From IMG/VR virus record IMGVR_UViG_3300029243_000160, positions 1-64,000 of that record: 64,000 bases of DNA, one strand, 5' to 3'. The position numbers and the translations under genes were made by a program. This document shows, in pieces, positions 1-64,000 of this stretch; within the stretch, counting starts at the first letter, position 1; each line of letters starts with the position of its first letter. The notes beneath the pieces were generated by a model. That model saw nothing but the letters and a program-made list of their open reading frames with translations. It had not been told where the DNA came from and did not search any database. Source of the stretch: a virus.

Positions 1-374
1 AATCAGAATCGCCTGTTCCGGCTTTTTGGAAAACATCTCTTTTGATACATCAGCCGTTACCGTTTCATCACGGCTTACTTGTACTTCTGCCTGATAGGTG
101 GTTGTGTTTTTTGTTATCCTCTCTACATAGCTGATTCCGGAATCAATATTCGTTCTGGTTTCGGTCACAGTCACATCGACAAATCTGTTCATCGAAAGAG
201 GGAATAGGAGTACGACAAGACACATTATCAAATTTGTGGTCGTGCTAATCGCAGTCATAATCTTCTTATCTTTTCCCACTAAGTCCATCAATGGACACAT
301 GAGCATCACGGTGAGAAACGAACCAACACAAAAGTAAATAAAAATTGCCAGTTGCAATCCAGCGACAGTACCCA
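1..374 (-). CDS. membrane protein, C-terminus cut by window edge; paralog of 402..875
   Basis: ATG at 374 preceded by AAGGGAAAG. Hydrophobic N-terminus. nt 1-77 are identical to 606-682 of the neighbouring gene. Confidence 0.5.
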
Positions 375-401
375 TACTACTTTCCCTTTCTTTTTTCAAT
401 T

Positions 402-875
402 TTATTGACAACTGTTTTCAAATTCAAGTAGCAGAATGAAAACACCCACAACAAATAGCAACGATGCCATAGCGATTGCTATATGCCAAGTGTCTTTTTC
501 GCCATCTTCAATTAGTTTCTTCTGAATTGTTGTTGTATTATAATTCTCGTCATCTGTCAGAATCACTTTTTCACTGTCCGAAAAAGTTTTATCCAACTGA
601 CATTGAATCAGAATCGCCTGTTCCGGCTTTTTGGAAAACATCTCTTTTGATACATCAGCCGTTACCGTTTCATCACGGCTTATCTGCACTTCTGCCTGAT
701 AGGTAGTTTTGTCTTTTGTCACCTTCTCTACATAGCTGATTCCAGAATCAATTTTTGTTCTGGTTTCAGTCACAGTCGTATCGAAAAGTTTATTCATTAA
801 AAGAGGAAACAAGAATGCAATAATAGCTATATTTACCGCAGTCATAATTATCTTAGTGATTATCTTAGTACCCAT
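402..875 (-). CDS. membrane protein (N- and C-terminal TM helices)
   Basis: 157-aa ORF with SD GAAAGGAAG upstream and hydrophobic termini. Tandem paralog of 1..374. Confidence 0.55.
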   Translation of the reverse strand: MGTKIITKIIMTAVNIAIIAFLFPLLMNKLFDTTVTETRTKIDSGISYVEKVTKDKTTYQAEVQISRDETVTADVSKEMFSKKPEQAILIQCQLDKTFSDSEKVILTDDENYNTTTIQKKLIEDGEKDTWHIAIAMASLLFVVGVFILLLEFENSCQ

Positions 876-890
876 ACTTGTCTTCCTTTC

Positions 891-1370
891 TTAGCAGTTC
901 ACCAAATTTTCGTTGATGAACTTCGTGATTTCCGTGTTATCCTGCATACAGGACAAACGCAGTCCAACTGTCGGATTGTTGCGACACTCGCAACTTTTTC
1001 CGGCTTTCAAATAGAACCACCAAATTCGTTCTGTTGCTCCCACAGCGTCCTTATAATCATCAACGCTGCAACAGCTGAGTTCATTCATCTGGAGCAGATT
1101 GACAGCTCTGTGAAGCACTTCTGTGCCGTTCACCGTTTCTCTCTTGAAAAGGCATCGGTGCAAAACGGTTCTTTTGGACGCTTTGCTGACTACCAGCACC
1201 GCATCTTTCCATTCGCCGTTGCTCTTATAAGAGCCTTCATAAACGGCATATGGTGCAGTTTGGGGAATCAATCCGTTTCCCCACAAGACCTCTTTGACCT
1301 CATCAGCGTATTTCAGCTGATTCAGCTGAACCTTTCTCTCCAGACGAATCCAGTAATAATTATCAGCCAC
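891..1370 (-). CDS. hypothetical protein
   Basis: 159-aa ORF, co-directional and tightly packed. Confidence 0.5.
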   Translation of the reverse strand: MADNYYWIRLERKVQLNQLKYADEVKEVLWGNGLIPQTAPYAVYEGSYKSNGEWKDAVLVVSKASKRTVLHRCLFKRETVNGTEVLHRAVNLLQMNELSCCSVDDYKDAVGATERIWWFYLKAGKSCECRNNPTVGLRLSCMQDNTEITKFINENLVNC

Positions 1371-1454
1371 GTTTCTTCACCTCTGTTTCCACTTCGCACT
1401 GTACTTGAAAGCGTACATCATCATTCTTCGGAACTGTCATATCAATACCGCCTT

Positions 1455-1787
1455 TCAGGAAATGGCGAACGACTGCTGCCGTACTTTTTCAGGGAGTGTG
1501 TATGCAAAAGCTTTTGCATAGCCGTCAAACAACTGTATAATTGCAATTGTTTCGCCACATCGGAAGCGAGGGACTTCCTGCTCTCTCCGTCTCCGTGCTG
1601 TCAGCATGATTGCTCCTGCTTCGAGGGACAGCTTGCCGTTTTCGCTCATCAGCTCAAATGGAAAGCCATCAATTTTGCACTTCATGCCTACATGAAAATC
1701 ATACTTTTCGTAATCCTTGACAGGTGTAACCATATCAATCATCAGCTGCGGCATCTGGATAGCTTCCAAAATGTTGATTTCTTTCAT
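1455..1787 (-). CDS. hypothetical protein
   Basis: 110-aa ORF on the operon strand. Confidence 0.45.
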   Translation of the reverse strand: MKEINILEAIQMPQLMIDMVTPVKDYEKYDFHVGMKCKIDGFPFELMSENGKLSLEAGAIMLTARRRREQEVPRFRCGETIAIIQLFDGYAKAFAYTLPEKVRQQSFAIS

Positions 1788-1820
1788 GTTTCCTCTCTCC
1801 TTTATGCAGTGAACCGACTG

Positions 1821-2039
1821 TTAATTGTCGTATACTCTCTTATTCCATGCTTCATAAGCGTCCTCTTTTGAAGGATATTGTCTTCTGGGCTGGCTCAACC
1901 CACATTGAGTGCAATAAATCCCGTACCAATGTTTATCCAGCTCTGCACCGCCATAGCTCCCCAGAGTATTGTATTTTCCTTGCTTTAATCTTGCTTTACC
2001 ACCGCAGCAAGGACAGGGCTTAATGACACTTTTGCTCAT
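1821..2039 (-). CDS. Lar-family restriction alleviation-like zinc-ribbon protein
   Basis: KPCPCCGG...CTQCG zinc ribbon and C-terminal EAWNKR, the typical Lar-family pattern (CPFCGG...AWNRR). Confidence 0.6.
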   Translation of the reverse strand: MSKSVIKPCPCCGGKARLKQGKYNTLGSYGGAELDKHWYGIYCTQCGLSQPRRQYPSKEDAYEAWNKRVYDN

Positions 2040-2059
2040 GCTAACGCCCCCTTATCCCC

Positions 2060-2443
2060 TTATGTCACGTTCCAGAATTTCGATTCATCATCATTTTCTT
2101 TACTGTATTTTTCATCTATATCATCAATGTTATAGATGTCAACTTTGCCCCAAATCATTGTTGTGCAGTCATTCTCGTCAATGATAGCTTCGATATTGAT
2201 TTTCTTGAACTTTCCCTCTTCGCCTTCTTCACTGATGCAATAGTGGCTTCCGTCCTTGTACTGCACCCACAGCAAATCATCTGTTCGCTGTCCGATTTCA
2301 TTTGCGTATCTGATACCGTCAATAATATCGGCAACATCATGCAGAGCTTCTTTTCTGCTCTCCCACATCTCAAAAATCTGTCCACTTTTTGTTTCAAGCA
2401 CTTTCATTTTAATCTCCTTGACTTTCTCTGACAGATTAACCAC
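2060..2443 (-). CDS. hypothetical acidic protein
   Basis: 127-aa ORF rich in D/E. Confidence 0.45.
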   Translation of the reverse strand: MVNLSEKVKEIKMKVLETKSGQIFEMWESRKEALHDVADIIDGIRYANEIGQRTDDLLWVQYKDGSHYCISEEGEEGKFKKINIEAIIDENDCTTMIWGKVDIYNIDDIDEKYSKENDDESKFWNVT

Positions 2444-2454
2444 TGTCGGTCGGC

Positions 2455-2688
2455 TTACTTTTCTATTCTATATTCAAACCCTTGTTTCTTGTATTTCAAA
2501 AACAAGCTGTTAGCTTCGTCCTTTTTTACTTCGTATGTATTCTGAACATACTCAACAAACTTTCCTTCTTCCATTGCCGGATAGCAAAGTGAATGCTTTA
2601 TTTTTATAGCAAACGGATTTTCTTCCATTGTTATTCTTGTGTAGCCGTCTTTGGTCTTAAAATTTCTCTTCATTTCAACGAACGTCAT
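2455..2688 (-). CDS. hypothetical protein
   Basis: 77-aa ORF, first gene after the promoter/operator at 2757. Confidence 0.45.
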   Translation of the reverse strand: MTFVEMKRNFKTKDGYTRITMEENPFAIKIKHSLCYPAMEEGKFVEYVQNTYEVKKDEANSLFLKYKKQGFEYRIEK

Positions 2689-2756
2689 AACCTTACCTCA
2701 AAACCTTCTCCGCAGGATTGCTGCTGTCTTTGTGCTTTCTGTAATTATATTATATC

Positions 2757-2774
2757 ATATCTTACAGTAGATAT
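2757..2774 (-). promoter_or_regulatory. class-Q operator ATATCT-N6-AGATAT adjoining an extended -10 (TGATATAAT on gene strand)
   Basis: The plus strand reads atatcttacagtagatat. One of five near-identical copies, each just upstream of an operon. Confidence 0.5.
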
Positions 2775-2816
2775 ATTGTGCTTTACTTTTCGCAATCGTA
2801 AACCTTTTGTAAACAT

Positions 2817-2851
2817 GAAAAAGTGGAGCAATCGCACCGGACTGTTCCACT
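2817..2851 (-). terminator. candidate intrinsic terminator after parB
   Basis: AGTGGA/TCCACT stem flanked by an A-run and a T-run. The loop is long (18 nt), so this is only moderate. Confidence 0.35.
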
Positions 2852-2933
2852 CTTTTTTGCTTTATGTGCTTTTATCCTACGCATGATACTGTTGCAAGGC
2901 AGCATGAATCGTGCGTATTATCCGAAAAGCTTT

Positions 2934-3833
2934 TTACCGATTCTCAAAGTGCTTGGTCAGAAGCTCTGATACCAGATTGTCCCACTCTTCTTCGGAGTAG
3001 TTCACGCTGTACTTTTCTGCAAAGCCACTGTAAAGCTTGTTCTTGACTGGTTTTTTCGGTTGCTCCAGAACCGGAAGAAAATCCTCGTAACTTGTCACTT
3101 CCTGCTCCTGTGTGATGCGTTCCATTGCCTTTGCCATAGTACGATTTACTTTCTTTCCAGTCTGCTGAACAAATTCGTATACAGCGTCCTGCTCGTCCGC
3201 AGAGAACCCACAGAAGATTTCTGCGGTATCTGTATGAAGCTTGTCTTCGTCAATCATCTTTTTCAGGTCATCGGTCAAGTCCAGAATCTTGATGTAGCGA
3301 TACAGTGACTTCTTGGAAATTGCAAACTTGTCTGCAATCTCCTGTGCTGTCATGTCAATATCGTTCCGCATTTCCATGTATCGTGCATAGATTTCTGCAT
3401 ACTCTGTCGGCAGCAGTCTGGAACGCTGGATATTGCACTCTGTAACGTATTTGATTGCCTCATCATCTGAAATTTTTCTCACAACGCATGGTACTGTCAG
3501 CATTTCCAGCTCCTTGGCAGCGATGTATCTGTGATGTCCGGAGATAATCTGATACTCTGCTCCGACCTTGCGAACGATAAGCGGTGTTACAATGCCGATG
3601 TCAGAGGCAGACAGCTTGATTTGAGATACCTTTTCCTCAGAGATTTTGAAAGGCTGTGTTCGCCCTCTCTGGTCTGCAAACGGTACAATATGATTTAGTT
3701 CAATATACTGCACTGTTTCTTTGTCTTTACCCCATACGTTGGCATATGCCTGCTCCAGAGCTTCCGGAACAGGCGTTTCAATCTCCTGTTCCTTTCTTGC
3801 CTGCTTCATTGCATTCAAATTGATTTTACCCAT
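2934..3833 (-). CDS. parB: ParB/Spo0J-family partition protein
   Basis: ParB N-terminal domain: GIVTPLIVRK...YQIISGHHRYIAAKEL. HTH region follows. Sits directly downstream of parA. Confidence 0.85.
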   Translation of the reverse strand: MGKINLNAMKQARKEQEIETPVPEALEQAYANVWGKDKETVQYIELNHIVPFADQRGRTQPFKISEEKVSQIKLSASDIGIVTPLIVRKVGAEYQIISGHHRYIAAKELEMLTVPCVVRKISDDEAIKYVTECNIQRSRLLPTEYAEIYARYMEMRNDIDMTAQEIADKFAISKKSLYRYIKILDLTDDLKKMIDEDKLHTDTAEIFCGFSADEQDAVYEFVQQTGKKVNRTMAKAMERITQEQEVTSYEDFLPVLEQPKKPVKNKLYSGFAEKYSVNYSEEEWDNLVSELLTKHFENR

Positions 3834-3858
3834 GTTTCGTCTCTCCTTTTCTCTGTGC

Positions 3859-4635
3859 TTACTCTTCGATGCGATTCAGAATCTCTTCTGATACTCTGGT
3901 GAAAGCAATGCCCATACTGCTGTTCTTGTCATCGACACAGCACTTCTGATTCAGAACTGCCGTTTCACTCTGAGCAGGGCAGAACGGAATCACCGTGTCA
4001 AAGGTCAGCTTTTCATATTCTTCACGCACACTGTCCACGATAGAAGAACTTACATTGGTACGGTTGAACTTGTTCAGCAGGATTCCCAGCACACGCAGAT
4101 TCTTGTTGGTGCTGTTGTTGATAGATGTCACCTTGTTCAGCATCTTTTCCAGTCCGTCAAAACTAAACACGCCGCATTCTACCGGAATCACGATATAATC
4201 GCTGGCGTTCATTGCATTGGAAACGAGCAGGTCAAGCAGTGTTCGGCAGTCAAACAGAATGTAGTCATACTGAGCGTACACATCATTCTGCACAGCACGT
4301 TTCAGCACATAGTTGCTGTCGCTGTCATTCGCCATGAAAGTAGTGATGCCTGTCAGCATCGGGGAAGACGGCACATAGTCAACGCCACTCTCACTGTGTC
4401 GAACAGTGTCTGCATAATCCGTTTCCATGCCTGCGGACAGATTGTAGATTACTTCGGAAATGGTGTACTTACCGTCCTTGATATAACCCAAAGCACGGCT
4501 CGCATTGCCCTGCTGGTCAAGGTCGATTACCAGAACCTTTTTACCTTTCTTTGCAAGTCCTCTTGCAATGTTCAGAGTTGCAGTTGTCTTACCTGCTCCA
4601 CCTTTTTCAGAGCATACAGAAATGATTTTTGCCAT
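3859..4635 (-). CDS. parA: ParA/Soj-family partition ATPase
   Basis: Deviant Walker A (KIISVCSEKGGAGKTT) and VLVIDLDQQGN. Start moved to MAKIIS, which has SD AAAGGAGAG. Confidence 0.9.
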   Translation of the reverse strand: MAKIISVCSEKGGAGKTTATLNIARGLAKKGKKVLVIDLDQQGNASRALGYIKDGKYTISEVIYNLSAGMETDYADTVRHSESGVDYVPSSPMLTGITTFMANDSDSNYVLKRAVQNDVYAQYDYILFDCRTLLDLLVSNAMNASDYIVIPVECGVFSFDGLEKMLNKVTSINNSTNKNLRVLGILLNKFNRTNVSSSIVDSVREEYEKLTFDTVIPFCPAQSETAVLNQKCCVDDKNSSMGIAFTRVSEEILNRIEE

Positions 4636-4657
4636 AGTTTTTCTCTCCTTTTGATAG

Positions 4658-4674
4658 TGTGTCAATTTGACACA
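4658..4674. promoter_or_regulatory. 17-bp palindrome TGTGTCAA-T-TTGACACA upstream of parA (operator or parS candidate)
   Basis: Perfect 8-bp arms, 23 nt upstream of the parA start. Confidence 0.45.
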
Positions 4675-4721
4675 TTTGCATTTATTCTGTTGGTTATTCG
4701 TTATATTTGAGCGTAAAAAAA

Positions 4722-6521
4722 TCACGCTACAGTCAGTAAAAGGCGGTTCTCAATGGGCGATGCCAGATAGTAGTCTGACTTTGCCATCACTTCATTATAC
4801 GCCTTTTCGCCTTGGAAGCTGTCAATAACAGTCTTTTCTTCTGCGGTCATGTCCTTGTAAGACTTCTTACCGTAGGACGGTGGCAACCAACCACGGTTCT
4901 GTGCAGCATAGATGTTGAATCGGTCAATCAGTTCCGGACAGGTGAATGTGATATGCACCGTCCCTTTCTTGTAGAATGTCACCTGAAAGAATTTGCAGGC
5001 AATGTTCTTTGTGATGCCCTGTTCAAAGCTCTTTCTCAGTTCGTTTTCCAGATTGACTTCCGCAGTCATATCACCATCGAAAAAGTTCAGGATTCTTTCG
5101 ATGTCTGCCAGCGTGTTGTATGCTTCGTAAGTACGAGGTTTTCCACTCCAGCTGTCAAAGATGCCATAGCAAGGAAGAATGACTTTCTTTCCGATTTTCC
5201 ATGCCTTATTCGTTTTCCAGCCGTCATACAGATGGCGGTTCTTCTGGCATTCCGGATAATATGCGTGTTCCTCAGTCAGACGGTCATACATCTGTCCGAT
5301 TTCTTCTTCAATCCCCACCTTGATTTTTGTGTTCATCTCCGCAAGCAAAGTGCGAATGTTAAACTCTGAAAAATCGTAGTTCGCATAGCTGGAAGTCTGT
5401 TCTCTGTACTGCTGTTGTAGTGTGCTTGTCAGCTTGCCGACAAACTTCTTGTTGGAAAGCAAAGCCTTCCAGTATTTCAGACGAACACTTTTGACATATT
5501 TGTTTACCGTCAAATCGTGGTCTCTTTCATCTTTCAGCTGAATCAAAGGCTTACTGTATTTCAGTTCGTTTTCATCAAAAGAACTCTCCAGATACGGTTT
5601 CATTCCTTTGTACAAGTGAATCAGCTCCAGACCAGATTTCATTTCAACCTTGTATCTGTTGACAATTGCCTGAATGAAGTCGGCAACTTCAATTTCTTTG
5701 CTCTCGTCCGGAACAAATTCTTCATAATGCTCCGTCTGAGCCATGCGGTCAAAAATATCCTGCTCTGTTTCTTTTTCGGGAACAGCCACCTTGATAAGAG
5801 CTACCTCAACAGCTGTTTTCTTTTCTGCATTGGCAAACTCCTGCTCCAGATACTCAATGGACGCATCGTATTCACTCAACAGGCGAACCAATTCTTTTCT
5901 GGTTGCTGTATACGGATTCCGGATAGTTTCTGCATTGAGCAGGCAGATAACAGAACCACCATGCGTTCTTTGCATCTCCAGAGCTTTCAAAAGGTGTTTA
6001 TCACCATTGGAGAACGGTGGGTTCATCACGATAAGATTGTACTGCTTGAACGGCTCATAAGTGAGGAAATCATCTCCCACAATGTGAATCCCATCGGCAA
6101 AGAATGTCTTCTTTTCTTTTTCAATGGCATTCAGCTGTGCTTCAAGCTCTTCCGGAATCGCAGTATATCCAGTATCTCTGTTATACTGTTTCCACTTCCC
6201 AAAGCGGTTTTCTGCATTAGGGCAACCGCTGTTCTTGATAGTCTCACCCTGCTGACGGTTCAGGCTGTCTTTTCTTTCCTCGGAGAAATTATACCGAAGC
6301 ACCTGTCGCAGACTGGCATCTGCTTCGATGCAATCAATATCCATGTCATGTCTGACGCTCTCGGTTGCCAAAGCAACTTCCCGAAGAATATCGCCCTTTC
6401 CGGCAGACGGTTCAAGGACAGTCTGTACCATGTTCCAGTCAATTCCTGCCAGCATACGCTTTACCAGCGTAGCAGGCGTTGGATAAAATTCATCGTTGTC
6501 TATGGTCTGAATCAATCTCAT
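4722..6521 (-). CDS. orphan N6-adenine DNA methyltransferase (large, with C-terminal extension)
   Basis: SAM motif I (LEPSAGKGDIL) and catalytic MNPPFSNG (NPPF). No adjacent endonuclease. Confidence 0.75.
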   Translation of the reverse strand: MRLIQTIDNDEFYPTPATLVKRMLAGIDWNMVQTVLEPSAGKGDILREVALATESVRHDMDIDCIEADASLRQVLRYNFSEERKDSLNRQQGETIKNSGCPNAENRFGKWKQYNRDTGYTAIPEELEAQLNAIEKEKKTFFADGIHIVGDDFLTYEPFKQYNLIVMNPPFSNGDKHLLKALEMQRTHGGSVICLLNAETIRNPYTATRKELVRLLSEYDASIEYLEQEFANAEKKTAVEVALIKVAVPEKETEQDIFDRMAQTEHYEEFVPDESKEIEVADFIQAIVNRYKVEMKSGLELIHLYKGMKPYLESSFDENELKYSKPLIQLKDERDHDLTVNKYVKSVRLKYWKALLSNKKFVGKLTSTLQQQYREQTSSYANYDFSEFNIRTLLAEMNTKIKVGIEEEIGQMYDRLTEEHAYYPECQKNRHLYDGWKTNKAWKIGKKVILPCYGIFDSWSGKPRTYEAYNTLADIERILNFFDGDMTAEVNLENELRKSFEQGITKNIACKFFQVTFYKKGTVHITFTCPELIDRFNIYAAQNRGWLPPSYGKKSYKDMTAEEKTVIDSFQGEKAYNEVMAKSDYYLASPIENRLLLTVA

Positions 6522-6533
6522 GGCAATATCTCC

Positions 6534-6935
6534 TTATTTCTTGTTTGTGTATTCGTGTATCAGCTTCTCAATTGCAGTGTAAAGTGTTTTCAGGTCATCA
6601 TCAGTCATTCCGACTGTTTCAATGCCGTCATCGGTGTATTTGTTCTTGCATACCATAACGTGTCCAACCAACGGCTGACCATGTTCCATGAAACCGTACA
6701 GCAAAGATGCAATTCCATTTACTTTGCCACCATTGAAAATGCCCTCGTCATCACACACCAGACAGAAGTCTTTCAGCTTCAATTCTACCAAACCGTGTGC
6801 TTCGACAATATCAATCGTGTCGCAGTCCAAATTCTGATAGTAGAAGTCCAGTCCTGCTTCCTTGTCGAACGGCATTTCTACGCCAACCGTTCCGTTTTCT
6901 GTCGCTTTCAAAACCAATACCTTATCCATATTCAA
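6534..6935 (-). CDS. hypothetical protein (possibly DUF3846-like)
   Basis: 133-aa ORF, first gene after consensus promoter P1. The family guess is from memory only. Confidence 0.4.
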   Translation of the reverse strand: MNMDKVLVLKATENGTVGVEMPFDKEAGLDFYYQNLDCDTIDIVEAHGLVELKLKDFCLVCDDEGIFNGGKVNGIASLLYGFMEHGQPLVGHVMVCKNKYTDDGIETVGMTDDDLKTLYTAIEKLIHEYTNKK

Positions 6936-6976
6936 ACCTCACTTTATGTGTTTGTCATCTGTACCTTACATATATT

Positions 6977-7005
6977 ATTATAGCACAGTAGTGTACAAAT
7001 GTCAA
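6977..7005 (-). promoter_or_regulatory. class-P consensus sigma-A promoter copy 1 (TTGACA-17-TATAAT)
   Basis: The gene strand reads TTGACAtttgtacactactgtgcTATAAT. Lies within a conserved module of about 110 bp. Confidence 0.7.
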
Positions 7006-7119
7006 GCATATACAGCAATTTAATCTGCAAAATATCCGTTATGTAAGTACCGGATTTTTTGTGCAGAATAACAAAAGCACCGCAGTCATTGATTGATAAC
7101 CACAGTGCCTCTTGTTTTA

Positions 7120-8115
7120 CTATTTTTCTATATCATCGTTTTCGATTGCATTGCCTTTTGTTTCTATGAAATGTTCTTTCGCCACGGCTAAAACTGGCAT
7201 TAGATATTGTTCCAATTTCATTTCCATAGTCTCAAGATAAAAATGTCCTCTTTCTTTAGAACACACAGCAATACCATTTTGCTTTTCAGGAATACCTTGA
7301 ACGAAGTCAAAAATTTCTCCCATTTTTTCATCAATGACAGGAATTATTTTTGCAGCCACCTCATAAAATGTTTCGTCTTTAATTTGAATGATGTCTTTTC
7401 CGTGTATTTGATGTCCATTGTTTCGATAAATAGATACCGAACTAGCGACACTTTGTTGCAACTTGAAATCATCATTTAAGCATTCTATAATTTTGCAATC
7501 TGGAGTTTTATTTGAAAATGAAGCACCGTTATCAAATACTGGAGCAAGGCGATATTCCCCATTTTCATATAAAACGCCCCAATTCCCGTTGTTTCTGTCA
7601 TTGTTGTTAATCAGCATATCGACAATGAATTGTTCCCAGAAGCGTATTTGAATATCCGGAATTTCTTTCAGAATAGGATTGTATTTCAAATGCACCATCA
7701 TATCTTCTAAATCAATGCAGTGAGAAGAAGAAGTAGAAGAAAAAGTCTCTTCTAATTTTTCAGACAGCTCTTTGTTATATATATTTTTCAAAGTCCTTAT
7801 TTCTCGAAGAGAACCTTCGCTTTTGCAAAAGTCTTTGCAGGCAACAACCAGCTTGTCGTTTCTGATTCCCAAAACCGTGTCATGCGTTTCAATGCCGAGA
7901 ATTTGATAGATGTTGCTTCCTATATACTCAGAAAGGGGTGCAGTTGTATATGAATCCAACGTCCCCCTCATACCCTTAGTGCTTTTAGGATACTTCACAA
8001 TCCAATATTCTCCGTTTATAGTGATTCCTTCTTTGTCTCCTGCTTTTCCACCATACGTTCCATTTCTTTCGTTTGGTATATATGGATTTAAGTCCTGAAT
8101 TACTGTTTTTTTCAT
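7120..8115 (-). CDS. HipA-like Ser/Thr kinase (C-terminal kinase domain only, 331 aa)
   Basis: GGKAGDKEG loop, catalytic NNNDRNNGNWGVL and LAPVFDNGASF, matching HipA_C motifs. Confidence 0.7.
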   Translation of the reverse strand: MKKTVIQDLNPYIPNERNGTYGGKAGDKEGITINGEYWIVKYPKSTKGMRGTLDSYTTAPLSEYIGSNIYQILGIETHDTVLGIRNDKLVVACKDFCKSEGSLREIRTLKNIYNKELSEKLEETFSSTSSSHCIDLEDMMVHLKYNPILKEIPDIQIRFWEQFIVDMLINNNDRNNGNWGVLYENGEYRLAPVFDNGASFSNKTPDCKIIECLNDDFKLQQSVASSVSIYRNNGHQIHGKDIIQIKDETFYEVAAKIIPVIDEKMGEIFDFVQGIPEKQNGIAVCSKERGHFYLETMEMKLEQYLMPVLAVAKEHFIETKGNAIENDDIEK

Positions 8116-8134
8116 AAAATCAATCCTTTCATAT

Positions 8135-8377
8135 TCAATCAGTTTGTGGATAATATTTACTGCAAAGCAAATCCCATTCCTTAAAAGAAATTACATCTGG
8201 TACAAGCAGTTTCGATTGAATTTCTATGTTATCACAAATCTCATAAAATGCCATATCCATATCGTTTTTTTCGGCTTCTTCTGCCTCAACGATGAGTTCT
8301 TTTACTGAATCACTCAATTTATCATAAAATGTGGAAATGTCGATTTCTTTATCAATCCAATTGTTTTCTTTTTTCAT
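8135..8377 (-). CDS. small acidic protein upstream of the HipA-like kinase
   Basis: 80-aa ORF, 19 nt upstream of the kinase gene. Confidence 0.45.
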   Translation of the reverse strand: MKKENNWIDKEIDISTFYDKLSDSVKELIVEAEEAEKNDMDMAFYEICDNIEIQSKLLVPDVISFKEWDLLCSKYYPQTD

Positions 8378-8424
8378 AGTTTCAACCTCCGCAAGCTTTG
8401 TTTGAGTACAAAAGTTCTTACATT

Positions 8425-8433
8425 ATTATATCA
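8425..8433 (-). promoter_or_regulatory. extended -10 promoter (TGATATAAT) for the hipA-like operon
   Basis: The gene strand reads tatGaTATAATaatgtaagaac. Shares the AATGTAAG leader with the class-P modules. Confidence 0.45.
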
Positions 8434-8458
8434 TAGCATGTTGATTTTTGAAAGTAAT

Positions 8459-9457
8459 TCAAGAGCCGACTTCAATGATACCCTGTTCAAACATTGCCTT
8501 GAACATTGCTTCAAATATCACAACTGGAATGGAATTGCCTGCCTGATGATATAGGGTTCTGTTCATCTTCTCACGCTCAACCTGACAGGTTGATTCTGCT
8601 GCATAGAAATCGTCATCTGAATAGCCCTGTAACCGCCAACACTCCAGTTCTGTCAGGTATCTGTATTTTCCACCGCCAAGGTCAATGACCTGTGCTGGGG
8701 TTCTGTCCTGTCTTGTGGTGATAGTGTTTGCATATTCATCAATGACAGTTGCTCGCCTGATTCCTTTTTTACCAATGGCATTGTATACACTTGGTTGTGT
8801 AACCATATAGCAATCAGGAACATCACCACTTTCAAGGAATGTTTTGATGTTCACCATTGGTTTAGTCTGCATCAGGTCAAAATTGAATTGTTCATCGCCA
8901 AGCACTGACACAGTAAAAACCCTTCCCCTTGCCTGTGGCAGTCCGTAATTCCTTGCATCTAGTATTTTGTGATTGTTGGTATATCCCAACTTCTCCATAT
9001 AGGAAAGGTATCGGTTGAAGTTATGAACCATGTGTTTTGACAGAACATTCTTCACGTTTTCCCAAATCACAACCTTTGGTTTCCATTCGCCCATCTGTTC
9101 AATAATATGAACCGTTTCCCACATCAAGCTCGACCTTGTTCCTGAACCTTCATTTGCACCTTTCCCTTTGTTGATTCTTCCACCTTCTGCGGTTGCCTTG
9201 CCCTGATGTCCGGCAATGGAAAAGTCCTGACAAGGTGAACCATGAACTAAAATGTCAGGTTTCAAATTCCAACCCACAACCGTCTGCGGTGAATATTCAT
9301 GTTCAGCAGCAAACATTGCATTGTATGACCTGACTGCTTTTTCATCTATTTCCACATAATCAATGGACTTTACAGGAACACCAATGTTCCGCAACGCACA
9401 CCTCGGTGAACCTATGCCACCAAACAATTCAAGAAGTTGTATTTTTTCCATTTCCAT
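8459..9457 (-). CDS. orphan DNA (cytosine-5)-methyltransferase
   Basis: Motif I LFGGIG, IV GSPCQDFS, VI WENV, VIII QARGRVF, X GNSI. Start is ATG 9457 or 9451. Confidence 0.9.
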   Translation of the reverse strand: MEMEKIQLLELFGGIGSPRCALRNIGVPVKSIDYVEIDEKAVRSYNAMFAAEHEYSPQTVVGWNLKPDILVHGSPCQDFSIAGHQGKATAEGGRINKGKGANEGSGTRSSLMWETVHIIEQMGEWKPKVVIWENVKNVLSKHMVHNFNRYLSYMEKLGYTNNHKILDARNYGLPQARGRVFTVSVLGDEQFNFDLMQTKPMVNIKTFLESGDVPDCYMVTQPSVYNAIGKKGIRRATVIDEYANTITTRQDRTPAQVIDLGGGKYRYLTELECWRLQGYSDDDFYAAESTCQVEREKMNRTLYHQAGNSIPVVIFEAMFKAMFEQGIIEVGS

Positions 9458-9473
9458 CACCACCTTGCATATT

Positions 9474-9923
9474 TTACGACCAGAGCAGGTCACAATTTGT
9501 GTCGATACACTCTTTTATCAGTTCCACAAAGTCTTGAAAACCAAGTTCCTGCCTTATCAGGTTTCCGAAGCTGTCTTTCACAATCCGAAACCCATAGGCG
9601 ATGTTATTGTCATAGTTGTGTATTCGCTCATACAATGCCATACAAGCACTTCTGGAGATATTCCCAGCACAATCTGACTGGAACAGGAAGTCTTTTACAC
9701 CTGATGGCATTTCGCTGGCTTGCAGGATTCTGTCCATGTCTGTGTCCCACTTCTCCAGAGCCTGTTTACGGTCATCTCCATACGGAATCTCCATGATTTT
9801 CATGTACTGCTGCCAAACATTCTTGTCGAACAGTTCAGCTACTTTTGCTCTGAGAAAAAAGAAATTGCCATAGCCGATTTTCATTTCAGATTTCGTCTTT
9901 CTGCATTCCAATGTAATTGACAT
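9474..9923 (-). CDS. hypothetical protein
   Basis: ORF trimmed to MSITLE because the upstream part carries the Q2 promoter and a hairpin. Confidence 0.4.
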   Translation of the reverse strand: MSITLECRKTKSEMKIGYGNFFFLRAKVAELFDKNVWQQYMKIMEIPYGDDRKQALEKWDTDMDRILQASEMPSGVKDFLFQSDCAGNISRSACMALYERIHNYDNNIAYGFRIVKDSFGNLIRQELGFQDFVELIKECIDTNCDLLWS

Positions 9924-10053
9924 CGTTATCTCTCCGTTCCCTGTAAAAAACAAAGGACGTGGTGCTTTTCGCATACGTCCTCGGAAACTCCTTCTACTCA
10001 TGGCAGACGAGCGATATATTTCAGCGGACTTCCGCTGACCTTATCATTATAGC

Positions 10054-10071
10054 AAATCTTACAGCAGATAT
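10054..10071 (-). promoter_or_regulatory. class-Q operator copy 2 with extended -10 (TGCTATAAT)
   Basis: The plus strand reads aaatcttacagcagatat. Followed on the gene strand by an 8-bp hairpin, TCAGCGGA/TCCGCTGA. Confidence 0.45.
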
Positions 10072-10121
10072 ATTGCTGTTTGTTTTGCGGACTTGTAAAT
10101 GTTTTATAAAGTCTGCATTCG

Positions 10122-10856
10122 TCACTGAATTTTCCGGATTTCCTTCACATAAGTGTTGGTGAGGCTCTGCACCTTTTCAGAAAACTCTGCTGCTACACGG
10201 CAACTTTCACTGATGCTGTCATCGTCAGCATCTACCAGTACATTCATTGCGATGTCAACACACTTACGCAGCTCTGTAAGCCGTGTTCTCTTTACCCAGT
10301 CAAATATCACAGCCTTATCCATTCCAGCTTCTGAGAGCAGGCTCAGAAGAGGCGTATTAGGCTTGCTGACTGTGATACCTGTAATCTGCAATCCTTTTCC
10401 TGTACTGTTTGCCTGCTTCTTCGGAACATCGCACACTGTCGTTTCTGCGGTAATATAGCACAGCACAACTTCTGGAGCATCACTTCGGAACACTTTGACT
10501 GTTTTGGAACGGTCGTACCCCAACTTCTTTTCCTTTACATCAAGGATAGACACCTGAATGTGATTCCGGATTCCCATGCAATAGAACATATCACCCAGAA
10601 TGGATTCCAGTTCGTGTGCAATCGAATGATATTTCACACTCTTACACTGCTCTGTGAGGAAATAGGCTGTTCCAATCAATCCGATTTCATCTGCAATGTT
10701 TTCTATCGTTGTTTCTGACAGCATCTTCTTTGCTGTTTCGTAATCTCTGATGCTTGTCCACTTATCAAACAGAGAAGAACCTTTGCCTCTGCACGAATAG
10801 CCCAGTTGATTTATCAGCTTTTGATTGCATTCCATGCTTTTTACAAATTCTCTCAT
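10122..10856 (-). CDS. hypothetical protein
   Basis: ORF trimmed to MREFVK (SD AAAAGGTATGG). The upstream part overlaps the Q3 operator. Confidence 0.45.
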   Translation of the reverse strand: MREFVKSMECNQKLINQLGYSCRGKGSSLFDKWTSIRDYETAKKMLSETTIENIADEIGLIGTAYFLTEQCKSVKYHSIAHELESILGDMFYCMGIRNHIQVSILDVKEKKLGYDRSKTVKVFRSDAPEVVLCYITAETTVCDVPKKQANSTGKGLQITGITVSKPNTPLLSLLSEAGMDKAVIFDWVKRTRLTELRKCVDIAMNVLVDADDDSISESCRVAAEFSEKVQSLTNTYVKEIRKIQ

Positions 10857-10898
10857 TTCACACCATACCTTTTCGATAGATTCTATCAATATCATATC

Positions 10899-10916
10899 AT
10901 ATCTTACAGCAGATAT
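10899..10916 (-). promoter_or_regulatory. class-Q operator copy 3
   Basis: The plus strand reads atatcttacagcagatat. The gene strand is followed by GATATGATAT -10-like sequence. Confidence 0.45.
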
Positions 10917-11053
10917 AATCTGTTTTATATGGGCATACTGTAAATTTTTCTGGACAACAACTTCAAAAATGCTTGCATATAAAAACTACTTAGCCCACTT
11001 ATGCAGGCTGAGTAGTGATTCTTTTATTCAATTATTATATGGCAACTTCTCTT

Positions 11054-11254
11054 TTAGGAGATACTATACTTTCCCGATTCCTGAATTTTTCTGAAAGCTT
11101 TCTTAGCTTCTTCTACAGTTTCATATCTCTTAGAGAATAATGTTTTTCCACGTTTTGAAACCACAATCATTATCATTTTACTGGCTTCATAAATTTCCAC
11201 TGTTACGTTTTCATTATCAGCGACTTTGGGCGTTTTCTTAGTCCTTGCCTTCAT
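11054..11254 (-). CDS. small basic hypothetical protein
   Basis: Trimmed to MKARTKK, which has SD GAAAGGAAA. Confidence 0.35.
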   Translation of the reverse strand: MKARTKKTPKVADNENVTVEIYEASKMIMIVVSKRGKTLFSKRYETVEEAKKAFRKIQESGKYSIS

Positions 11255-11271
11255 TTTAATTTCCTTTCTGG

Positions 11272-11904
11272 TTATGCAGGAATGGTGTCCGCATGAGGAT
11301 TGCTGTGACATTCCCATTGATGCCTGCATTTCTTGTTTTCCTTCCAGTTGTTTTCTGACTTATAAAACTTCGGGTCAAGCTGATATGTACAGAAAAATCC
11401 AGCGGAATACTTTGCTCTGAGCATTCCTTTGGAATCCAGTATCAGTTTATTCCGGATTCCTTTGTGCCAGTGATAATTCCAGCCTTTTTTGTGTCGCTTG
11501 CCTTGCTTTTTCTTACGGCAGTATCTCAGACGTTCTTCCGCAAAGCATACTGCATGAGCGAGAATTGCTTCGTGGTAGTTTCGCAGGTCAAGCACTCGGA
11601 GATTTTCTCTCTCAAAACTGCACAATTGCTTCTTTCTCACGAAGTAAACAGCATCATCGTTGTCTGAATCCGGATATGCCGGAGAATACAAACCAAGGTC
11701 AGCCCCTGACATATTCTGTTCTGCTTCCATGCGTTTTAATCGCATATCATAGTCATTTGCGGTAAGATGTGTTCCGTAGTGTCCTCGGAGATAACGTGAC
11801 ATATTCCGGATAAACTCCTGCTCTGTTTCGCCATAAACAATGCTGTTTCTCTCCAGCAATGTTCCAACTTTATCAAAGGTCAAGCTACACCAGTAATATG
11901 CCAT
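11272..11904 (-). CDS. hypothetical protein
   Basis: Trimmed to MAYYWCS, which has a strong SD (AAAGGAGTG). Confidence 0.5.
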   Translation of the reverse strand: MAYYWCSLTFDKVGTLLERNSIVYGETEQEFIRNMSRYLRGHYGTHLTANDYDMRLKRMEAEQNMSGADLGLYSPAYPDSDNDDAVYFVRKKQLCSFERENLRVLDLRNYHEAILAHAVCFAEERLRYCRKKKQGKRHKKGWNYHWHKGIRNKLILDSKGMLRAKYSAGFFCTYQLDPKFYKSENNWKENKKCRHQWECHSNPHADTIPA

Positions 11905-11918
11905 ATTTCCACACTCCT

Positions 11919-12161
11919 TTATGTCAGGCTTGCTGCATAAGCAAAACACAGCTGTTGATTCTTAAAGATATGCTCGTATGGCACATCGACAATATTGTCC
12001 TTTTCGTCATGCACCACAAATGTTGCGGATTCCTTGCCTGTCTGGATTTTGAGAATTGCCCCAATCAGGCAGCTTGGCAAGCTGGGACAACACCCTTTCT
12101 TGTAGTAATATACTCTGTCACCAACAGAGAATCCCTTATACGTTGTCTTCTCTTCGCTCAT
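11919..12161 (-). CDS. hypothetical protein
   Basis: 80-aa ORF, tightly packed. Confidence 0.4.
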   Translation of the reverse strand: MSEEKTTYKGFSVGDRVYYYKKGCCPSLPSCLIGAILKIQTGKESATFVVHDEKDNIVDVPYEHIFKNQQLCFAYAASLT

Positions 12162-12173
12162 GTCCTTTCTCCT

Positions 12174-12425
12174 TTACGATTCGATGAACTGCTTGATGTC
12201 CTGTTCCAGCTTTTCAATGTCATCTTCATCGCCGCATACTCGCATCTCCACAGGTTCAGAGATGTTCAGGGAGAAAATGCCCATGATAGACTTTGCATCG
12301 ACCACGAATCTGCCGGAACGCAGTTCGGTATCTGCGTTGTGAGCCGATACCAGACGAACAAATTCCTTTACCTTACTGATTGTGTCAATGCGAACTGTGA
12401 ACTTCTTTTCATTCATGATAATCAC
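12174..12425 (-). CDS. HPr-like small protein lacking the phospho-histidine
   Basis: VVDAKSIMGIFSLNI resembles the HPr Ser46 region (KSIMGVMSLG). There is no His at the HPr His15 position. Confidence 0.45.
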   Translation of the reverse strand: MIIMNEKKFTVRIDTISKVKEFVRLVSAHNADTELRSGRFVVDAKSIMGIFSLNISEPVEMRVCGDEDDIEKLEQDIKQFIES

Positions 12426-12466
12426 TCCTAGTTCAATTTATATCCAGCCGGATAATCCAGCATGAA

Positions 12467-12745
12467 TTACTTATCTTCTTTTTGCTTTAACTGCTTGATG
12501 TCCTTTTTCAACACATAACTTGTGATTTCAAAAGAAACACACTGTATGATTCCTAATGCAATCAAGATGTAAAGCAACATACCAGTTTCACCCACTGCTA
12601 TGATACCGAGAACGATAAACGCTAACAGCATCAGATGTGTGGTTTCGACAAGAGAAAGCTTTTTTGTCAGCTCGTTTTCTCTTTCTTGCCTTTCTTCTTC
12701 GCTCACATAAGCTCCTTTACATGACGGTTGCATCTGCAATGGCAC
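12467..12745 (-). CDS. small membrane protein
   Basis: 92-aa ORF with two hydrophobic helices. Confidence 0.4.
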   Translation of the reverse strand: MPLQMQPSCKGAYVSEEERQERENELTKKLSLVETTHLMLLAFIVLGIIAVGETGMLLYILIALGIIQCVSFEITSYVLKKDIKQLKQKEDK

Positions 12746-13400
12746 TTTTGATGCCTCTGCTGATAGCGGAACGAAAACGATTTTCTTTCAGTCCTTCCAC
12801 TGCATATGTGTTTTTTTCTACATCACGAATGGTGCAGAGGGCTTCCATGTCATAGCTGACTTGTACTGTCCCCATGAGATTCCTCTCAATCTGAAAGTAG
12901 TCCAAATTGCTGGCGACAGGAACGCCATCTCTGTAGAAGCAACGGACTGCATTATACAAATCTTCCTGCTCCACTTCTTCATATGCACTCTTAGAAAGTG
13001 TTTCCAGCGTACTTCCGACCTCTCGCATACACACGATGTCAAGGCACTCCAAAAGAGCAACTCGTTCAGGGAAAGATAACTTGATTTCAAAGGTTTCCGG
13101 TTTCTTTCCATACGCCCGAACTGTCATGCGAACATCTCCCATGTGATTTACTGCAACACCCACTCTCAGGTTTTGCAGGCAGCCAAGATTCAGGAGAATG
13201 TATGCCTTGTCGTACTTGTCGTAAACTCCAGCCTTGATAGCAAGTGCTGTCAGTTTCTTCGCATCAGAAAAAACAGAAAAATCTACCAATACAGGTGAGT
13301 TTCCGATTCTCAGGTCATCTGTTACCCTATCGTGCATCTGCACTACCATCGGCTTCGAGAACTCGTATTGATTCCAGTTGATTTCATGCTCCGGTTTCAT
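12717..13400 (-). CDS. hypothetical protein
   Basis: Start at MKPEHE with SD AAAGGAG. ATGA overlap with the upstream stop. Confidence 0.5.
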   Translation of the reverse strand: MKPEHEINWNQYEFSKPMVVQMHDRVTDDLRIGNSPVLVDFSVFSDAKKLTALAIKAGVYDKYDKAYILLNLGCLQNLRVGVAVNHMGDVRMTVRAYGKKPETFEIKLSFPERVALLECLDIVCMREVGSTLETLSKSAYEEVEQEDLYNAVRCFYRDGVPVASNLDYFQIERNLMGTVQVSYDMEALCTIRDVEKNTYAVEGLKENRFRSAISRGIKSAIADATVM

Positions 13401-13642
13401 GCCAAAGCTCCTTTCTTTCCCCATACTTTCTTAGCAACAGCCATATCCAAGATATGCTGTGTCAGATATGCGTGAAGCGTTCCTGCTTCTCCCATGGCGA
13501 TGCAGTATTCTGTCAATTCTTCCACAGAATATGCTTTCATTGTCTTGCATAGATTTCTGTACACGTTATTGTGTTCTCCATCTACAACGGTTTCCTCTAC
13601 AACGGTTTCCACAACTTCCCGAATTTCTTCCACTCTGCTCAT
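13397..13642 (-). CDS. hypothetical protein
   Basis: 81-aa ORF, translationally coupled to its neighbours. Confidence 0.4.
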   Translation of the reverse strand: MSRVEEIREVVETVVEETVVDGEHNNVYRNLCKTMKAYSVEELTEYCIAMGEAGTLHAYLTQHILDMAVAKKVWGKKGALA

Positions 13643-13935
13643 GCAATATGCTCCTTTGCCTGTTTCGGCAGGTCTGCTTCCGCTTTTTCAAAAGCTTTCA
13701 GCATGATGCCTTTGACTTCTTCCATGATGTCCACATATCCGACCGGAATCAGTGTGGTACACAGCTTCTTTATTTCTTCTCGGATAATCGTAGGTCTGCC
13801 ACTGTCCAGAACCAACAACTTCATGGTGTCGTTCTTGTGGTTTTTGTACCTTCCCATGAAAATACTCATGCGAAAGGGGTCGCTTGCCAAAGCTTCTGTA
13901 TTCAACAGAACCGTGCCTTTTTTCATTGTTCTCAC
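13639..13935 (-). CDS. hypothetical protein
   Basis: 98-aa ORF with a 4-nt overlap to the next gene. Confidence 0.4.
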   Translation of the reverse strand: MRTMKKGTVLLNTEALASDPFRMSIFMGRYKNHKNDTMKLLVLDSGRPTIIREEIKKLCTTLIPVGYVDIMEEVKGIMLKAFEKAEADLPKQAKEHIA

Positions 13936-13936
13936 C

Positions 13937-14173
13937 TCACCACATCATTTCCAGCACTCTGATTGACTTGCCCCGAAGCTGTTCTTCGGTGTATTGGTTA
14001 TGGTTAAGTCCCTTCGCCAGAATGTCTTGAATCAAAGATTCTTTATACGCTCTTGTTCGCTCTTTCTCCAGCCGAATCTTCTCGGCTTCTTCCCTGTGTC
14101 TCTTTTCCATGTGTGCGAAATAGATTTCTTTTTCCTGCGGTGTCATTCCGGCAGTCACTTCATTCAGTCCCAT
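13937..14173 (-). CDS. hypothetical coiled-coil protein
   Basis: 78-aa ORF rich in E/K/R. Confidence 0.4.
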   Translation of the reverse strand: MGLNEVTAGMTPQEKEIYFAHMEKRHREEAEKIRLEKERTRAYKESLIQDILAKGLNHNQYTEEQLRGKSIRVLEMMW

Positions 14174-14194
14174 GCACCTTTTCTCCTTTGCTTT

Positions 14195-14422
14195 TCAGTC
14201 AATATGCACGTTAAACTTTCCAATCGTTGTCCATCTTCCGTTGCGATATTCTTGAAGAATATCCAGCCCGAAGACCTCTTTACCAACGACCTTCTTAATC
14301 AGCTCTTCTTTTGAATCGCTGTAAACGCTGTTTGCAATCTGACCGCAAGCTCTAAATCTCTTTGTCATCGTAATGCTCTCGTTTCTTCCAATAACTGAAT
14401 CGTGATTAACTTTCATTTTCAA
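14195..14422 (-). CDS. hypothetical protein
   Basis: 75-aa ORF. Confidence 0.4.
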   Translation of the reverse strand: MKMKVNHDSVIGRNESITMTKRFRACGQIANSVYSDSKEELIKKVVGKEVFGLDILQEYRNGRWTTIGKFNVHID

Positions 14423-14460
14423 TTACCTCTCGTCATTCGTTAAAAAACCTGTTGCATCAC

Positions 14461-14676
14461 TTAGCCAATGACTACACCGAGAATTTCAGCAGCATGATAG
14501 ATGACTTCCTCAAAAGTATTTGCATCAGCATTTTCCCAGTCGCTTTCAAGTCCTGCACGTTTGCACAGTTCTTTGCAGGCTTCCAGTTCCCAATAGTTAA
14601 GGCGATTGATTTCTTCAACCAACGCTTCCAGCGACCATGCACTGTATTCTGTATGCCATACTGTGTTCTTTGCCAT
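14461..14676 (-). CDS. hypothetical protein
   Basis: Trimmed to MAKNTVW (SD GAAAGGAATGG). The longer ORF would include promoter P2. Confidence 0.4.
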   Translation of the reverse strand: MAKNTVWHTEYSAWSLEALVEEINRLNYWELEACKELCKRAGLESDWENADANTFEEVIYHAAEILGVVIG

Positions 14677-14725
14677 GATACTTACCATTCCTTTCGGTCG
14701 TTCGTATGTGTTCCTTACATTAACT

Positions 14726-14754
14726 ATTATAGCACAGTAGTGTACAAATGTCAA
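14726..14754 (-). promoter_or_regulatory. class-P consensus promoter copy 2
   Basis: TTGACAtttgtacactactgtgcTATAAT, identical to copy 1. Confidence 0.7.
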
Positions 14755-14827
14755 GCATATTTCAATGTTTACTCTGTAGAATATCCGTTATGCAAGTATC
14801 ACAATGTTTGTGCAAAACGACAGCAAT

Positions 14828-15736
14828 TCATTCTGTTGTCGTTGACTTGACTGGTTCTGAATGCTTCGTGATTTGATTTGTCTTCTTGTCGAGAAGAATC
14901 GTATTCTTGTTCAATTGCAAAATCGAAGCAGCATCATCTGCGACATCAAACGTCTGCAATGTTTCCCATGTGAGGTTATAGTAAGTGCATTGGAATGCGT
15001 TGTCCGTTTCTGTATATTCCCGATACAGAACTGGTTCATCATCAAGGCTGAACTCTAAGTCAAAGCAGGACTGAACGCTCTCCAGCGTAGGCGTTCCTGC
15101 AAAATATTGTGTCAGAGAGCAGTCGCTTTCCAGCATGACTGTATGTTTCGGATAGATAACACGATATGCCCTGTAGGTGTCGTTGCCTACCAGACTGTCG
15201 TTGTCATAATATTCATTATGGCTGGTAAACCGAACGCTGTATTCCAGATAATCGTCTGTTTCACCGCAGAAGATATACTCTGCATCAGCACTGCTTACAG
15301 CAATTTCTTCATTACGTTGCTTTGCAAAGTCTTTCAGTTCTTCCGCAGAAATAGCCTTCTTGACGTTTGTTTCCTCGTTAAACCAAACAGGAGCGTAGAG
15401 AAACTTCTCTTCGGTATCAGTTCCTGCACCGTACCATTCCGTCTGAAACAAGTCCGGCTGACAGGCAAGGTCGTGAACAAAGTCTGCGGTTTTGAAATCG
15501 TGATTTGCAATGGAACGGAGCTTTTCATCTGATATTGATTCCACATCATTTCCAGAGTTGAAATTGATGTCAATATCCGGAGAAACAGATGTCATGGAAT
15601 CTTCGGATTCCGCAGATTCTGAAACACTGCTGGCAGCAGGTTGATTCTTGTTTTCTAAAATCTTATCTCTGGCAAAACAAACGATGCAGGTGACTGTCAG
15701 CATCGCTGTCACGAGAAGAACCGTTTCTTTATTCAT
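14828..15736 (-). CDS. secreted or membrane-anchored protein
   Basis: 302-aa ORF with an N-terminal hydrophobic signal/anchor (LLVTAMLTVTCIVCFA). Confidence 0.5.
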   Translation of the reverse strand: MNKETVLLVTAMLTVTCIVCFARDKILENKNQPAASSVSESAESEDSMTSVSPDIDINFNSGNDVESISDEKLRSIANHDFKTADFVHDLACQPDLFQTEWYGAGTDTEEKFLYAPVWFNEETNVKKAISAEELKDFAKQRNEEIAVSSADAEYIFCGETDDYLEYSVRFTSHNEYYDNDSLVGNDTYRAYRVIYPKHTVMLESDCSLTQYFAGTPTLESVQSCFDLEFSLDDEPVLYREYTETDNAFQCTYYNLTWETLQTFDVADDAASILQLNKNTILLDKKTNQITKHSEPVKSTTTE

Positions 15737-16821
15737 TTCACTTCCCCTTTCTGTTCTGTTTCAATTTTATGTATTACCGCTGGCATTTCTTCTGTTCTTA
15801 CGCCAACAAAGCACTCGCTCAGCCACTTTGCTCTTCTTACTTTGTTCTCTCCGCTGCCATACCAGAAGTGCGACCAGTGAGCCTTTCTGCAATGCGGTCT
15901 GACTTTGCCGTGTCTGGAGTGCTGTGTTCCAGACGTTTCCTTTGGCTCGGTACTTTCTTGCTCTTTTTTCCAAGCACGAAAAGCTGCACCAAACCGAACG
16001 CCAACGTCCCATTTCTGAATTTCAGAATATTTGTTTTTCGGCTCAGTATGCGGAGCAGGCTTGCGATACGTTTTCTTCGTCTGAGGATTTTCTTCGATGT
16101 CCGGCTGAACAGAAGACAGGTAATTGAGAATCTGCACAACCATTGTCATCAGACCTCGGATATTTGATGTGATTTTCTTTTCTTCTCCGTTGGACAGATA
16201 GATTTCCTCTTTGGTATCTGATAAATTGCAAAAGCCCAGCTGGTCTGATACGTTACCAAGTTCAAACATATCTTTGATGAACATATCCTGATTCACTCGG
16301 TAAATGCGAATCACAACCTTTTCTTTTCCGTCCTCAAAGAGATTGTGAACATAGACAAAGATGCCCTGACAGGAAAACATCTCACAGTATTCCGGACAGT
16401 CTTCAATGTCCAGATAAAACAGCTGATACGGCAGGAACTTCCAAGAATCTTTTTCATAGAACACTTCTTCTGTATTCAGAAGCTCATGGACAAAATCGTT
16501 GTCCAGTCGGAAGACTTGCTTGTTCCTGCTCCATTTCTTTATGACTGCCATAGATTCCAGTGCATCAAACAGCTCACTGTTTGACAGACCTTTCAGGAAC
16601 GCATTGGCTTTTGCATTTGGTTTCAAGAAAGAGAAGATGCCGCTTTTTCGTTTTTGCAACTCCTGTTGTGAATCCGTACTCGGTGCAGTCAGAATATCCA
16701 TGATTGCTTCGGCAGACACGCTGTTTCTGATGCTCATTTGATACGCAGAGTTCATTCTGTCACACCATGACAATGGCGTGTAAATGTCCTGCTCCTTCCG
16801 CTTTACTTTCATCGCAGGCAC
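15733..16821 (-). CDS. hypothetical protein (basic C-terminal region)
   Basis: 362-aa ORF with a 4-nt overlap to the downstream gene. Confidence 0.5.
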   Translation of the reverse strand: MPAMKVKRKEQDIYTPLSWCDRMNSAYQMSIRNSVSAEAIMDILTAPSTDSQQELQKRKSGIFSFLKPNAKANAFLKGLSNSELFDALESMAVIKKWSRNKQVFRLDNDFVHELLNTEEVFYEKDSWKFLPYQLFYLDIEDCPEYCEMFSCQGIFVYVHNLFEDGKEKVVIRIYRVNQDMFIKDMFELGNVSDQLGFCNLSDTKEEIYLSNGEEKKITSNIRGLMTMVVQILNYLSSVQPDIEENPQTKKTYRKPAPHTEPKNKYSEIQKWDVGVRFGAAFRAWKKEQESTEPKETSGTQHSRHGKVRPHCRKAHWSHFWYGSGENKVRRAKWLSECFVGVRTEEMPAVIHKIETEQKGEVK

Positions 16822-17357
16822 TCCTTTTCTCTTCTTGCAGCACGATAGCTCAGACTGTTGTCTATCCGGTTAAATCCGTACATTGAAAGCAAATACAACA
16901 CTGCGATATAGACACCTGTAATTCCGCATACTGTCCACGCTACCGCCCATGCAATTCGATTGCTTTTGTCAAAAAAGACCGCAATTATGGCTACTGTCAG
17001 TATCATCAAGATGAGTAGCACACTTCCTGCTGCCAGCAATCGGATTGCCAGATTGTTTTCTTTTGCTTTTTCTCCCTCGTGATACAGCCGAAATTCTCCA
17101 GCCTGACAACGAATGAGGTCATCTGTTTCTTCCGAAGCCAGAACGAAAGAAACATACTTTGTGACAAGTCGGCTGACATCATATTCTTTCAGCTTTCTTG
17201 TGCTTGTGCTTGCCTGAATATCGCAAATACGAAATTTTGAACCAGCAGAATAGATGCCTTTGTCACCGCTTACAGTTCTGGTGTTGTACACAACATCACC
17301 CACTTCATAAACCACTTCTTTTTTCCATTGTTCATCGCTTACATACTCTGTCAACAT
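16809..17357 (-). CDS. membrane protein
   Basis: 182-aa ORF with two C-terminal TM helices. Confidence 0.45.
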   Translation of the reverse strand: MLTEYVSDEQWKKEVVYEVGDVVYNTRTVSGDKGIYSAGSKFRICDIQASTSTRKLKEYDVSRLVTKYVSFVLASEETDDLIRCQAGEFRLYHEGEKAKENNLAIRLLAAGSVLLILMILTVAIIAVFFDKSNRIAWAVAWTVCGITGVYIAVLYLLSMYGFNRIDNSLSYRAARREKECLR

Positions 17358-17370
17358 ACGCTATCACCTC

Positions 17371-17880
17371 TTATTTTGCTCTGCTCAACACTTTCAGCAT
17401 TGCATCACTGAGCAGATGATGCTGCTTTGCGTACAAAATCACCTTATTTTCTGGAAAGAGTTCTCCCATTTTCTTCAATGTCAGTCTTCTGGTAATGGTA
17501 TACTTTATCACAAGCTTCCAGCACAGCTCTGGCTCTTTTCTCTCCTTGTACAGATATTCGTATCTCTCCGAAGAACCTGCATAGTGGTCAAACAGATAGA
17601 TACGCCGTCCGGCTTCTGCACTTTCCCTTAGTTCAGAAAAGCAGAGCAGATTATTTTCCATATCTGTATGCTTCGTGCCTTTGAGAAACTTCCACAGACT
17701 GTCAAAGCCTTCTCCCCGATAGACACCCATATCCAGATGCTTCTGCACTTCCGGATTGACAATATCCAACAGAACGAGTTCCGGTTCAGCTGTTGTGAAT
17801 CGTTTTTTTCGTCCGTATTCCATGTCGAACTTATTCTTTGCAACATAGAAATTGCAAGTCTTCAAATAAATCTCCAGCAT
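17371..17880 (-). CDS. hypothetical protein
   Basis: 169-aa ORF. Confidence 0.45.
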   Translation of the reverse strand: MLEIYLKTCNFYVAKNKFDMEYGRKKRFTTAEPELVLLDIVNPEVQKHLDMGVYRGEGFDSLWKFLKGTKHTDMENNLLCFSELRESAEAGRRIYLFDHYAGSSERYEYLYKERKEPELCWKLVIKYTITRRLTLKKMGELFPENKVILYAKQHHLLSDAMLKVLSRAK

Positions 17881-17973
17881 ATCTTACCTCTCAAAAAATC
17901 AACTGGAAAATGCGAAGCAGTCCTGCTCCGAGAACCATGCCCCACATTGTAAAAACTGCATATGTAACTGCAT

Positions 17974-18426
17974 TCATTTCACGATTTCCTCTCCATTCTG
18001 CAATTTTTTCGCAAGTGTCAGCAGGCACTCTGTCATAGTAGATTTTGAAATCACAGTGGACTGCCACATATTGTTTTGGCAAATTTCCACGTTATAAAAA
18101 AACTTGTTGCTTACTTTACTTGTGATAATAGATACTCTGTAACGATTTTTCTGCAAATAGAACGGTTCGTTCACTCGCAGGGCAATGATGCCGAAATCTG
18201 TTACCACTCTGATGCTGTCACAGGTATCTGTTCCTGCAACGGCGTGAACACTGTTCAAAGCCTGCTCTCTGCGATTCAAATACAGTTCCTTCCCCAAAGG
18301 CGTTCCGCAGTTCGGACAGTAAGAAAACTGCATATCTATCTGGTGTACATCATCTGGGTCAAGCTCCACAGTTACCCAGTCTTCTATGCGGATATTGCAT
18401 ACTTCACACTGAAACTTATTCTTCAT
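17974..18426 (-). CDS. zinc-ribbon protein
   Basis: CEVCN...CPNCG pairs near the N-terminus. Confidence 0.45.
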   Translation of the reverse strand: MKNKFQCEVCNIRIEDWVTVELDPDDVHQIDMQFSYCPNCGTPLGKELYLNRREQALNSVHAVAGTDTCDSIRVVTDFGIIALRVNEPFYLQKNRYRVSIITSKVSNKFFYNVEICQNNMWQSTVISKSTMTECLLTLAKKLQNGEEIVK

Positions 18427-18739
18427 CGGTATTTCCTTTCTGAACCATTACATTACCGTTCTCGTCCAACCGTGGCGTGATACCACCTCTTCTGTCGCTT
18501 TCAAATATCAAATACTGCACTCCGGTATCTTTGTCAGTATAAACCATCACTTTTCCATTACTGCTGTCCTTGTATTCTTCCATTTGAGAAGATTGCTCTG
18601 CATCTCTCTGTTTAATCTGAGAAGAAGTGCAGGCTGCAAATGTGCCAGCAATCAATGCACTGGCAAACGATGCTGCCAAGCAAGCTTTTGCCAATCGCAC
18701 CGCAAATTCCCAAGTCATATTATCATCTCCTGTTACCAT
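18416..18739 (-). CDS. putative lipoprotein
   Basis: Signal peptide with a lipobox-like FAACTS. Confidence 0.5.
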   Translation of the reverse strand: MVTGDDNMTWEFAVRLAKACLAASFASALIAGTFAACTSSQIKQRDAEQSSQMEEYKDSSNGKVMVYTDKDTGVQYLIFESDRRGGITPRLDENGNVMVQKGNTDEE

Positions 18740-18819
18740 TCTTCATACACGTCTATTGCTTCCTGAAACCGCAAACGGACAAGCTTCACACTGAAAAATC
18801 TTCTTTGAGTTCATGTCAT

Positions 18820-19119
18820 TTACCTTTCTGTCCATCTATCAGCTGCCACATATACACCAAAAAGTATATGTGCTGCTGCCATAACCGCAGCTGTTACAGT
18901 GAATGCAATGGACTTCTCAATTCCACCAGCAGTCATGCTACATTCAGTAGCAATTATTCCAATTCCGTAAGTAGAAAATGTGATTCCTGTAATAAAGAAC
19001 ACCACATCTAACACTTTGTTCCAGCTTTTGAAGAACGTATACACCAAGACGAACATAGTGTAAATCAGCAACATCGTATAGGGCGAGCCTACTGAAAACA
19101 TCTGCAAAGCTTCTCTCAT
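18820..19119 (-). CDS. small membrane protein
   Basis: 99-aa ORF with three hydrophobic helices. Confidence 0.45.
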   Translation of the reverse strand: MREALQMFSVGSPYTMLLIYTMFVLVYTFFKSWNKVLDVVFFITGITFSTYGIGIIATECSMTAGGIEKSIAFTVTAAVMAAAHILFGVYVAADRWTER

Positions 19120-19149
19120 TGATTACATCTCACTTTCTGCTTGCCGTTG

Positions 19150-19260
19150 TTACATATAACACAGCGGAATTGGTGTTGCTGTATCACAGCCGGAGCAGGC
19201 AAGCAAGAATGCTCCAGCAATCATCGCCAGAATTGTCATTTTCAACACTTTTCTTAACAT
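19150..19260 (-). CDS. tiny lipoprotein-like peptide (36 aa)
   Basis: MLRKVLKMTILAMIAGAFLLACSGC lipobox. Abuts the upstream stop. Too short to be sure. Confidence 0.3.
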   Translation of the reverse strand: MLRKVLKMTILAMIAGAFLLACSGCDTATPIPLCYM

Positions 19261-19261
19261 T

Positions 19262-19495
19262 TCAACACCTCGGTTCGCTTTCTTTCGTTTCTTTCGCTTT
19301 CTTTCTCTTTCTACGAGCTTTCCTGATACGATTCACGACAGTCCAGAAAGAAATCCACAGTATCGGAGAGATGATTATTGCTATTATCTCTACGAAAAAC
19401 TCCAGTGGGGAATATTTTTCTTCAACAAATTGCATGATAAAAAGTATCATCAGATTGATGAACAGCCACAATAAGACAAAAAATGCAATCGTCAT
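19262..19495 (-). CDS. small membrane protein
   Basis: 77-aa ORF with two TM helices and a basic tail. Confidence 0.4.
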   Translation of the reverse strand: MTIAFFVLLWLFINLMILFIMQFVEEKYSPLEFFVEIIAIIISPILWISFWTVVNRIRKARRKRKKAKETKESEPRC

Positions 19496-19586
19496 AGCTC
19501 CACCTCATGCACTTATCGAAACACTGCGAAAACAGCTCTGAAAAGATGTCCTCTTGTCAAATGGTAAAATACCCAGAATAACTTTT

Positions 19587-19991
19587 TCATGCTTCTCCCT
19601 CACATTTCAGCTGATAGCGAACATCTTCAATCACCCTGTCAATTTCATTTGTGCCGACAGCTCGCAGAACTGTATGCCACTCGTCATCGCCAAGAGGTTT
19701 CAGTGTTGACATCTTCAAGGAACGCTCTTTCAGCTGTTCCTGAACCATCGTCAGCACCTGCTCCGCAAGGTTCAGAGCTTCCGGAGAAACATCTCTCGGA
19801 ACGATAAGTTCTCTTTTGAACGGAACATTCTTCATGCCCATCATTGTTCGCCCACAATTTGCACAAGGTTCAAGACTGTATGCAAAGAAAGTGTGTTCAT
19901 GTCCGCAGACACTGCAACGGCACAATACTCCGGTACAATTGCCATGATTGCCGTTACTCTTACCTACCCAATATGCACCTGTTTCAATCAC
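19587..19991 (-). CDS. zinc-ribbon protein
   Basis: CRCSVCGHEH...CANCG. Confidence 0.45.
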   Translation of the reverse strand: MIETGAYWVGKSNGNHGNCTGVLCRCSVCGHEHTFFAYSLEPCANCGRTMMGMKNVPFKRELIVPRDVSPEALNLAEQVLTMVQEQLKERSLKMSTLKPLGDDEWHTVLRAVGTNEIDRVIEDVRYQLKCEGEA

Positions 19992-20108
19992 GGATTTTCA
20001 TTCCTTTCATTCCTTATCTTTTAGCCTGTCAGCGGACTTGTGACCGCTTGTCAGTCGCATTACTTGCAACCGACATTTGTGTCGGTCGCAATCACTCTGC
20101 GTTGCAGG

Positions 20109-20315
20109 TTACTTTCCCAGAGTAGAAACAACATCATGCAGGCTATCCGAAACCTTTGCAATCAGTTCCTTTGTTTCTGTTGTCATCGGAATGTCCGGTT
20201 CGCAATACTCATAGAAGGAGCATTTCGTTCCATAGCTGGCACAATAGTCGATATAGTGCTGTGCCATTCTTACAACATTCTTTCTTGCTTCCTGATATGT
20301 TTCACTCATAGCCAT
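20109..20315 (-). CDS. hypothetical protein
   Basis: 68-aa ORF. Confidence 0.4.
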   Translation of the reverse strand: MAMSETYQEARKNVVRMAQHYIDYCASYGTKCSFYEYCEPDIPMTTETKELIAKVSDSLHDVVSTLGK

Positions 20316-20319
20316 TCCC

Positions 20320-20556
20320 TCACTTACGATATTCTTTTAATTCTCTTGCTTTCCATGTTACACCAGTGCGTTCTTTTCTCTTAATCAGCACATTCAGAAG
20401 GCTTCTGATTGCATCACTTTCTGTGTTGCCAAGAACCACAGCCGTTGCACCGCTTTTTTCCGGAATGCTGATGGTTTCATCGTAAGCTGCACAAGCATAC
20501 ACAGCATTTTCTGTTCTTCCACTGTTAAAAGTCAGGTCGATTGCAAAAATTTTCAT
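20320..20556 (-). CDS. hypothetical protein
   Basis: Trimmed to MKIFAID. First gene after promoter P3. Confidence 0.4.
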   Translation of the reverse strand: MKIFAIDLTFNSGRTENAVYACAAYDETISIPEKSGATAVVLGNTESDAIRSLLNVLIKRKERTGVTWKARELKEYRK

Positions 20557-20603
20557 TGTCAACACCATACCTTTCACGTTTCTGTGTGTTCCTTACATTA
20601 TCT

Positions 20604-20632
20604 ATTATAGCACAGTAGTGTACAAATGTCAA
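20604..20632 (-). promoter_or_regulatory. class-P consensus promoter copy 3
   Basis: TTGACAtttgtacactactgtgcTATAAT. Confidence 0.7.
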
Positions 20633-20722
20633 GTATATACGCATATTTACTCTGCCAAGCATTCGTTATGTAAGTACCAGAAAATTTGTGCATTATGACA
20701 ATTCAAATGGTGATTAAGTAAA

Positions 20723-20977
20723 TCACAATTTGAAAATATCGTCCTGTGTCTGTGGTTCTTTTCCCTGCATTCTGTCCCACAAGTTTATAGTATCATCAAG
20801 GTCAAAATAGCCCCTTGCAATGCCGACACACTCGCTGTCAGACAGCTTGTATTTGTTTTTGAAGGCTCTGCAAACCGCAATTGCATCGCTTTGTGTGTGG
20901 ACTTCTCCACTCCGTGTTTTTTCTCGGTATTCCTTCCGGAGTGCAATCATATCTCTTACAAGTGTTTCAAAATTCAT
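20723..20977 (-). CDS. hypothetical protein
   Basis: 84-aa ORF. Confidence 0.4.
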   Translation of the reverse strand: MNFETLVRDMIALRKEYREKTRSGEVHTQSDAIAVCRAFKNKYKLSDSECVGIARGYFDLDDTINLWDRMQGKEPQTQDDIFKL

Positions 20978-21024
20978 ATTCAGTTATCCTTCTTTGAGAT
21001 TTCCCAGAACAGGGAGTAGATAGA

Positions 21025-21189
21025 TTATTGAACCTGCTGTTCTTCAATCAGGTAATAATCAAAAGACTGGAATCTTTTTCTGCGTTCCTTTTCTCTTTCT
21101 GCTTTTCGGCGAGTGTTGAACACTGCCAGAACTTCCTTTGCATCTGCTCCGTAGAGTTTAATACAGCCAATCAGAATGTAAATGGTCAT
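21025..21189 (-). CDS. small hypothetical protein (54 aa)
   Basis: Below the ORF-track cutoff. ATG with SD GAAAGGAA. Fills an otherwise empty gap. Confidence 0.35.
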   Translation of the reverse strand: MTIYILIGCIKLYGADAKEVLAVFNTRRKAEREKERRKRFQSFDYYLIEEQQVQ

Positions 21190-21268
21190 TCATGATTCCT
21201 TTCTGGTAGCGGTGTATTGCCAACCTCAGTAACACATCTGTTTGCGTGTGGTTAATGATATAACATAT

Positions 21269-21724
21269 TCACTCAGAAAAGTATGCTCTCAGGCTTTCCA
21301 GTGTAATGACACTAGCATTGCTGGTATTGGCATAAGCGTCACGGTATGGTTTCTGATTCATAACAATTCGATTCAGTGTTGCTGCACTGTATGTTCCTAT
21401 TTGATACAGCACCTTACAGATTTGCCTCTGGTCTTTCTTTTCCAGTTTTTCATCTGTCTTTATTTGATTTCCCATAATGCCCCACAAAGAGCAATTGCCA
21501 AACATACGGAAAGTGTAATGTACATCTTCTACAGCTACACCCCAGCTGTGAGCGTACAGCTGGTCTGTAAAGCAAGGCGTACCATACTTTATCATGTACC
21601 ATGCCTGCACATAGTACAGCATAGAGTTCAGCTTGCTGTTTGTCATGCAGATAGTAGGCTCTGCCGCTTCTGCTGCCTCTATCAGAAACTTTGCAATGGT
21701 TTTTGCCTGATAAGGCTTACGCAT
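21269..21724 (-). CDS. Panacea/SocA-like (DUF4065) antitoxin-domain protein
   Basis: LNSMLYYVQAWYMIKYGTPCFTDQLYAHSWGVAVEDVHYTFRMFG matches the DUF4065 core (KLLYYAQ-W...F-AW-GPV...Y). Confidence 0.6.
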   Translation of the reverse strand: MRKPYQAKTIAKFLIEAAEAAEPTICMTNSKLNSMLYYVQAWYMIKYGTPCFTDQLYAHSWGVAVEDVHYTFRMFGNCSLWGIMGNQIKTDEKLEKKDQRQICKVLYQIGTYSAATLNRIVMNQKPYRDAYANTSNASVITLESLRAYFSE

Positions 21725-22199
21725 CTTCTTCACCTTCCATAATTTCGTAGAACGCACTGCCTTTCATTTCAACGAATCCTTCCGGACAAGTCAGAGGCTT
21801 CTCCAGATTATGTTCTACACTGCAATAGACTTTTCCGTCAGCCGAAAACAACCGAACTTCTGCCTGCAAAATCGTTTCTTCAAAAAAGAACGGCACAAAC
21901 GGTTTGTATGCTCTGCAAACTCCAAGGGCTTTCAGTTCCTTGCCGAGAGAACTTGTCTTCTTGATGCCGTAATAAACACTCCCATTGTCTTCGACTGTTT
22001 TCTTCATGAAATTGTCGTCAGGCATATCCGGACACTTCTTGATGTAGAGAATATTTCCTTTCCAAAGAGCAGGTGATGGAATGTTGTGATTGCTCATAAA
22101 CTTCCTGACTTTTTCGGCTTGCTTATCGGATTCATTCCAGTAGGTCATGCACTCTGCAAACCGCTTGCTCTGTGGTGTGATTTCGTAAAACTGTTCCAT
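21717..22199 (-). CDS. hypothetical protein, overlapping partner of the Panacea-domain gene
   Basis: 160-aa ORF with an 8-nt overlap onto the downstream Panacea gene. Confidence 0.5.
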   Translation of the reverse strand: MEQFYEITPQSKRFAECMTYWNESDKQAEKVRKFMSNHNIPSPALWKGNILYIKKCPDMPDDNFMKKTVEDNGSVYYGIKKTSSLGKELKALGVCRAYKPFVPFFFEETILQAEVRLFSADGKVYCSVEHNLEKPLTCPEGFVEMKGSAFYEIMEGEEDA

Positions 22200-22226
22200 T
22201 TCAATCCTGCTCCTTTGGTCGATAGG

Positions 22227-22613
22227 TCAGTCCCAGTAATGTGTTTCTTCGGAATAGACGCACTTTTCAATTCGGCTTTCGCATCGTGAAATTTCATCGT
22301 ATGATAATTTTCCCAGATAAGACAGCATAGCCTCTGCTTCTTCTCTGGAATTTATCTGATGTGTTAGCTGACGAATTGGGCGGTACACTCCCAGTGTTAT
22401 AACATACGGATATTTCTGCTGCCCGTAGTTGTCAAGCGTAAATTCGCCATGCCACCCCTCTTTGCTTTTGAAGAACCAGAATGTTCCTCTGATAGCTTCT
22501 TTGGCTGGCAAATCTTCTTTTCTTTCAGCATCGACATTTATCATTCCTTTCCATGTGTTGCCGTCCGGCAGTTGATACTGCAAATGAAATTTTCTCTGAT
22601 AATACCCCATCAT
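22227..22613 (-). CDS. hypothetical protein
   Basis: 128-aa ORF. Confidence 0.45.
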   Translation of the reverse strand: MMGYYQRKFHLQYQLPDGNTWKGMINVDAERKEDLPAKEAIRGTFWFFKSKEGWHGEFTLDNYGQQKYPYVITLGVYRPIRQLTHQINSREEAEAMLSYLGKLSYDEISRCESRIEKCVYSEETHYWD

Positions 22614-22637
22614 CGTACCGTCCTTTCCTGACGCTGA

Positions 22638-23036
22638 TTACATATCTCCCTCAGCCAAATAAATCGCATCTTGTTCTCGAATGGCTTCCAGAGATACAGT
22701 CGTTCCTTTTCCACCTCTTCTGCCTTTTCTTCTGCGAAGAACTCTGTCTTTGATTTCAAATTTTTCGCATTCGCCCTCGCCGTAGAAATCATAATTCCCA
22801 TGCTTCCAGCTTTTGCTTTCAAGTCTGTGGTTAATCCAGTCCACCAGACATTCAATTGTTGCGTGTGCCGTTTCTACGTCAACAACTTCATCAAAAATGG
22901 ACATCTTAAAAGAAATCGTAATCGGTCTTCCGTCAAGAACAAGCCCCATTTCTTTAGCGATTGTTTCAGCAATTTGCATCTGGTCTCCACAAGAAGCTGT
23001 TACAAGCATTTCAGTGATTTTCTTTTCAATTCCCAT
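22638..23036 (-). CDS. hypothetical protein
   Basis: 132-aa ORF, first gene after the Q4 promoter. Confidence 0.45.
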   Translation of the reverse strand: MGIEKKITEMLVTASCGDQMQIAETIAKEMGLVLDGRPITISFKMSIFDEVVDVETAHATIECLVDWINHRLESKSWKHGNYDFYGEGECEKFEIKDRVLRRRKGRRGGKGTTVSLEAIREQDAIYLAEGDM

Positions 23037-23080
23037 AACAGTACGCTCCTTTATCTGTTCCTTACATTATCTATTATACA

Positions 23081-23098
23081 ATATCTACTGTAAGACAT
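23081..23098 (-). promoter_or_regulatory. class-Q operator copy 4 (inverted orientation) fused to a class-P-type -10/leader
   Basis: The gene strand reads ATGTCTTACAGTAGATATtgTATAATagataatgtaaggaac. Confidence 0.45.
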
Positions 23099-23198
23099 AT
23101 TGCAGTTTGCTTTTCTGGTCTGTAAACATTGTATGAATCTTTACAATTGCTGGCTACAAAAAAGCCGTTCTCCCAGAGCAGGAAAACGACTGATTTGA

Positions 23199-23615
23199 TT
23201 ATTCGTGGTACGGTTCAAAATTCTGTTTCAGATACTCTGAGAGTTCGTTGTTCGGTTGCATACATAAGAAGTATGATGCAAGAATCTGTCTGCCGTTTTC
23301 GTGCTGTTGCAGCTTGTCCGGCTTCTTTGGCTTTTCATCGTCCGGAAAAAATCGAAGTTCCATCGGATATTCCAACGAATGATACCGTCCATGTACGATG
23401 CGGATTTTTCCGACTTTTCCAGTTTCTTTGTTGACCACCTTTTGAGAAAGTCCGGCGGCTGTAAGAACCTGTTTGAAGTAAGTAACGCAGGAGCGTTCGT
23501 ATTCGGCAGCAGCTTTTTGGAGAGCAATAAGATTTCTCTTTACACTATTGACCGCCTGCTTGGTTGCAGCATCAATTGATGCAGCTGTTTCCTTCTGCAT
23601 TCCGTATGTAATCAT
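23199..23615 (-). CDS. hypothetical protein
   Basis: 138-aa ORF. Confidence 0.45.
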   Translation of the reverse strand: MITYGMQKETAASIDAATKQAVNSVKRNLIALQKAAAEYERSCVTYFKQVLTAAGLSQKVVNKETGKVGKIRIVHGRYHSLEYPMELRFFPDDEKPKKPDKLQQHENGRQILASYFLCMQPNNELSEYLKQNFEPYHE

Positions 23616-24202
23616 ATATCGTCATCGCACTCCATTTCATCATAATCGCCATCACAAAAGCATATCTGCATTGCTTTTCTTACTTCTCCAACGATGTCCC
23701 GAACAAAATTGTAAAAGCCTTTGCTGAACTGTCCATCAACGAACAGCTGTGGCACAGGTGTCAGACTTGGCTCTTTCTCATCATTCGCCCAGATACGTTC
23801 TAACGAAAAGTTCGCTCCATACTCATCTGCCTGTATGAATGATTCGATTTGAAACCGTCCTGCCTGCAAGCAGAAAATATCTGCCATAACAGCATTCTTA
23901 TGCAGGTCTTCGTGCAGAGAAATGTCCATTGTTGCAGAAACGCCTTTGCCGTTCTCTTTGTTCTTGTGATAAAAGCCACAAACAGCATCGCCTTTCTGCA
24001 CAAGTAATTCTCCGTATTTTGTTTTGTGTCCCATATGCAGTCGTATCGTGTTTTCGTCAAGCATTTCTGTGTCAAGAATTATCGTATCATCAAGCAAATG
24101 CGTAAGAAAATTCTGCACACCAAAATCACTTGCTTTCATGTCACCAATCATTTTGAAAAACGCATCTCTTTGTTCGTCTGAATAGTTTTGCATCACACAC
24201 AC
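23612..24202 (-). CDS. hypothetical protein
   Basis: 196-aa ORF with 4-nt overlaps on both sides. Confidence 0.45.
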   Translation of the reverse strand: MCVMQNYSDEQRDAFFKMIGDMKASDFGVQNFLTHLLDDTIILDTEMLDENTIRLHMGHKTKYGELLVQKGDAVCGFYHKNKENGKGVSATMDISLHEDLHKNAVMADIFCLQAGRFQIESFIQADEYGANFSLERIWANDEKEPSLTPVPQLFVDGQFSKGFYNFVRDIVGEVRKAMQICFCDGDYDEMECDDDI

Positions 24203-24477
24203 TCCCTCTTCCGAAATGGGTCTGCATCGAAATGAGCAGGCTCTCCAATTGCTTCTTCCAGCTGGCTGACCAGATAACTTTGTCCTTCTTCATCATCAAC
24301 CAACTCTGATGCAGTGGACAACAAATTCTGAGAGTAAAAGCCTTCTGGATATTCCGTTCCAGCAGAGCGATACACCAGAATGTTGTTTTTGTTTTCTGGG
24401 TCTCGCTGAATGATTTCCTTTTCTGCCAATGCAGACAACAACTGAATGCACTGATAGAAATTTAACTTCTGGTTCAC
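24193..24477 (-). CDS. hypothetical protein
   Basis: 94-aa ORF, first gene after the Q5 promoter. Confidence 0.4.
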   Translation of the reverse strand: MNQKLNFYQCIQLLSALAEKEIIQRDPENKNNILVYRSAGTEYPEGFYSQNLLSTASELVDDEEGQSYLVSQLEEAIGEPAHFDADPFRKRECV

Positions 24478-24535
24478 AGCATTTCATCTCCTTTTTCGTT
24501 CATGCTGTTTATGTTCGTTCATCTATTATTTTAGC

Positions 24536-24553
24536 ATATCTACTGTAAGATAT
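24536..24553 (-). promoter_or_regulatory. class-Q operator copy 5 with extended -10 (TGCTAAAAT)
   Basis: The gene strand reads ATATCTTACAGTAGATATgcTAAAAT. Confidence 0.5.
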
Positions 24554-24657
24554 AATTTGCTTTGTTTTGCTGAAATGAAAACATTCTGTAAAGCTTGAAG
24601 TTGCAAGAAAAAAGCACCAGTTCCGGAGCAGGAACATGATGCTGTAAGAAAAAGATT

Positions 24658-25083
24658 CTATTCCGTAATGTCGTTGCTCAAAATCACAACGACTTTCGGA
24701 TTGTCGCTGTACCATTTCTCTACAGAAAGAGAAGTGATTTGCTTGTCATCTGGATAGGCAACACCGTTCAATCCGTCACAGATAATCTTTGCAATATTAT
24801 CTGCATCGCACTTCTTCAACGGACGGATTTTGCCTTGCAGCATTGCTTCACGTTTCGCTTTGCTTGTGGACTTGGGGATTCCAAAATGAGCAATGATTTC
24901 TACACGAATTGCATCATTCTCAGAGAATTGGAAGCCACGACTGACCGCCTTGTAACACCAGCCAACCTGCGTTTCATAGTCCTTGGTTTCTGTCGGTGTG
25001 TAAGTGCTGCTGTTACCGAATCTCGGTCTGCCTTTTCCTTTGGGTTCGCCATCAATTTTGAATGAGATTTTCGTCTGATTCAA
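24658..25083 (-). CDS. rusA: RusA-family Holliday junction resolvase
   Basis: GKGRPRF and CDADNIAKIICDGLNGVAYPDDKQI. Start set to TTG 25083 (SD GGAAGAAGGAA). The longer ORF contains a promoter and a terminator. Confidence 0.75.
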   Translation of the reverse strand: MNQTKISFKIDGEPKGKGRPRFGNSSTYTPTETKDYETQVGWCYKAVSRGFQFSENDAIRVEIIAHFGIPKSTSKAKREAMLQGKIRPLKKCDADNIAKIICDGLNGVAYPDDKQITSLSVEKWYSDNPKVVVILSNDITE

Positions 25084-25175
25084 TGAAGATTCCTTCTTCC
25101 TTGTCGATAGATTCTTGAAATAAAATAGATGTAAAAATACTCTGGAGCAGGACTGCTGCCTGCAAAGAAACGCAT

Positions 25176-25207
25176 AAAAAAACAGAACGTCTTTTTCAAC
25201 ATTCTGT
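25176..25207 (-). terminator. intrinsic terminator inside the rusA leader (attenuator candidate)
   Basis: The gene strand reads ACAGAAUG-loop-CGUUCUGU followed by U7. Lies between the promoter at 25243-25271 and the rusA start. Confidence 0.5.
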
Positions 25208-25242
25208 TTTGAGGGGAGATGCAGTAAAACTACTGCACTTCT

Positions 25243-25271
25243 ATTATATTTGTTTTCCACTGGCACGTCAA
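25243..25271 (-). promoter_or_regulatory. sigma-A promoter TTGACG-17-TATAAT for the rusA operon
   Basis: The gene strand reads TTGACGtgccagtggaaaacaaaTATAAT. Confidence 0.6.
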
Positions 25272-25377
25272 TCACTGTCGAAAATTATTCTGACAGCGTT
25301 CACAATTTTCAGAGCCATGCACAAACCATGTGCTGTGATGTTGGCTACAGTGTACAAAATGCAAGGCTGTTGTATAG

Positions 25378-25402
25378 GGTACAGGTATAGCAAGGTATAC
25401 CT
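25378..25402. repeat. 23-nt repeat copy 1 containing AGGTATA-GCAAGG-TATACCT (7-6-7 inverted repeat)
   Basis: ggtacaggtatagcaaggtatac is identical to 62394-62416. Lies 35 nt beyond the recombinase stop codon. Confidence 0.6.
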
Positions 25403-25436
25403 ACATATCCGTTTGTTTTAATCTGGTTGAATCAGA

Positions 25437-26486
25437 TTATCCAATGCTGACTTGTAAATCGTATTCGTCTTTTATGTTCATGACTTCACGAATTGACTGC
25501 ATATGCAAGTTGTCTTTTATCTCTTTTGGCTTCGTACCGTTTTCAAGTTCAGATACAATAAACGCCTTGCGAATCGTCTTTGTAGTAATGCCTTTTGGAA
25601 GTCCGCATACTCTTGTGATGTTGCGAATTGTACTGTGTACACTCTGCATTGTCAATGGATTTCCGTATGAGTTCAGGAACAGCAGTCGGTCATTTTCTTC
25701 TCTGCATTCCGGCAGTCTTCCAATTTCAATTTGCGATTCAATCCATGACACACACTGGTCGGAAAGCGGATATTTTTTCTTATCTATTGTGGCTGTCTTT
25801 TCTTCCAGATTGATGTCTTTTGCTTTCATTGTATTGATGTCTTGGAAGCGGAATCCTGTCAGCATTGTAAAGATGGCAACCAATTCATTTACGCCATACT
25901 TCACACAGTCTTCTGCAATGCAAAACGAAAGCAAAGATTCCAGCTCTTTCGGTGACATGATGTAGGCTGTTGATACAGTTCCGGCTGCTGGAACTGTCTT
26001 TCTGATGTCTGACAAATTGAATTGACAAGTGATACCTGCTTCTTTCGCAAGTGTGAATGTTTTCTTCAACACATCTGTGATTTTATCAATGTTCACCTGC
26101 TCAAATTTCAGAACAATCGTGTTATAAAATTTCTGCATATCTTCTTGTGTAATTTCATCAATATTTTTATCTATTGGAGAATCGAAAACAGCGTTGTCAA
26201 ATAGCGTTGTCAGTTTTTTGATAGTTGGTATTGCCTCTTGTGTAACAGCACACTTAAAATAAAAACGCACATAGTCTGAAAGCTTTTTCCCAACTGGTCT
26301 ATATGTTTCCAAAACCGCAGTACGTTCAGCCTCTGCTGCTGCAATTTTTTCTTTCAGTTCACCTTCGGTAGCAGCATAAATGCGTTTGGATTTTCCAAAA
26401 AAGTCCTTGTCCAAATCATATACATAGTATTCTCGTGAGCCAGTGAAAACCTTGCGGATTTCTTTTGTTCCTCTACGCATATCCAT
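25437..26486 (-). CDS. tyrosine site-specific recombinase/integrase (divergent)
   Basis: Box I (AIFTMLTGFRFQDINTMKAKDI) and C-terminal TIRKAF...LHMQSIREVMNIKDEY. Start set to MDMRRG (SD AGGAGAG). Confidence 0.65.
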   Translation of the reverse strand: MDMRRGTKEIRKVFTGSREYYVYDLDKDFFGKSKRIYAATEGELKEKIAAAEAERTAVLETYRPVGKKLSDYVRFYFKCAVTQEAIPTIKKLTTLFDNAVFDSPIDKNIDEITQEDMQKFYNTIVLKFEQVNIDKITDVLKKTFTLAKEAGITCQFNLSDIRKTVPAAGTVSTAYIMSPKELESLLSFCIAEDCVKYGVNELVAIFTMLTGFRFQDINTMKAKDINLEEKTATIDKKKYPLSDQCVSWIESQIEIGRLPECREENDRLLFLNSYGNPLTMQSVHSTIRNITRVCGLPKGITTKTIRKAFIVSELENGTKPKEIKDNLHMQSIREVMNIKDEYDLQVSIG

Positions 26487-26514
26487 CTCTCCTATCATAA
26501 ATTCGTTCAGTGCT

Positions 26515-26543
26515 ATTATACAAGATGTCAAACATTTTTTCAA
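26515..26543 (-). promoter_or_regulatory. promoter TTGAAA-17-TATAAT for the recombinase gene
   Basis: The gene strand reads TTGAAAaaatgtttgacatcttgTATAAT. Confidence 0.5.
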
Positions 26544-26612
26544 TTCCTAAAATTCAAAACATAAAATAAAAGTGACCGTTATGAAACACAACAGCCACTT
26601 TATATTTTTCAT

Positions 26613-27224
26613 TTATCCGTTATTTTGTTCTGTAATCAATTCTAGTTCTGTAGTATCAGAGGCAAGGAAAAAGATGTATTTATCCTGCAAACAATACAGC
26701 TTGTAATGTACACCTTTCGCCGTCTGGTCGAAGAAGCAATTTACCTGTTGCTTGCTGACATAAAAGTTTGCAGATGATTTCTGCTCATCAGTGAAATGAT
26801 ATATCGTAGAGGGCTTTTCGTCAGATGCTTTTTTCTCTTTGCTGATTTCATCAAGCAAGAACAAATGCTTTGAAGTGCGAATGCCTGAGCCTGCCTGAAT
26901 TGCCTGTTCTAACTTCTTCGCAGTATTGCTCACATGAAGCAACATTGTAATGACAACGATGCCAATGTATATCATACACAGAAAGCAAAACGGCAAAATA
27001 TTTTTCAAGCTTTCCAGAGAAATTTTTCCGCAAAAAGCGAACATCACAAGCGAAAAAACAACTGCAAATCCAATAGCGATTCCAATTTTGATGCAGGCAA
27101 CTTTATGCGTTCCTGCTCTCTCTTTGTCCATAAATTCCTGCAATGCTTCGATGTCTTTTATGTCGGGCGTAGCTGTACAATACAGCTTCAATTCTTTTAC
27201 AGTCATCGCAAAATTCCTTTCCAA
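26613..27224 (-). CDS. membrane protein
   Basis: 203-aa ORF with two central TM helices. Confidence 0.45.
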   Translation of the reverse strand: MERNFAMTVKELKLYCTATPDIKDIEALQEFMDKERAGTHKVACIKIGIAIGFAVVFSLVMFAFCGKISLESLKNILPFCFLCMIYIGIVVITMLLHVSNTAKKLEQAIQAGSGIRTSKHLFLLDEISKEKKASDEKPSTIYHFTDEQKSSANFYVSKQQVNCFFDQTAKGVHYKLYCLQDKYIFFLASDTTELELITEQNNG

Positions 27225-27236
27225 AAACGAGCTGGA

Positions 27237-28823
27237 TTATGCTCCTTTTTTGTTCCAACCAACGACTGACACTTCACTCTTTTCCTCTTCTTTTTTCTCC
27301 TTTTCCTCTGCCTTTTTCTTTGCAGAAAGAGCTTGCAGAAAGTCAAGAATCTCTGCTTTGTTGTCTGCAAAAACCTCGTTCAAAAGTTTTACTGCACCCT
27401 CGCACTCTCTGGAAGTCTGCACAGAAATTATATCTTTTTCTCTGCCGAAAAATGTGTAGTTCTCTGGGTTCTTGTAGTAATTGACGACCTCAGAAGATAC
27501 CCGAACCATCTTCGGTGTCAGAGGGTCAGCAATGAACATTTTGTCTGCTGCCTTGCATCGGGAAAGAGCAACATAGAGCTGTCCGTCCTGAAAGATTTCC
27601 GGCTTGAAATTCATTGCGTCATAAGTCTGTCCCTGTGCTTTGTGAACTGTGATTGCAAATCCCAGCTTCATCGGAAACTGCTCTACACTTCCTACAGTCA
27701 CAAGCTCCAGTTCCTTATGCTTCTTGATGATTGCCTCTCCACGCTCATCTTTCAGTTCTTCAATGATTTCTTTCTCTCTGTATTCGTACTTGTTGAAGTC
27801 ATGCCGTTCTACACAAACCAGATGTTTTTCTGGTTTTCCTGTGGCGATTTCAATTCGCTCCACTTCAACATAAATTTCATCACCTGAGATTTTTTTGATT
27901 GTTCCCATGCTGCCGTTCTGATAATCTCCAGACGGTTCATTTATCAGCATGATTACTCTTGCTCCTACCTTGCACTGGAAAGAATCTTCACACAGTCCGT
28001 CACTGGCGGTCGCTATCCCTGTATAGATGGCAGGAAAACTGTATTCCTTCTTCTTGATTTTGTCCAACCGTTCCTGATTCCGAAGTCTGGCTGTAACATT
28101 CTTTCCGCATACCCAAATTGCATCTTTCTGCTCTTTTGCTGCTGTATTTTTTGCAAAGAACGGAAGGCAATCCGTATCGCCTTCTTTGCACTGGTCAAGT
28201 GCTGTGCAGAACGCTTTGTCTCCGTCCTGCCGTTTTACTTCGGTCAGCTTTTCAAACTGAATCCGGAGTGACTGCCAATACTTTGACTGGAACGCAAATC
28301 CGTTTCCGATATTCTTGCCGTAGTACAAGTCCAGCATCTTTTTATCCAGCGGAGGAATTACCGGAGCAAGCTGATAAAAGTCCCCTACCAGAATAATCTG
28401 AATGTCCGGTCGCTTCTGTGCCTTGCGTTCCCGATTGATAAGGTCAATGTATTTCATCACTTTATCGAACACGTCAATCCGCACCATACTGATTTCGTCA
28501 ATGAGCAGAACACTTGCCAGATTCAGAATCTGCATCACTTCTGTCGGAACATTTCTCACGTCAGCAAGCATACTTTTAACATCAGTTTTCAGCTTGAACA
28601 GTCGGTGTAAAGTCACGCCCTGAATGTTGCAGGCGGCAATGCCAGTCGGTGCAGCTTTCAGAATTTTCACATCATTCTGCTTACAATACTGGTCGAATGC
28701 CTTTACCAAAAACGACTTACCTGTTCCGGCGTTTCCGGTCAGAAAAATATTCTCACCGTTTACCATTCGGGAGAAGATTCGCTTCTGCTCTGCCCCAAGC
28801 TTGCTGATATAATCTTCACTCAT
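27237..28823 (-). CDS. PIF1/RecD-like superfamily-1 DNA helicase
   Basis: Walker A (LTGNAGTGKSF), LLIDEISMV, VGDFYQLAPV, ITVHKAQGQTYD and LYVALSRCK. Start at MSEDYI. The C-terminus ends GWNKKGA. Confidence 0.8.
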   Translation of the reverse strand: MSEDYISKLGAEQKRIFSRMVNGENIFLTGNAGTGKSFLVKAFDQYCKQNDVKILKAAPTGIAACNIQGVTLHRLFKLKTDVKSMLADVRNVPTEVMQILNLASVLLIDEISMVRIDVFDKVMKYIDLINRERKAQKRPDIQIILVGDFYQLAPVIPPLDKKMLDLYYGKNIGNGFAFQSKYWQSLRIQFEKLTEVKRQDGDKAFCTALDQCKEGDTDCLPFFAKNTAAKEQKDAIWVCGKNVTARLRNQERLDKIKKKEYSFPAIYTGIATASDGLCEDSFQCKVGARVIMLINEPSGDYQNGSMGTIKKISGDEIYVEVERIEIATGKPEKHLVCVERHDFNKYEYREKEIIEELKDERGEAIIKKHKELELVTVGSVEQFPMKLGFAITVHKAQGQTYDAMNFKPEIFQDGQLYVALSRCKAADKMFIADPLTPKMVRVSSEVVNYYKNPENYTFFGREKDIISVQTSRECEGAVKLLNEVFADNKAEILDFLQALSAKKKAEEKEKKEEEKSEVSVVGWNKKGA

Positions 28824-28918
28824 AAATGAATCACTCTTTCTTTCAAAATAAAAAAGCCCCACAGGGCTTCTCTGAGCCTCTGTAAGGCTTTCTCGGAATC
28901 ACTCGTCTGTTGTATCGG

Positions 28919-29308
28919 CTATTCCTTTTCGGCTCGTTCTGAGCCGTCCTGAGCGTCTGTAGACGCTTTCAAATCCTTTGTGCTGATAATTACTGATGGC
29001 AGAGCATCAAACGCTTTCATAATCTCAATTGGCTGTCTCTCTTCTGGGATAATCTCACAGATGCGGTACACGCTTTCCATGAATTTATCTCTGTAGAGTG
29101 TCTTGTTGATGTAAACACTGCTGTCATTCAGATAAGCATTCACAATCTCTTCGATGACATTAGTTGTGATGTCGGTGGGATTCCGCTTTCCTGTGATGTA
29201 GCAGGCAAGCGTGTTTTGTGGAATTTTGGTCAATGCAGAAAGTTCACGATAACTAAGTCCGGATTTCTTCCAAGCATCACGAACTCTCTCGGAATTTATC
29301 TTCTGCAA
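28919..29308 (-). CDS. XRE-type HTH DNA-binding protein
   Basis: The N-terminus (AWKKSGLSYRELSALTKIPQNTLACYITGKRNP) is a classic HTH_3 pattern. Confidence 0.6.
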   Translation of the reverse strand: MQKINSERVRDAWKKSGLSYRELSALTKIPQNTLACYITGKRNPTDITTNVIEEIVNAYLNDSSVYINKTLYRDKFMESVYRICEIIPEERQPIEIMKAFDALPSVIISTKDLKASTDAQDGSERAEKE

Positions 29309-29551
29309 TTACTTCCCCTTTCCGGCAAGCTCTGCATCGCTGATAGCATGGTCTGCCTCATAAATAATGTTGTACAGCAGATTCATCGGACTGATGCCGT
29401 AAATGTTTGTTGTGATGGACACGATTTTTGCGTGTGCATCTTTCAGCGAATCAACCGTATGATTCACAGTGGATTCAATCCTGCCAATATCATTTGTAGA
29501 ATTGAATACCACAACTTTCAAGTATCTTGAACGATAGTTTTTGTTTTCCAT
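29309..29551 (-). CDS. hypothetical protein
   Basis: 80-aa ORF abutting the HTH gene. Weak resemblance to Cse60-type small proteins; not relied on. Confidence 0.4.
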   Translation of the reverse strand: MENKNYRSRYLKVVVFNSTNDIGRIESTVNHTVDSLKDAHAKIVSITTNIYGISPMNLLYNIIYEADHAISDAELAGKGK

Positions 29552-29589
29552 TTTATATCTCCTTTTTTATTTTTCACATACGTTCAGGG

Positions 29590-29856
29590 AATGTACTTAC
29601 ATCTTGCAGATGCCTGCACGGATTTTGTGTGCAGAGTTTCCTGTTGCCATGAGCAACATACCTCACCCTTACATCTTGCACTTACGCACGAGCTGCAACA
29701 GCAAAGATGTACATATTTACAAGATGCCTGCACGGATTTTATGTGCAGGATTTCAAACTGCATCTTGCAGTTTACCTTACCGAGAGTGTCTGCTACTCTC
29801 CGAAAAGAGAATTACGCATACTGGTTTCGATTCAAGGACGCTAAGTCGCCCTGATT
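29590..29856 (-). ncRNA. orphan second copy of the Cas12f-like scaffold RNA, with one degenerate repeat (29661-29699) and a partial third hairpin copy (29614-29634)
   Basis: 29700-29856 aligns along its length with 31294-31450, with compensatory changes in two hairpins. The strand is inferred from the nuclease-linked copy. Confidence 0.5.
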
Positions 29857-30061
29857 GCAAAGTATCAATAAAAGCATCAATACATTAGTCATCTGAACAG
29901 GAGTTGCACCTGTTAAATTGCTACCAATCAGACGATAAGTAATCCGGAATCACAGCACCGTGGAACTGCTGTCCGAATTACAATAACCCAACACAAAAAC
30001 GCAAAATCACGGAAATACTCACATTCTGCCACGGTGATTCAATCGTGTATGAAAAGATTGA

Positions 30062-30123
30062 AGCCAACAACAGGAATCGAACCTGTATCTCTCTGTAATG
30101 CTCTGCCATTGAGCTATGTCGGC
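30062..30123 (-). ncRNA. tRNA-like element lacking an anticodon arm
   Basis: GCCGACA acceptor, TAGCTCAATGGCAGAGC D-arm and ACAGGTTCGATTCCTGT T-arm, but only 13 nt where the anticodon arm and variable loop should be. No CCA. Confidence 0.5.
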
Positions 30124-30186
30124 ATCTCAGAACGTCCAAGTATCTGCCTGAACGTCCTGTGTGATTGCTTGTGTTATTCTCTGTGC

Positions 30187-30990
30187 TTATGCACCACGTC
30201 TGCCCCAACCAGAGCCGGACTGTCCGTTGCTGTTGCCATTGCTCCAGCCGGAAGCATTCTGTCTCTGCTGTGCAGGCTGTGCTGCCTGAGCAGGTCGTGA
30301 ACCCCATGTGCCACCAGTGGCAGCAGGTCTCTGCTGTGCGGACTGTGCCGGAGCTGCCGTCTGTGCAGGCTGCTGTCTCGGCTGACTGCCAGCGGTTCTG
30401 TAATTGGTCGGCTCACTTGCCTGCTGGTCAGGGTCGTCACCTGTAGAGATTTTGTACATCTTCATCAGAGCATACTTATCGCCGTATGTCATTGCCTTGC
30501 CAGAACCCTTGTCCTGTGCATCAATTCCCTCAGAGAACACTGTTGTTTCAATGAAGTCTGTCGGCTCGTCTACATTGACAAAACGATACACAGTCTTCAC
30601 TCTCGTCATGAAAGTGGACTTCTTTGTCACCTTGCCCTGATATTCATTCTCAGATTCCAGAATGTGACTTTCCAGAATCTCACGGCTTACCGGATAGCTG
30701 TACACACCGTACTCAACTTCCAACGGTTTTACCGCATCAATAATGTCACGCTCAGAAACTGCTCTGTAACTGTTTCTGCCACCAGTGCTGACAGTCAGAT
30801 TCTTTGCCACGACTGCAAGAGCATTCTCTACAGCCAGAAGTCTCTGAAAAATATTCATCGGCTTAGTGGTCTTTGTCTGCTTTCTCGCAGGCTTCTTTTC
30901 CTCTGGAGCAGATGCGGTTTCCTTTTTCGCTTCTTCCATTGTAACTACCTTGTTTTCGTCTTCGCATTTCGCTTCAAAATTTCCGTTCAT
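30187..30990 (-). CDS. ERF-family single-strand annealing protein
   Basis: YRAVSERDIIDAVKPLEVEYG and GSGKAMTYGDKYALMKMYKISTGDDPD match the ERF core. Q/A/G/P-rich tail ends GWGRRGA. Confidence 0.7.
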   Translation of the reverse strand: MNGNFEAKCEDENKVVTMEEAKKETASAPEEKKPARKQTKTTKPMNIFQRLLAVENALAVVAKNLTVSTGGRNSYRAVSERDIIDAVKPLEVEYGVYSYPVSREILESHILESENEYQGKVTKKSTFMTRVKTVYRFVNVDEPTDFIETTVFSEGIDAQDKGSGKAMTYGDKYALMKMYKISTGDDPDQQASEPTNYRTAGSQPRQQPAQTAAPAQSAQQRPAATGGTWGSRPAQAAQPAQQRQNASGWSNGNSNGQSGSGWGRRGA

Positions 30991-31054
30991 AGTGAATACT
31001 CCTTTTTTATTTTTTTGATTTTGTGCTTTGTAGATTAACTACCTTACATTAACT

Positions 31055-31083
31055 ATTATAGCACGGTAGTGTACAAATGTCAA
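31055..31083 (-). promoter_or_regulatory. class-P consensus promoter copy 4 (drives the ERF gene)
   Basis: TTGACAtttgtacactaccgtgcTATAAT. Confidence 0.7.
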
Positions 31084-31141
31084 GCATATATATCAATTTA
31101 CTCTGTAAATTATTCGTTATTAAATAAAATAAATAAACAAT

Positions 31142-31293
31142 GCCTATACGCAGATTGCAACGCTTCACGTTTTCAATGCAGTGATACACCAAGACCTCAC
31201 ATCTTACGCCTATACGCAGATTGCAACTGTGAACGATGTGTTGTAATTACATACCCTAAACCTCACATCTTACGCCTATACGCAGATTGCAAC
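31142..31293 (-). CRISPR. mini CRISPR array: 3 repeats (33 nt, distal one truncated to 20 nt) and 2 unique 33-nt spacers
   Basis: Repeats are at 31261-31293 and 31195-31227 (identical) and 31142-31161. Spacers are at 31228-31260 and 31162-31194. The gene-strand repeat is GTTGCAATCTGCGTATAGGCGTAAGATGTGAGG. Confidence 0.7.
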
Positions 31294-31496
31294 AGCAAAG
31301 ATGTACAAAACTATAAGATGCCTGCACGGATTTTGTGTGCAGGATTTCAAACTGTTCATACACAGTTTACCTTACCGAGAGTATCTACCACTTTCCGAGG
31401 AAAGAATTACGCATACTGTCTCGATTCAAGGACAATGAGTTGCCCTGATTTAGTGCGAACGTCTCAGTTATTCTGTGGGAACTTCCGGTTCGCACT
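31294..31496 (-). ncRNA. tracrRNA/omegaRNA-like scaffold between the nuclease ORF end and the first repeat
   Basis: Hairpins: 31321-31343, 31349-31368 and 31391-31404, plus a 9-bp stem (31452-31460/31488-31496) spanning the stop codon. Anti-repeat segments are AAGATGT (31299-31305) and TAAGATG (31314-31320). Confidence 0.55.
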
Positions 31497-32781
31497 GCAT
31501 TTTTAATGTTTCTTCGATAATAACATCTATATGTTTCGTGCCAATATTCTGGCTCGCATTGTAATCAGCATTTTCTTCATAGCCACATTTCTGGCAGCAG
31601 AATCTCGCCTGTACAGGTCTGTTGTCAGTATGAATGTAACCGCATTTATTGCAACGCTGACTGGTAAACTTCGGGTTGATGTAAACTACCTTGATACCAG
31701 CTTCTTTTGCCTTGCTTTCGATTTTTGTCTGCAAGTCAAAGTACGACCATTCTTTCAGAAAATATTCTGCATTGCTTGTGATGCCTGTCAGCTTTTCCAT
31801 TTGAATCGTACCGCAACCGTTTTTGATTGCATAATCAATCAAGGCTCTGCTGTACTTGTGATTCGTGGTATCACGGAATCTGGCAATTTTATCAGCAATC
31901 TGTGCAGCTGGTTCTGTACGTTTCTTTCTGCCGTGTCCGATACGTCCGTCACCGCAATAGCGTGACTGATTCAAGAGTGAGCGTCTTCTCGCTTCTACAC
32001 GGCTTCGGAAAGCTTCAATTTCACCGCCCTTGATGCTGAATCTGGCGTAATCACCATTGACAGATGCCATGATAGGATAAACGACACCAAGGTCAACGCC
32101 CATGATTTTTTCAGTGTCAAGCGTAGAAATGACATGGTTATCAAAAGAATAGCAAAGGTTCAGTTTCCACAGCTTTTTCTTCTTGTCATACATCAGCTTG
32201 CTTGCACTGACTTTGTATTCATCGTTCATCAACCGTTCCAGAATTGTCCGGACAGACTTATCTCTTACCTGCATACGGAAACGCAGGTCATCTTTGATGC
32301 CGTATTTTTCTTTTCCAGCACGATTCAGCATTTTCAGTGCAACAAAAAAGTTGCCGTTTTCATAGGAAAGCTTAATTGCTTTGTTGTGAATATCCAAAGG
32401 CTGATTTGCCTTAAAAGAGAGTACAGACCGTTCCCCTTTCAGCATTTCCTTTTTGTAATTGCTGAATGCAGTACAGGTGTCTCTGGAAGATGTGGAGAGA
32501 TTGGAAGAATACAGGTCGTTTCCGTTTTTGATACGGTCGTAAACGAATCCGCTTAACGTATATCCAAGAGTATCTTTCTCCTTCGGATATTCTTCTGACT
32601 TTTTGTAGTAGTCGCTGGAGAAGTTCAGCCACTCCCAGCAGAGCTGTACGCATTTGTTCTTGATGTCTCGTGTCTGCCTCTGCAAGTTCCACAGCAATTC
32701 GCTGATTTTCTTAAAATCAATCTTATTGCCGTCCTTGTCGATTTGCTCGCTAATCAGATAGACCTTTGTTACTTTGGTCAT
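31468..32781 (-). CDS. Cas12f-like / TnpB-family RNA-guided RuvC endonuclease (about 437 aa)
   Basis: RuvC-I (MGVDLGVVYP), RuvC-II (GTIQMEKLTG), zinc finger (CNKCG...CQKCG), RuvC-III (ENADYNASQNI) and a GHGRKKR lid-like motif. ATG 32781 has SD AAAGGTGA; an alternative GTG lies at 32790. Confidence 0.85.
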   Translation of the reverse strand: MTKVTKVYLISEQIDKDGNKIDFKKISELLWNLQRQTRDIKNKCVQLCWEWLNFSSDYYKKSEEYPKEKDTLGYTLSGFVYDRIKNGNDLYSSNLSTSSRDTCTAFSNYKKEMLKGERSVLSFKANQPLDIHNKAIKLSYENGNFFVALKMLNRAGKEKYGIKDDLRFRMQVRDKSVRTILERLMNDEYKVSASKLMYDKKKKLWKLNLCYSFDNHVISTLDTEKIMGVDLGVVYPIMASVNGDYARFSIKGGEIEAFRSRVEARRRSLLNQSRYCGDGRIGHGRKKRTEPAAQIADKIARFRDTTNHKYSRALIDYAIKNGCGTIQMEKLTGITSNAEYFLKEWSYFDLQTKIESKAKEAGIKVVYINPKFTSQRCNKCGYIHTDNRPVQARFCCQKCGYEENADYNASQNIGTKHIDVIIEETLKMQCEPEVPTE

Positions 32782-32786
32782 AAATA

Positions 32787-33641
32787 TCACCTTTTATCCA
32801 GAATATCGTATATTTGATTTTTCGATTTTTTATATTTCTTTGAGATTGCTTCAAGAGCAATGATTGCAACCACCGTGTCTGCAATCAAAAGAGTTGCCAA
32901 TAAGAATACCGCTGGCAGAATAAATGGATTCTCTCTGGAGCGAACTAAGACCATGATGTCAGATACAGCAAATAAGCAGAATGCGATTGTCAGAATCAGT
33001 CCGGTGAATATACCACAGCGAATGTACTTGCCCTGTTTGCGTTTGGCACTGCGACCGATTCTCTTGTAAATGCTCTTATCTTCCATCGTGTTAGAATACC
33101 AGCTTAACAGATAGAGTTCTGGTTCAGATAGTGTGAAATCAATTTTCCGAAAGTCATAGCTTTCAATATTTCTGCCGAAGCAAAAGTTGATAAATGCAGT
33201 AATAACATTCAGATTCATCTCTGTCATGTCGAAATAGTTTATGAATGTGATGTAGTCCTCTCGGCTTGCATCACCACCTACAGCTCTGCGTGAGCTTGCC
33301 GGAACTTGCTCAATCAGTGCAGTCAGCACTTTCAAAATAGAAATTGTGCAGTATTCATCAAGCACCTGCTGCCAGTCGAACAAGTCGCATAAGTCGCACA
33401 AAAGCTTTACTCTGACTTTCTGTTCAACAGGCGGTTTCTGCATTATTCTATGAATTTCAGCCAGTACAAAGCGAATTTCTTCCGCAAATTCACCTGCCGT
33501 CCGAATATCTTTGGTATACACATGATTGCTGTAATGCAGATAGCCACAATTGCCACACCAATATCCTTTGATATATTTGTCTGGTGCATCAACTGTTGTT
33601 CCGCACTTATCGCAAATCAGTCTGCCGTCTGCAAGATTCAA
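32787..33641 (-). CDS. zinc-ribbon protein with two C-terminal TM helices, coupled to the nuclease gene
   Basis: The N-terminus has CDKCG...CGNCG. The C-terminus has TM helices GIFTGLILTIAFCLFAV and LPAVFLLATLLIADTVVAIIAL. The stop lies 5 nt before the nuclease ATG. Confidence 0.55.
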   Translation of the reverse strand: MNLADGRLICDKCGTTVDAPDKYIKGYWCGNCGYLHYSNHVYTKDIRTAGEFAEEIRFVLAEIHRIMQKPPVEQKVRVKLLCDLCDLFDWQQVLDEYCTISILKVLTALIEQVPASSRRAVGGDASREDYITFINYFDMTEMNLNVITAFINFCFGRNIESYDFRKIDFTLSEPELYLLSWYSNTMEDKSIYKRIGRSAKRKQGKYIRCGIFTGLILTIAFCLFAVSDIMVLVRSRENPFILPAVFLLATLLIADTVVAIIALEAISKKYKKSKNQIYDILDKR

Positions 33642-33829
33642 TCTGCATCACTCTTTTCAGGAGCAGGCTCTGTCGCCTCTCCTTCGTCTTCTTTTTTGGT
33701 GCAGTGAAATCTGCTGCGTTCCAGTTCCATTGCTTTTTCAAAGCCGTCTGCCTTGCCATTCTGATAGCCGTACCACACCGCACCGACCAGCATTGCGGTC
33801 ACTACAGTAAACTTGATGAATTTTTTCAT
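33638..33829 (-). CDS. small single-TM protein
   Basis: 63-aa ORF with 4-nt overlaps on both sides. Confidence 0.45.
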   Translation of the reverse strand: MKKFIKFTVVTAMLVGAVWYGYQNGKADGFEKAMELERSRFHCTKKEDEGEATEPAPEKSDAD

Positions 33830-34083
33830 TCTTCCTCAGCTCCCTCGGATTCAGTCTCCGCTTCTTCTGCATCGTCTTCGTCTGTGCCGTTTTCGTACTC
33901 ATCAATGGTTGCACGGTAGACTGCCTTTGCTGCTTCAAAATTTGTCTTCACGCTTCCAGCCCCAGTTGAAACACCGTCCTGCACCTTCTGATACGCTTCC
34001 AAACCTCTTTTACTAAGTAAAACACAGGAAAGAATTACGCCGATAAAAAAGCCAACAACTCCTGACGCTAAATATCCTAACAT
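33826..34083 (-). CDS. YtxH-like small membrane-anchored protein with acidic tail
   Basis: N-terminal TM helix, then an A/K-rich helix, then a D/E tail. Confidence 0.45.
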   Translation of the reverse strand: MLGYLASGVVGFFIGVILSCVLLSKRGLEAYQKVQDGVSTGAGSVKTNFEAAKAVYRATIDEYENGTDEDDAEEAETESEGAEEE

Positions 34084-34143
34084 GATTTATTCTCCTTTAC
34101 TCTGCTGTTTATTCGTTATTGTTAATCAAAAAAATATGATGAT

Positions 34144-34764
34144 TTAATCATCGCACTTATCATACTGTTCCTTCTGATACTTGGGCTTCTGATAATGCTT
34201 CCCATAAGATTTCTTGCCGTGGTCTGCTTTTCCAGCCCCATGATAATTTTTACCGTTCTGCTTCTTCCAAGTAGAATTTTTATCGTCCAGCGAAAGCCTT
34301 GTCGCATCAAACATCTGTATATGAGCATGGTCAGCAATTTCTTCCTGCTTTACGCCAAGCTCTTTCATATAAGCATTTTCGATTTCCCAGAACAAGTCCT
34401 TTGCATTCTTCATCAGAACGAACGCATCTGCCTTTGACACACACTTGTCGCCATACCGCAGTCCATTGAACGCTGACAGCGTTTGTGCATTATCTGCAAT
34501 AAACATATGCTCCTGAATGAAGTTAGGCGAAACACGCTCTGCCTGAAACAAAAGATGTTCCATGTTGTGAGCGTACATCGTTTCCTGTGGCGGCGGTTCA
34601 ACAGATTTCTCACTGATAATTGCCTTGATGCTTTTTTCGATTGCCTGAGCAAAGTGATACGCAGCCATGTTTACCATTATCGGATTGTCTTTCTGCTGCA
34701 TTGCAGTTCCGGCAATCATAATGTCTGCTCGAATCACTTCCAGTTCTTTTGCACTTACTGCCAT
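34144..34764 (-). CDS. HEPN-domain protein
   Basis: AAYHFAQAIEKSIKAII...YAHNMEHLL...LRYGD matches the HEPN helix pattern with an R-x-x-x-x-H-like element. K/H-rich tail. Confidence 0.55.
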   Translation of the reverse strand: MAVSAKELEVIRADIMIAGTAMQQKDNPIMVNMAAYHFAQAIEKSIKAIISEKSVEPPPQETMYAHNMEHLLFQAERVSPNFIQEHMFIADNAQTLSAFNGLRYGDKCVSKADAFVLMKNAKDLFWEIENAYMKELGVKQEEIADHAHIQMFDATRLSLDDKNSTWKKQNGKNYHGAGKADHGKKSYGKHYQKPKYQKEQYDKCDD

Positions 34765-35184
34765 TTAACTTCTCTCCTTGTCGTAAATTGCATACACACG
34801 ACCTGCTCTGAGTTCTCCTAAGAGTTCTTTTTGCAAGCCATGAATCACGTTCTCGCCTTCCACAAAATCTTTGTCATAATCGTATACCACATCATTGTAG
34901 ATGATTTCAAAGATTTCATTGTGGAGCAGGATTCTTTCATATGTTCCCTTTGGAATGTCAGAACGAACCAGAATCTGCGGATTTCCCTCTTCATACTGTA
35001 ATCCAGAAAGATACCAGATACCTGTTACATTCTTTGGATTCAGTGCGTGAGGGTCATTCTCTTTCCGATTCAAAATAGTCTGCTGGAGCTTCTGAAAGCG
35101 TCCTGCAAGCTTTTCTCCAACTGCCCCCTTTGAAAAGAATGGTACAGTCAGTAATCTCTTTTCTGCATCTGTCATGTTTCCCAT
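34765..35184 (-). CDS. hypothetical protein abutting the HEPN gene
   Basis: 139-aa ORF whose stop codon immediately precedes the HEPN ATG. No nucleotidyltransferase motif seen. Confidence 0.5.
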   Translation of the reverse strand: MGNMTDAEKRLLTVPFFSKGAVGEKLAGRFQKLQQTILNRKENDPHALNPKNVTGIWYLSGLQYEEGNPQILVRSDIPKGTYERILLHNEIFEIIYNDVVYDYDKDFVEGENVIHGLQKELLGELRAGRVYAIYDKERS

Positions 35185-35190
35185 AAATCA

Positions 35191-35346
35191 TCACTCCTTA
35201 TTTTCTTTCTCGTTATCTGATTTTTGCAAGCGTTCCGGACAGCGTTTCTGAATAAAATGCTGTTTTCCGATTTTCAGCCACCATATCAAAATACCGCCTA
35301 CGATTACAAACAGTATAGCACACACGATTATGATTATCCTATCCAT
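35191..35346 (-). CDS. small single-TM peptide (51 aa)
   Basis: Below the ORF-track cutoff. MDRIIIIVCAILFVIVGGILIWWL followed by a basic tail. Confidence 0.35.
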   Translation of the reverse strand: MDRIIIIVCAILFVIVGGILIWWLKIGKQHFIQKRCPERLQKSDNEKENKE

Positions 35347-35364
35347 AACGCATTCCTCTTTTCA

Positions 35365-36087
35365 TCAATTCTGTTCTTCAAAGAAACCGTTCCACAAGCC
35401 AACCTTTTGCTCTGCTGCCGTATGTGCCAGTTCTGCAAAGTGGTCTGCGTGTTTCACGTTTGGTGGATAAGTGGCAGTATTGGCATACCCATTCTCCAGC
35501 AACCAGTCCTGAACCATTGTACCGTCTTCAAAGTACACATAAGCTAATGTTCTGCCATACTTGTCCGTAGGACTAACATCATACTCCACATATACAGTAT
35601 CAATATCCTGAAACTTCTCTTTGACTATCTGAGAAACTTCTTTTCCTTCTTCCGTATTCTCTGTACGATAATCTGACGGAGCAACGCTTTCCGGCGTATC
35701 TACGCCAATCAAGCGAACTTTTTGTTTTTCACCGCTGATTTCCAATTCGTATGTATCACCGTCTATCACACGAATCACAGTAGCCTGCTCTAAAGAAAGT
35801 TCGTCTGAACCGCTGGGAATTTCGCTGGATTGGTCTCCAGCTTCTTCCTTTGCGTACTCTTCTCGAATTTCTTTGTGCAGTTCATCTTTGTTTTCATCAT
35901 ACGCTTGATATGCTGTCTTTATATCATCTATCGGCAAGTCTTTCACGATTGCCTTAGAGCCAAATTTCACAGCATCTTTCAGCGGAGACAGAAAACAAGC
36001 TCCGCAAATCAAAACCGATACGCCAAGAGTAATCAGCACAGCACTTTCTTTTTGATTTCTTGTCCATTTTCGTTTTTTCTTTGCCAT
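35365..36087 (-). CDS. membrane-anchored thermonuclease (SNase family)
   Basis: VIDGDTYEL...VRLIGVDTPES...YGRTLAYVY...GYA...H...A-KVGLW. N-terminal TM anchor. Confidence 0.85.
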   Translation of the reverse strand: MAKKKRKWTRNQKESAVLITLGVSVLICGACFLSPLKDAVKFGSKAIVKDLPIDDIKTAYQAYDENKDELHKEIREEYAKEEAGDQSSEIPSGSDELSLEQATVIRVIDGDTYELEISGEKQKVRLIGVDTPESVAPSDYRTENTEEGKEVSQIVKEKFQDIDTVYVEYDVSPTDKYGRTLAYVYFEDGTMVQDWLLENGYANTATYPPNVKHADHFAELAHTAAEQKVGLWNGFFEEQN

Positions 36088-36126
36088 AGTACACCTCTTT
36101 CACATCTTTCGATGTGACCATTCTCT

Positions 36127-36624
36127 TTAAGCGATGTAAAATTCCTTCGCTAATACTTCTCCTTTGTATCTTCTGTTTCTGCCTGTTTCTTCGTCTTTCT
36201 CCCAGAATTGTCTGTAAAAGCGATAAATCATGGGATTCTCTTTATCCTGCATTGCAACGCCGTAGTTGTAATTTGTGATTTTTCTTGCACACAGAATTGC
36301 CAGCAGGCTTTCGTTTTTATCGCACCCATCATCAAACCGTCTTATAAAGCTCATATCGCCAATCCCAGCCAAGATAAGCAATCCGTTCAGTGAAATGTCG
36401 CATACACGACAGGCAACCTTGCTTTTATAAGCGTTATAGAAATAAGAGCAAAACATCAAAACATATTCCGAATTGCTCTTGATGCGAATGCTTTCATTGT
36501 CATCTGAAATTGTATAATCAGTCAGATTGGTATACGTTCCTTTTTCGTTTCTCATATACACCGTTATATCACTGAACGCATATCTTGAAAGCCACGTCTT
36601 ATCTGTTTTGTCCACGAGATTCAC
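36127..36624 (-). CDS. hypothetical protein
   Basis: 165-aa ORF. Its SD AGGAAGTGA lies 19 nt after the CCA end of the tRNA-like element. Confidence 0.45.
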   Translation of the reverse strand: MNLVDKTDKTWLSRYAFSDITVYMRNEKGTYTNLTDYTISDDNESIRIKSNSEYVLMFCSYFYNAYKSKVACRVCDISLNGLLILAGIGDMSFIRRFDDGCDKNESLLAILCARKITNYNYGVAMQDKENPMIYRFYRQFWEKDEETGRNRRYKGEVLAKEFYIA

Positions 36625-36640
36625 TTCCTATAATTTTGTA

Positions 36641-36707
36641 TGGTGGCAGGAGCAGGATTTGAACCTGCGTAAACTCTCATTGAGTGTTGTAATACCATAT
36701 TTCTGCC
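36641..36707 (-). ncRNA. tRNA-like element (acceptor + T-arm + encoded CCA; no proper D-arm; 5-nt loop on the anticodon-like hairpin)
   Basis: 3' end is GCAGGTTCAAATCCTGC-TCCTGCC-A-CCA. The 5' GGCAGAA pairs 6/7. The internal hairpin is ACTC-AATGA-GAGT. Confidence 0.5.
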
Positions 36708-36755
36708 GTTTCTCTGTGAATATACACTGGACTTTTGTGAACTTCTGCTGACATG

Positions 36756-36798
36756 AAAAAAAGGCAACATACAGGGCTTTGGGTGCTTGCGTGTTGCC
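36756..36798 (-). terminator. intrinsic terminator between the two tRNA-like elements
   Basis: The gene strand reads GGCAACA...UGUUGCC followed by U7. Confidence 0.5.
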
Positions 36799-36844
36799 CT
36801 CTTTCCATAAGGGTTTTGATGTATGAGGTTTTCATTGAGAATGT

Positions 36845-36904
36845 TGGTCGAGAAAAGCGGAATCGAACCGCTTTGCAGTACATCACTGCTATTCCTTATC
36901 CCCG
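36845..36904 (-). ncRNA. tRNA-like element (acceptor + T-arm + encoded CCA; D-arm absent)
   Basis: AGCGGTTCGATTCCGCT T-arm and TTTCTCG-A-CCA. The 5' CGGGGAT pairs 6/7 with wobbles. The internal hairpin is GCAGT-GATGT-ACTGC. Confidence 0.45.
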
Positions 36905-36968
36905 ATATTCGCCCCCTCACGAAGAGGGAGCATATTTACAGGAGGACTGTCAAATCAGTCGGTGCTGT

Positions 36969-37289
36969 TTAGTTGTTTCTGACACGCTTTGCTACCTTAG
37001 TTGCAAAGATTGTCATGGTCGGAATCTTATCGCCGTTCTTGTTGGTGTAGTCACCTACGGAGAATCTGCCCCAAACGTCTACAAAAGACTTAGCGTAGTC
37101 GTCCTGAACAATGTCGCACTGGTTGTCGCCTACGATGCTGCAAACAACATCAATGTAAATCGGTGCGGTATACTCGCCGTCATCGCCCTTACGATTCATC
37201 GAACACTTCAAGATAACACTCTTTTCTGTCATCTTCTGCTCGTAGCATCTCAGTCCCCAGTTTTCGCAAATGTTAAAATTGTTAGCCAT
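36969..37289 (-). CDS. SSB-like OB-fold protein (short, no acidic tail)
   Basis: VDVWGRFSVGDYTNKNGDKIPTMTIFATKV resembles the SSB beta4-beta5 pattern. First gene after promoter P5. Confidence 0.45.
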   Translation of the reverse strand: MANNFNICENWGLRCYEQKMTEKSVILKCSMNRKGDDGEYTAPIYIDVVCSIVGDNQCDIVQDDYAKSFVDVWGRFSVGDYTNKNGDKIPTMTIFATKVAKRVRNN

Positions 37290-37369
37290 AATTACGCTCC
37301 TTTTTCAAAATATATTCCTGTGGCTACCGTAAGGCTTTGAACTGTTGTTCTCTGTACCTTACATTAACT

Positions 37370-37398
37370 ATTATAGCACTTTTATGGTGCGTTGTCAA
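37370..37398 (-). promoter_or_regulatory. class-P promoter copy 5 (spacer diverged; TTGACA-17-TATAAT retained)
   Basis: The gene strand reads TTGACAacgcaccataaaagtgcTATAAT, with the same leader and upstream ATAACGGATA motif. Confidence 0.6.
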
Positions 37399-37467
37399 TA
37401 GGAAAATAGGGTTTAATCTGTAAAATATCCGTTATTTATTTTGTTGAAACTTGTATATTTTAACGAA

Positions 37468-37701
37468 TCAACCGTGAATCAAGCACTTCTCATCGAGCTT
37501 ACAAGTGTGTTGCATTTCCTCTTTGAGAGCATCTTCAAACGATTTTGTGCTTTTTATATCTTCATCTGCGTAAATCTGTTTTACCAGTTTTACGATTGAA
37601 CTTGTATCTTTATGAATGTATCTTTTGCAAAACCGATGCCATTGGGAATTTGTCATACGGCTGTCCTTTTTGAATAAAAGAACCAGTTCCTTTCCTGTCA
37701 T
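37468..37701 (-). CDS. hypothetical protein
   Basis: 77-aa ORF. Confidence 0.4.
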   Translation of the reverse strand: MTGKELVLLFKKDSRMTNSQWHRFCKRYIHKDTSSIVKLVKQIYADEDIKSTKSFEDALKEEMQHTCKLDEKCLIHG

Positions 37702-37736
37702 CGTGGTTCACTCCTTTTTTCTCTTACCTGATATTT

Positions 37737-38975
37737 TTATTCTTTGTTGTTCTTTTTCTTAATGATGTAGCACACTCCTGCGATTATCAATACAATCAAG
37801 ATGCCACCGCCAATAAAAATGATTCGGTATTTCATCTGACTTTTTCGCAGTTCTTCTTTTTCTTTCTTTGACACAATTACAGATTCTTCTGGAATCTCTG
37901 TTGTTCCTGTTGCTGTTTTAGCTGTTGTTTCTCCAGTTTTACTGTTGCTGGAAAAATCCTTGTCAGAGCTTTCAGAAGGCAGCTCGGCTGTGTCTGTTGT
38001 ATTTTCTTTCGATTGCTCAGAATCGTAGTCCAGCTTAACCTTTCCGTTCTCATAGTCGTTCAAGCTAATATTGTTTCTGTTGTTCCACGAGAAGTCCGGT
38101 TTGTCAGATAAATCTATCGGCATGATGTCATATTTCTCTGTGAGTTTTGAAATGTCAAGCTGATATGGTTCATCAATCGTATTTTCCAGTTGCACCTGTA
38201 CATTGTTATCGTAGACCAATGTGTTTTCGCCCTCTTGAACGTCCTGCGTGTTGACAGTTCTCACATAATAACCGCCTGCTCTTACCTTTACAAGGAATGG
38301 TTCGTTCGCTTTCACATAGAACACATGATAAGTCCAATCGTTTCTATACTCCAGCTTTACCATAACATTTACTGGAGAATAAATCTCCAGAAAGCCTGTT
38401 TCACTCCACCAGTCCGGAATGTTATCATTGATTTCATATACAACAGTCTCTTTCCTGTCGTAATTGTCCCACACTGCATAATTCAGCACAACCGATGAAT
38501 CAATCAATTCTAATTCTGTTTCGATAGAAAAAGAACCGTCCTTTTTCATTTCTGAAATTGCATTGTCATATGTTTCCTTGTTGAGATACACTCTGTACTT
38601 TGTCCAGTACACTTCATTGTCCCTGTCCATATATCGGCTCAAAAAAGAATTGAACTCCTTCTGGAGCAGGTCATAATTTTCATCTGATATATCTTTGCTA
38701 TCAGTTGTAACAAGAACATATCCGGCACTTCTCAAATACTTTTCCAACGCTTCGCAGTCATTTCTTGTTGTGCATTGAATACCATTCAGTTCATTTACGC
38801 CGCCTGTCAAAATCTGATTACCGCTTAAAGAATGATAATACTTCAAGTTGTCAGGGTCAAATTCTTCGATGAATGTATCTTTCAGCTGTTCTTTTGCATG
38901 AACAGTTATTGTTGACATGGAAACACACATCGCAACCATAACGGCAGCAGCCAGTAGCCTTTTTCCAATCTTCAT
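37737..38975 (-). CDS. surface protein (signal peptide + C-terminal TM anchor)
   Basis: N-terminal LLAAAVMVAMCVSMSTITVHA. C-terminal IIFIGGGILIVLIIAGVCYII followed by KKKNNKE. Confidence 0.55.
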   Translation of the reverse strand: MKIGKRLLAAAVMVAMCVSMSTITVHAKEQLKDTFIEEFDPDNLKYYHSLSGNQILTGGVNELNGIQCTTRNDCEALEKYLRSAGYVLVTTDSKDISDENYDLLQKEFNSFLSRYMDRDNEVYWTKYRVYLNKETYDNAISEMKKDGSFSIETELELIDSSVVLNYAVWDNYDRKETVVYEINDNIPDWWSETGFLEIYSPVNVMVKLEYRNDWTYHVFYVKANEPFLVKVRAGGYYVRTVNTQDVQEGENTLVYDNNVQVQLENTIDEPYQLDISKLTEKYDIMPIDLSDKPDFSWNNRNNISLNDYENGKVKLDYDSEQSKENTTDTAELPSESSDKDFSSNSKTGETTAKTATGTTEIPEESVIVSKKEKEELRKSQMKYRIIFIGGGILIVLIIAGVCYIIKKKNNKE

Positions 38976-39535
38976 TTGCTATTCCTTCCATTTTCTATCT
39001 GCTTTTTTGCAAGTGCATGATAGCGGTCACTTTCCAAAAGCATAGCATTATATGCTTTTATTTTTTTCAAGCAACGATTTCTGGTAGTCCGTTGTTTTCC
39101 TTCGGTTCTGCGAACAAAGCATTCCATCTGAGCCATCATGTCATAGCGATTATAGAGAATTTCCAAAATTACGTTGATGTCGCCTTCATCGTATTTGTAC
39201 AAGTAAATCTCATTGTCACCATATACGCCGATATAAATATGACGATTTTTCAGAAGGCTAACCAGCTTGTACTTTCGTAAAACCTCTTCTGTTGCCGAAG
39301 CCTCAGCTTCTTCGAGTGTTCTGCACCCAAGAACGTGCCGGAAGACACACCAAATAATATAAAGTGCAGTCTGCCTTTTGCGTTCTGCACTTGTTAGCTG
39401 TTCTTGCTCAGACTTTTCCTCTTCATCGCTGATGTGGATTTTTTCCATACAAAATCGACCACTACATTTTGCAAACCCCTTTGCGTATGTATACAGTAAA
39501 TTGCAGTCAAGTTCATCTAAGTAACCCCAATCCAT
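38972..39535 (-). CDS. hypothetical protein
   Basis: 187-aa ORF with a 4-nt overlap to the downstream gene. Confidence 0.45.
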   Translation of the reverse strand: MDWGYLDELDCNLLYTYAKGFAKCSGRFCMEKIHISDEEEKSEQEQLTSAERKRQTALYIIWCVFRHVLGCRTLEEAEASATEEVLRKYKLVSLLKNRHIYIGVYGDNEIYLYKYDEGDINVILEILYNRYDMMAQMECFVRRTEGKQRTTRNRCLKKIKAYNAMLLESDRYHALAKKQIENGRNSK

Positions 39536-39551
39536 TCGTACCTTCCTTTCG

Positions 39552-41279
39552 TTATTCTGTTGTGTAGTAGTAAAGTTCCAGCTGTGACTTTGCTCTTGTC
39601 AGAGCTGTATACAGCATTCTCTTATCTACCAGTCGGTCATCTTTCGGAATAAAAACGATTACACGTTCTGCCTCACTGCCCTGCATCTTATGAATTGTGA
39701 TTGCATAAGCCAGCACAAGGTCTTCTCTGTGGGCAGCAGTAATGTCCACTTCCTTCCCGTCAATCTCAACAGTGATTGTTCCCTTACCGTTGATTTTTGT
39801 AACAATACCAATATCTCCGTTGCAATACTTCTTTGTGTTTTTGACAGTCATCACTTTATCGCCAACATTGAAGTCTGCTTCTCCCTTTTTCAGATACGCA
39901 TTTATCTGTGCGTTCAAATTGTTGTACGGTGACAGAATTTGTGTATCTTCATTATTCGTCATGATGATTTCTCCAATATCATCAAACCCAATCAATTCCA
40001 TATGAAAACCTGCTCCGTTTCGGAGAGGCTTCTCCTGCAAAACATTGTTTGCGTTCTGTAAAATATCAGTCCCTTCTTTTTGTCTGTGATTGATTTCCAG
40101 TCGATATACTTCCAGTTCCTTCATGAAATCAAAGAACGGTTCACCATACCCAACAGGGTAAAGCTGATTGTGGTCTCCCACAAAAATCACCTTGCAAGTC
40201 GGGTCAGTCGCACAGAGCAGGTCATACATTAAAGCCGTATCAATCATGCTGCTCTCATCGACAATAATCAGTCTGTAAGGCAATTTATTTTCTGCCGTAT
40301 AGAACGTGTACTCTTCTTCCGGATTCTTTCTCAAAGCCTTGTGAATCGTGGCAGCAGGCATATTTGTCTTTTCTGCAAGTCTTCTGCTGGCTTTTCCTGT
40401 TGGAGCAATCAGAAGTACATTCTTCTTTGCATAGTAAGTGGTATAGCAATCAATCAGTGTTTGAATCACTGTTGTCTTTCCTACGCCTGCACCGCCTGTA
40501 ATTACGCATGGAAGGCTTGTTCGCAATCCCCACAGCGTTCTGAGTTGTTCCTCTTCCAAGCCTTTATCTTTGACGGAATTAAAAAAGTTTTGTACCTCTT
40601 CTTCTGTCAAAAGCTCGTATTCCAGCTTCTTTCGACTTTGAATATCAGTACGAATAAAATCCTCTTTTTTCTTCATCTCAGAATCCCATACAGTGCCGTT
40701 TTTCAAGCCATATCGTTCTGCCTGCAAGCACATCATTTTCAGCGTAACCATCAATTGCTGATACGCACCTTCCTGCTCTACCGCAGAAAAATACCCAAGA
40801 AACTCTTCGATACCATAGGAGATTTTTCGCTTGTTTCTGGCATTCTGGATTATCTTGCGATTGATTGCATCTACTCTGGTCGGCTCTTTCGCATCGTCCA
40901 CAACTTCCTTGTGAACTCTATCTGCTTCGCCAAACGGTAACACAGAATAAATTTCTTCCAGCGAAAGTCTGGCAGTGTTCCACCCAATCCCATCACTTTT
41001 CAAAATGAGATGCCGTTCCAGAACAGCTTCGTATTCGTCTGGATTTACGTTTGCTCTCTCCAGAGCAGTGATATTTCTTTCGTCCAGAGTAAGCTCATAG
41101 TCCAAAACATTATCCGCTTCGTCCAGTTCCATTTGAATGAATATACCGTGATACAATTCCGGAATATTTCCTACAACACGGAAGCTCTTCTTTCTTGTGC
41201 CGTCCAAAGCAATAACAACAGCACTTCGACCATGTTTTGTGCCTCGTCCTGTTGCTTTCAGCACCATATAAGTATTCAA
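39552..41279 (-). CDS. RecD-like superfamily-1 helicase
   Basis: Walker A (ITGGAGVGKTT), IIVDESSMID, VGDHNQLYPVG, ITIHKMQGSEAERV and LYTALTRAK. TTG start with SD AAAGGTG. Confidence 0.8.
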   Translation of the reverse strand: MNTYMVLKATGRGTKHGRSAVVIALDGTRKKSFRVVGNIPELYHGIFIQMELDEADNVLDYELTLDERNITALERANVNPDEYEAVLERHLILKSDGIGWNTARLSLEEIYSVLPFGEADRVHKEVVDDAKEPTRVDAINRKIIQNARNKRKISYGIEEFLGYFSAVEQEGAYQQLMVTLKMMCLQAERYGLKNGTVWDSEMKKKEDFIRTDIQSRKKLEYELLTEEEVQNFFNSVKDKGLEEEQLRTLWGLRTSLPCVITGGAGVGKTTVIQTLIDCYTTYYAKKNVLLIAPTGKASRRLAEKTNMPAATIHKALRKNPEEEYTFYTAENKLPYRLIIVDESSMIDTALMYDLLCATDPTCKVIFVGDHNQLYPVGYGEPFFDFMKELEVYRLEINHRQKEGTDILQNANNVLQEKPLRNGAGFHMELIGFDDIGEIIMTNNEDTQILSPYNNLNAQINAYLKKGEADFNVGDKVMTVKNTKKYCNGDIGIVTKINGKGTITVEIDGKEVDITAAHREDLVLAYAITIHKMQGSEAERVIVFIPKDDRLVDKRMLYTALTRAKSQLELYYYTTE

Positions 41280-41410
41280 TTAGCACACCTTTTTTCACGT
41301 TATATTTGTATTATTATCTTATCATTTTGCACTTCTCATGTCGTGTATATCTGCTTTTATATACATAGAAAATACAATCCAAAATTGTGCAAATAATCGT
41401 CATTTGGGTA

Positions 41411-41449
41411 TAAAAAAATCCGCACAAGAAATAAGCCCTTGCACGGATT
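41411..41449 (-). terminator. intrinsic terminator
   Basis: AATCCGTGCAAG/CTTGTGCGGATT stem (2-nt internal mismatch) followed by U7 on the gene strand. Confidence 0.55.
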
Positions 41450-41478
41450 CTTTTTTGTCATATTAAGGAGTGTCTGCT

Positions 41479-41736
41479 TTAGAGAAATGCAGAGCCGTCA
41501 TAGTCACTGTCGTCCTGCTCTTCTTCGTCCGGTGTTTCATAAGACAGTTCGTCAAACTGCCTGTAGCCCCGAAGGACTTCTTCACTGTAATCAGAAATTT
41601 TGCCGAGAATCTGTTTCACCTTGATTTCGTCTTCTACGTTTTTCAGTAAAGTGGCGTTGGACTGAATATCACGGAACTTATCTGCAATGTAGCTCCTTAT
41701 CTCGTAAGCCTTGTCTTCTAATTCGTGCTGTTTCAC
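41479..41736 (-). CDS. small acidic hypothetical protein
   Basis: 85-aa ORF. Confidence 0.4.
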   Translation of the reverse strand: MKQHELEDKAYEIRSYIADKFRDIQSNATLLKNVEDEIKVKQILGKISDYSEEVLRGYRQFDELSYETPDEEEQDDSDYDGSAFL

Positions 41737-41751
41737 GTTGCATCACCTTTT

Positions 41752-43110
41752 TCAGTTATTTTCTTCTGTGCTTGATTCTGTATCAGGCAAGCTTTCCTGC
41801 TCCGTTTCTTCGGAAGATTCTTCACTGGTTGCGTCTGTTTCGGAATTTTCTCCAGTGTCAGCAGTATCTTCCGGAGATTGCGAAACCTTCGCTTCTTCTA
41901 CCACGCCGACCAGACTATTGATAACAACCATGTCTTCCAAGCTCTTTGTGATTGAGGAATCCGCATCAGAACGTGCATAAATGAAACGCTCATAGCTGTC
42001 AGAAAGCTTGTTGTAGGTAGTTGCCACCAGAATGCCGTCCTTGTAAACGATTGCCTGCTGGAGAGCCTTGTCTTCAAACACCCACTTTTCATTCATGTCC
42101 GCAGGAGCGTGGAAGAACATACTGTCTTTTTCTCCGTAGTAGAACGCAACGTCACCATACTCATTCATGAACGGATATTTCTGCATCAATTCGTTTTTCT
42201 TGATGTTTGCGTTCAATTCTGTAGCAGACGTGCTTTCAACTTCCGGAAGTTCTTCATAAGGCGTAAAAGTGCTTCTCATACCATCTTTCACAAGCTTAGA
42301 GTAGTAGAACTCTTTTACCTCACGATTTCGCATATCCACATACTGCACGGTATCAGATTTCTGCGAATCTTTCTTTTCTGTCTTTGTCGCCACTTCTGTT
42401 TTGTCGCCATTAACAGGCTTCAAAACAACAACCAGCCGTTCACGATTTGTCTGAATTGCAAAAGTGTCATCATCAACTCGCTGATACTCAAAAAGTTGCG
42501 TTGTGATGTCAGGTAACGTAGCATCTACTGTTGCAGTAGCATATGCCTTGCACCAATCCTTATCGCAGTCATATAAAATTCTGTAGTTTGCGGTTAAACC
42601 TGTAGAATTATCGCTCGACATAAGCAATGGGTCTGTGATGCTTACTCCGGCTACACTATAATCATCTTTCTCATTTCTTGTAACCTTTGCGGTAAGTCCC
42701 TCATCTCCACCTGCGGAAAAAGAACTTGTTTCACTTGCCATTTGAGAAATAACTGTGTCCCAGTCTGTTTCTTCCTCATTGAACCACTGTGTGTCTGTGA
42801 TGATTGGTGTGTCCAAAAAAGTGGACACAAAATCCTGATAGCCGTCTGCTGTCCAATATGAGTTAGGACTGGTTTCTCGTACAGCGGTGTTGTTGGATTT
42901 CATCTGCTCCATAACATTCAAAACGCTATCCTTCAATGTCAATGTGCGAATCACGCCACCACGATAGTCGTTCTGCTGTAATTCCTGACCTGTTTTGTCT
43001 GTGGCATTCGATGTCTGAGTGCCTGCACTGCCAGAGCCACAGCCAACAAGAGAAAACGTCAGACCTGCTGCCAAAACAGCAGAAGCAATCCGTTTGTTCC
43101 ATTTGTTCAT
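41752..43110 (-). CDS. lipoprotein
   Basis: Signal peptide with lipobox (TFSLVGCGS). Acidic C-terminal tail. Confidence 0.6.
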   Translation of the reverse strand: MNKWNKRIASAVLAAGLTFSLVGCGSGSAGTQTSNATDKTGQELQQNDYRGGVIRTLTLKDSVLNVMEQMKSNNTAVRETSPNSYWTADGYQDFVSTFLDTPIITDTQWFNEEETDWDTVISQMASETSSFSAGGDEGLTAKVTRNEKDDYSVAGVSITDPLLMSSDNSTGLTANYRILYDCDKDWCKAYATATVDATLPDITTQLFEYQRVDDDTFAIQTNRERLVVVLKPVNGDKTEVATKTEKKDSQKSDTVQYVDMRNREVKEFYYSKLVKDGMRSTFTPYEELPEVESTSATELNANIKKNELMQKYPFMNEYGDVAFYYGEKDSMFFHAPADMNEKWVFEDKALQQAIVYKDGILVATTYNKLSDSYERFIYARSDADSSITKSLEDMVVINSLVGVVEEAKVSQSPEDTADTGENSETDATSEESSEETEQESLPDTESSTEENN

Positions 43111-43138
43111 ATAATTTCCTCGTTTCTGTTTAATAAGA

Positions 43139-43167
43139 AAGGGGCTAACTTTTTCAATTAGCCCCTT
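43139..43167 (-). terminator. intrinsic terminator after the Maff2-like gene
   Basis: 10-bp stem AAGGGGCTAA/TTAGCCCCTT, with a U-rich tract on the gene strand. Confidence 0.55.
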
Positions 43168-43239
43168 CCGTTGTGAAGTCTTACTTATTCACCCTGTCGT
43201 TTGGGTTTTCTTTTTGAATAAAAGAATGTATGCAAGTAT

Positions 43240-43620
43240 TTATTCACCCACAATCTTGATGGCAACCAGAATGGACTTCAATGCAGTCATAACAATGCCT
43301 GCCAGAGCCATGATAATGCCCTTGGTCTTTGCTTCCGGCTGGTTCTGCATAAAGGACATTACAACCTCATAAACGCCGTACACAACCAGTGCAACGCCGA
43401 CAAAGCGAGTAATGGTCAGCAAAATGCCGATAATCTTGCCCATCATCGTGCTTGCATCGGTGCCTCCATTCGCTGTCACCTTAACATCTTCGCCGAAGCT
43501 TGCAAATGCTGTTGTAGCACTCATGCTCGCCATAGCAGACATGATGCCTGCACCAGTCATAATCTTGCGGAACAGACCGCACTTCTTTTTCTTAGTAGTT
43601 GTCATTGCTGTAGTCTTCAT
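43240..43620 (-). CDS. Maff2-family small membrane protein (pilin-like T4SS component)
   Basis: Signal-like N-terminus, two TM helices and an NQPEAKTKGI loop, as in Maff2 proteins of Firmicutes ICEs. Start at MKTTAM. Confidence 0.55.
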   Translation of the reverse strand: MKTTAMTTTKKKKCGLFRKIMTGAGIMSAMASMSATTAFASFGEDVKVTANGGTDASTMMGKIIGILLTITRFVGVALVVYGVYEVVMSFMQNQPEAKTKGIIMALAGIVMTALKSILVAIKIVGE

Positions 43621-43672
43621 CTCAAACAATTCCTTTCTGTATGAAAAAATGTGTGTTAGAACAATCACAGCT

Positions 43673-44077
43673 TTATGAGATAAGCCGTTCTTTGTCCTGC
43701 TTATTTATCTTAGCTGGCGGTGCTGTTTGAATAACATTCCACTCATCAGCAGGGATAACATAGTCATCGCCGTATTCCTTTTTGATTTCTTCGGGGTCGT
43801 ACACAAAGTCTGTTTCATTGATGTAACATTGTGTACTCAGCTTTTCCCTTCCAACCGTTCGGAGAAAATCCCAAGCAGGCATTCCATACGGTTTGAAAAA
43901 ACCAAAGAACAAAATCAATCCGGCAGGCGGTATTGCAATTTCAATGCTTCCTGTCAGCTTGTAAGTCAAAAATCCTACAGCCGCACCAGCAGCAAGAAAC
44001 GCCGCTTCTTTGAAGGAGAAATTGCCAATATCCTTTGTTTTGTATTTTCTGATGTCTTGTCCAATCAGAATTTCCAT
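43673..44077 (-). CDS. PrgI-family (VirB3-like) T4SS membrane protein
   Basis: N-terminal QDIRKYKTKDIGNFSFKEAAFLAAGAAVGFL matches the PrgI pattern (PKD...K-K...T-RQ + TM). Confidence 0.6.
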   Translation of the reverse strand: MEILIGQDIRKYKTKDIGNFSFKEAAFLAAGAAVGFLTYKLTGSIEIAIPPAGLILFFGFFKPYGMPAWDFLRTVGREKLSTQCYINETDFVYDPEEIKKEYGDDYVIPADEWNVIQTAPPAKINKQDKERLIS

Positions 44078-44095
44078 TGCCTTTCACTCCTTTCA

Positions 44096-44124
44096 CTATA
44101 TATATGTAAGAATTAAAGGAAAAA
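44096..44124 (-). promoter_or_regulatory. class-R motif copy (CCTTTAATTCTTACATATATA on gene strand)
   Basis: Related to the 36-nt motif at 48537 and 62270. Lies directly after a terminator and before prgI. Confidence 0.3.
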
Positions 44125-44142
44125 CGGAGCGTTTCTGCTCCG
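44117..44142 (-). terminator. intrinsic terminator after the VirB6-like gene
   Basis: ACGGAGC-loop-GCUCCGU followed by U5. Confidence 0.55.
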
Positions 44143-44174
44143 TTTCTGAAAATTATTTTGTGAACTTTTTTCTT

Positions 44175-45032
44175 TTACGCTCCAAGTGCTTCTTTGCTCA
44201 CTTGTTTTGCAACATTAGATGCTGCAATTGCTGCAAACGGTGCTACCAGATACATCAGCAAGCAGCTCAATCCTGCCACGATGTCAGGGTCGCCACCAGC
44301 ACCTGTAAGAGCCGCCAGCTGTTCTGTTGTCATCGCAGTCGCAAGTGTTAAAGCAATCCGAGGCAACGCAACCAGTGCCACACCATAAAGCCCAAGTGCA
44401 AGGAATCCTTTGATATAGCGAATTGCGTTGGAGTGTCTGCCACCATAAATGTCAGCCACTGCAATCGGCAAAACAGAAAGTCTGAACAGCAGTTCCAACT
44501 TATACATCATGCCCTTGTACCACCATACCAATTTCAGTACCAATCCGATAATTGCTGTAAGCATTAGGATAATCAGCACAACAAGCAAAATGAAGAAACC
44601 AAGTTTCCCAAACATCTCCATCAGCTTTGTCATGACTTCTGCAAGGTCGGCTTGTGTTGTATCTCCGGCTTTTGCAAGATTTGAAATTTTTGTGATGAAT
44701 GTATCATTGAACATGATAATGCTCGAAACAATTTTTCCGCTTTGTGATATAACTGCAATTGCAACCATCAATTTCAAAAATGGTGCAAAGAAGCTCTTCA
44801 TCGTCAAATCTCTGCCTTCCAAGGCGAGCTTTTCGTTCATTTCCATCAGGAAATAGACCAAAGTAAAAGCAATGCCTGCAATAGCCAAATAGTTGTATAT
44901 TTCTTTGACAATAGAGGTCATTTTATCCCAGTCTCCACCGCCTTGAATTGTGACATACTTTGCGTCAAGGCTACACGCCTGTGCAATTACTGTTGTCACC
45001 AAGTTCAGCACCCACTCAACCGCTTTTTTCAT
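44175..45032 (-). CDS. polytopic membrane protein, VirB6/TrbL-like T4SS channel component
   Basis: 285 aa with at least 6 TM helices. Position between VirD4 and PrgI. Confidence 0.55.
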   Translation of the reverse strand: MKKAVEWVLNLVTTVIAQACSLDAKYVTIQGGGDWDKMTSIVKEIYNYLAIAGIAFTLVYFLMEMNEKLALEGRDLTMKSFFAPFLKLMVAIAVISQSGKIVSSIIMFNDTFITKISNLAKAGDTTQADLAEVMTKLMEMFGKLGFFILLVVLIILMLTAIIGLVLKLVWWYKGMMYKLELLFRLSVLPIAVADIYGGRHSNAIRYIKGFLALGLYGVALVALPRIALTLATAMTTEQLAALTGAGGDPDIVAGLSCLLMYLVAPFAAIAASNVAKQVSKEALGA

Positions 45033-45055
45033 ATGTTTTTGCTCCTTTCGTTGAA

Positions 45056-46903
45056 TTATGTTGTAGGCATTATGCCTGTAACATCTTTTTCTTCATCTGT
45101 ATTCAGATTCCTGTAATACAGCTCTGCATTGATTTTCTTCTTTTTGACTGCCTGAACGTCTTTCCAACGGCGATGCTCTGTCAAAAGAAGCTTTCTGCAA
45201 ACGTAAGGAGTAACATCACGAATAATGACAATCTCATCATCACGATTTTTCGCAGGGTCATTGATAGCACCGATTTCATCAATGCTCATGAGGTCTACTT
45301 CGGTCGGCGTGTATGACGTTGATACTCCTGATTGACTGGACGATGTTGACTTCTGACGAATTGTAGTCTTGCCAAGCATTTTCTGAATCTGTTCTTTATC
45401 TTCCTTTAAGATAGAACCAAGGAAAATCGTTGTATCTACATTGGCAAGCACGGTTTCATGTTCTCCGTCCTTATACATCGTTTTCAGCTGTCCAATATCC
45501 TGAATTACTACATGAGAGCCGATGCGGTACTTACGGCTTGTTGACAAAATCGTTAAGAAGTTCGGGATTTCACCGATATTCTTAAACTCGTCCAGCAAGA
45601 AGTTGATATGAATAGGAAGCGAAGGGTCGCCACCAGCAAACTCATCTCCAGCCCATATGTACATCTTGTCCATATCTTTGATAAGTGTTTCAAGCGGTTC
45701 TCGAAGAACGCTGGACTTGTAATACTTCATTCCTTTTCGTTTGCCGGAAGCATCTTTTTCCGGTGAATTGAAAGCAATGTGATAAATAGAAGTGTTATTC
45801 ACATAGGCTTCTTCAACAATATTATCCTCTGTCACAGTCTCATAAAACATCTTTGCTTCTTCTTCGGAATCGAAGTAATCGAACACCGGAGTTCCCACTC
45901 TGTACCCGATATGCCATTTTCCCCGAAGCTTTCGCTCTCCCAGTTCATAAAGCCGTCCATACAGCTGCGAATACAGCATCGCAATCAAGAAGTTGAACGC
46001 CTGATGCGACTGCGGAATACCAAGAAACAGATACGACTGCTGGGTTGCCATCTTGTCAATGTTGATATTCATGTTCTTGTACTTCTTATTGGTGCGAGTA
46101 ATCATGTCCACTTCATAAGTGGAGAATATCTGCAAATCGACCGCTGTAGTAATCAAGATGGTATTTGCTGTCTTCTGCGGAGCAATCAGGAACGTATCAT
46201 AATACAGCTTTGTTTTGTTGTTCGGGAAACGCTTGAAGAAATCGTCCAGCCGACAAGTAAGAGGTGATTTTGTTTTTCCATCATCGCTTACCTTTGCTTC
46301 CTGAACCAATTTCAAGATTGTAGAAAAGCATCTTCCACCGTTCAATCGCTGTGTTCTGCCACCTTTGATGCCTTCACAAGGGAATCCATCAAGGAGCAGG
46401 TCTTCATCTTCTTCCAGAACATAATAAATCAGTGCCGTCATGAATGCTTTTTCTGACTTGTCCCAGAAGGGGTCTCCACCGCCAGCTTCCTTGCCAGCCT
46501 TCGCATTTTTCATGTAAAGGTCTACCAGAATGTTGACCTGTGTTTCTGAGATGTTGCCATAGCTGTCAAACACATTCTCCAGCGGATTATAATTGTTAGA
46601 CAGCGTAAAGTCTGAGGCATTGAACAGGAATACGTTATATCCTTTGGAAAGCAGATACGGTGCAAACGAACGAAAAATATCTCCGGAAGGGTCTGTGACC
46701 ACCATAGAGCAGTTTTCCTGCAAGATGTTCGGTTTGATATATTTGAACGTCTTACCTGTACCAGTGCCACCGATAACCAGCACATTCGCTGAACGGTTGA
46801 CTTTCTTGTTATTTAACGACAGCCCCAAATATTCGCCTTTGTATACGCCAAACAGCATATTGTTGTCGATATAAGAGCTGTCTTGTACTTTACTTTTTGC
46901 CAA
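45056..46903 (-). CDS. virD4: VirD4/TraG-family type IV coupling protein
   Basis: Walker A (VIGGTGTGKTF) then MVVTDPSGDI, and Walker B (HINFLLDEF). 615 aa. Confidence 0.85.
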   Translation of the reverse strand: MAKSKVQDSSYIDNNMLFGVYKGEYLGLSLNNKKVNRSANVLVIGGTGTGKTFKYIKPNILQENCSMVVTDPSGDIFRSFAPYLLSKGYNVFLFNASDFTLSNNYNPLENVFDSYGNISETQVNILVDLYMKNAKAGKEAGGGDPFWDKSEKAFMTALIYYVLEEDEDLLLDGFPCEGIKGGRTQRLNGGRCFSTILKLVQEAKVSDDGKTKSPLTCRLDDFFKRFPNNKTKLYYDTFLIAPQKTANTILITTAVDLQIFSTYEVDMITRTNKKYKNMNINIDKMATQQSYLFLGIPQSHQAFNFLIAMLYSQLYGRLYELGERKLRGKWHIGYRVGTPVFDYFDSEEEAKMFYETVTEDNIVEEAYVNNTSIYHIAFNSPEKDASGKRKGMKYYKSSVLREPLETLIKDMDKMYIWAGDEFAGGDPSLPIHINFLLDEFKNIGEIPNFLTILSTSRKYRIGSHVVIQDIGQLKTMYKDGEHETVLANVDTTIFLGSILKEDKEQIQKMLGKTTIRQKSTSSSQSGVSTSYTPTEVDLMSIDEIGAINDPAKNRDDEIVIIRDVTPYVCRKLLLTEHRRWKDVQAVKKKKINAELYYRNLNTDEEKDVTGIMPTT

Positions 46904-46922
46904 AACTTACCCTCTTTTCTCT

Positions 46923-47813
46923 TTATTTTTCCATGAACTTATTCTTGTACACCTTAAAATCCCTTGAAGTGCCAAGGTGAGAAGAACCATGCTCATGTCC
47001 AACACGAGATTTTTTCTTCGCATCAGAATCCAGCCAGATAAACAAGCCGATTACGCCAAGGATTCCTGCTCCGATTGCAAACGCTCCAAAGAATGTTGCC
47101 GTGTCAAGTGGTGTTACTGAAATCGGTAGATTTTCTACTGTAAGCCAACTAAATGTGCATGACATAACACCGTTTGTCTTGCCACCTTTATAGTTGTAAT
47201 AAGAATTTGCTTCCACGCCAAAGAAAATTCCTACTGCACAGCAGGCTATCAAAAACAGGAACAGCTTTTTCAAGCCACCGCCTTGCGTTGACGGCTTTGC
47301 AAAAGACACTTTCGGCATCACAGCTGAATTTTTGTACTGCCGAGCATGAGGGTCTTTCGGAGAAGTTCGCTCCAGTTCCTCTGTTGCTCCCTTTAACGCA
47401 TCGAGAGCAATTCGTTTTCCCTCAATTTCAAGAGCCTGCTTATTGTCTTCTGATTCTTTTTGCAATTTTTCATTCTGCAAATCTTCTGCCGTTGCATATC
47501 GCACTTCGTCCTCGTGAACAACGTCTTCTGCTTTTACAGATTCATCAAGGACATTCTGTACTGCATTTGTCTGTGATTGAGAATCCACAGACTTCTGTAA
47601 ATTTGCAACCGTGTCCATATGTTTCGCCTGTTCCTGTGAAAAGAATCCTTTCTTTTCCATGTTGGTCATGACAGAAGTATCACAAATATTGCCGATTGTT
47701 TCGTAATCTTCGTCCTCGTCATTTGAGGCAGCAGGCTGTTGCTCCGGCAAAGAACCAGTGGCGAATATGTCTTCATAATCTTCTGTGAAGTTGCTAAACT
47801 TTTTTTCGCTCAT
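46923..47813 (-). CDS. membrane protein
   Basis: Start MSEKKF via ATGA overlap with the upstream stop. Acidic N-terminal half and two C-terminal TM helices. Confidence 0.45.
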   Translation of the reverse strand: MSEKKFSNFTEDYEDIFATGSLPEQQPAASNDEDEDYETIGNICDTSVMTNMEKKGFFSQEQAKHMDTVANLQKSVDSQSQTNAVQNVLDESVKAEDVVHEDEVRYATAEDLQNEKLQKESEDNKQALEIEGKRIALDALKGATEELERTSPKDPHARQYKNSAVMPKVSFAKPSTQGGGLKKLFLFLIACCAVGIFFGVEANSYYNYKGGKTNGVMSCTFSWLTVENLPISVTPLDTATFFGAFAIGAGILGVIGLFIWLDSDAKKKSRVGHEHGSSHLGTSRDFKVYKNKFMEK

Positions 47814-48508
47814 TGATTTTTCTCCAATTTCCAAGTTTCTTCTGTGAAGTTGTCAGGTACAACTTCTTCGATGCTCTCTGCCGCCTTTTTGATGATGTAA
47901 AGCACCAGCTTAAATGTCGATGTCTGGTCAAGTTCCAATGCACGATACAGCAATTCTTTGTGCATCTGTTCATCAGAACCTTTTGAAGTGTAAAAGACGG
48001 AAAATTCTTTGTCCTTATAAGAAATTTCCCATGCTCCGATTTTGCATTCGCCATGAAGTACATAGTCCACAAAATACATAAAGCCGATGTCCTTCGCACT
48101 CTCCACTGGTTCAGCCAGATTGCTGGAAACAACACACTGTTCTGTAATTACCATCAGCTGAGAAATTACGCCCATGTCATTGATATACAATGGTTTGTTG
48201 GATTCCTTCGGCATATAGGTATGAATTACCTCTGTGTTGGAATACAACTCATAAGACTGCATCGAGCAAATTACTGGCGTATGGATTTCTGCCAGTTCTG
48301 CTTCGATTCGCTGAACGTCCACAAATTCACTGGTTACACCATAAATTTTCCTGAGTTCTACGCCAAACATTTTGTTTTGTACAGTTTCTACTGCACATTC
48401 CACCTTGTCCAAGTCGTATTTGTTTAGGATAAGATACAGCAGTAAGATTCGCTCTTTGTTGTCTTGCCTGCGGTATTTATTGAACATTTCTTCTGCCATA
48501 AGAAGCAC
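47810..48508 (-). CDS. hypothetical protein
   Basis: 232-aa ORF. Confidence 0.45.
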   Translation of the reverse strand: MLLMAEEMFNKYRRQDNKERILLLYLILNKYDLDKVECAVETVQNKMFGVELRKIYGVTSEFVDVQRIEAELAEIHTPVICSMQSYELYSNTEVIHTYMPKESNKPLYINDMGVISQLMVITEQCVVSSNLAEPVESAKDIGFMYFVDYVLHGECKIGAWEISYKDKEFSVFYTSKGSDEQMHKELLYRALELDQTSTFKLVLYIIKKAAESIEEVVPDNFTEETWKLEKNQ

Positions 48509-48536
48509 CTCTTTCTGTAAACAGGCATAACGATGC

Positions 48537-48572
48537 CTCTACCCTTTATATGTAAGGTTTAAGGGAAAAACA
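48537..48572 (-). promoter_or_regulatory. class-R motif copy (36 nt, 35/36 identical to 62270-62305)
   Basis: The gene strand reads TGTTTTTCCCTTAAACCTTACATATAAAGGGTAGAG. CCCTT/AAGGG arms flank a TATAAA. Confidence 0.4.
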
Positions 48573-48602
48573 AAACAGCCCCTGTGGAATGATTCCACAA
48601 GG
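48566..48602 (-). terminator. intrinsic terminator after the giant gene
   Basis: CUUGUGGAA/UUCCACAGG stem followed by a U-rich tract. Confidence 0.55.
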
Positions 48603-48623
48603 ACTGCCTTGCAACATTATTGC

Positions 48624-51600
48624 TTATTTTTCTTTACGAGCTTCCTCAAATGCCTTGTACTTGTCACAATCAAAACGATAAAGCCAAGTCTTGCCATCAG
48701 GATTCTTCACATAGTAGTATGTTTTTGTTTTACCGATATTGCAAAGTGACGTTGCATCGGTTCTACGCAGATAAATCGTGCCAATATCTTTGTTCGGACT
48801 AAGGTCTACCGTCAAAGACTGTCCTGCTTTAATGGTTGTACCATCAGACAATTCCAAATCTTCGTTCAGTTCACCGATGTAAACAACTGCCAAATCTCTC
48901 TTCATCATCAGCAGTGCTTCGTTTGAGCCAGAATTGTTGATTTCATTCACATCATTTGCATCAATATTTACATTATCGCTGCTCACCAATGCTCCAGCAC
49001 TAACGCTTCTGACATGACGGATAATGTCCGCTGGCAAATACAAGCTTGCACTCGGAGACTTGATTGCCTTCGAGTTATCAATCGTGTTGCTCTGAGTTGC
49101 TGTCTGTCCTGTCCATGAAGAATACATACGAATGAAATCCCATGCTGTTCCGGCAGTGCAGTTTGCATTAAAGTTTCTGTCAGCAGCTACACAATAGCTC
49201 TGAACCAGACCATGATTATGTCCATCTTCATCATTGTAATGAGCCTTGCCGACCCAGCTAAGAGCAATTCTTACCGCCTGTTCTCTGCTGTCATTAAAGC
49301 TTGAACCGTACTTCTTTTTCAAAGCATCTACGATTTTATCAATGTCTTCCTGACACAGGACTTTTGCACCGAGTTCAGTCGGAATGTCAAATTCATATAC
49401 ATCTTGCCAATCCATCGTCTGCCTCAAAACCGCAAGCGTCATGTTATCACCATTCCAGCCTTCGTAGTCGTCCCAATCCTTTGTACCAAAGCAGTTTGAA
49501 CCCTTCAAAACCATTTCATCAACGTCAAAGATGTCTCGGCATAGATACTGCTTATTTTCTTCACTGTCGGATTCACCAACAACATGGAAGCCTTCTTTCC
49601 AATTGCCACCTTCCACATACAAGTTCAGTCCATAGCTGTGTCCCATATAACTTCCTTGTACATCAGATGCTGGTGTTTCACTGCCACCAGACCAAGCCGC
49701 ATCAGAAACAGTGCCACTGTAGTTCACTTTATCCGTAATCACCTTGCCACGAATTTCATCATATCTGTCATCAGACCAATCCATCTGAACAGGGAACTGA
49801 TAATCTTCGTTGTATGTGCCAACAAGTGCAAGCTGTTCGTTTGTCATGGAGAATACGTTGCCTCTGGAGATAACACCAAGATGACCGCCACAATACTGGT
49901 AAGAATGTCCCTTACACTTTCTTGTCAGAGTAGTTGTACTATCTCGGTATATCTCAATAGAGCCATTCTCATAGCGATACTGTTTTTTATATTGTTTAAT
50001 GTTTGTATTCACTTGAATTGCAACTCTATACCAGATTACGCTTGTGAGCAAATCGTATTCATCTTGATACGATTGTCCAGTATATCCTCTCGCCGTCAAC
50101 ACTCTGCCAATCATGTAATTAAGGTCGTCCCAGCTCATGTAATTTGTAACAAAAGTAGTGTTGATATGATACACATTACCGCCTGCCTGATAACGATTTT
50201 TCACTTTTTGATATATTTTATCAATCGTTAGGTAGTTACCAGAGCTATCTTTCAAATAGTTATTGGCAAAATCATTCACGTCTTCATTTTTCGGAATTGG
50301 CATATAAAAATATGCTTTCTCTTTTCCGTTAATGTTATTGTAATTTGTCTGCTCTGCTGACACTTCGTCTTTCCAAGTATCGTTTGTCTTATCTGTAATC
50401 AAATGTGTGCTATCTGTATAATCAAGAATGGGAACTTCTGCTTTTCCGCCTTGCTCATACACATAGCCGTTTCCGGTTGTGTATTTTGTGGCATTTTGTA
50501 TGTATACACATCTTTTTTCCTGCTTGGACGATGTTTGAACTACATTGGTTTTCAATGTGCCAACATTCGGGTTGGAATTACTTTTGGTCGCAAAATCTTT
50601 TGTTAGTCTTGTGACAGAGTAATCTCCTTCCTCTCGGTAAATGTGATAAGCGTCATCTGGCAAATGGTATGTATCTCGATAGCTTCTCAATTTGTTCGAT
50701 ATATCTGTTTTCGCACCACTTTCAGAATCGAACCATTTGCCATTTTTGTTTTGCAAGTTGTAATTGAATATACCACCACTGATTCTAGCACTGCTCGGAT
50801 TAACAGTCTTGCTGCTCCAACACTTGCCACTGTGATTGCTTATCCAAGTAACAACTGCATCAAATGTTGTTTTGTTACTCGTCATACCAGACCATAAACA
50901 CAGGTCGTTCTTACTGCCGTTAAGGTTTTTGTTCGTATCAACAGTAATATCAAAAGCACCTGCATGATTGGTGTAATAGCGTTTGAAGTCAGAGCCAATG
51001 ATATAAGGCTGAGGGCTGTCGTCCGAACTACTTTCAATACCAACATAGAAATCTTCTACTTTTGGATTCGTGCAATAGCCCAGCTCTGCTGCCTCACTTT
51101 CTGACAAACTATCAATTTCGTACTTTGTCCCATCAACCTTTACAGTAGGATTGCCTAAGCGACTGCAATACTTCACGGTATAATCCCACGTCTGCTGATG
51201 TGATGCAGAAAACAGCGTTGCAGTATAGTTCTGCAATGTTTTGTAACTAAAGGTTGTTCCAGAAGCATCTGCCCATGTAATGTAATTCGGCTCAGTATCT
51301 TCTTTGCCACCAAACAAATTTTTGACAAACTCGCTGATGTTATTTCCTAACATCTTGAAAAATCCGGTGAATCTGTTTTTGAAGTTTTCCCAATTCAATT
51401 CCGCAGGAGACATTCCCAGAACATCGCCTAATTCTTTATCAGAATTTGCATCTGTTTCAAACTGGTACATTACATCAGTCATAGAGATAATATCTTTGAT
51501 ATTGCTGGTGTGTCCGCTTTCTGTTGAAGAATAGTACACTGCTTCATCGGCACTGGGACTGAGCTTTCCATAAAGGTTCGCATTTGCAGTCATTCTCAGC

Positions 51601-54600
51601 TCTTTTTCGCCATTGTAAGCATCAAGATAAGTAAGATACTTGGTGTTGTTTGACAATGATGCCACAGCATCTTTCTGATGCCACGGATTGATAGCGATTT
51701 GAGTGTCAGCTTCAAGCAGATTGTCAAAACGCTTCAAATAGTCGGAATAGCTCATGCCCTTTGTGCCATAGGTTACATTTGCTTTATCGTCCCACAAACC
51801 TTCATAGTCAACAATCGTGTCTTTCCATGAGGTTTCCTGTTCTTCCAGCGATTCATACAGCTTATAGCATACAGTATCTTTGTAGGTCTTTGCTGCAAGG
51901 AAGTTGGTGAAAGATTCAATAATAGTCATCACAACAACGAACATGGTCAAGGCTGTCGCAACAAACAAAATGCCGATTGCCACATATTTACCGATTACCA
52001 GCATCGCCTTTGAAACGCCTGCCTGTACTTTCTGCACCAGCATACCGACTTTGCTGTTCATAAACTTTGCTTTGATGCCGTTGATTTTGCCTCTTGCTTT
52101 ACCGAACACGCTGTTTTCAGAGCGTTGCAGTCGAGCCAACTTTTTTTCCTGCTTTGCAAGAAATCTTTCGTTACGCTTCGGATTCGGTTTTGCGGCTTTC
52201 TTTGTTGTCGGCTTCTTTTTCGGTGGCTTTACAGAATCTACATTTTTCAGCCTGTTTGTCTTTTTCACATTGGCAAACTTTGCTTTCATTGCATCTTGAT
52301 GCTTCTGAATCGCCTTGACGGTATTCTTTACACCGTCAGTGGTCTTTCTTGCATATCTGTAAGTCTTTGTACCACCGCTTATCATAGCTCGCATATCTTC
52401 ATCATTGCCAGCAAGCTTTGTAGCTCCAGACATACCTTTCTGAGCCAGCTTTGCGGCAACACCAATATCCAACGCTCCCCATGCTTTCGGATTATTTAAC
52501 TGCATCAGTGCGTTTCTGGTGCTGTTGCTGATTCCCAGTTCTTTCAGTTGCTTCGCTGTAAGATTACCCAGTGCTGCCACATCAAACTTGCCTGTAGCAG
52601 TGATAAACTGATAGCCTTTGCTCTCTGCTCTTTTCAGAAATGCCTCATTGATTTTCAGGACATCAGCTCTTGTAATGCCACCTGCAATAAAATCAAGGTT
52701 AAGGTCTTTTTTCAAGTTCTGAGCAAACTTGTCATATCTTGCGAAAATAGCTTTTTCACCGTCAGACAGCTTCACCTTATTGCCAAGTGATTTCAGCACT
52801 TCCGCATCATCATCAGACAATTTGATTTTGCCTGTTTCCGCAGCGTGTTTCATAGTCTCTGACCATTCAGACAGCACTTTTTTCTGGTGATATACCGAGA
52901 TGCTTTCACCTCTCATCACCTTTTCCAGCACTTTTCTCTGTTCGGCGGTAAACGAAGACTTATTCTTCCGGATAAAGTCAAGCTCCGGCTGTGACAATGC
53001 AATTGTTACAGATGCTCCTAGTGCAATTGCACCTGTGTTGATGGTGTTTTTAATCTCGTCCAGAGAGCCACCATCTCGGAAGCCAGACTTCGTAACGACT
53101 GGAGCAGCATATTCCTGCCGATACAGGTTGTTTTGAATGGTCTGTGCATTACGAACCATTCTCTCCTGCTTCTCGCTGATATGTTCTGTAGCAATTTTCT
53201 TCTTCTTTTTATAGAAGCCTCTTGCCTGATACTCACGGCGAATAAATTCGTCCGGATTTCTGCCACTTTTGATAAAGTCGGCATATCGCTTGTCTTCTTT
53301 CTTGTCGAAAGCGTCCTTACGTTTCTTCTCCTGCTTCGCAAAGTCAGCAAGTTCATCTTGATGTGTAGCATAATATTTGTCTTTCTTTACTTTGTACGCA
53401 TCATCGTATTCCCCTTGCTTTTCTTTTACCTTTTCTTTTCTTCGAGCAGATTCCTGCAAAATCTGTGCCGACTGTGCAACACGCTTATGATGTTCAGCCA
53501 GCACCTTGCCCTTGATTTTTTCATCAGTAACAATTTCGCCGTTGATTACAACCATATCATTGCCAAAAACAATTGCCTTGCCAATGCCACGATTTTTCTG
53601 AGCCGCACCCAGTCGCATTGAAGAACTGCTTCTTTCAAATGTTTCCTGTCGAAGTGTAGCCTCTTCAAAGATTCGCTTATTGGTCGCTACAGCACTGTAC
53701 TTTGCAAGGTCGTTTACAGCATTGATGCTCTTATTGACTGTTTTGCCGAACAGTCCCATCTGTCCAAACGTATATGTGAACAGCTTCTGCTCTTCACTTT
53801 CAACAGCTCGCAGTCCACCCTGTTCCTGTTCATCACGAAGTTCCTGTATTTCCTTGCTTTTATCAGACTGCCCATGAACGCCAGCTTGCTTGACATCTAT
53901 ATCTGTCTTTTCTGTAAAGTCTGCAATCAACTGTTCCGCAGATTTTGCCACATTTCGATAATGTTCCTGCGGTTTTGCAGAAGCACCATGTTTGTCATCA
54001 GTCTGAAACTTTTGATTCAGTGACTGAACAGCACTTTCCGTCCTCATAAAGCTTGCCTTGCTTGCCAAGCTCTTTGCTTCTAAACTGCCGTTAGAATCCC
54101 ACTCTGTACCAGTCTTCGCATGAAATTCAGTCGCAATATCGTGCATAGCATTCTGATAGTCCAGAAACATCTGCCGTTCATGCGGAGTGGTGATTTTTCC
54201 TTTTTCCTGAATCGTTTCCATTGCTTCTGCAACGTCAGGGCGGTCTTCCAGAAACTGCCCCATAAACGTAGAATCCATGCTCTTCTGAACAAACGATTTC
54301 TCATTTTCGTTCAGTCGAACCGATGTCATCTCAGGCTCTTTTTGCTGTGTCAAATTGACACTTTCAGCAGCAGAAACCGCACCGCCAAAAGAATTATTTG
54401 TCAAAGCCACAAACTCTTGCATGATTCTGCGGTCATTATCATTTCTTACTTCACCAGTTTCTACGATTCTTTCCAGCGTTTTCATGTTGTCGTAATTACT
54501 CAAAAAATCACTGTACGGAGTAGTTGGTGCTGTATTCTGCGATTCTGCTGATGTTTCTTCAAAACTTGAAGTGTACCCAGAATAAGAAGGAGATGGTTGA

Positions 54601-55658
54601 GACTGACTGTCTGTATGTACAGGCTCTGGAGCTGTACTCGGCATAGAAACAGGCTCATTGGAAAACGGATTCGTTTTTGCTTCCTGTGGCTCTGCTGTAG
54701 CTTTATCTGCAACCGTTGTCTGCTGTGATGTGAAATCTGGCTCTAAACCTTTGGGAATGTACCCTGTGTTATCATTGTGCTGTGTCGAACCATAATCAAC
54801 AGCTTCATCTGGTTGAACATCTCCATATGCAGAAAAAGGTTCTGTAGAAGACGTACTTTCCATGCCGAATGAGCTGTTATAGCTGTTTTCCGGAGCAGGT
54901 GCAACGGATTCTGCCTCAACCTGAGCATTTTCTGTAGTTTCTGCCTGCATCGGGTCTGCTACCGGAATATTCTGGTCATATACAGGCTCTGCTGTATCAG
55001 TATGCTCCGTATAAGAACTTTCGTAAGTGTCCGGCTCGCTATAGGCAGGTTCTGCTTCCGGAACAGGTTGGGCTGCTGCCTGCTGTGGTTCTGCGGTAAC
55101 ATCTGTAACAGCTTCCGTCATTTCCGGTTCAGCTGGCTTCGGCTTTTTTGCCTCTTCCTGTGCAGCAACATTCTCCAGTTGTCTGCGAAGGAAATCCTGC
55201 TCATCATGATTCAGCTTTGTTACCGTAGGCTGTTCCTGCTCCGGTTCAATCTTTTCACGAATCATAGCAGTTTTCGGAATTTCCACCATGTATTCGCCGT
55301 TGATTTTGACCGGAGATACCACGACATCATTTACGCCTTGGTCTTTCATGTACTGTGCAAAGTATAAAGCCTGATTCTTTGCACCGACAGCTCCGGAAAA
55401 AGCAACACGCTCATAGTCGTCCGGATTGTAACCACCACGCTGCTTTTGTTCCTGCTGACGTTCCTCATCTTCGTAAGGGTTGTAATCAGCTTTTTTCTTT
55501 GCAGCGTCTTCTCTTTCTTGTTCTTTTATATAGTCCTCATGAAGTCTGCCGAACATTTCGTCAGTTTCTTTTTGGACTTCGTTATTTGCAATCTTCTGCA
55601 ATTTGCTTGCAACCTCTGATGTAGCATTCACACCAAAGTTAAAAAATTCGATTGCCAC
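48624..55658 (-). CDS. giant (2344 aa) T4SS-associated membrane protein, possible C-terminal NlpC/P60- or CHAP-like hydrolase
   Basis: GTG start with SD AAAGGAGCG. Low-complexity E/P/Q/T N-terminal region, coiled coils and a TM segment (VIGKYVAIGILFVATALTMFVVVM). The C-terminal ALSWVGKAHY...NCTAGTAWDF is only weakly hydrolase-like. Confidence 0.55.
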   Translation of the reverse strand: MAIEFFNFGVNATSEVASKLQKIANNEVQKETDEMFGRLHEDYIKEQEREDAAKKKADYNPYEDEERQQEQKQRGGYNPDDYERVAFSGAVGAKNQALYFAQYMKDQGVNDVVVSPVKINGEYMVEIPKTAMIREKIEPEQEQPTVTKLNHDEQDFLRRQLENVAAQEEAKKPKPAEPEMTEAVTDVTAEPQQAAAQPVPEAEPAYSEPDTYESSYTEHTDTAEPVYDQNIPVADPMQAETTENAQVEAESVAPAPENSYNSSFGMESTSSTEPFSAYGDVQPDEAVDYGSTQHNDNTGYIPKGLEPDFTSQQTTVADKATAEPQEAKTNPFSNEPVSMPSTAPEPVHTDSQSQPSPSYSGYTSSFEETSAESQNTAPTTPYSDFLSNYDNMKTLERIVETGEVRNDNDRRIMQEFVALTNNSFGGAVSAAESVNLTQQKEPEMTSVRLNENEKSFVQKSMDSTFMGQFLEDRPDVAEAMETIQEKGKITTPHERQMFLDYQNAMHDIATEFHAKTGTEWDSNGSLEAKSLASKASFMRTESAVQSLNQKFQTDDKHGASAKPQEHYRNVAKSAEQLIADFTEKTDIDVKQAGVHGQSDKSKEIQELRDEQEQGGLRAVESEEQKLFTYTFGQMGLFGKTVNKSINAVNDLAKYSAVATNKRIFEEATLRQETFERSSSSMRLGAAQKNRGIGKAIVFGNDMVVINGEIVTDEKIKGKVLAEHHKRVAQSAQILQESARRKEKVKEKQGEYDDAYKVKKDKYYATHQDELADFAKQEKKRKDAFDKKEDKRYADFIKSGRNPDEFIRREYQARGFYKKKKKIATEHISEKQERMVRNAQTIQNNLYRQEYAAPVVTKSGFRDGGSLDEIKNTINTGAIALGASVTIALSQPELDFIRKNKSSFTAEQRKVLEKVMRGESISVYHQKKVLSEWSETMKHAAETGKIKLSDDDAEVLKSLGNKVKLSDGEKAIFARYDKFAQNLKKDLNLDFIAGGITRADVLKINEAFLKRAESKGYQFITATGKFDVAALGNLTAKQLKELGISNSTRNALMQLNNPKAWGALDIGVAAKLAQKGMSGATKLAGNDEDMRAMISGGTKTYRYARKTTDGVKNTVKAIQKHQDAMKAKFANVKKTNRLKNVDSVKPPKKKPTTKKAAKPNPKRNERFLAKQEKKLARLQRSENSVFGKARGKINGIKAKFMNSKVGMLVQKVQAGVSKAMLVIGKYVAIGILFVATALTMFVVVMTIIESFTNFLAAKTYKDTVCYKLYESLEEQETSWKDTIVDYEGLWDDKANVTYGTKGMSYSDYLKRFDNLLEADTQIAINPWHQKDAVASLSNNTKYLTYLDAYNGEKELRMTANANLYGKLSPSADEAVYYSSTESGHTSNIKDIISMTDVMYQFETDANSDKELGDVLGMSPAELNWENFKNRFTGFFKMLGNNISEFVKNLFGGKEDTEPNYITWADASGTTFSYKTLQNYTATLFSASHQQTWDYTVKYCSRLGNPTVKVDGTKYEIDSLSESEAAELGYCTNPKVEDFYVGIESSSDDSPQPYIIGSDFKRYYTNHAGAFDITVDTNKNLNGSKNDLCLWSGMTSNKTTFDAVVTWISNHSGKCWSSKTVNPSSARISGGIFNYNLQNKNGKWFDSESGAKTDISNKLRSYRDTYHLPDDAYHIYREEGDYSVTRLTKDFATKSNSNPNVGTLKTNVVQTSSKQEKRCVYIQNATKYTTGNGYVYEQGGKAEVPILDYTDSTHLITDKTNDTWKDEVSAEQTNYNNINGKEKAYFYMPIPKNEDVNDFANNYLKDSSGNYLTIDKIYQKVKNRYQAGGNVYHINTTFVTNYMSWDDLNYMIGRVLTARGYTGQSYQDEYDLLTSVIWYRVAIQVNTNIKQYKKQYRYENGSIEIYRDSTTTLTRKCKGHSYQYCGGHLGVISRGNVFSMTNEQLALVGTYNEDYQFPVQMDWSDDRYDEIRGKVITDKVNYSGTVSDAAWSGGSETPASDVQGSYMGHSYGLNLYVEGGNWKEGFHVVGESDSEENKQYLCRDIFDVDEMVLKGSNCFGTKDWDDYEGWNGDNMTLAVLRQTMDWQDVYEFDIPTELGAKVLCQEDIDKIVDALKKKYGSSFNDSREQAVRIALSWVGKAHYNDEDGHNHGLVQSYCVAADRNFNANCTAGTAWDFIRMYSSWTGQTATQSNTIDNSKAIKSPSASLYLPADIIRHVRSVSAGALVSSDNVNIDANDVNEINNSGSNEALLMMKRDLAVVYIGELNEDLELSDGTTIKAGQSLTVDLSPNKDIGTIYLRRTDATSLCNIGKTKTYYYVKNPDGKTWLYRFDCDKYKAFEEARKEK

Positions 55659-55688
55659 GCAATTTCACGCTCCTTTCATACGTTACTG

Positions 55689-56315
55689 TTACTGTGGATT
55701 GGTAAACATATCTGTATTCAGGAAATCATCATTTGCATCGTAGTTTTCGTCTGCATCGTCCGGCTCATCAGAATAATCGCCTTCGTCTGCATCGGTGTTG
55801 ATGCTGCTTTCTTCTTCATTTTCCAGCTCGTATTCAATGTCATACATTGACACACTTTCGATTCCGCAAGCAACGCTTTCCAACGAAAAGACAAATGACA
55901 GGTCGGAATCACCTTCTCCAGACATGAAAATCGGCTGGAACGCAGACAAACAGTAAGCAGTTCCTTTATCCAGTTCAGAACGACACATATCCAGTACGAA
56001 GATATAATCGTTTGCTTCGCCTTTCTTGAACTGGTTCGTGCCTCTCTGCAAAACAGTGTTCCACATAGTTCTTGCCTTCTGAGAACTCTTTCTTCTGGAA
56101 TTGTGCAGTGTAATGAATACAAACTGTCCGTTAATCTGCACGGTAGTCCGGTTTTCTGTTACGGTCTGCTGTAAGTCTACATAGTTGTATTCACCATCTT
56201 TTCGCTGTACTGCCTGCTTCATGGTAATTACTGCGTGAGAATCATGAAGCTTGGACAAGATGGTTGAAAACTCTTCAAAATCACTGTCTGTAGACAGTTC
56301 TGTCAACTTTCTCAT
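55689..56315 (-). CDS. hypothetical protein with acidic C-terminus
   Basis: Start at MRKLTEL (SD AAAGGAG). Confidence 0.45.
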   Translation of the reverse strand: MRKLTELSTDSDFEEFSTILSKLHDSHAVITMKQAVQRKDGEYNYVDLQQTVTENRTTVQINGQFVFITLHNSRRKSSQKARTMWNTVLQRGTNQFKKGEANDYIFVLDMCRSELDKGTAYCLSAFQPIFMSGEGDSDLSFVFSLESVACGIESVSMYDIEYELENEEESSINTDADEGDYSDEPDDADENYDANDDFLNTDMFTNPQ

Positions 56316-56326
56316 GTATACTCCTT

Positions 56327-57397
56327 TCACTGGCGAACCAGATTGATTGCAACTTTATCCGCATGAACTTCGTAGTCTGCTCCATCTATGGCAATCAGTC
56401 CGGATTCCTGATATTCGGCTGTTTTTTCATTATCATTCCAAAGGGCATATTCATATGTGCCTCTGGTGTTTGGCTTTACAGGGAACAGAGAAACGCCACG
56501 CTTGACACGTTTTCCGAAGGAAGCAGGAATACAGTTTCCCTCATGCACATCAATCGTGATGTCACACTGTCCTTTGTTCTCTCGCTCTCCGAAGCAGGAC
56601 ACATTCATATGTCCTTCATTGTCGAATCTGGAAGAAATCATAAATTTCATACCATCAAATCCGAAGCTGACACTTGTGCCGCTGTAGATTCGTGTTTTTA
56701 CGAAGTCATCAACAACAACGACCATATTCAGAGATGCAAGACTTTCTTTATATTCAGTCGGGAACACATATGCTGTCACCGTTCTGGCAGCTGGCTCAGT
56801 CTCTTCCAGATGTACTGTGGCATACCACATTGTTTCCCTGTACTTACAGGTATCTGTTTCCTGCAAGTCAGCTGGGGTGTTGCCTTTGTTTCCGACAATC
56901 ACATCATCTCTGGCATCTGTATATGCCTTTCCAATTTTCTCTGCTTTATAGTGGTACATCATTTCTTTGCCACGTTCGCAGAGCTTCGTGTAGTTCTCTT
57001 TGGTTACATAGGTGTCTTCTACAATTCCATAGTAAACTGTAAAAAAATCCTCGTTTCCTGATTCCAGCATATTCTTCAACTTTGAGAACTCATTCTCCGT
57101 GACAAACAAATTGAATTTATTGCCACTGATTCGGAAAATATAAAAATTGTCTCTCAATTGAAGAAATGCTTTTCTTAACACACGAGAACCAAATCCATAC
57201 CCTTTTTTCTCATTGCTTCTGGTCACGTCTACACTGATGCAAGCAAGATAGTATTCAGCCGTAAGATGCTCCGCAAAATCACGAAAAGCGTTCTCATTCG
57301 GAAAGCCTTCGCTGTCTGTATAGAGCTTCCGTTTCGGGACTGTAATCATTGCTTCACCAGTATAGTCAATGTATCTGTTTTCCATTTGTCTTATCAC
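56327..57397 (-). CDS. hypothetical protein with degenerate GGDEF-like N-terminal domain
   Basis: LACISVDVTRSNEKKGYGFGSRVLRKAF...FRISGNKFNLFV aligns by eye to DiDhFKqiND-GH--GD-vL...RlGGDEFavl, but with SGNKF in place of GGDEF. Confidence 0.4.
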   Translation of the reverse strand: MIRQMENRYIDYTGEAMITVPKRKLYTDSEGFPNENAFRDFAEHLTAEYYLACISVDVTRSNEKKGYGFGSRVLRKAFLQLRDNFYIFRISGNKFNLFVTENEFSKLKNMLESGNEDFFTVYYGIVEDTYVTKENYTKLCERGKEMMYHYKAEKIGKAYTDARDDVIVGNKGNTPADLQETDTCKYRETMWYATVHLEETEPAARTVTAYVFPTEYKESLASLNMVVVVDDFVKTRIYSGTSVSFGFDGMKFMISSRFDNEGHMNVSCFGERENKGQCDITIDVHEGNCIPASFGKRVKRGVSLFPVKPNTRGTYEYALWNDNEKTAEYQESGLIAIDGADYEVHADKVAINLVRQ

Positions 57398-57407
57398 CTT
57401 TTATTGA

Positions 57408-57902
57408 TTATTTCTGGTTCTTATCTTCAATCTCCTTATCTCTAAGGGCATCAAGACTTTCTTCCCATCTGCTATAGCCTTTATGCAAAGGCGTGTCGTT
57501 GGAAAGAAGTGCTGCCACTCCAGAAATACTGAAATTTCGGTCATTTAATATCGCTGCAATCTTATAAGCATTTTTGGGAATTGGGTCGATGCGATATTGC
57601 TCACAAACCGCCATTATTCTCTGATACTGTGATAGTTCAGCTTTATTGTTGAAAAACATCTTACTTCTCAGCTCGTAAATTTCAAATTTCGCAAGCTGAT
57701 ACAGGCTTGAAGCTTTCTTGCCTTCGTAAATGTCTTTTGCAACGTCCTGATGCTCACATAAGTACAGACAAACATTGGATATTACATCGTCCTTTTCAAT
57801 GCTCGCTATGTCCTTTGTTAGAGGAATCGACCTTACAGCTCTCGTCAAAGTTTCTAGTATCCATTGCCACATTGGTGTCACCCTTTCTTCTCTCGTTTTC
57901 AT
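57408..57902 (-). CDS. hypothetical protein (possible small sigma/HTH-like regulator)
   Basis: 164-aa ORF. The function guess is weak. Confidence 0.4.
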   Translation of the reverse strand: MKTREERVTPMWQWILETLTRAVRSIPLTKDIASIEKDDVISNVCLYLCEHQDVAKDIYEGKKASSLYQLAKFEIYELRSKMFFNNKAELSQYQRIMAVCEQYRIDPIPKNAYKIAAILNDRNFSISGVAALLSNDTPLHKGYSRWEESLDALRDKEIEDKNQK

Positions 57903-58289
57903 CTGCTAACTGCTTCAAAATCTTTCCTGCGTCTTCAAGCGTTTTGCCGAGACAAAAACATTCATTGTTTTTGTAAAAGGGAACATCATTGAGGAACGCT
58001 TCCATTTCATCTTTGTTAAGCTTCATCTAATCACTCTCCTTATTCAGTTCCGATGGTGTTTCTGGAAAACACGCCAGATTAGGCTATTAGAAACGCACAT
58101 CGTCCTTGCAATCTCTAGTTATTGCAAAGCCCTTAAATGTGCCACGATATATCATTGTTCCGCATAAGAAATCAGGGAACGAGTACATCATAAATTATAA
58201 CACATTCAAGGGTTTACAAGGGGTATATCAGTTCAAATAAACACTGCCAATTTTTTCCAGCAGGCTATGCCTTGCTTACAAATCAGCAC

Positions 58290-60863
58290 TTATTCTTCGT
58301 CTTCTTTTTCGCCATCAAACTCTTCATTTGCCTTGCGTTTGATAGCTGTTTTTCTTGCTTCATCGTTCGGGTTTGTGGACATGATGTGATACAGTTCACT
58401 ATCAGTCGGAAGCTTATAGTCAATCGGAATAATTACCGAGTTGTTGTAAATCAGACCAGTACCAGAAGGCTTATCCTTGATGTAATCAATCAGTGCATCA
58501 GAGATACCGTACAGGTTCTGGAGCTGCTGTCTGCCGATAGGAGACTGGTTCAGGAAAATGAAGAAGCCTGTGTTGTTGAACATTGCAGTACCCTGTCTGG
58601 TGGACAGCAAGTCGGCAACGTCCTGTGTGATACCTGTCATGATACCGCCGTACTTACGAACACGCTTGTAGTAAGCCATTACCGTAGAAGCAGAGCTTTC
58701 TGTTTTGAAGAAATGGTGGAACTCATCGAGGTACACCCAGATAGCCTTACCAGTGTGATACTTTTCGTTTTCCTCACGGTTCTTGACAATCTTTGTCCAG
58801 ATGTTCGACAGGCACACCTTCATTGCCATCTCTGTCATTTTTTCCGGCAGATAGAGCAGGTTGTAAATTGTCAGTCTGCTGTGTCCTTCAATGTTGGTGT
58901 GATGAGCGAATACGTTGTAGTTACCAATGCAATACTGCTCAACAGCCAGTGCAACCTTAGTGCCTTCCTGTGTACCGTCAGCCATCAGTTCGTTGTAGAA
59001 CTCAACCAGTGTCGGACAAATTTCAGTGTCCAGTTCGTCAGACTGTCCTTCTTCACAGCCATCTCTGTGTCGGCGTGTCATCTCTTCAATGTAGTCTTCA
59101 TACATACGAGTGCAGGCACGATGAATTGCATTTGTCTCATAGATGTTGCACTCTCTGCCTTTACCCAGAATAGATTCAACCAGACCTACCATGTAGTCGC
59201 ACTTTTCAGCCAGCGGAGTAGCCTTCGGGTCGTCCCATTCCATTGCCATATCGCAAGGATTGATGTGATACTGAGACTTCAATTCAAGGTCGATGGTTCT
59301 GCCACCAAAATGTTCTGCAACAACATGGTATTCGTTCTCAGGGTCGAGGATAATCATGTCATCGTTGCCATCGAGCAGGTTCGGGATAATCTCACCCTTT
59401 GTGATGAAGGACTTACCAGAACCAGACTGACCAAAGATAAGTCCGTTCGCCAGACGAGAACGCTTACGGTCGTACATAACCATGTTCTTGGAGATTGCAT
59501 TCGAGCCGTAGAAGTGTCCCTTCTTATCTGTCAGCTCCTGAATGTTGAATGGGAACAATGCACAGGCGTTATCTGATGTCAGCATACGGTCGATAATCAC
59601 TTTGCTGTTGCCACAAAGGATTGCTGTGTTCAGACCTGCGACCTGCTGCCCAATCAGATAAGAAGGAGTAACAGAATAGTCTGCACACTTTGCTGTGTAT
59701 TGAGCTGTGATATTTTTGATTTCGTCATCGTCCTTGCCGAAGATAGAAACAACCATTGTAGCGAAGAACAGCTTCTTGCCTTCGTTTACAACATCATGAC
59801 GAAGCTTACCGGCATCTTCTCTTGCCTGAATCAAATCCTCATTGATAAGGTCGGTGGAGTAACCACTCTTATACGCCTGCTGAGAAGCTTTGATAACGTC
59901 AGCCTTTACAGAAGTGTTCTGCATCTTTACAAGCTGGAGAGCCTTCTTACGAGGAACAGGCTTGAACTGAATTACCGTTACCATCTCATAAGGAAGGTTG
60001 GTTACGTTGGTAAGAAACGAAGTGTCCAGCTGCTGAGGCAGGTTTGCATAAGCGTAGCTCTTGCAGTATCTTTCATCGTCAAGCTGAATGCACTGTCTTG
60101 TCTTTGCAATTACCTGCGGTGCAATCAAGTCCTTGACAGACACACCGGATTTTCTAAGAGCAGGCAAATCGAGGGACAGCTTTTCGTTGCCTTCATCGTC
60201 TTTGTGCTTTGCAAAGTAACGCTCAAATTCCTTGTGGAACGGAACGCAGTCAGAGCCACGAAGAATCTTCTGCATTACTGCCAGACGGTCAATTGCGTCC
60301 AGCTGTTTCACGCCGACCTTGTTGATGGTCTTTACAGCTTCCTGTAAGGAAACATCTGCGGAGTTAAATTCCATCTCTGCCTGAGACAAACCGTTGGCAG
60401 TACGAATGGTAAGCATGATGTATTTTTCCTTGCTGATTTCGTTGTGACCCTCTTCGATTTTCTTGTCGATGATATGGTTATAGTCAGTACGATATTCGTC
60501 CAGACCATCGCCAGCTTCTTTCAGATGATAAGCCGCTGTGATGTCTTCCTTTGTGTTACGTTCATTGATAATGATAACGGAAATATCCACATTATCAGGG
60601 AAGCGGTTCATCAGCTTTGTGTAGTTGACCAGATAATCAACCTGTTTATCTTCCGGTTCAGTAACAAAGTTACTGTCTATCAGTTTATAAAGCTTGCTGT
60701 AGTAGTTGCCGGAAATAATGATACCGTCTTCGGTGATGTAATCGAAGTCGATAATTTCCTGTGCAGTGCGAGCAATTTTCATCGGCTTTTTTCTTGCCTT
60801 TGCAGGTGTGTTTTCTCCACCTTTGGTATTCTTCTTTGCAGGGGCTTTCTTCATAAATGCCAT
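58290..60863 (-). CDS. virB4: VirB4-family T4SS ATPase
   Basis: Walker A (IFGQSGSGKSF) and Walker B (WVYLDEFHHFF). 857 aa. Confidence 0.9.
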   Translation of the reverse strand: MAFMKKAPAKKNTKGGENTPAKARKKPMKIARTAQEIIDFDYITEDGIIISGNYYSKLYKLIDSNFVTEPEDKQVDYLVNYTKLMNRFPDNVDISVIIINERNTKEDITAAYHLKEAGDGLDEYRTDYNHIIDKKIEEGHNEISKEKYIMLTIRTANGLSQAEMEFNSADVSLQEAVKTINKVGVKQLDAIDRLAVMQKILRGSDCVPFHKEFERYFAKHKDDEGNEKLSLDLPALRKSGVSVKDLIAPQVIAKTRQCIQLDDERYCKSYAYANLPQQLDTSFLTNVTNLPYEMVTVIQFKPVPRKKALQLVKMQNTSVKADVIKASQQAYKSGYSTDLINEDLIQAREDAGKLRHDVVNEGKKLFFATMVVSIFGKDDDEIKNITAQYTAKCADYSVTPSYLIGQQVAGLNTAILCGNSKVIIDRMLTSDNACALFPFNIQELTDKKGHFYGSNAISKNMVMYDRKRSRLANGLIFGQSGSGKSFITKGEIIPNLLDGNDDMIILDPENEYHVVAEHFGGRTIDLELKSQYHINPCDMAMEWDDPKATPLAEKCDYMVGLVESILGKGRECNIYETNAIHRACTRMYEDYIEEMTRRHRDGCEEGQSDELDTEICPTLVEFYNELMADGTQEGTKVALAVEQYCIGNYNVFAHHTNIEGHSRLTIYNLLYLPEKMTEMAMKVCLSNIWTKIVKNREENEKYHTGKAIWVYLDEFHHFFKTESSASTVMAYYKRVRKYGGIMTGITQDVADLLSTRQGTAMFNNTGFFIFLNQSPIGRQQLQNLYGISDALIDYIKDKPSGTGLIYNNSVIIPIDYKLPTDSELYHIMSTNPNDEARKTAIKRKANEEFDGEKEDEE

Positions 60864-60881
60864 TGCAGTTTCTCCTTTCGG

Positions 60882-62228
60882 TTATGCTTTTTCCTGTGCT
60901 TGTTCCTGTGAATCGTTTGCTTTTTCCTTTTCATCTTCCAGATGAATGAAGTAAGATGCTTCAATGTGATTCTTTTCCAGAATTGCACGAGCAAGGTCGT
61001 ATTCATCGGTTTCCATTTTGTCCATGTAAACACGGCGACCTTTGCAGTCCATAGCTTTCAGTTGGTGTTCCAGCAGAATCAGATTTTCCATCGTTTCCTT
61101 TGGACTATCTGTCTTAATGAAAACCAAACTTCTTTTGCTGGTTCTGGACGGTCGAACCGTGATAGGTCTGGACGAGGAACGTGCAAACGATGCTTGTCTT
61201 TCCGAATCCATGTCTTCGTCCAAAAACTTTTGCTGAGGCAAAGAACGTGGAGCTTGATTCGGAAGTTCGATGATGACGATTGCATCATCTTCTATCTCAG
61301 CGTCCACAAGTGAACCGCTGTAGAAATTCACTGGAGTTGCTTTTGCAGGAACATATTTCTTTGCCTGCATTGCAACAAGTTCGTCTTTTTTCCACGAGTA
61401 CCCTTGTCTGGTAATCAGACTTTTTAGAACGTCATTCTGATTTTCAAGGTCTGCAATTCTTTGCAGCAACGGATAAATTCCGATGTCGTTTTTTTCAATT
61501 CCATAATTCTTTGCAACTGTCAGCATAGAGTTCAGTTCTTTTGCCAGATGCTCCTTCTGCTCTTCCATTTGTCCGATTTGTTTTTTCAGACTTTCGACTT
61601 TCATCTGGAGAACAGTTTTGTTGCCACCGTTCGTTGCACCGTTCAAAATTTCTGTCTTATATCCCAGATAGCTTTGAACATAATCACTCAGTCGCTGGTG
61701 CATCGTTGAAAGATATTTTCGGGAAATCAAATCCTTGCAGCAGATTCTTTCGGTCGGCATTTCACCGCCGTGGTTTGCCTTCCAATCTTCCAGCGACTTC
61801 AAGCATTCATTGCTTGTGAACTGTGGCTGCTCACCTTTCAACACTGGAACAAAATCCAAGTGCATATGCGGTGTCGTTTCATCTTTGTGAACAACTGCAT
61901 TGACAATGTTTTCTTCTCCAAGGTCATTGCAATAAAAATCATAAACGGCTTGAAAAAAATCTCTTTCATCTTCGTCTTTGACATCTTTCGGGAGTGTCAC
62001 AACGAACTCTCCAACCACAGTTGTGTTGTTTCGTTTTTTTGCGATAAACACTTCTGACAATCGCTCCTTGACATCTTCCGGTGTCCCTTTTTTGAAGTGA
62101 TAGTTTTGGTAAGTTCGTTCATTGTCGATGGATTCATTGCTGTGTACAACGCCGTCATTTTGCATACGGTTGTTGTGTAAGAACAGTCGTCCAATGCTGG
62201 CAGGCGAGTATTTACTGAATTGTGCCAT
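60882..62228 (-). CDS. MobV-family (Mob_Pre) relaxase
   Basis: N-terminal relaxase domain carrying HKDETTPHMHLDFVP (the HxDExxPHxH signature). Coiled-coil C-terminal half. Confidence 0.8.
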   Translation of the reverse strand: MAQFSKYSPASIGRLFLHNNRMQNDGVVHSNESIDNERTYQNYHFKKGTPEDVKERLSEVFIAKKRNNTTVVGEFVVTLPKDVKDEDERDFFQAVYDFYCNDLGEENIVNAVVHKDETTPHMHLDFVPVLKGEQPQFTSNECLKSLEDWKANHGGEMPTERICCKDLISRKYLSTMHQRLSDYVQSYLGYKTEILNGATNGGNKTVLQMKVESLKKQIGQMEEQKEHLAKELNSMLTVAKNYGIEKNDIGIYPLLQRIADLENQNDVLKSLITRQGYSWKKDELVAMQAKKYVPAKATPVNFYSGSLVDAEIEDDAIVIIELPNQAPRSLPQQKFLDEDMDSERQASFARSSSRPITVRPSRTSKRSLVFIKTDSPKETMENLILLEHQLKAMDCKGRRVYMDKMETDEYDLARAILEKNHIEASYFIHLEDEKEKANDSQEQAQEKA

Positions 62229-62269
62229 TCGGTCTGCTTACCGCCTTTCCGCAGGTATATATCTATACC

Positions 62270-62305
62270 CTCTACCCTCTATATGTAAGGTTTAAGGGAA
62301 AAACA
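62270..62305 (-). promoter_or_regulatory. class-R motif copy upstream of the relaxase gene
   Basis: The gene strand reads TGTTTTTCCCTTAAACCTTACATATAGAGGGTAGAG. Confidence 0.4.
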
Positions 62306-62393
62306 GCATCGTACTGCCCTATATTTTTAATATGTATGTATCTTGACATGAAAGGGGTATGTAAAACGGAATGTTTTTGGTGGTTTCTACATA

Positions 62394-62416
62394 GGTACAG
62401 GTATAGCAAGGTATAC
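62394..62416. repeat. 23-nt repeat copy 2 (AGGTATA-GCAAGG-TATACTT), oriT or recombination-site candidate
   Basis: Identical to 25378-25400. Lies 166 nt upstream of the relaxase start. Confidence 0.6.
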
Positions 62417-62454
62417 TTAAAGCTGCTTTCAGGCTGTCCTCGGAGAAAAGAAAG

Positions 62455-62490
62455 CACAAAAAAGGGAACAGGTGAATTTTTCCTGTTCCC
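62455..62490 (-). terminator. intrinsic terminator
   Basis: GGGAACAGG/CCUGUUCCC 9-bp stem followed by U6. Confidence 0.65.
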
Positions 62491-62516
62491 TTTTTCTGTC
62501 GGACTGTATTCCGTAT

Positions 62517-62891
62517 TCAGCAAGCTCGTTCCTGATGTGCTTTCAGCCGTTCCACGTCATCACGCAGAGCCATGACCGCTTCTCTTAGCAACTTGTTTTC
62601 TTGTTTCAGCAACGTGTTCTGCTGTTTGACCAGACGCTTTTCTTCACGATTTCTTTTCCGAAAATTCTTCTGCCGGATTGCTGTTTGCTCCCGAATAATT
62701 TTCTCTCGACAGCTCGGACAACACTCCTGCTTTATCAGCTTATACCAGTTGGTATCTGTTTCACAGCCGATGTACGTTCCACACTGTGTACAGTAGCTGT
62801 AAATGACACCGTTGACTTTGCAAAGAGCAGGATTGTTGAAGTCGTAATCAATCTCATATCCATTGTCTGGGTACTGCTTCAACTGGCTCAT
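62517..62891 (-). CDS. zinc-ribbon plus basic coiled-coil protein
   Basis: CTQCG...CCPSC followed by a K/R/E/Q-rich helix. Confidence 0.45.
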   Translation of the reverse strand: MSQLKQYPDNGYEIDYDFNNPALCKVNGVIYSYCTQCGTYIGCETDTNWYKLIKQECCPSCREKIIREQTAIRQKNFRKRNREEKRLVKQQNTLLKQENKLLREAVMALRDDVERLKAHQERAC

Positions 62892-63351
62892 CTTCGCACT
62901 CCCCTTCCGTTTTAATTTCTTCTGAATCTGGCGGTTCTTCTTCCCTTTGCGTTACTGTTTCCGTTATGCCGTTACGTCTTAAATCGCACAAAAGGTCGAT
63001 GTCAGAAACAATCTCCGAGCGAAGCTTTTCTCGTTCCTCAACAGCCATATCAGTAAAGTGATTTGCTGTTTCATTCAGTGTGAATGTGTACCCTTCTTTA
63101 TTCTCGGCACTGCTCCAAACACACTTGATGTTTTGCTCGTGTTCATCATCGCACAACTGAGATGATGTGAGTAAATCTTCAATGCTTTTCAAACGATTCT
63201 GATTCAGATTCAGTCGTTCAATGATACTCATTGCCTGAACAAAATCAAGTGGCGGATATTCTTTTTCTGTCCGAAAAAATTTATACCAAACAAAGATGCC
63301 GAGAGGGATTCCATACACACAAATCACAATCAAAAAATCGTGCAGTGACAT
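62854..63351 (-). CDS. membrane-anchored hypothetical protein
   Basis: N-terminal TM helix (FLIVICVYGIPLGIFVWY). Confidence 0.45.
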   Translation of the reverse strand: MSLHDFLIVICVYGIPLGIFVWYKFFRTEKEYPPLDFVQAMSIIERLNLNQNRLKSIEDLLTSSQLCDDEHEQNIKCVWSSAENKEGYTFTLNETANHFTDMAVEEREKLRSEIVSDIDLLCDLRRNGITETVTQREEEPPDSEEIKTEGECEDEPVEAVPRQWI

Positions 63352-63451
63352 GAATGTCTCCTTTCAGATTTCACATAAAGAAAACAGGGCATCGCTTTGA
63401 TTCTGCAACGCCCTGCTCTTTCACTTTGTTATTTTCTTTATGCAGTTGTGG

Positions 63452-63733
63452 TTAGGCGTTGTGAGATGCAACCTTTTCCTTGAAAATAGTCCCAGCATTG
63501 AACTTCGGAACAATCTTTTCCGGAACTTCAATCGTTTCATTGGTATACATATTGGTAGCAGTTCGTGCTGCTCTCTTGACAGGTGTGAATGTGCCGAAGC
63601 CAACAAAAGTAATCTTGTCACCACTGGCGACACACTCTTCAATTTCTTCCAGAAAAGTATTGATGACAGCCTCGGTCTGAACCTTAGTCATGTTGTTCTT
63701 CTCTGCTACCTTGCGAATCATTTCTTTCTTGTT
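63452..63733 (-). CDS. HU/IHF-family DNA-binding protein
   Basis: MNKKEMIRKVAE...FVGFGTF...R-ARTATN...I-VPEK-VPKF-AG is the classic HU pattern. Confidence 0.85.
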   Translation of the reverse strand, partial: NKKEMIRKVAEKNNMTKVQTEAVINTFLEEIEECVASGDKITFVGFGTFTPVKRAARTATNMYTNETIEVPEKIVPKFNAGTIFKEKVASHNA

Positions 63734-63806
63734 CATTTTGAAAAACTCCTTCATGAAAATTATAATTTATAAGAGCCACGATAATTTTTTGTGGCAGTTA
63801 TTACGT

Positions 63807-64000
63807 TTACTTTTTACCCCAGCCAGATGATTTTCCCCAGCCGGAAGAACCGCTTGACGGTTTGGAATTGCCCCAGCTGTTTCCAGAACTCTTTGCTTTT
63901 TCGGAAGATTTTCCGGCAGCAGTTTTCTTCTGAGGCGTGTCCACAAACTCAAAGGTTGTTTTGTGATTTTGCTTATCCAAAAGCAGTCTTGCCTTGAAAC
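63807..64000 (-). CDS. hypothetical protein, N-terminus outside window, G/S/W-rich tail ending GWGKK
   Basis: Open frame to the window edge. The C-terminus is ...SSGNSWGNSKPSSGSSGWGKSSGWGKK. Confidence 0.4.
   Translation of the reverse strand, partial: FKARLLLDKQNHKTTFEFVDTPQKKTAAGKSSEKAKSSGNSWGNSKPSSGSSGWGKSSGWGKK

Follow-up and report, generated by a model that had tools for sequence, protein, structure and literature searches.

The 64-kb window (the whole stretch of DNA analysed here) encodes a single Cas12f nuclease and two full copies of its guide-RNA scaffold. The second copy belongs to unit B (29596–29858, minus strand), which is probably a second tracrRNA-plus-repeat module of type V-F, used in trans by the one Cas12f. 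Its RNA has an AsCas12f scaffold with stems 1–4 and then an anti-repeat, which turns back across a loop of 4 nt to pair with the diverged repeat of the same unit; the last four bases of this repeat pair with the stem-1 loop as a pseudoknot. The module would be expressed from the gene strand, probably as part of a read-through transcript that starts at the promoter of the ERF operon, and is expected to bind a Cas12f dimer and to offer whatever comes after its TAAG end as a guide.

All substantial open reading frames of the window are carried by the minus strand (Table 1). The closest PDB entries to the Cas12f protein are the AsCas12f1 structures 8j12, 7wju and 8dzj (phmmer, E ~1e-117, residues 23–430), and the RuvC D/E/D motifs are kept (GxDLG, QME and NADYNA). 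A prior reading of the sequence alone (the sequence-only reading) had reported no nuclease gene next to copy B and had suggested an RNA acting in trans. Both points hold: the only Cas12f gene is 1.6 kb upstream of unit B on the same strand, with an ERF recombinase gene and a tRNA-like element in between, and as it is the sole nuclease available to units A and B, a trans-acting RNA must act with it. Genes for an ERF recombinase, an HTH regulator, a PIF1 helicase and an integrase are neighbours of cas12f, and more distant genes encode a Mob_Pre relaxase, a VirD4-type coupling protein, a VirB4-like ATPase, ParA/ParB, RusA and methylases. By this gene content the element is a large integrative or conjugative-type mobile element, despite its close relatives in IMG/VR; no relatives were found in PLSDB or among GenBank phages, and no adaptation genes were seen among the ORFs scanned. 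The 80-aa gene downstream of unit B is followed by the HTH regulator (28919–29308) and then by the PIF1-type helicase. PHROGs and Pfam searches give no function for it, and its exact protein is listed for public assemblies in 3347 blocks, the contigs ranging from 200 kb to 1.4 Mb; the element is very common in public human-gut assemblies.

The strong promoter match in this region sits before ERF and by read-through would be the likely source of a transcript running through ERF, the tRNA-like element and unit B; a consensus scan finds no comparable promoter immediately upstream of unit B. The tRNA-like element has a truncated anticodon arm (4 nt versus 13 in the Rfam model) and ARAGORN finds no tRNA there.

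Table 1. Features of the cas12f and unit B region, in window coordinates and in the order in which the gene strand is read.
Feature	Coordinates	Strand	Remarks
cas12f	31468–32790	-	440 aa; identified by phmmer against PDB and Pfam Cas12f1-like_TNB (1.4e-21)
Unit A tracr scaffold and anti-repeat	31294–31452	-	Stems 1–4, 31318–31452; anti-repeat, 31294–31317
Array A	31142–31293	-	66-nt period; 32-nt repeats, 34-nt spacers
Array A, repeat	31262–31293	-	
Array A, spacer A1	31228–31261	-	
Array A, repeat	31196–31227	-	
Array A, spacer A2	31162–31195	-	
Array A, truncated terminal repeat	31142–31161	-	
Sigma-70-type consensus promoter	31055–31083	-	TTGACA-17-TATAAT with TG; 12/12 matches
tRNA-like element	30062–30123	-	Rfam tRNA, 50.4 bits; between ERF gene and unit B
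Unit B tracr scaffold	29724–29858	-	Stems 1–4; stem-1 loop CTTA at 29842–29845
Unit B anti-repeat	29700–29723	-	GCATCTTGTAAATATGTACATCTTTGC, first bases counted from the scaffold end
Unit B repeat R1	29668–29699	-	GTTGCAGCTCGTGCGTAAGTGCAAGATGTAAG; diverged from repeat A, matched to scaffold B
3' half of second, compact scaffold	29596–29667	-	Partial covariance-model match, 29610–29719
First part of half scaffold	29659–29667	-	GGTGAGGTA; directly after repeat B
Stem 3''	29642–29658	-	TGTTGC-TCATG-GCAACA, then GGAAACT
Stem 4 copy	29614–29634	-	Second stem 4
Mini repeat:anti-repeat hairpin	29599–29613	-	GCATCT-GCA-AGATGT; 6-bp stem, GCA loop
Pseudoknot strand	29596–29599	-	TAAG; last T of the hairpin plus AAG
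Guide-position sequence	29552–29595	-	TACATTCCCTGAACGTATGTG...; also 5' leader and ribosome-binding site of the 80-aa gene
80-aa gene	29309–29551	-	Directly downstream of unit B; ATG at 29551

Unit A has the canonical layout and matches the known order of cas12f1, tracr and array, the AsCas12f1 tracrRNA being encoded between cas12f1 and its array (PMC8548392); unit B does not lie between a cas12f gene and an array. The scaffold plus anti-repeat of unit A is 159 nt long, directly follows cas12f on the gene strand and joins the first repeat straight through a TTGC-TGTT-GCAA junction. An extra 5' hairpin at unit A, GTGCGAAC/GTTCGCAC (31453–31495, read from the sequence), spans the cas12f stop codon, and overlap with the 3' end of cas12f is limited to this hairpin. 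Among 15 related elements, array A has 23 distinct spacers. Array A shows the signature of an array that still acquires spacers, since the spacers at its trailer end tend to be common to several elements and most of the new ones adjoin the tracr.

A covariance model of 26 diverse units finds exactly two full scaffold copies in the window, corresponding to stems 1–4 of units A and B, and gives both of them 112.9 bits (covariance model R1, E ~3e-23). A third match, with 29 bits, is partial. Both full copies align, element by element, with the published AsCas12f1 sgRNA scaffold, and blastn against relatives of both gives E ~5e-44; unit B thus contains a full second copy of an AsCas12f-type tracrRNA scaffold, far beyond chance, and the proposal that this is a second copy of the nuclease scaffold RNA is borne out by a model score equal to that of the nuclease-linked copy. 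Rfam has no family for this RNA. A TnpB omega-RNA of the IS200/IS605 kind was considered for unit B and rejected; the unit has no adjoining nuclease gene and carries a repeat:anti-repeat pair.

The alignment of 29700–29856 with 31294–31450 described by the sequence-only reading runs without large gaps at ~85% identity, and the differences in the hairpins that it had singled out are as claimed; its other sequence observations likewise hold at the positions given. Stem 3 has a true compensatory pair, AAACTGT/ACAGTTT (31349–31355/31362–31368) versus AAACTGC/GCAGTTT (29755–29761/29767–29773), and the apical hairpin of stem 2 is likewise compensatory, with CTTTC/GAAAG (31391–31404) versus CTCTT/GGAGAG in copy B. 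The sole difference between A and B in stem 4 (CCTGCAC/GTGCAGG) is a C/T change in the loop.

Covariation was tested on scaffold copies gathered from IMG/VR, metagenomes and assemblies, the four-stem structure being scored on 26 distinct units, and the compensatory changes back a conserved structure. Standard pairs fill 95.6% of cells and 25 of the 37 pairs have double changes; none of 500 column shuffles reaches the observed values, and pairing falls to 31–48% when partners are slid by one to three columns. Between A and B, 31 pairs of stems 1–4 are unchanged, three are compensatory, two have one-sided compatible changes and one is broken. The double changes between A and B number five: three in stems, one in the pseudoknot and one in the repeat:anti-repeat duplex.

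The last two of these concern the repeat. The earlier description of a degenerate 39-nt repeat is right in that a repeat-like 39-mer is present, but homology with the array repeats defines a repeat of 32 nt (29668–29699), and rather than degenerate it is diverged and co-adapted with scaffold B at two sites. At the first, the last four repeat bases pair with the stem-1 loop, as CTTA/TAAG in B and CTCA/TGAG in A. Across the clade the contact has the general form of a CTNN loop with an NNAG repeat end and occurs as CTCA/TGAG (unit A and L070), CTTA/TAAG (unit B and many others), CTCG/CGAG (L055 and L065) and CTTG/CAAG (L067 and L012), with 94% of cells paired and co-variation at both variable pairs. 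In AsCas12f1 the pseudoknot is GUUCA/UGAAC (bioRxiv 10.1101/2022.10.20.513037) and duplex 2 of the repeat:anti-repeat stacks on stem 1 (bioRxiv 10.1101/2023.07.03.547593), which the covariation seen here fits. At the second site, the anti-repeat changes A to G exactly where the repeat changes T to C, so that an A-T pair in A is a G-C pair in B.

Predicted duplex energies (RNAduplex) follow the same pattern. Anti-repeat B gives -23.5 kcal/mol with repeat B and -13.8 kcal/mol with repeat A, and so pairs far better with its own repeat, whereas anti-repeat A does not discriminate between repeats A and B (-16.6 and -16.5 kcal/mol). Repeat B with its own anti-repeat is also more stable than repeat A with its own, and the cis hairpin energies are -24.1 kcal/mol for B-B and -17.2 kcal/mol for A-A. 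Because both scaffold-repeat contacts changed together, A and B are two co-evolved tracr:repeat pairs. A role of unit B in supplying tracrRNA for array A was rated unlikely, as anti-repeat B pairs poorly with repeat A.

The match of scaffold B to its own repeat also bears on a decoy role, in which the extra scaffold, like an anti-CRISPR, would soak up Cas12f encoded by a host chromosome. Related Cas12f loci with 69% identity (L222–L225) are present on gut Clostridia chromosomes, and such a role has been proposed for viral solitary repeat units (discussed in PMC10120712). However, the CTTA/TAAG pseudoknot and the anti-repeat of scaffold B match its own repeat, the pseudoknots differ in the three chromosomal loci that were compared (CTCG/CGAG in L055 and L065, CTTG/CAAG in L067), and the element has a cognate nuclease of its own; we regard a decoy as extremely improbable.

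The region beyond repeat B contains the features previously listed there, namely the 39-mer (29661–29699), a GTTGC-TCATG-GCAAC hairpin (~29643–29657) and a CTGCAC/GTGCAG hairpin (29614–29634). The sequence that had been proposed as a guide, TATGTTGCTCATGGCAACAGG..., is instead stem 3 of a second, 5'-truncated scaffold, and hence is no guide. In four compact alleles (L054, L218, L219 and L221) it occupies the corresponding place within the scaffold, in register, and the half-scaffold segment is also present in composite alleles L214, L215 and L217. The second stem 4 and adjoining bases (29608–29634) form a 27-nt exact match to copy A (31316–31342), stem 3'' differs from stem 3 by three compensatory double changes that keep its pairing, and the predicted MFE fold forms every hairpin of the half scaffold. 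The idea that the post-repeat sequence is a spacer aimed at the scaffolds of rivals was dropped, because a spacer would be shorter than the 60 nt of scaffold homology, which also keeps the register of the compact alleles. The composite allele has two TAAG ends and one stem-1 loop for which they can compete. Where a CRISPR array would have at least two repeats with acquired spacers, as alleles L008, L212, L216, L220 and L213 do, the window allele consists of a single full repeat, then sequence derived from the scaffold and a repeat end of 12 nt; its first repeat runs into the 3' half of a compact scaffold, and it carries no acquired spacer.

The unit B locus exists in five allelic forms among 19 near-identical window-type assemblies and contigs (L001, L008, L071, L053, L054, L212–L221 and four places grouped with L212), whose Cas12f proteins are ~98% identical where the gene is present, and unit B is kept in all 19. 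An array with one spacer, in which a genuine spacer (the common TACGGCTC...) lies between two B-type repeats, is found in L008, L001, L071, L212 and its four similar places, L216 and L220. L213 has a two-spacer array with an internal module of stem 4 plus anti-repeat. The composite form seen in the window recurs in L214, L215 and L217, and because these have their own repeat and anti-repeat variants it is an evolving allele and no one-off accident. The remaining alleles are compact, with an ordinary stem 3 (L053) or with a replacement stem 3 (L054, L218, L219 and L221).

In the latter four alleles a segment consisting of GGTRAGGTA, a hairpin and stem 4 occupies the place of stem 3 in a single scaffold, and the replacement hairpin still pairs after three double substitutions. 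Of their long distal repeat:anti-repeat duplex, a hairpin of 6 bp closed by a GCA loop is left, and the TAAG strand comes next. The distal part of duplex 1 is reported to be dispensable in AsCas12f1 guides (bioRxiv 10.1101/2023.07.03.547593), and the compact alleles are a natural counterpart of guides trimmed in the laboratory. Within the composite, GGTRAGGTA and stem 4 each occur twice and so form two pairs of internal direct repeats; from their positions, deletion between one or the other pair would give exactly the two compact forms, which may have arisen in this way, and the locus is recombination-prone. With the 6-bp hairpin and TAAG end of the compact half, the guide position would be taken by the leader of the gene that follows.

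The sequence-only reading had held that the copy could equally be a decaying duplicate, that is, a functionless relic of a tracr-array duplication. The 3' part of unit B is indeed rearranged and polymorphic, the window allele lacks a spacer, no promoter is predicted immediately upstream and scaffold B varies more than scaffold A in close relatives (pi of 0.030 and 0.004 respectively among near-identical elements, with 0.009–0.015 in the flanks). Because pi of scaffold B exceeds that of scaffold A and of the flanks, either recent constraint is weaker on scaffold B than on A or two old haplotypes persist; by our own count the substitutions between the two B haplotypes are structure-compatible in a ratio of ~7:3, no different from chance, and the case for constraint rests on the older A/B divergence and the clade-wide covariation. 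Decay is contradicted by a model score equal to that of the functional copy, by five compensatory double changes against one broken pair, by the co-adaptation of scaffold and repeat, with B:B pairing stronger than A:A, by retention in 19 of 19 assemblies and by stem 3'' of the compact alleles, which pairs on through three double changes. Taken together these make a relic improbable, and far from an equal choice with a module that Cas12f uses in trans.

What this module would present to Cas12f depends on the allele. The sgRNA-like arrangement proposed earlier stands for the window and for eight of the 19 assemblies, with the qualification that the guide position there holds a flank that is not a spacer. 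In the window this flank extends for 44 nt from the TAAG end to the ATG of the 80-aa gene. Three flank variants occur in composite and compact alleles, TACATTCCCTGAAC-GTATGTG, TACATTCTCTAAACAGTATGTG and CACATTCCCTGAACAGTATGTG, which differ by three substitutions and one indel within 21 nt although the adjoining gene is protein-identical. The window allele would most likely yield a Cas12f complex with a non-spacer guide that is idle or directed at some target.

A regulatory RNA with a fixed guide has also been considered, in which the compact scaffold ending at 29596 and an invariant flank (TACATTCCCTGAACGTATGT) would direct Cas12f to bind without cleavage at a partially matching site in the element or its host, like tracr-L, scaRNA and CreR. 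The flank follows an intact TAAG in nine of 20 cases (the window, three composite and five compact alleles), the 6-bp stem of the mini-hairpin is kept by all four variants (G/A at position 1, C/T at position 5) and distal repeat:anti-repeat truncation is tolerated in engineered AsCas12f guides (bioRxiv 10.1101/2023.07.03.547593). The claim that the locus carries a fixed guide nevertheless fails on the alleles, since the array-type alleles bear a genuine, different spacer and a terminal repeat instead of the flank and the flank itself has three variants including an indel. The flank is moreover the 5' leader of the next gene, a role that alone explains its persistence.

Target searches of the window and of relatives turned up neither a PAM-flanked nor a partial target. 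No second match to the flank is present in the window at up to three mismatches, and seed searches there with mismatches (12–20 nt, with 12–16-nt seeds likewise) give chance-level matches without a TTR-type flank; the loci of relatives and IMG/VR have no match. Eleven sequences (nine array A spacers, one array B spacer and the flank) have no match in GenBank phages or PLSDB. Exact-pattern scans of IMG/VR for the flank (L053-type and window-type), spacer A1 and the B spacer return the arrays themselves or nothing, and blastn-short with 25 spacers against the collected loci and the window returns array copies only, so that no protospacer was found for any spacer of unit A or B in phages, plasmids, IMG/VR, relatives' loci or the window. 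Neither the alleles nor these searches support a conserved fixed guide with a regulatory target, and a fixed-guide regulator is unlikely.

The position of the flank also suggests a leader acting in cis, with the scaffold in the 5' UTR of the operon of the 80-aa gene, the HTH regulator and the helicase, such that binding or processing by Cas12f controls translation or stability of the mRNA and DNA targeting is irrelevant. Between the TAAG end and the ATG at 29551 there are only the 44 nt of the flank, a stretch in which the minus strand showed no terminator-like site, and in elements with a 58%-identical Cas12f some units abut a ribosome-binding site and ATG. Against this, a terminator ends many units in those related elements, the array-type allele has a spacer and a repeat between scaffold and gene with no sign of harm, and no precedent was found in the literature searched; a cis-acting leader is very unlikely compared with a trans-acting guide module.

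The number of modules varies among related elements. Chromosomal and MAG loci with 55–69% identical Cas12f contain a single scaffold that joins the first repeat via TTGC-NNNN-GCAA, and no second copy in the flanks (5–10 kb per side where the contig allows). The elements with 58%-identical Cas12f (IMG/VR 3300045988_183761, _183306, _183327 and 3300029844_000207) contain 6–10 pattern-matched units over about 70 kb on one strand, each with one to seven or more repeats and its own tracr. Since these elements carry many units and the chromosomal loci one, multiplication of whole tracr-array modules is a trait of this lineage of mobile elements, with unit B as its two-copy version in the window; the literature searched contains no description of such multiplication. 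A bolder reading, which we offer tentatively and think less probable than not, is that CRISPR in this lineage grows by copying whole 'tracr + first repeat' modules, which would be natural precursors of single guides, as well as by gaining spacers, and that the minimised guides may be fixed regulators or a Cas12f-responsive leader. If so, this would have given the window its two orthogonal tracr:repeat pairs and the related elements their roughly ten dispersed modules, and recombination at the unit B locus would turn a composite allele into naturally minimised single guides with a 6-bp repeat:anti-repeat hairpin, whose non-acquired guide lies in the leader of the next operon.

The system is most like that of AsCas12f1 (type V-F1), which has a homologous nuclease (E 1e-117) and a scaffold of the same order (stem 1, a three-part stem 2, CUCGGUAAGGUA, stem 3, UGAAA, stem 4 and anti-repeat), with an ACAAAnnCC loop in stem 4, a pseudoknot between the stem-1 loop and the repeat 3' end and, as in unit A, a tracr that comes after cas12f and before the array. 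The compact alleles resemble engineered AsCas12f1 sgRNAs with a trimmed distal repeat:anti-repeat duplex. In contrast to AsCas12f1, one nuclease here has two diverged tracr:repeat pairs, of which the second is not next to the nuclease gene, the tracr and first repeat are naturally contiguous via a 4-nt loop, natural compact single-guide alleles exist, and the system is on a mobile element with no adaptation genes among the ORFs scanned.

Viral and plasmid mini-arrays and solitary repeat units are similarly short (1–8 spacers) and located on mobile elements. Array A resembles them in its polarised spacer turnover, and a presumed role in conflict between mobile elements would be common to both; here, however, each array has its own tracrRNA, the element has its own effector and no targets were found. 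The tracr-L RNA of S. pyogenes Cas9, the scaRNA of Francisella and the CreR/CreA mini-arrays share with unit B a diverged repeat and a non-acquired guide-like flank, and the compact alleles have the single-RNA architecture of tracr-L, scaRNA and CreR-type guides. They differ in that a PAM-adjacent partial promoter match was sought here and not found in the window or relatives' loci, and in that the flank is unconserved and other alleles have an ordinary spacer.

Type V-K CRISPR-associated transposons have a delocalised atypical crRNA, a diverged repeat with a guide that lies apart from the main array and is used by the same Cas12; it depends on the one tracrRNA of the system, and its homing target is conserved. 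Unit B differs from it in bringing its own tracrRNA and in having no conserved target evident.

Cas12f is the smallest CRISPR nuclease in genome-editing use, and efforts to engineer it are directed mainly at its long guide RNA. The two co-evolved tracr:repeat pairs and the compact forms may offer ready-made designs for orthogonal or shortened guides, and the four-way covariation pins the pseudoknot contact for the whole clade. That an uncharacterised and very common gut element copies guide modules as complete units, reaching about ten per genome in its relatives, raises the question of whether each array needs its own tracr in cis, and the unit B locus provides a natural allele series for testing the role of an extra module.

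A genome-collection scan with the Cas12f protein returned almost exclusively haloarchaeal TnpB relatives and added two known MAG loci. Contigs encoding relatives with 98% and 82% protein identity stop ~200 nt past cas12f, probably because the duplicated scaffold breaks assemblies.

Array A, the repeat-spacer array linked to cas12f, and unit B, the second scaffold copy lying beyond the ERF recombinase gene, resemble one another over one short stretch. Spacer A1 opens with 20 nt (31242–31261, GTTTAGGGTATGTAATTACA) that agree at 17 of 20 positions with the junction in unit B at 29582–29601 (TGTAAG/TACATTCCCTGAAC) when the latter is read as its reverse complement. The matching site is flanked by ATAC and has no TTR-type PAM. 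Spacer A1 may derive from a B-like locus of a rival element, or the 17/20 resemblance may be a product of chance. Spacer A1 is common to five elements; the other old spacer, A1 of the window-type locus L008 and common to nine elements, likewise starts with TTTTAGGGTGT. Spacer variants in array A form two pairs, in the L213/L218 and L215/L219 arrays (compare window 31162–31195), with differences at positions 7, 16 and 22 and at positions 7, 10, 16 and 25. Within both pairs the differing positions are spaced by multiples of three, as if one site in a protein-coding gene had been sampled from diverged targets.

Five IMG/VR contigs (3300045988_183761, _183306, _183327, _183521 and 3300029844_000207; loci L009–L014 and L026–L052) each carry 6–10 scaffold-plus-mini-array units, dispersed over ~70 kb and on a single strand throughout. 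Repeat and anti-repeat variants change from unit to unit (e.g. CCGCACGTTCGTGCGG versus CGCACGTCAAGTGCG), and none of the units on these contigs is adjacent to cas12f. The unit B allele of L213 contains an internal module in which the stem 4 variant, CTGTAC...GTACAG, is of a sequence type found in the elements whose Cas12f is 58% identical; at the insertion point there is a truncated first repeat on one side and two further repeat-spacer units on the other. In L003, a locus on a 142-kb viral contig whose Cas12f is 37% identical, a lone 18-mer resembling a repeat occupies 2880–2897; the array is 1.6 kb further downstream.

Features in and around the scaffold loci, elsewhere in the window and in L213
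Feature	Coordinates	Strand	Details
Type-P5 twister ribozyme	20032–20101	(-)	Rfam family RF02684; 54.8 bits against a gathering score of 37.6
tRNA-like element	30062–30123	(-)	Rfam tRNA, 50.4 bits
Extra 5′ hairpin GTGCGAAC...GTTCGCAC	31453–31495	(-)	in front of scaffold A, across the cas12f stop codon
Promoter-like site TTGGCA-16-TATTAT	31517–31544		within cas12f, just upstream of the 5′ hairpin
L213 unit B internal module	L213:2582–3000		stem 4 variant and 10-nt anti-repeat

L065, L068 and L070 also have the inverted repeat of the 5′ hairpin in front of their scaffolds; unit B lacks it. The tRNA-like element, with the ERF gene on one side and unit B on the other, has intact acceptor, D and T arms and an anticodon arm of only 4 nt; ARAGORN calls no tRNA at this position. 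The element could mark the RNA downstream of it for processing by RNase P/Z. The 18 nt just after the element (30045–30062) form an inverted repeat with stem 3 of scaffold A (31346–31363) at 89% complementarity; by a rough estimate, 0.1–0.2 such matches would be expected by chance in the 3-kb region.

The regions 44000–62300 and 2900–4750 encode a Mob_Pre relaxase, a VirD4/TraG coupling protein, a VirB4-like ATPase, a 2344-aa ORF and ParA/ParB; these are conjugation and partition genes, although relatives of the element are catalogued as viral. One relative sits within a 1.4-Mb contig, which suggests integration.

Follow-up and report, generated by a model that had tools for sequence, protein, structure and literature searches.

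The locus analyzed here lies on the minus strand of a 64,000-nt window (positions 1 to 64,000 of the IMG/VR record IMGVR_UViG_3300029243_000160), in which a gene for a compact nuclease is followed by a structured scaffold that overlaps its 3' end and by a short CRISPR array. Its features are as follows.

31468-32781, minus strand: cas12f1 gene (437 aa), with ATG at 32781 and stop codon TAA at 31468-31470
31517-31544, minus strand: candidate internal promoter within the 3' end of cas12f (TTGGCA-16-TATTAT with TG), from a consensus scan only
31294-31497, minus strand: tracrRNA-like scaffold (tracr-A), assigned by covariation, fold, and homology to the OsCas12f1 and Ob3Cas12f1 tracrRNAs
31294-31322, minus strand: anti-repeat segment, GGCATCTTATAGTTTTGTACATCTTTGCT on the gene strand, abutting repeat 1
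31262-31293, minus strand: CRISPR repeat 1, GTTGCAATCTGCGTATAGGCGTAAGATGTGAG, 32 nt
31228-31261, minus strand: spacer 1, GTTTAGGGTATGTAATTACAACACATCGTTCACA, 34 nt
31196-31227, minus strand: CRISPR repeat 2, 32 nt, same sequence as repeat 1
31162-31195, minus strand: spacer 2, GTCTTGGTGTATCACTGCATTGAAAACGTGAAGC, 34 nt
31142-31161, minus strand: terminal repeat truncated to its first 20 nt, with an A/T-rich trailer after it

The open reading frame is listed as 31468-32790 on the minus strand, which gives 440 aa if translation starts at GTG; the ATG at 32781 is preceded by AAGGTGA and gives 437 aa. The translation contains the segments GVDLGV, IQMEKL, ENADYNASQNI, IGHGRKKR, and CNKCG...CQKCG, and alignment with AsCas12f1 places its RuvC D/E/D motifs and CxxC...CxxC zinc finger, both intact, opposite the corresponding residues of that protein. 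A first-pass annotation of the window had described an ORF of about 437 aa with three RuvC motifs and a zinc finger, which the ORF listing, the translation, and this alignment all bear out. Searches of the PDB with phmmer recovered AsCas12f1 (8J12/7WJU/8DZJ) at full length (residues 23 to 430; ~55% identity; E = 1e-117) and a chain of the size of OsCas12f (9nzq; E = 1.7e-108). The best PADLOC profiles are Cas12f (2.2e-134) and Cas12u3 (3.5e-129), and the Pfam model Cas12f1-like_TNB matches at 1.4e-21. The compact size (in the range of ~400 to 500 aa), the C-terminal RuvC domain split into three, and the TNB zinc finger are those of a V-F1 effector, and the protein is 98 to 100% conserved among the hundreds of members of its cluster. 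Judged by its sequence, it is a bona fide, catalytically intact Cas12f1 of the AsCas12f/OsCas12f (V-U3) clade.

The noncoding part of the scaffold comprises 174 nt (31294-31467). Stem 1 is formed by GTGCGAAC (31453-31460) and GTTCGCAC (31489-31496), encloses the cas12f stop codon, and is kept in all relatives examined; the first-pass annotation had placed a stem across the stop codon, with coordinates that were right to within a few bases. More stems follow, then a hairpin (CTGCAC-N9-GTGCAG), and then the anti-repeat, whose partner is the repeat's 3' two-thirds (CATCTTATA with (C)GTAAGATG). An RNAalifold consensus of seven homologous loci has 57 pairs, with compensatory changes in 29 of them, and the scaffold folded as a single sequence has a z of -3.3. 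The anti-repeat pairs, at alignment columns 185-193/234-242, 198-203/226-231, and 207-210/218-221, covary as well: CATCTTA/TAAGATG in the window corresponds to CGTTAC/GTAATG and CGACTTA/TAAGTTG in two relatives (L002 and L003), which upholds the anti-repeat behavior proposed earlier. Furthermore, the scaffold is homologous to the published tracrRNAs of OsCas12f1 and Ob3Cas12f1, the former of which is experimentally validated and used for editing. At the sequence level, therefore, a long tracrRNA with an anti-repeat lies between cas12f and the array, as in other V-F1 loci. The candidate promoter within the gene could start a tracr/pre-crRNA transcript just upstream of stem 1.

The array directly abuts the scaffold, so that the previously described order of nuclease, scaffold, and repeat-spacer units holds; as to the three repeats, the two identical copies and the 20-nt distal one stand, but the repeats and spacers measure 32 and 34 nt, with boundaries set by comparison with sister arrays, rather than 33 nt each. 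The terminal structure of truncated repeat and A/T-rich trailer is the same in all sister arrays. These arrays, found in other copies of the same element, hold one to eight spacers each and at least 19 distinct spacers altogether, showing the variability typical of arrays adjacent to V-F1 effectors. All lineage-specific spacers (10/10) are tracr-proximal; the arrays turn over with polarity. Spacer 1 is common to many sister arrays and unique within the window. Some spacers occupy one and the same array position yet diverge at third-codon sites, in parallel with alleles of their target.

Elsewhere in the 64 kb, the repeat pattern recurs only at 29668-29699 (chance expectation, 0), within a second tracr-plus-array module at 29596-29862 that the first-pass annotation had missed. 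Together with the sequence that follows it, we refer to this module as locus B (29552-29862).

29700-29862, minus strand: tracr-B, a second, orphan tracrRNA copy, 82 to 88% identical to tracr-A and without stem 1
29668-29699, minus strand: repeat B, GTTGCAGCTCGTGCGTAAGTGCAAGATGTAAG
29596-29667, minus strand: diverged tandem copy of the tracr 3' half, from alignment and sequence comparison
29552-29595, minus strand: sequence that follows the fused repeat tail, where a "guide" would lie, TACATTCCCTGAACGTATGTG...

The stems of tracr-B differ from those of tracr-A by compensatory changes, and tracr-B is present in 24 of the 25 sister loci where the interval is readable. Repeat B has co-evolved with the tracr-B anti-repeat (CATCTTGTA/GCAAGATG). 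The segment 29596-29667 was considered as a spacer and rejected on alignment with the tracr 3' half: it has a TGTTGC/GCAACA stem instead of ACTGCA/TGCAGT, then a hairpin (CTGCACACAAAATCCGTGCAG) and an anti-repeat (GCATCT). This anti-repeat runs without interruption into the 3'-terminal 12 nt of a repeat (GCAAGATGTAAG), creating a single-guide RNA (sgRNA)-like junction with a predicted fold of a 6-bp stem and a triloop. The junction occurs in 16 of 25 sister loci, while 7 of 25 carry one scaffold and the fusion only; locus B is structurally unstable among the sister copies. The "guide" region varies between copies, with an indel, and doubles as the 5' untranslated region and ribosome-binding site of an 80-aa gene (29309-29551); it has no other match in the window beyond chance, and a search for a target or regulatory site found none.

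The surroundings of cas12f encode a VirB4-like ATPase (CD1110 family; 2.9e-194), a VirD4-like coupling protein (CD1115 family; 2e-95), a MobV relaxase, ParA/ParB, and an integrase. At least 35 metagenome contigs carry this element, many being 200 to 340 kb long, and in >30 contigs cas12f is present as a single copy at a fixed position between a 284-aa ORF and an ERF gene. The carrier is a very widespread conjugative element of human-gut Clostridia, and its cataloguing as a UViG in IMG/VR is a mislabel. Among the matches listed for the 64-kb window of this ~200-kb element there is no cas1, cas2, or cas4, a V-U3 trait, and no transposase; nor is a Cas1-like family among the best 25 families listed per PADLOC or NCBIfam scan of the 78 ORFs. 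In chromosomal relatives, the layout of cas12f, abutting tracr, and array recurs with four to seven repeats, again with no adaptation genes within 6 kb of cas12f. The first-pass description of the locus as adaptation-less, with none of these three genes, is borne out for the window, but it is no novelty, as the lack of an adaptation module is a published hallmark of type V-U3 (PMC7229846).

Spacer 2 has its counterpart in a foreign MobV relaxase gene, in the region of the HxDE...PHxH catalytic motifs: the match is 34/34, with a 5' CTTC flank, on a Rep- and Mob-encoding contig (L026), and an allele with three wobble differences lies on a 5.4-kb circular contig (L024) with Rep, Mob, and a resolvase-like ORF. 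The Mob gene of two further contigs (L051/L052) has a copy with five mismatches. The corresponding site in the element's own relaxase has 12/34 mismatches, and a search for self-targets of the spacers found none. Spacer 1 has no match in phages, plasmids, IMG/VR, or GTDB genomes. Besides spacer 2, six spacers from sister arrays have matches in a single mobilizable element, in its genes for relaxase, resolvase, Rep, and serine recombinase. In L051/L052, spacers S5, S6, and S14 have exact matches and spacers S4, S18, S2, and the locus B spacer B1 match with three to six mismatches, all within a 5-kb Mob-resolvase-Rep-recombinase region of a single element. Five of the seven protospacers are preceded by 5' TTC (CTTC, ATTC, and TTTC three times), and the other two by TTT and TCC; the P value for this enrichment is about 1e-7 from the trinucleotide frequency, and a 5' T-/C-rich PAM is typical of V-F1.

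The closest characterized counterparts are the V-F1 (formerly V-U3) systems of AsCas12f1 from Acidibacillus sulfuroxidans and OsCas12f1 from Oscillibacter sp., with effectors of 422 and 433 aa. They share the order of cas12f, long tracrRNA, and array, without cas1/2/4 (PMC7229846, PMC8548392); the AsCas12f1 tracrRNA, of 169 nt, is likewise encoded between gene and array (PMC8548392). Also shared are the 32-nt repeat starting with GTTGCAA, the closest documented one being that of OsCas12f1 (GTTGCAACCCGCGTATGGGCGCGGCTTGAAGG; about 21/32 identical by direct reading), and a homologous tracr core (AATCGAGACAGTA, ACTCTCGG.AAGGT, and the hairpin TGCAC...AATCCGTGCA). A T-rich PAM with TTC at its end is another common feature, TTTC being the one used for OsCas12f1. 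The present system differs in its protein identity of only about 55%, an extra tracr stem-loop (AACTGTGTATGAACAGTT), its conjugative rather than chromosomal host, and the second tracr-plus-array module. In its conjugative carrier, missing adaptation module, short array, and spacers against the backbone, transfer, and replication genes of other plasmids, it resembles the plasmid-borne type IV-A3 and V-M systems engaged in interplasmid competition (PMC9071438; Koonin and Makarova 2024, PMC11656645), and type V-F has been reported to be enriched on plasmids (Pinilla-Redondo et al., NAR 2022, PMC9071438). However, its targets are small mobilizable elements instead of large conjugative plasmids, and because its RuvC nuclease is intact, cleavage would be expected in place of transcriptional silencing.

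The protein family, the scaffold homology and covariation, the array polymorphism, the protospacer matches, and the PAM point to a type V-F1 CRISPR-Cas12f system of the V-U3 clade that is functional and adaptation-less, travels as cargo of the conjugative element, and is aimed at small mobilizable elements, a reading to which we assign a probability of roughly 0.8. Since the spacers match genes with which small mobilizable plasmids transfer, replicate, and recombine, the system most likely serves in conflict between mobile elements. A T4SS/MobV/ParAB context combined with Mob, Rep, resolvase, and serine-recombinase protospacers is what a mobile-element-encoded CRISPR system for interplasmid competition would present, and these observations favor the first of two alternatives offered by the first-pass annotation, namely, a minimal V-F system with which a conjugative element counters competing plasmids.

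In the mechanism that we propose, cas12f would be translated from the ATG at 32781, and a tracrRNA of ~200 nt would begin at the stem straddling its stop codon and run without a gap into the array, so that base pairing of the 3' anti-repeat would be possible in cis with repeat 1 and in trans with the repeats farther along. If it behaves as its homologues AsCas12f1 and OsCas12f1 do, Cas12f would load one tracr:crRNA as an asymmetric dimer, recognize the 5'-TTC PAM, and cut double-stranded DNA with its RuvC site; locus B would supply further guides to the same single nuclease. As targets, the guides would have backbone genes that small mobilizable plasmids and integrative mobilizable elements cannot do without (MobV relaxase, RCR-type Rep, resolvase, and large serine recombinase), and the targeted elements would therefore be excluded or destroyed in cells carrying the conjugative element. 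The outcome would be competition between mobile elements, possibly against parasites of the element's own transfer machinery. New spacers would presumably be acquired via host Cas1-Cas2 acting in trans.

The other alternative of the first-pass annotation was a TnpB-to-Cas12 intermediate (TranC-like) with a scaffold newly joined to a nascent array, to which an outright IS200/IS605-type TnpB with an omegaRNA may be added. Like an omegaRNA, the scaffold shares sequence with the nuclease gene's 3' end and leads straight into a guide-bearing segment, here by way of the first repeat; scaffold-to-guide fusions are present in locus B, and the generic NCBIfam "guided_TnpB" subfamily model matches at 2.6e-56. 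Against this, the Cas12f and Cas12u3 profiles score ~1e-130 versus 1e-15 for IS200_TnpB, and NF038281 reaches 57.7 bits, far below its cutoff of 425. LaTranC (9jfo/9jfq) matches at 1e-5 in the C-terminal RuvC/zinc-finger region only, and a 384-aa chain labeled "Transposase" (8iaz) likewise reaches only 1e-5. Such scores, the single-copy fixed synteny, and the lack of an adjoining transposase or listed TnpA place the protein in neither IS200/IS605 TnpB nor TranC. The guides come from arrays of up to eight spacers that match PAM-flanked foreign protospacers, and a cas12f-tracr-array architecture is common to established V-U3 loci (PMC7229846). With an ordinary Cas12f tracrRNA as scaffold, a layout that recurs in chromosomal relatives, and sister arrays well beyond a nascent state, we consider a TnpB or intermediate identity extremely improbable.

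Defense cargo is common on ICEs, and the contigs with the most protospacers (L051-L054) are catalogued as viral in IMG/VR, so that a host-protective antiviral system riding on the element, with phages rather than plasmids as its main targets, might be envisaged. That label is weak evidence because the conjugative element itself is mislabeled as a UViG there; the assignment of L051-L054 as mobilizable elements rests on gene content in ~14 kb of each, in which no phage structural genes were seen; the genes hit there are those of a MobV relaxase, a resolvase, an RCR-type Rep, and a serine recombinase. The exact target of spacer 2 is on a Rep- and Mob-bearing contig and its close allele on a small circle of the same kind, and no spacer matches any of 50,697 GenBank phage records, which makes a chiefly antiviral role unlikely. 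It is very unlikely, too, that the locus is a decaying or noncleaving remnant, whether an inert mini-array or a Cas12f acting as an RNA-guided binder or repressor, e.g., of mobilization genes, as in Cas12m and type IV systems. Repression is the mode of plasmid-borne V-M and IV-A systems (PMC11656645), the array copy in the window has two spacers and a truncated repeat only, adaptation genes are absent from the matches listed for the window, and locus B is unstable. However, the catalytic and zinc-finger residues align with those of active AsCas12f1, the protein is highly conserved, the tracr stems show compensatory evolution, and the arrays turn over with polarity and hold several spacers that match their targets perfectly beside a PAM.

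Within the favored reading of the locus as a V-F1 system, the fusion in locus B may be a by-product of recombination. A tentative and rather unlikely possibility is that locus B, instead of being debris, is a natural sgRNA gene for Cas12f with a hard-wired guide, formed when recombination within the tracr-plus-array cassette linked the anti-repeat to the 12 nt at the end of a repeat. The junction retains the same 12 nt as the engineered OsCas12f1 sgRNA (tracr-GAAA-last 12 nt of the direct repeat). It also resembles tracr-L, the natural single-guide RNA of Streptococcus pyogenes Cas9 (Workman et al. 2021, as cited in PMC10120712), in that an anti-repeat continues in cis into the 3' part of a repeat and then into a fixed sequence; unlike tracr-L, the putative sgRNA of locus B has a "guide" that varies between copies and for which no target was found. 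A regulatory role would be conceivable for such an RNA, either on the 80-aa/HTH operon next to it or on Cas12f. If this were true, locus B would encode an omegaRNA-like RNA whose guide is fixed and that about two-thirds of the copies of a very widespread gut element have retained, and would be a natural example of a CRISPR RNA architecture reverting toward the TnpB state. A linked and equally tentative idea is that the allele-mirroring spacers may be updated without Cas1-Cas2, e.g., by annealing-mediated conversion by the array-adjacent ERF recombinase.

The locus is a genuine but ordinary miniature V-F1 system of the standard adaptation-less V-U3 type, which leaves current concepts unchanged and is of moderate importance. 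Some Cas12f orthologues perform poorly at 37°C in heterologous hosts (PMC8548392), and the practical yield here is a 437-aa Cas12f1 orthologue from a 37°C habitat together with its defined tracrRNA and 32-nt repeat, the TTC PAM deduced from natural protospacers, and a naturally occurring sgRNA junction. The polarized spacer turnover without local cas1/cas2 offers a tractable system for the study of V-U3 spacer acquisition. The locus also provides a well-documented natural case of plasmid-borne class 2 type V-F in the wars between mobile elements: a miniature nuclease on a highly prevalent human-gut conjugative element, apparently aimed at the relaxase, replication, and recombination genes of small mobilizable elements that could parasitize its transfer machinery.

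The nuclease gene occupies the minus strand, with a start at GTG 32790 or, more plausibly, at ATG 32781 (preceded by AAGGTGA) and a TAA stop at 31468-31470, and codes for a protein of 437-440 aa. Its translation contains all of the motifs that the first-pass annotation had read from the sequence, namely, GVDLGV, IQMEKL, ENADYNASQNI, IGHGRKKR, and two CxxC pairs. PDB sequence searches recovered AsCas12f1 at the top (8J12, 7WJU, and 8DZJ; E ~1e-117 over residues 23-430, ~55% identity), then a 433-aa Cas12f (9nzq; E = 1.7e-108) and remoter Cas12f proteins (SpCas12f1-size, Un1Cas12f1/Cas14a; E = 1e-36 to 1e-69), whereas LaTranC and 8iaz, a 384-aa chain with the label 'Transposase', reached only ~1e-5. 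The RuvC D, E, and D residues and the zinc-finger cysteines line up with those of active AsCas12f1, the first aspartate being identified via the D-to-A mutant 8DZJ. PADLOC profiles matched at 2.2e-134 (Cas12f) and 3.5e-129 (Cas12u3); among NCBIfam models, the generic guided_TnpB subfamily alone was recovered (2.6e-56), and the IS200_TnpB model scored far under its cutoff. At E<1e-20, there are 657 homologues in the database, the majority from gut and rumen Clostridia. On these alignments and profile matches, the protein is a standard Cas12f1.

The remaining parts of the locus as originally described, i.e., a stem over the stop codon, a scaffold (174 nt by the present coordinates), and two repeats followed by a truncated third, were likewise all recovered with the ORF, which confirms the observation; the 32-nt repeat and 34-nt spacer boundaries were set by comparing sister arrays from other copies of the element. 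A second tracr and array module, locus B (29596-29862), had been missed; it sits between an ERF recombinase gene and an 80-aa ORF. A degenerate repeat pattern run across the 64 kb matched the array copies and a single extra site at 29671-29699, with a chance expectation of 0.

Features of the cas12f1 array and of locus B
31467-31294, minus strand: non-coding scaffold (tracr-A), 174 nt, downstream of cas12f
31453-31460 with 31489-31496: stop-codon stem, GTGCGAAC pairing with GTTCGCAC and enclosing the cas12f stop
31293-31262, minus strand: repeat 1, 32 nt
31261-31228, minus strand: spacer 1, 34 nt
31227-31196, minus strand: repeat 2, 32 nt, identical to repeat 1
31195-31162, minus strand: spacer 2 (S2), 34 nt
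31161-31142, minus strand: repeat 3, truncated to its first 20 nt
29862-29700, minus strand: tracr-B, 82-88% identical to tracr-A, with compensatory stem changes and without stem 1
29699-29668, minus strand: repeat B, co-evolved with tracr-B
29667-29596, minus strand: diverged copy of the tracr 3' half, in which the stem TGTTGC/GCAACA replaces ACTGCA/TGCAGT, followed by a hairpin and the anti-repeat GCATCT

The scaffold is conserved and covarying. In chromosomal relatives whose proteins are 58-69% identical (L003-L007, L029, and L031-L033), cas12f, scaffold, and array come in the same order, with arrays of 4-7 repeats and no cas1 or cas2 in the 2.5-6 kb of flanking sequence read. An RNAalifold consensus of seven loci contains 57 pairs, 29 of which have compensatory changes; it comprises stem 1 over the stop codon, a pair of internal stems, a stem-loop that is optional but occurs in the window, a hairpin CTGCAC-N9-GTGCAG, and an anti-repeat:repeat duplex in three parts, which covaries across loci (CATCTTA/TAAGATG, CGTTAC/GTAATG, and CGACTTA/TAAGTTG). 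Folded singly, the window scaffold is more stable than its shuffled versions (z=-3.3). The conserved cores of the OsCas12f1 tracrRNA, which is reported together with the repeat GTTGCAACCCGCGTATGGGCGCGGCTTGAAGG and the PAM TTTC (supplement of PMC10090079), align with it, and the 169-nt tracrRNA of AsCas12f1 is likewise encoded between gene and array (PMC8548392). The scaffold is accordingly best described as a predicted Cas12f tracrRNA.

The first-pass annotation had offered two readings of this arrangement, a minimal type V-F-like system turned against competing plasmids or phages and a TnpB-to-Cas12 intermediate in which an omegaRNA-like scaffold is fused to a nascent array. The direct abutment of scaffold and repeat would suit the latter, but the same layout in the chromosomal relatives and in the OsCas12f1 and AsCas12f1 tracrRNAs makes this abutment a feature of the clade rather than a fusion peculiar to the locus; with Cas12f profiles at ~1e-130 and LaTranC at ~1e-5, we reject the intermediate. 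All testable traits that define type V-F1/V-U3 are present in the locus, and it fails on those that define IS-borne TnpB or TranC. Type V-U3 loci are known to be without adaptation genes and occur mainly in Clostridia and Bacilli (PMC7229846). V-F systems are reported to be enriched on plasmids, and the CRISPRs of plasmids often are without cas1/2 and have other plasmids as their targets (PMC9071438, PMC11656645). Thus, the locus belongs to a known kind. The reading as a V-F system in plasmid competition gains support from a Cas12f1 encoded on a conjugative element with protospacers in Mob, Rep, and recombinase genes.

The carrier itself codes for a VirB4-like ATPase (CD1110 family, 2.9e-194), a VirD4-like coupling protein (CD1115 family), a MobV relaxase, ParA/ParB, and a tyrosine recombinase, along with RecD- and Pif1-type helicases, methyltransferases, and the ERF recombinase. 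Among the matches listed for the 78 window ORFs (best 25 families), there was no Cas1-like protein; a weak Cas2 could fall below these. Proteins neighboring the locus have exact or near-exact copies on >1000 human-gut metagenome contigs. Among the matches listed, many of these contigs are of 200-340 kb, several are of 201-207 kb, suggesting a discrete replicon of ~205 kb, and some exceed 0.5 Mb (0.5-1.5 Mb), suggesting integration or co-assembly with a chromosome. Coprococcus sp. AF38-1 and Ruminococcus callidus are the organisms named in NCBI records. The carrier is a very widespread conjugative element, either a plasmid or an ICE. A megablast search with window positions 24000-40000 against GenBank phages and PLSDB gave no match. 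The 'Hodor' gut megaplasmids (PMC12934698) were considered as its identity and set aside, as they exceed 300 kb and carry a type I-C system, and nothing links them to the element. IMG/VR lists both the conjugative element (L028 = IMGVR_UViG_3300029704_000248, 131 kb) and the target element described below (L051-L054) as viral; the gene content of the former (T4SS, MobV, and ParAB) argues against that label. The conjugative element also contains an Rfam match to the type-P5 twister ribozyme (20032-20101, minus strand; 54.8 bits, gathering score 37.6).

The arrays of the element are polymorphic. Across ~35 copies, they hold 1-8 spacers each, with at least 19 distinct spacers and three repeat-variant lineages, the third of which (L043-L045 and L048, including Hadza samples) has the variant repeat GTTGCAATCTGCGTACAGGTATAAGATGTGAG and different spacers. 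All 10 of the 10 spacers private to one copy or sub-lineage are tracr-proximal, upstream of shared spacers, and the loss of trailer-side spacers varies among sister arrays; together, these are the hallmark of polarised acquisition combined with deletion, and the arrays are alive. MGE-borne CRISPR systems are thought to use host Cas1-Cas2 (PMC9071438). Spacer alleles were compared between the sister arrays L009/L016 and L011/L012 and the window. The S2 alleles, which occupy one array position, differ only at positions 7, 16, and 22, all third-codon positions within the targeted MobV gene, and the differences mirror natural target alleles. Alleles of S7, a sister-array spacer, differ only at positions 7, 10, 16, and 25, likewise with period 3; S4 lacks this pattern. 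A general rule that all spacer-allele differences are synonymous was dropped, since the two differences in S4 are at first codon positions in the target frame; it holds for S2, where the Mob ORF confirms it, and may hold for S7. The mirroring in S2 could stem from a single favoured protospacer having been acquired repeatedly, from array recombination, or from conversion, and the adjacent ERF gene prompts the speculative idea of annealing-mediated spacer conversion. Directly past the array trailer, facing the ERF gene (30187-30990), lies a promoter that fits the sigma-70 consensus perfectly (TTGACA-17-TATAAT, with TG upstream; 31055-31083, minus strand).

At locus B, the anti-repeat GCATCT runs straight into the final 12 nt of repeat B, GCAAGATGTAAG. 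This junction has the same design as the engineered OsCas12f1 sgRNA (tracr-GAAA-last 12 nt of DR). We had read GGTGAGGTATGTTGCTCATGGCAACAGGAAACT in this locus as a spacer, but the tracr alignment and the deletion variants L015/L017 identify it as the diverged tracr 3' half. Among the 25 sister loci with a readable interval, 16 carry the fusion, and in 7 of these, deletions of at least two kinds have left a single scaffold and the fusion; 8 have genuine arrays of 1-3 spacers (B1 among them); and 1, the third lineage's sole readable copy (L043), has no locus B at all. The variants include two kinds of 114-nt deletion. The sequence in guide position after the fusion is the 5'UTR of the 80-aa gene, varies among copies, and has no further match beyond chance. 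Its targeting of array A (14 nt with 2 mismatches to the spacer 1 reverse complement) was rejected, as ~0.4 such matches are expected and 3 were seen. We regard locus B as a second guide-supplying module of the same Cas12f system, and the fusion, with its sgRNA-like junction, may be a natural sgRNA. Two further elements surround the locus. Directly downstream (28919-29551, minus strand), the 80-aa ORF, whose product is found on >1000 contigs, is followed by an HTH_3 protein in an arrangement resembling anti-CRISPR/Aca operons. Between the ERF gene and locus B, all sister loci keep a tRNA-like element (30062-30123, minus strand; Rfam tRNA 50.4 bits, no ARAGORN tRNA call) with an apparently shortened anticodon arm, which may serve as a processing signal or be what is left of an attachment site.

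Because the S2 alleles differ at multiples of three, the spacer 2 search pattern was made degenerate at positions 7, 16, and 22. A JGI metagenome scan with it recovered two matches outside arrays, one identical over 34/34 positions (L026) and one differing at positions 4, 7, and 16 (L024), both with the 5' flank GGCTTC. The site codes for ...LHVFNAVIHQDEATPHLH..., the HxDE...PHxH motif of a Mob_Pre/MobV relaxase, and is adjoined by a Rep_OBD replication gene; L024 is a 5,440-bp circle (55-nt terminal overlap) coding for Rep, Mob, a resolvase-like protein, and one small ORF. IMG/VR scans with the other spacers uncovered one element (L051/L052/L053/L054, contigs of 13-36 kb) with protospacers of seven spacers within 5 kb.

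Protospacers in the L051-L054 element
S5: 0 mismatches, Rep (REP_ORF2-G2P)
S6: 0 mismatches, Rep (REP_ORF2-G2P)
S14: 0 mismatches, large serine recombinase
S4: 3 mismatches, resolvase
S18: 6 mismatches, resolvase
S2: 5 mismatches, MobV
B1 (locus-B array): 4 mismatches, large serine recombinase

These foreign protospacers are PAM-flanked: their 5' flanks are CTTC, ATTC, TTTC, TTTC, TTTC, TTTT, and TTCC, with TTC directly 5' in 5/7 (P ~1e-7), in agreement with the OsCas12f1 PAM. Their location in Mob, Rep, resolvase, and recombinase genes indicates a system directed against one family of elements, small mobilizable plasmids or integrative mobilizable elements. No self-targets occur in the window or any retrieved locus. 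The element's own MobV (61881-61914, minus strand) has the homologous HxDE...PHxH site with a TTTC flank but 12/34 mismatches to spacer 2, 5 of them among the first 15 positions; hence, self-targeting is avoided through sequence divergence and not through lack of a PAM. Three presumed spacers gave no blastn match in phages and plasmids; IMG/VR yielded no protospacer for spacer 1, spacer 2 (wobble-degenerate pattern), S7, S11, or S15, and a dedicated scan with S4 returned only the element's own arrays. GTDB genome scans with spacers 2 and 1 gave zero matches, so the element bearing these spacers is absent from the species representatives. A target of spacer 1 was thus found in none of phages, plasmids, IMG/VR, and GTDB genomes.

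The anatomy of the locus suggests that the tracr would begin at a promoter-like site (31544-31517; consensus match only) or be processed from the cas12f mRNA and that, because it runs into repeat 1, the first guide could form in cis. By homology with the characterised AsCas12f1 and OsCas12f1, one tracr:crRNA would be bound by a Cas12f dimer, and recognition of 5'-TTC would lead to an R-loop and RuvC cleavage of both DNA strands. What is new lies in the identity and prevalence of the carrier element, a concrete target family with its natural PAM, a duplicated tracr-array module with sgRNA-like fusions, and spacer alleles that mirror target alleles. To judge by what is targeted, the element would gain from keeping out small mobilizable elements that live in the same hosts and may be able to exploit its T4SS.
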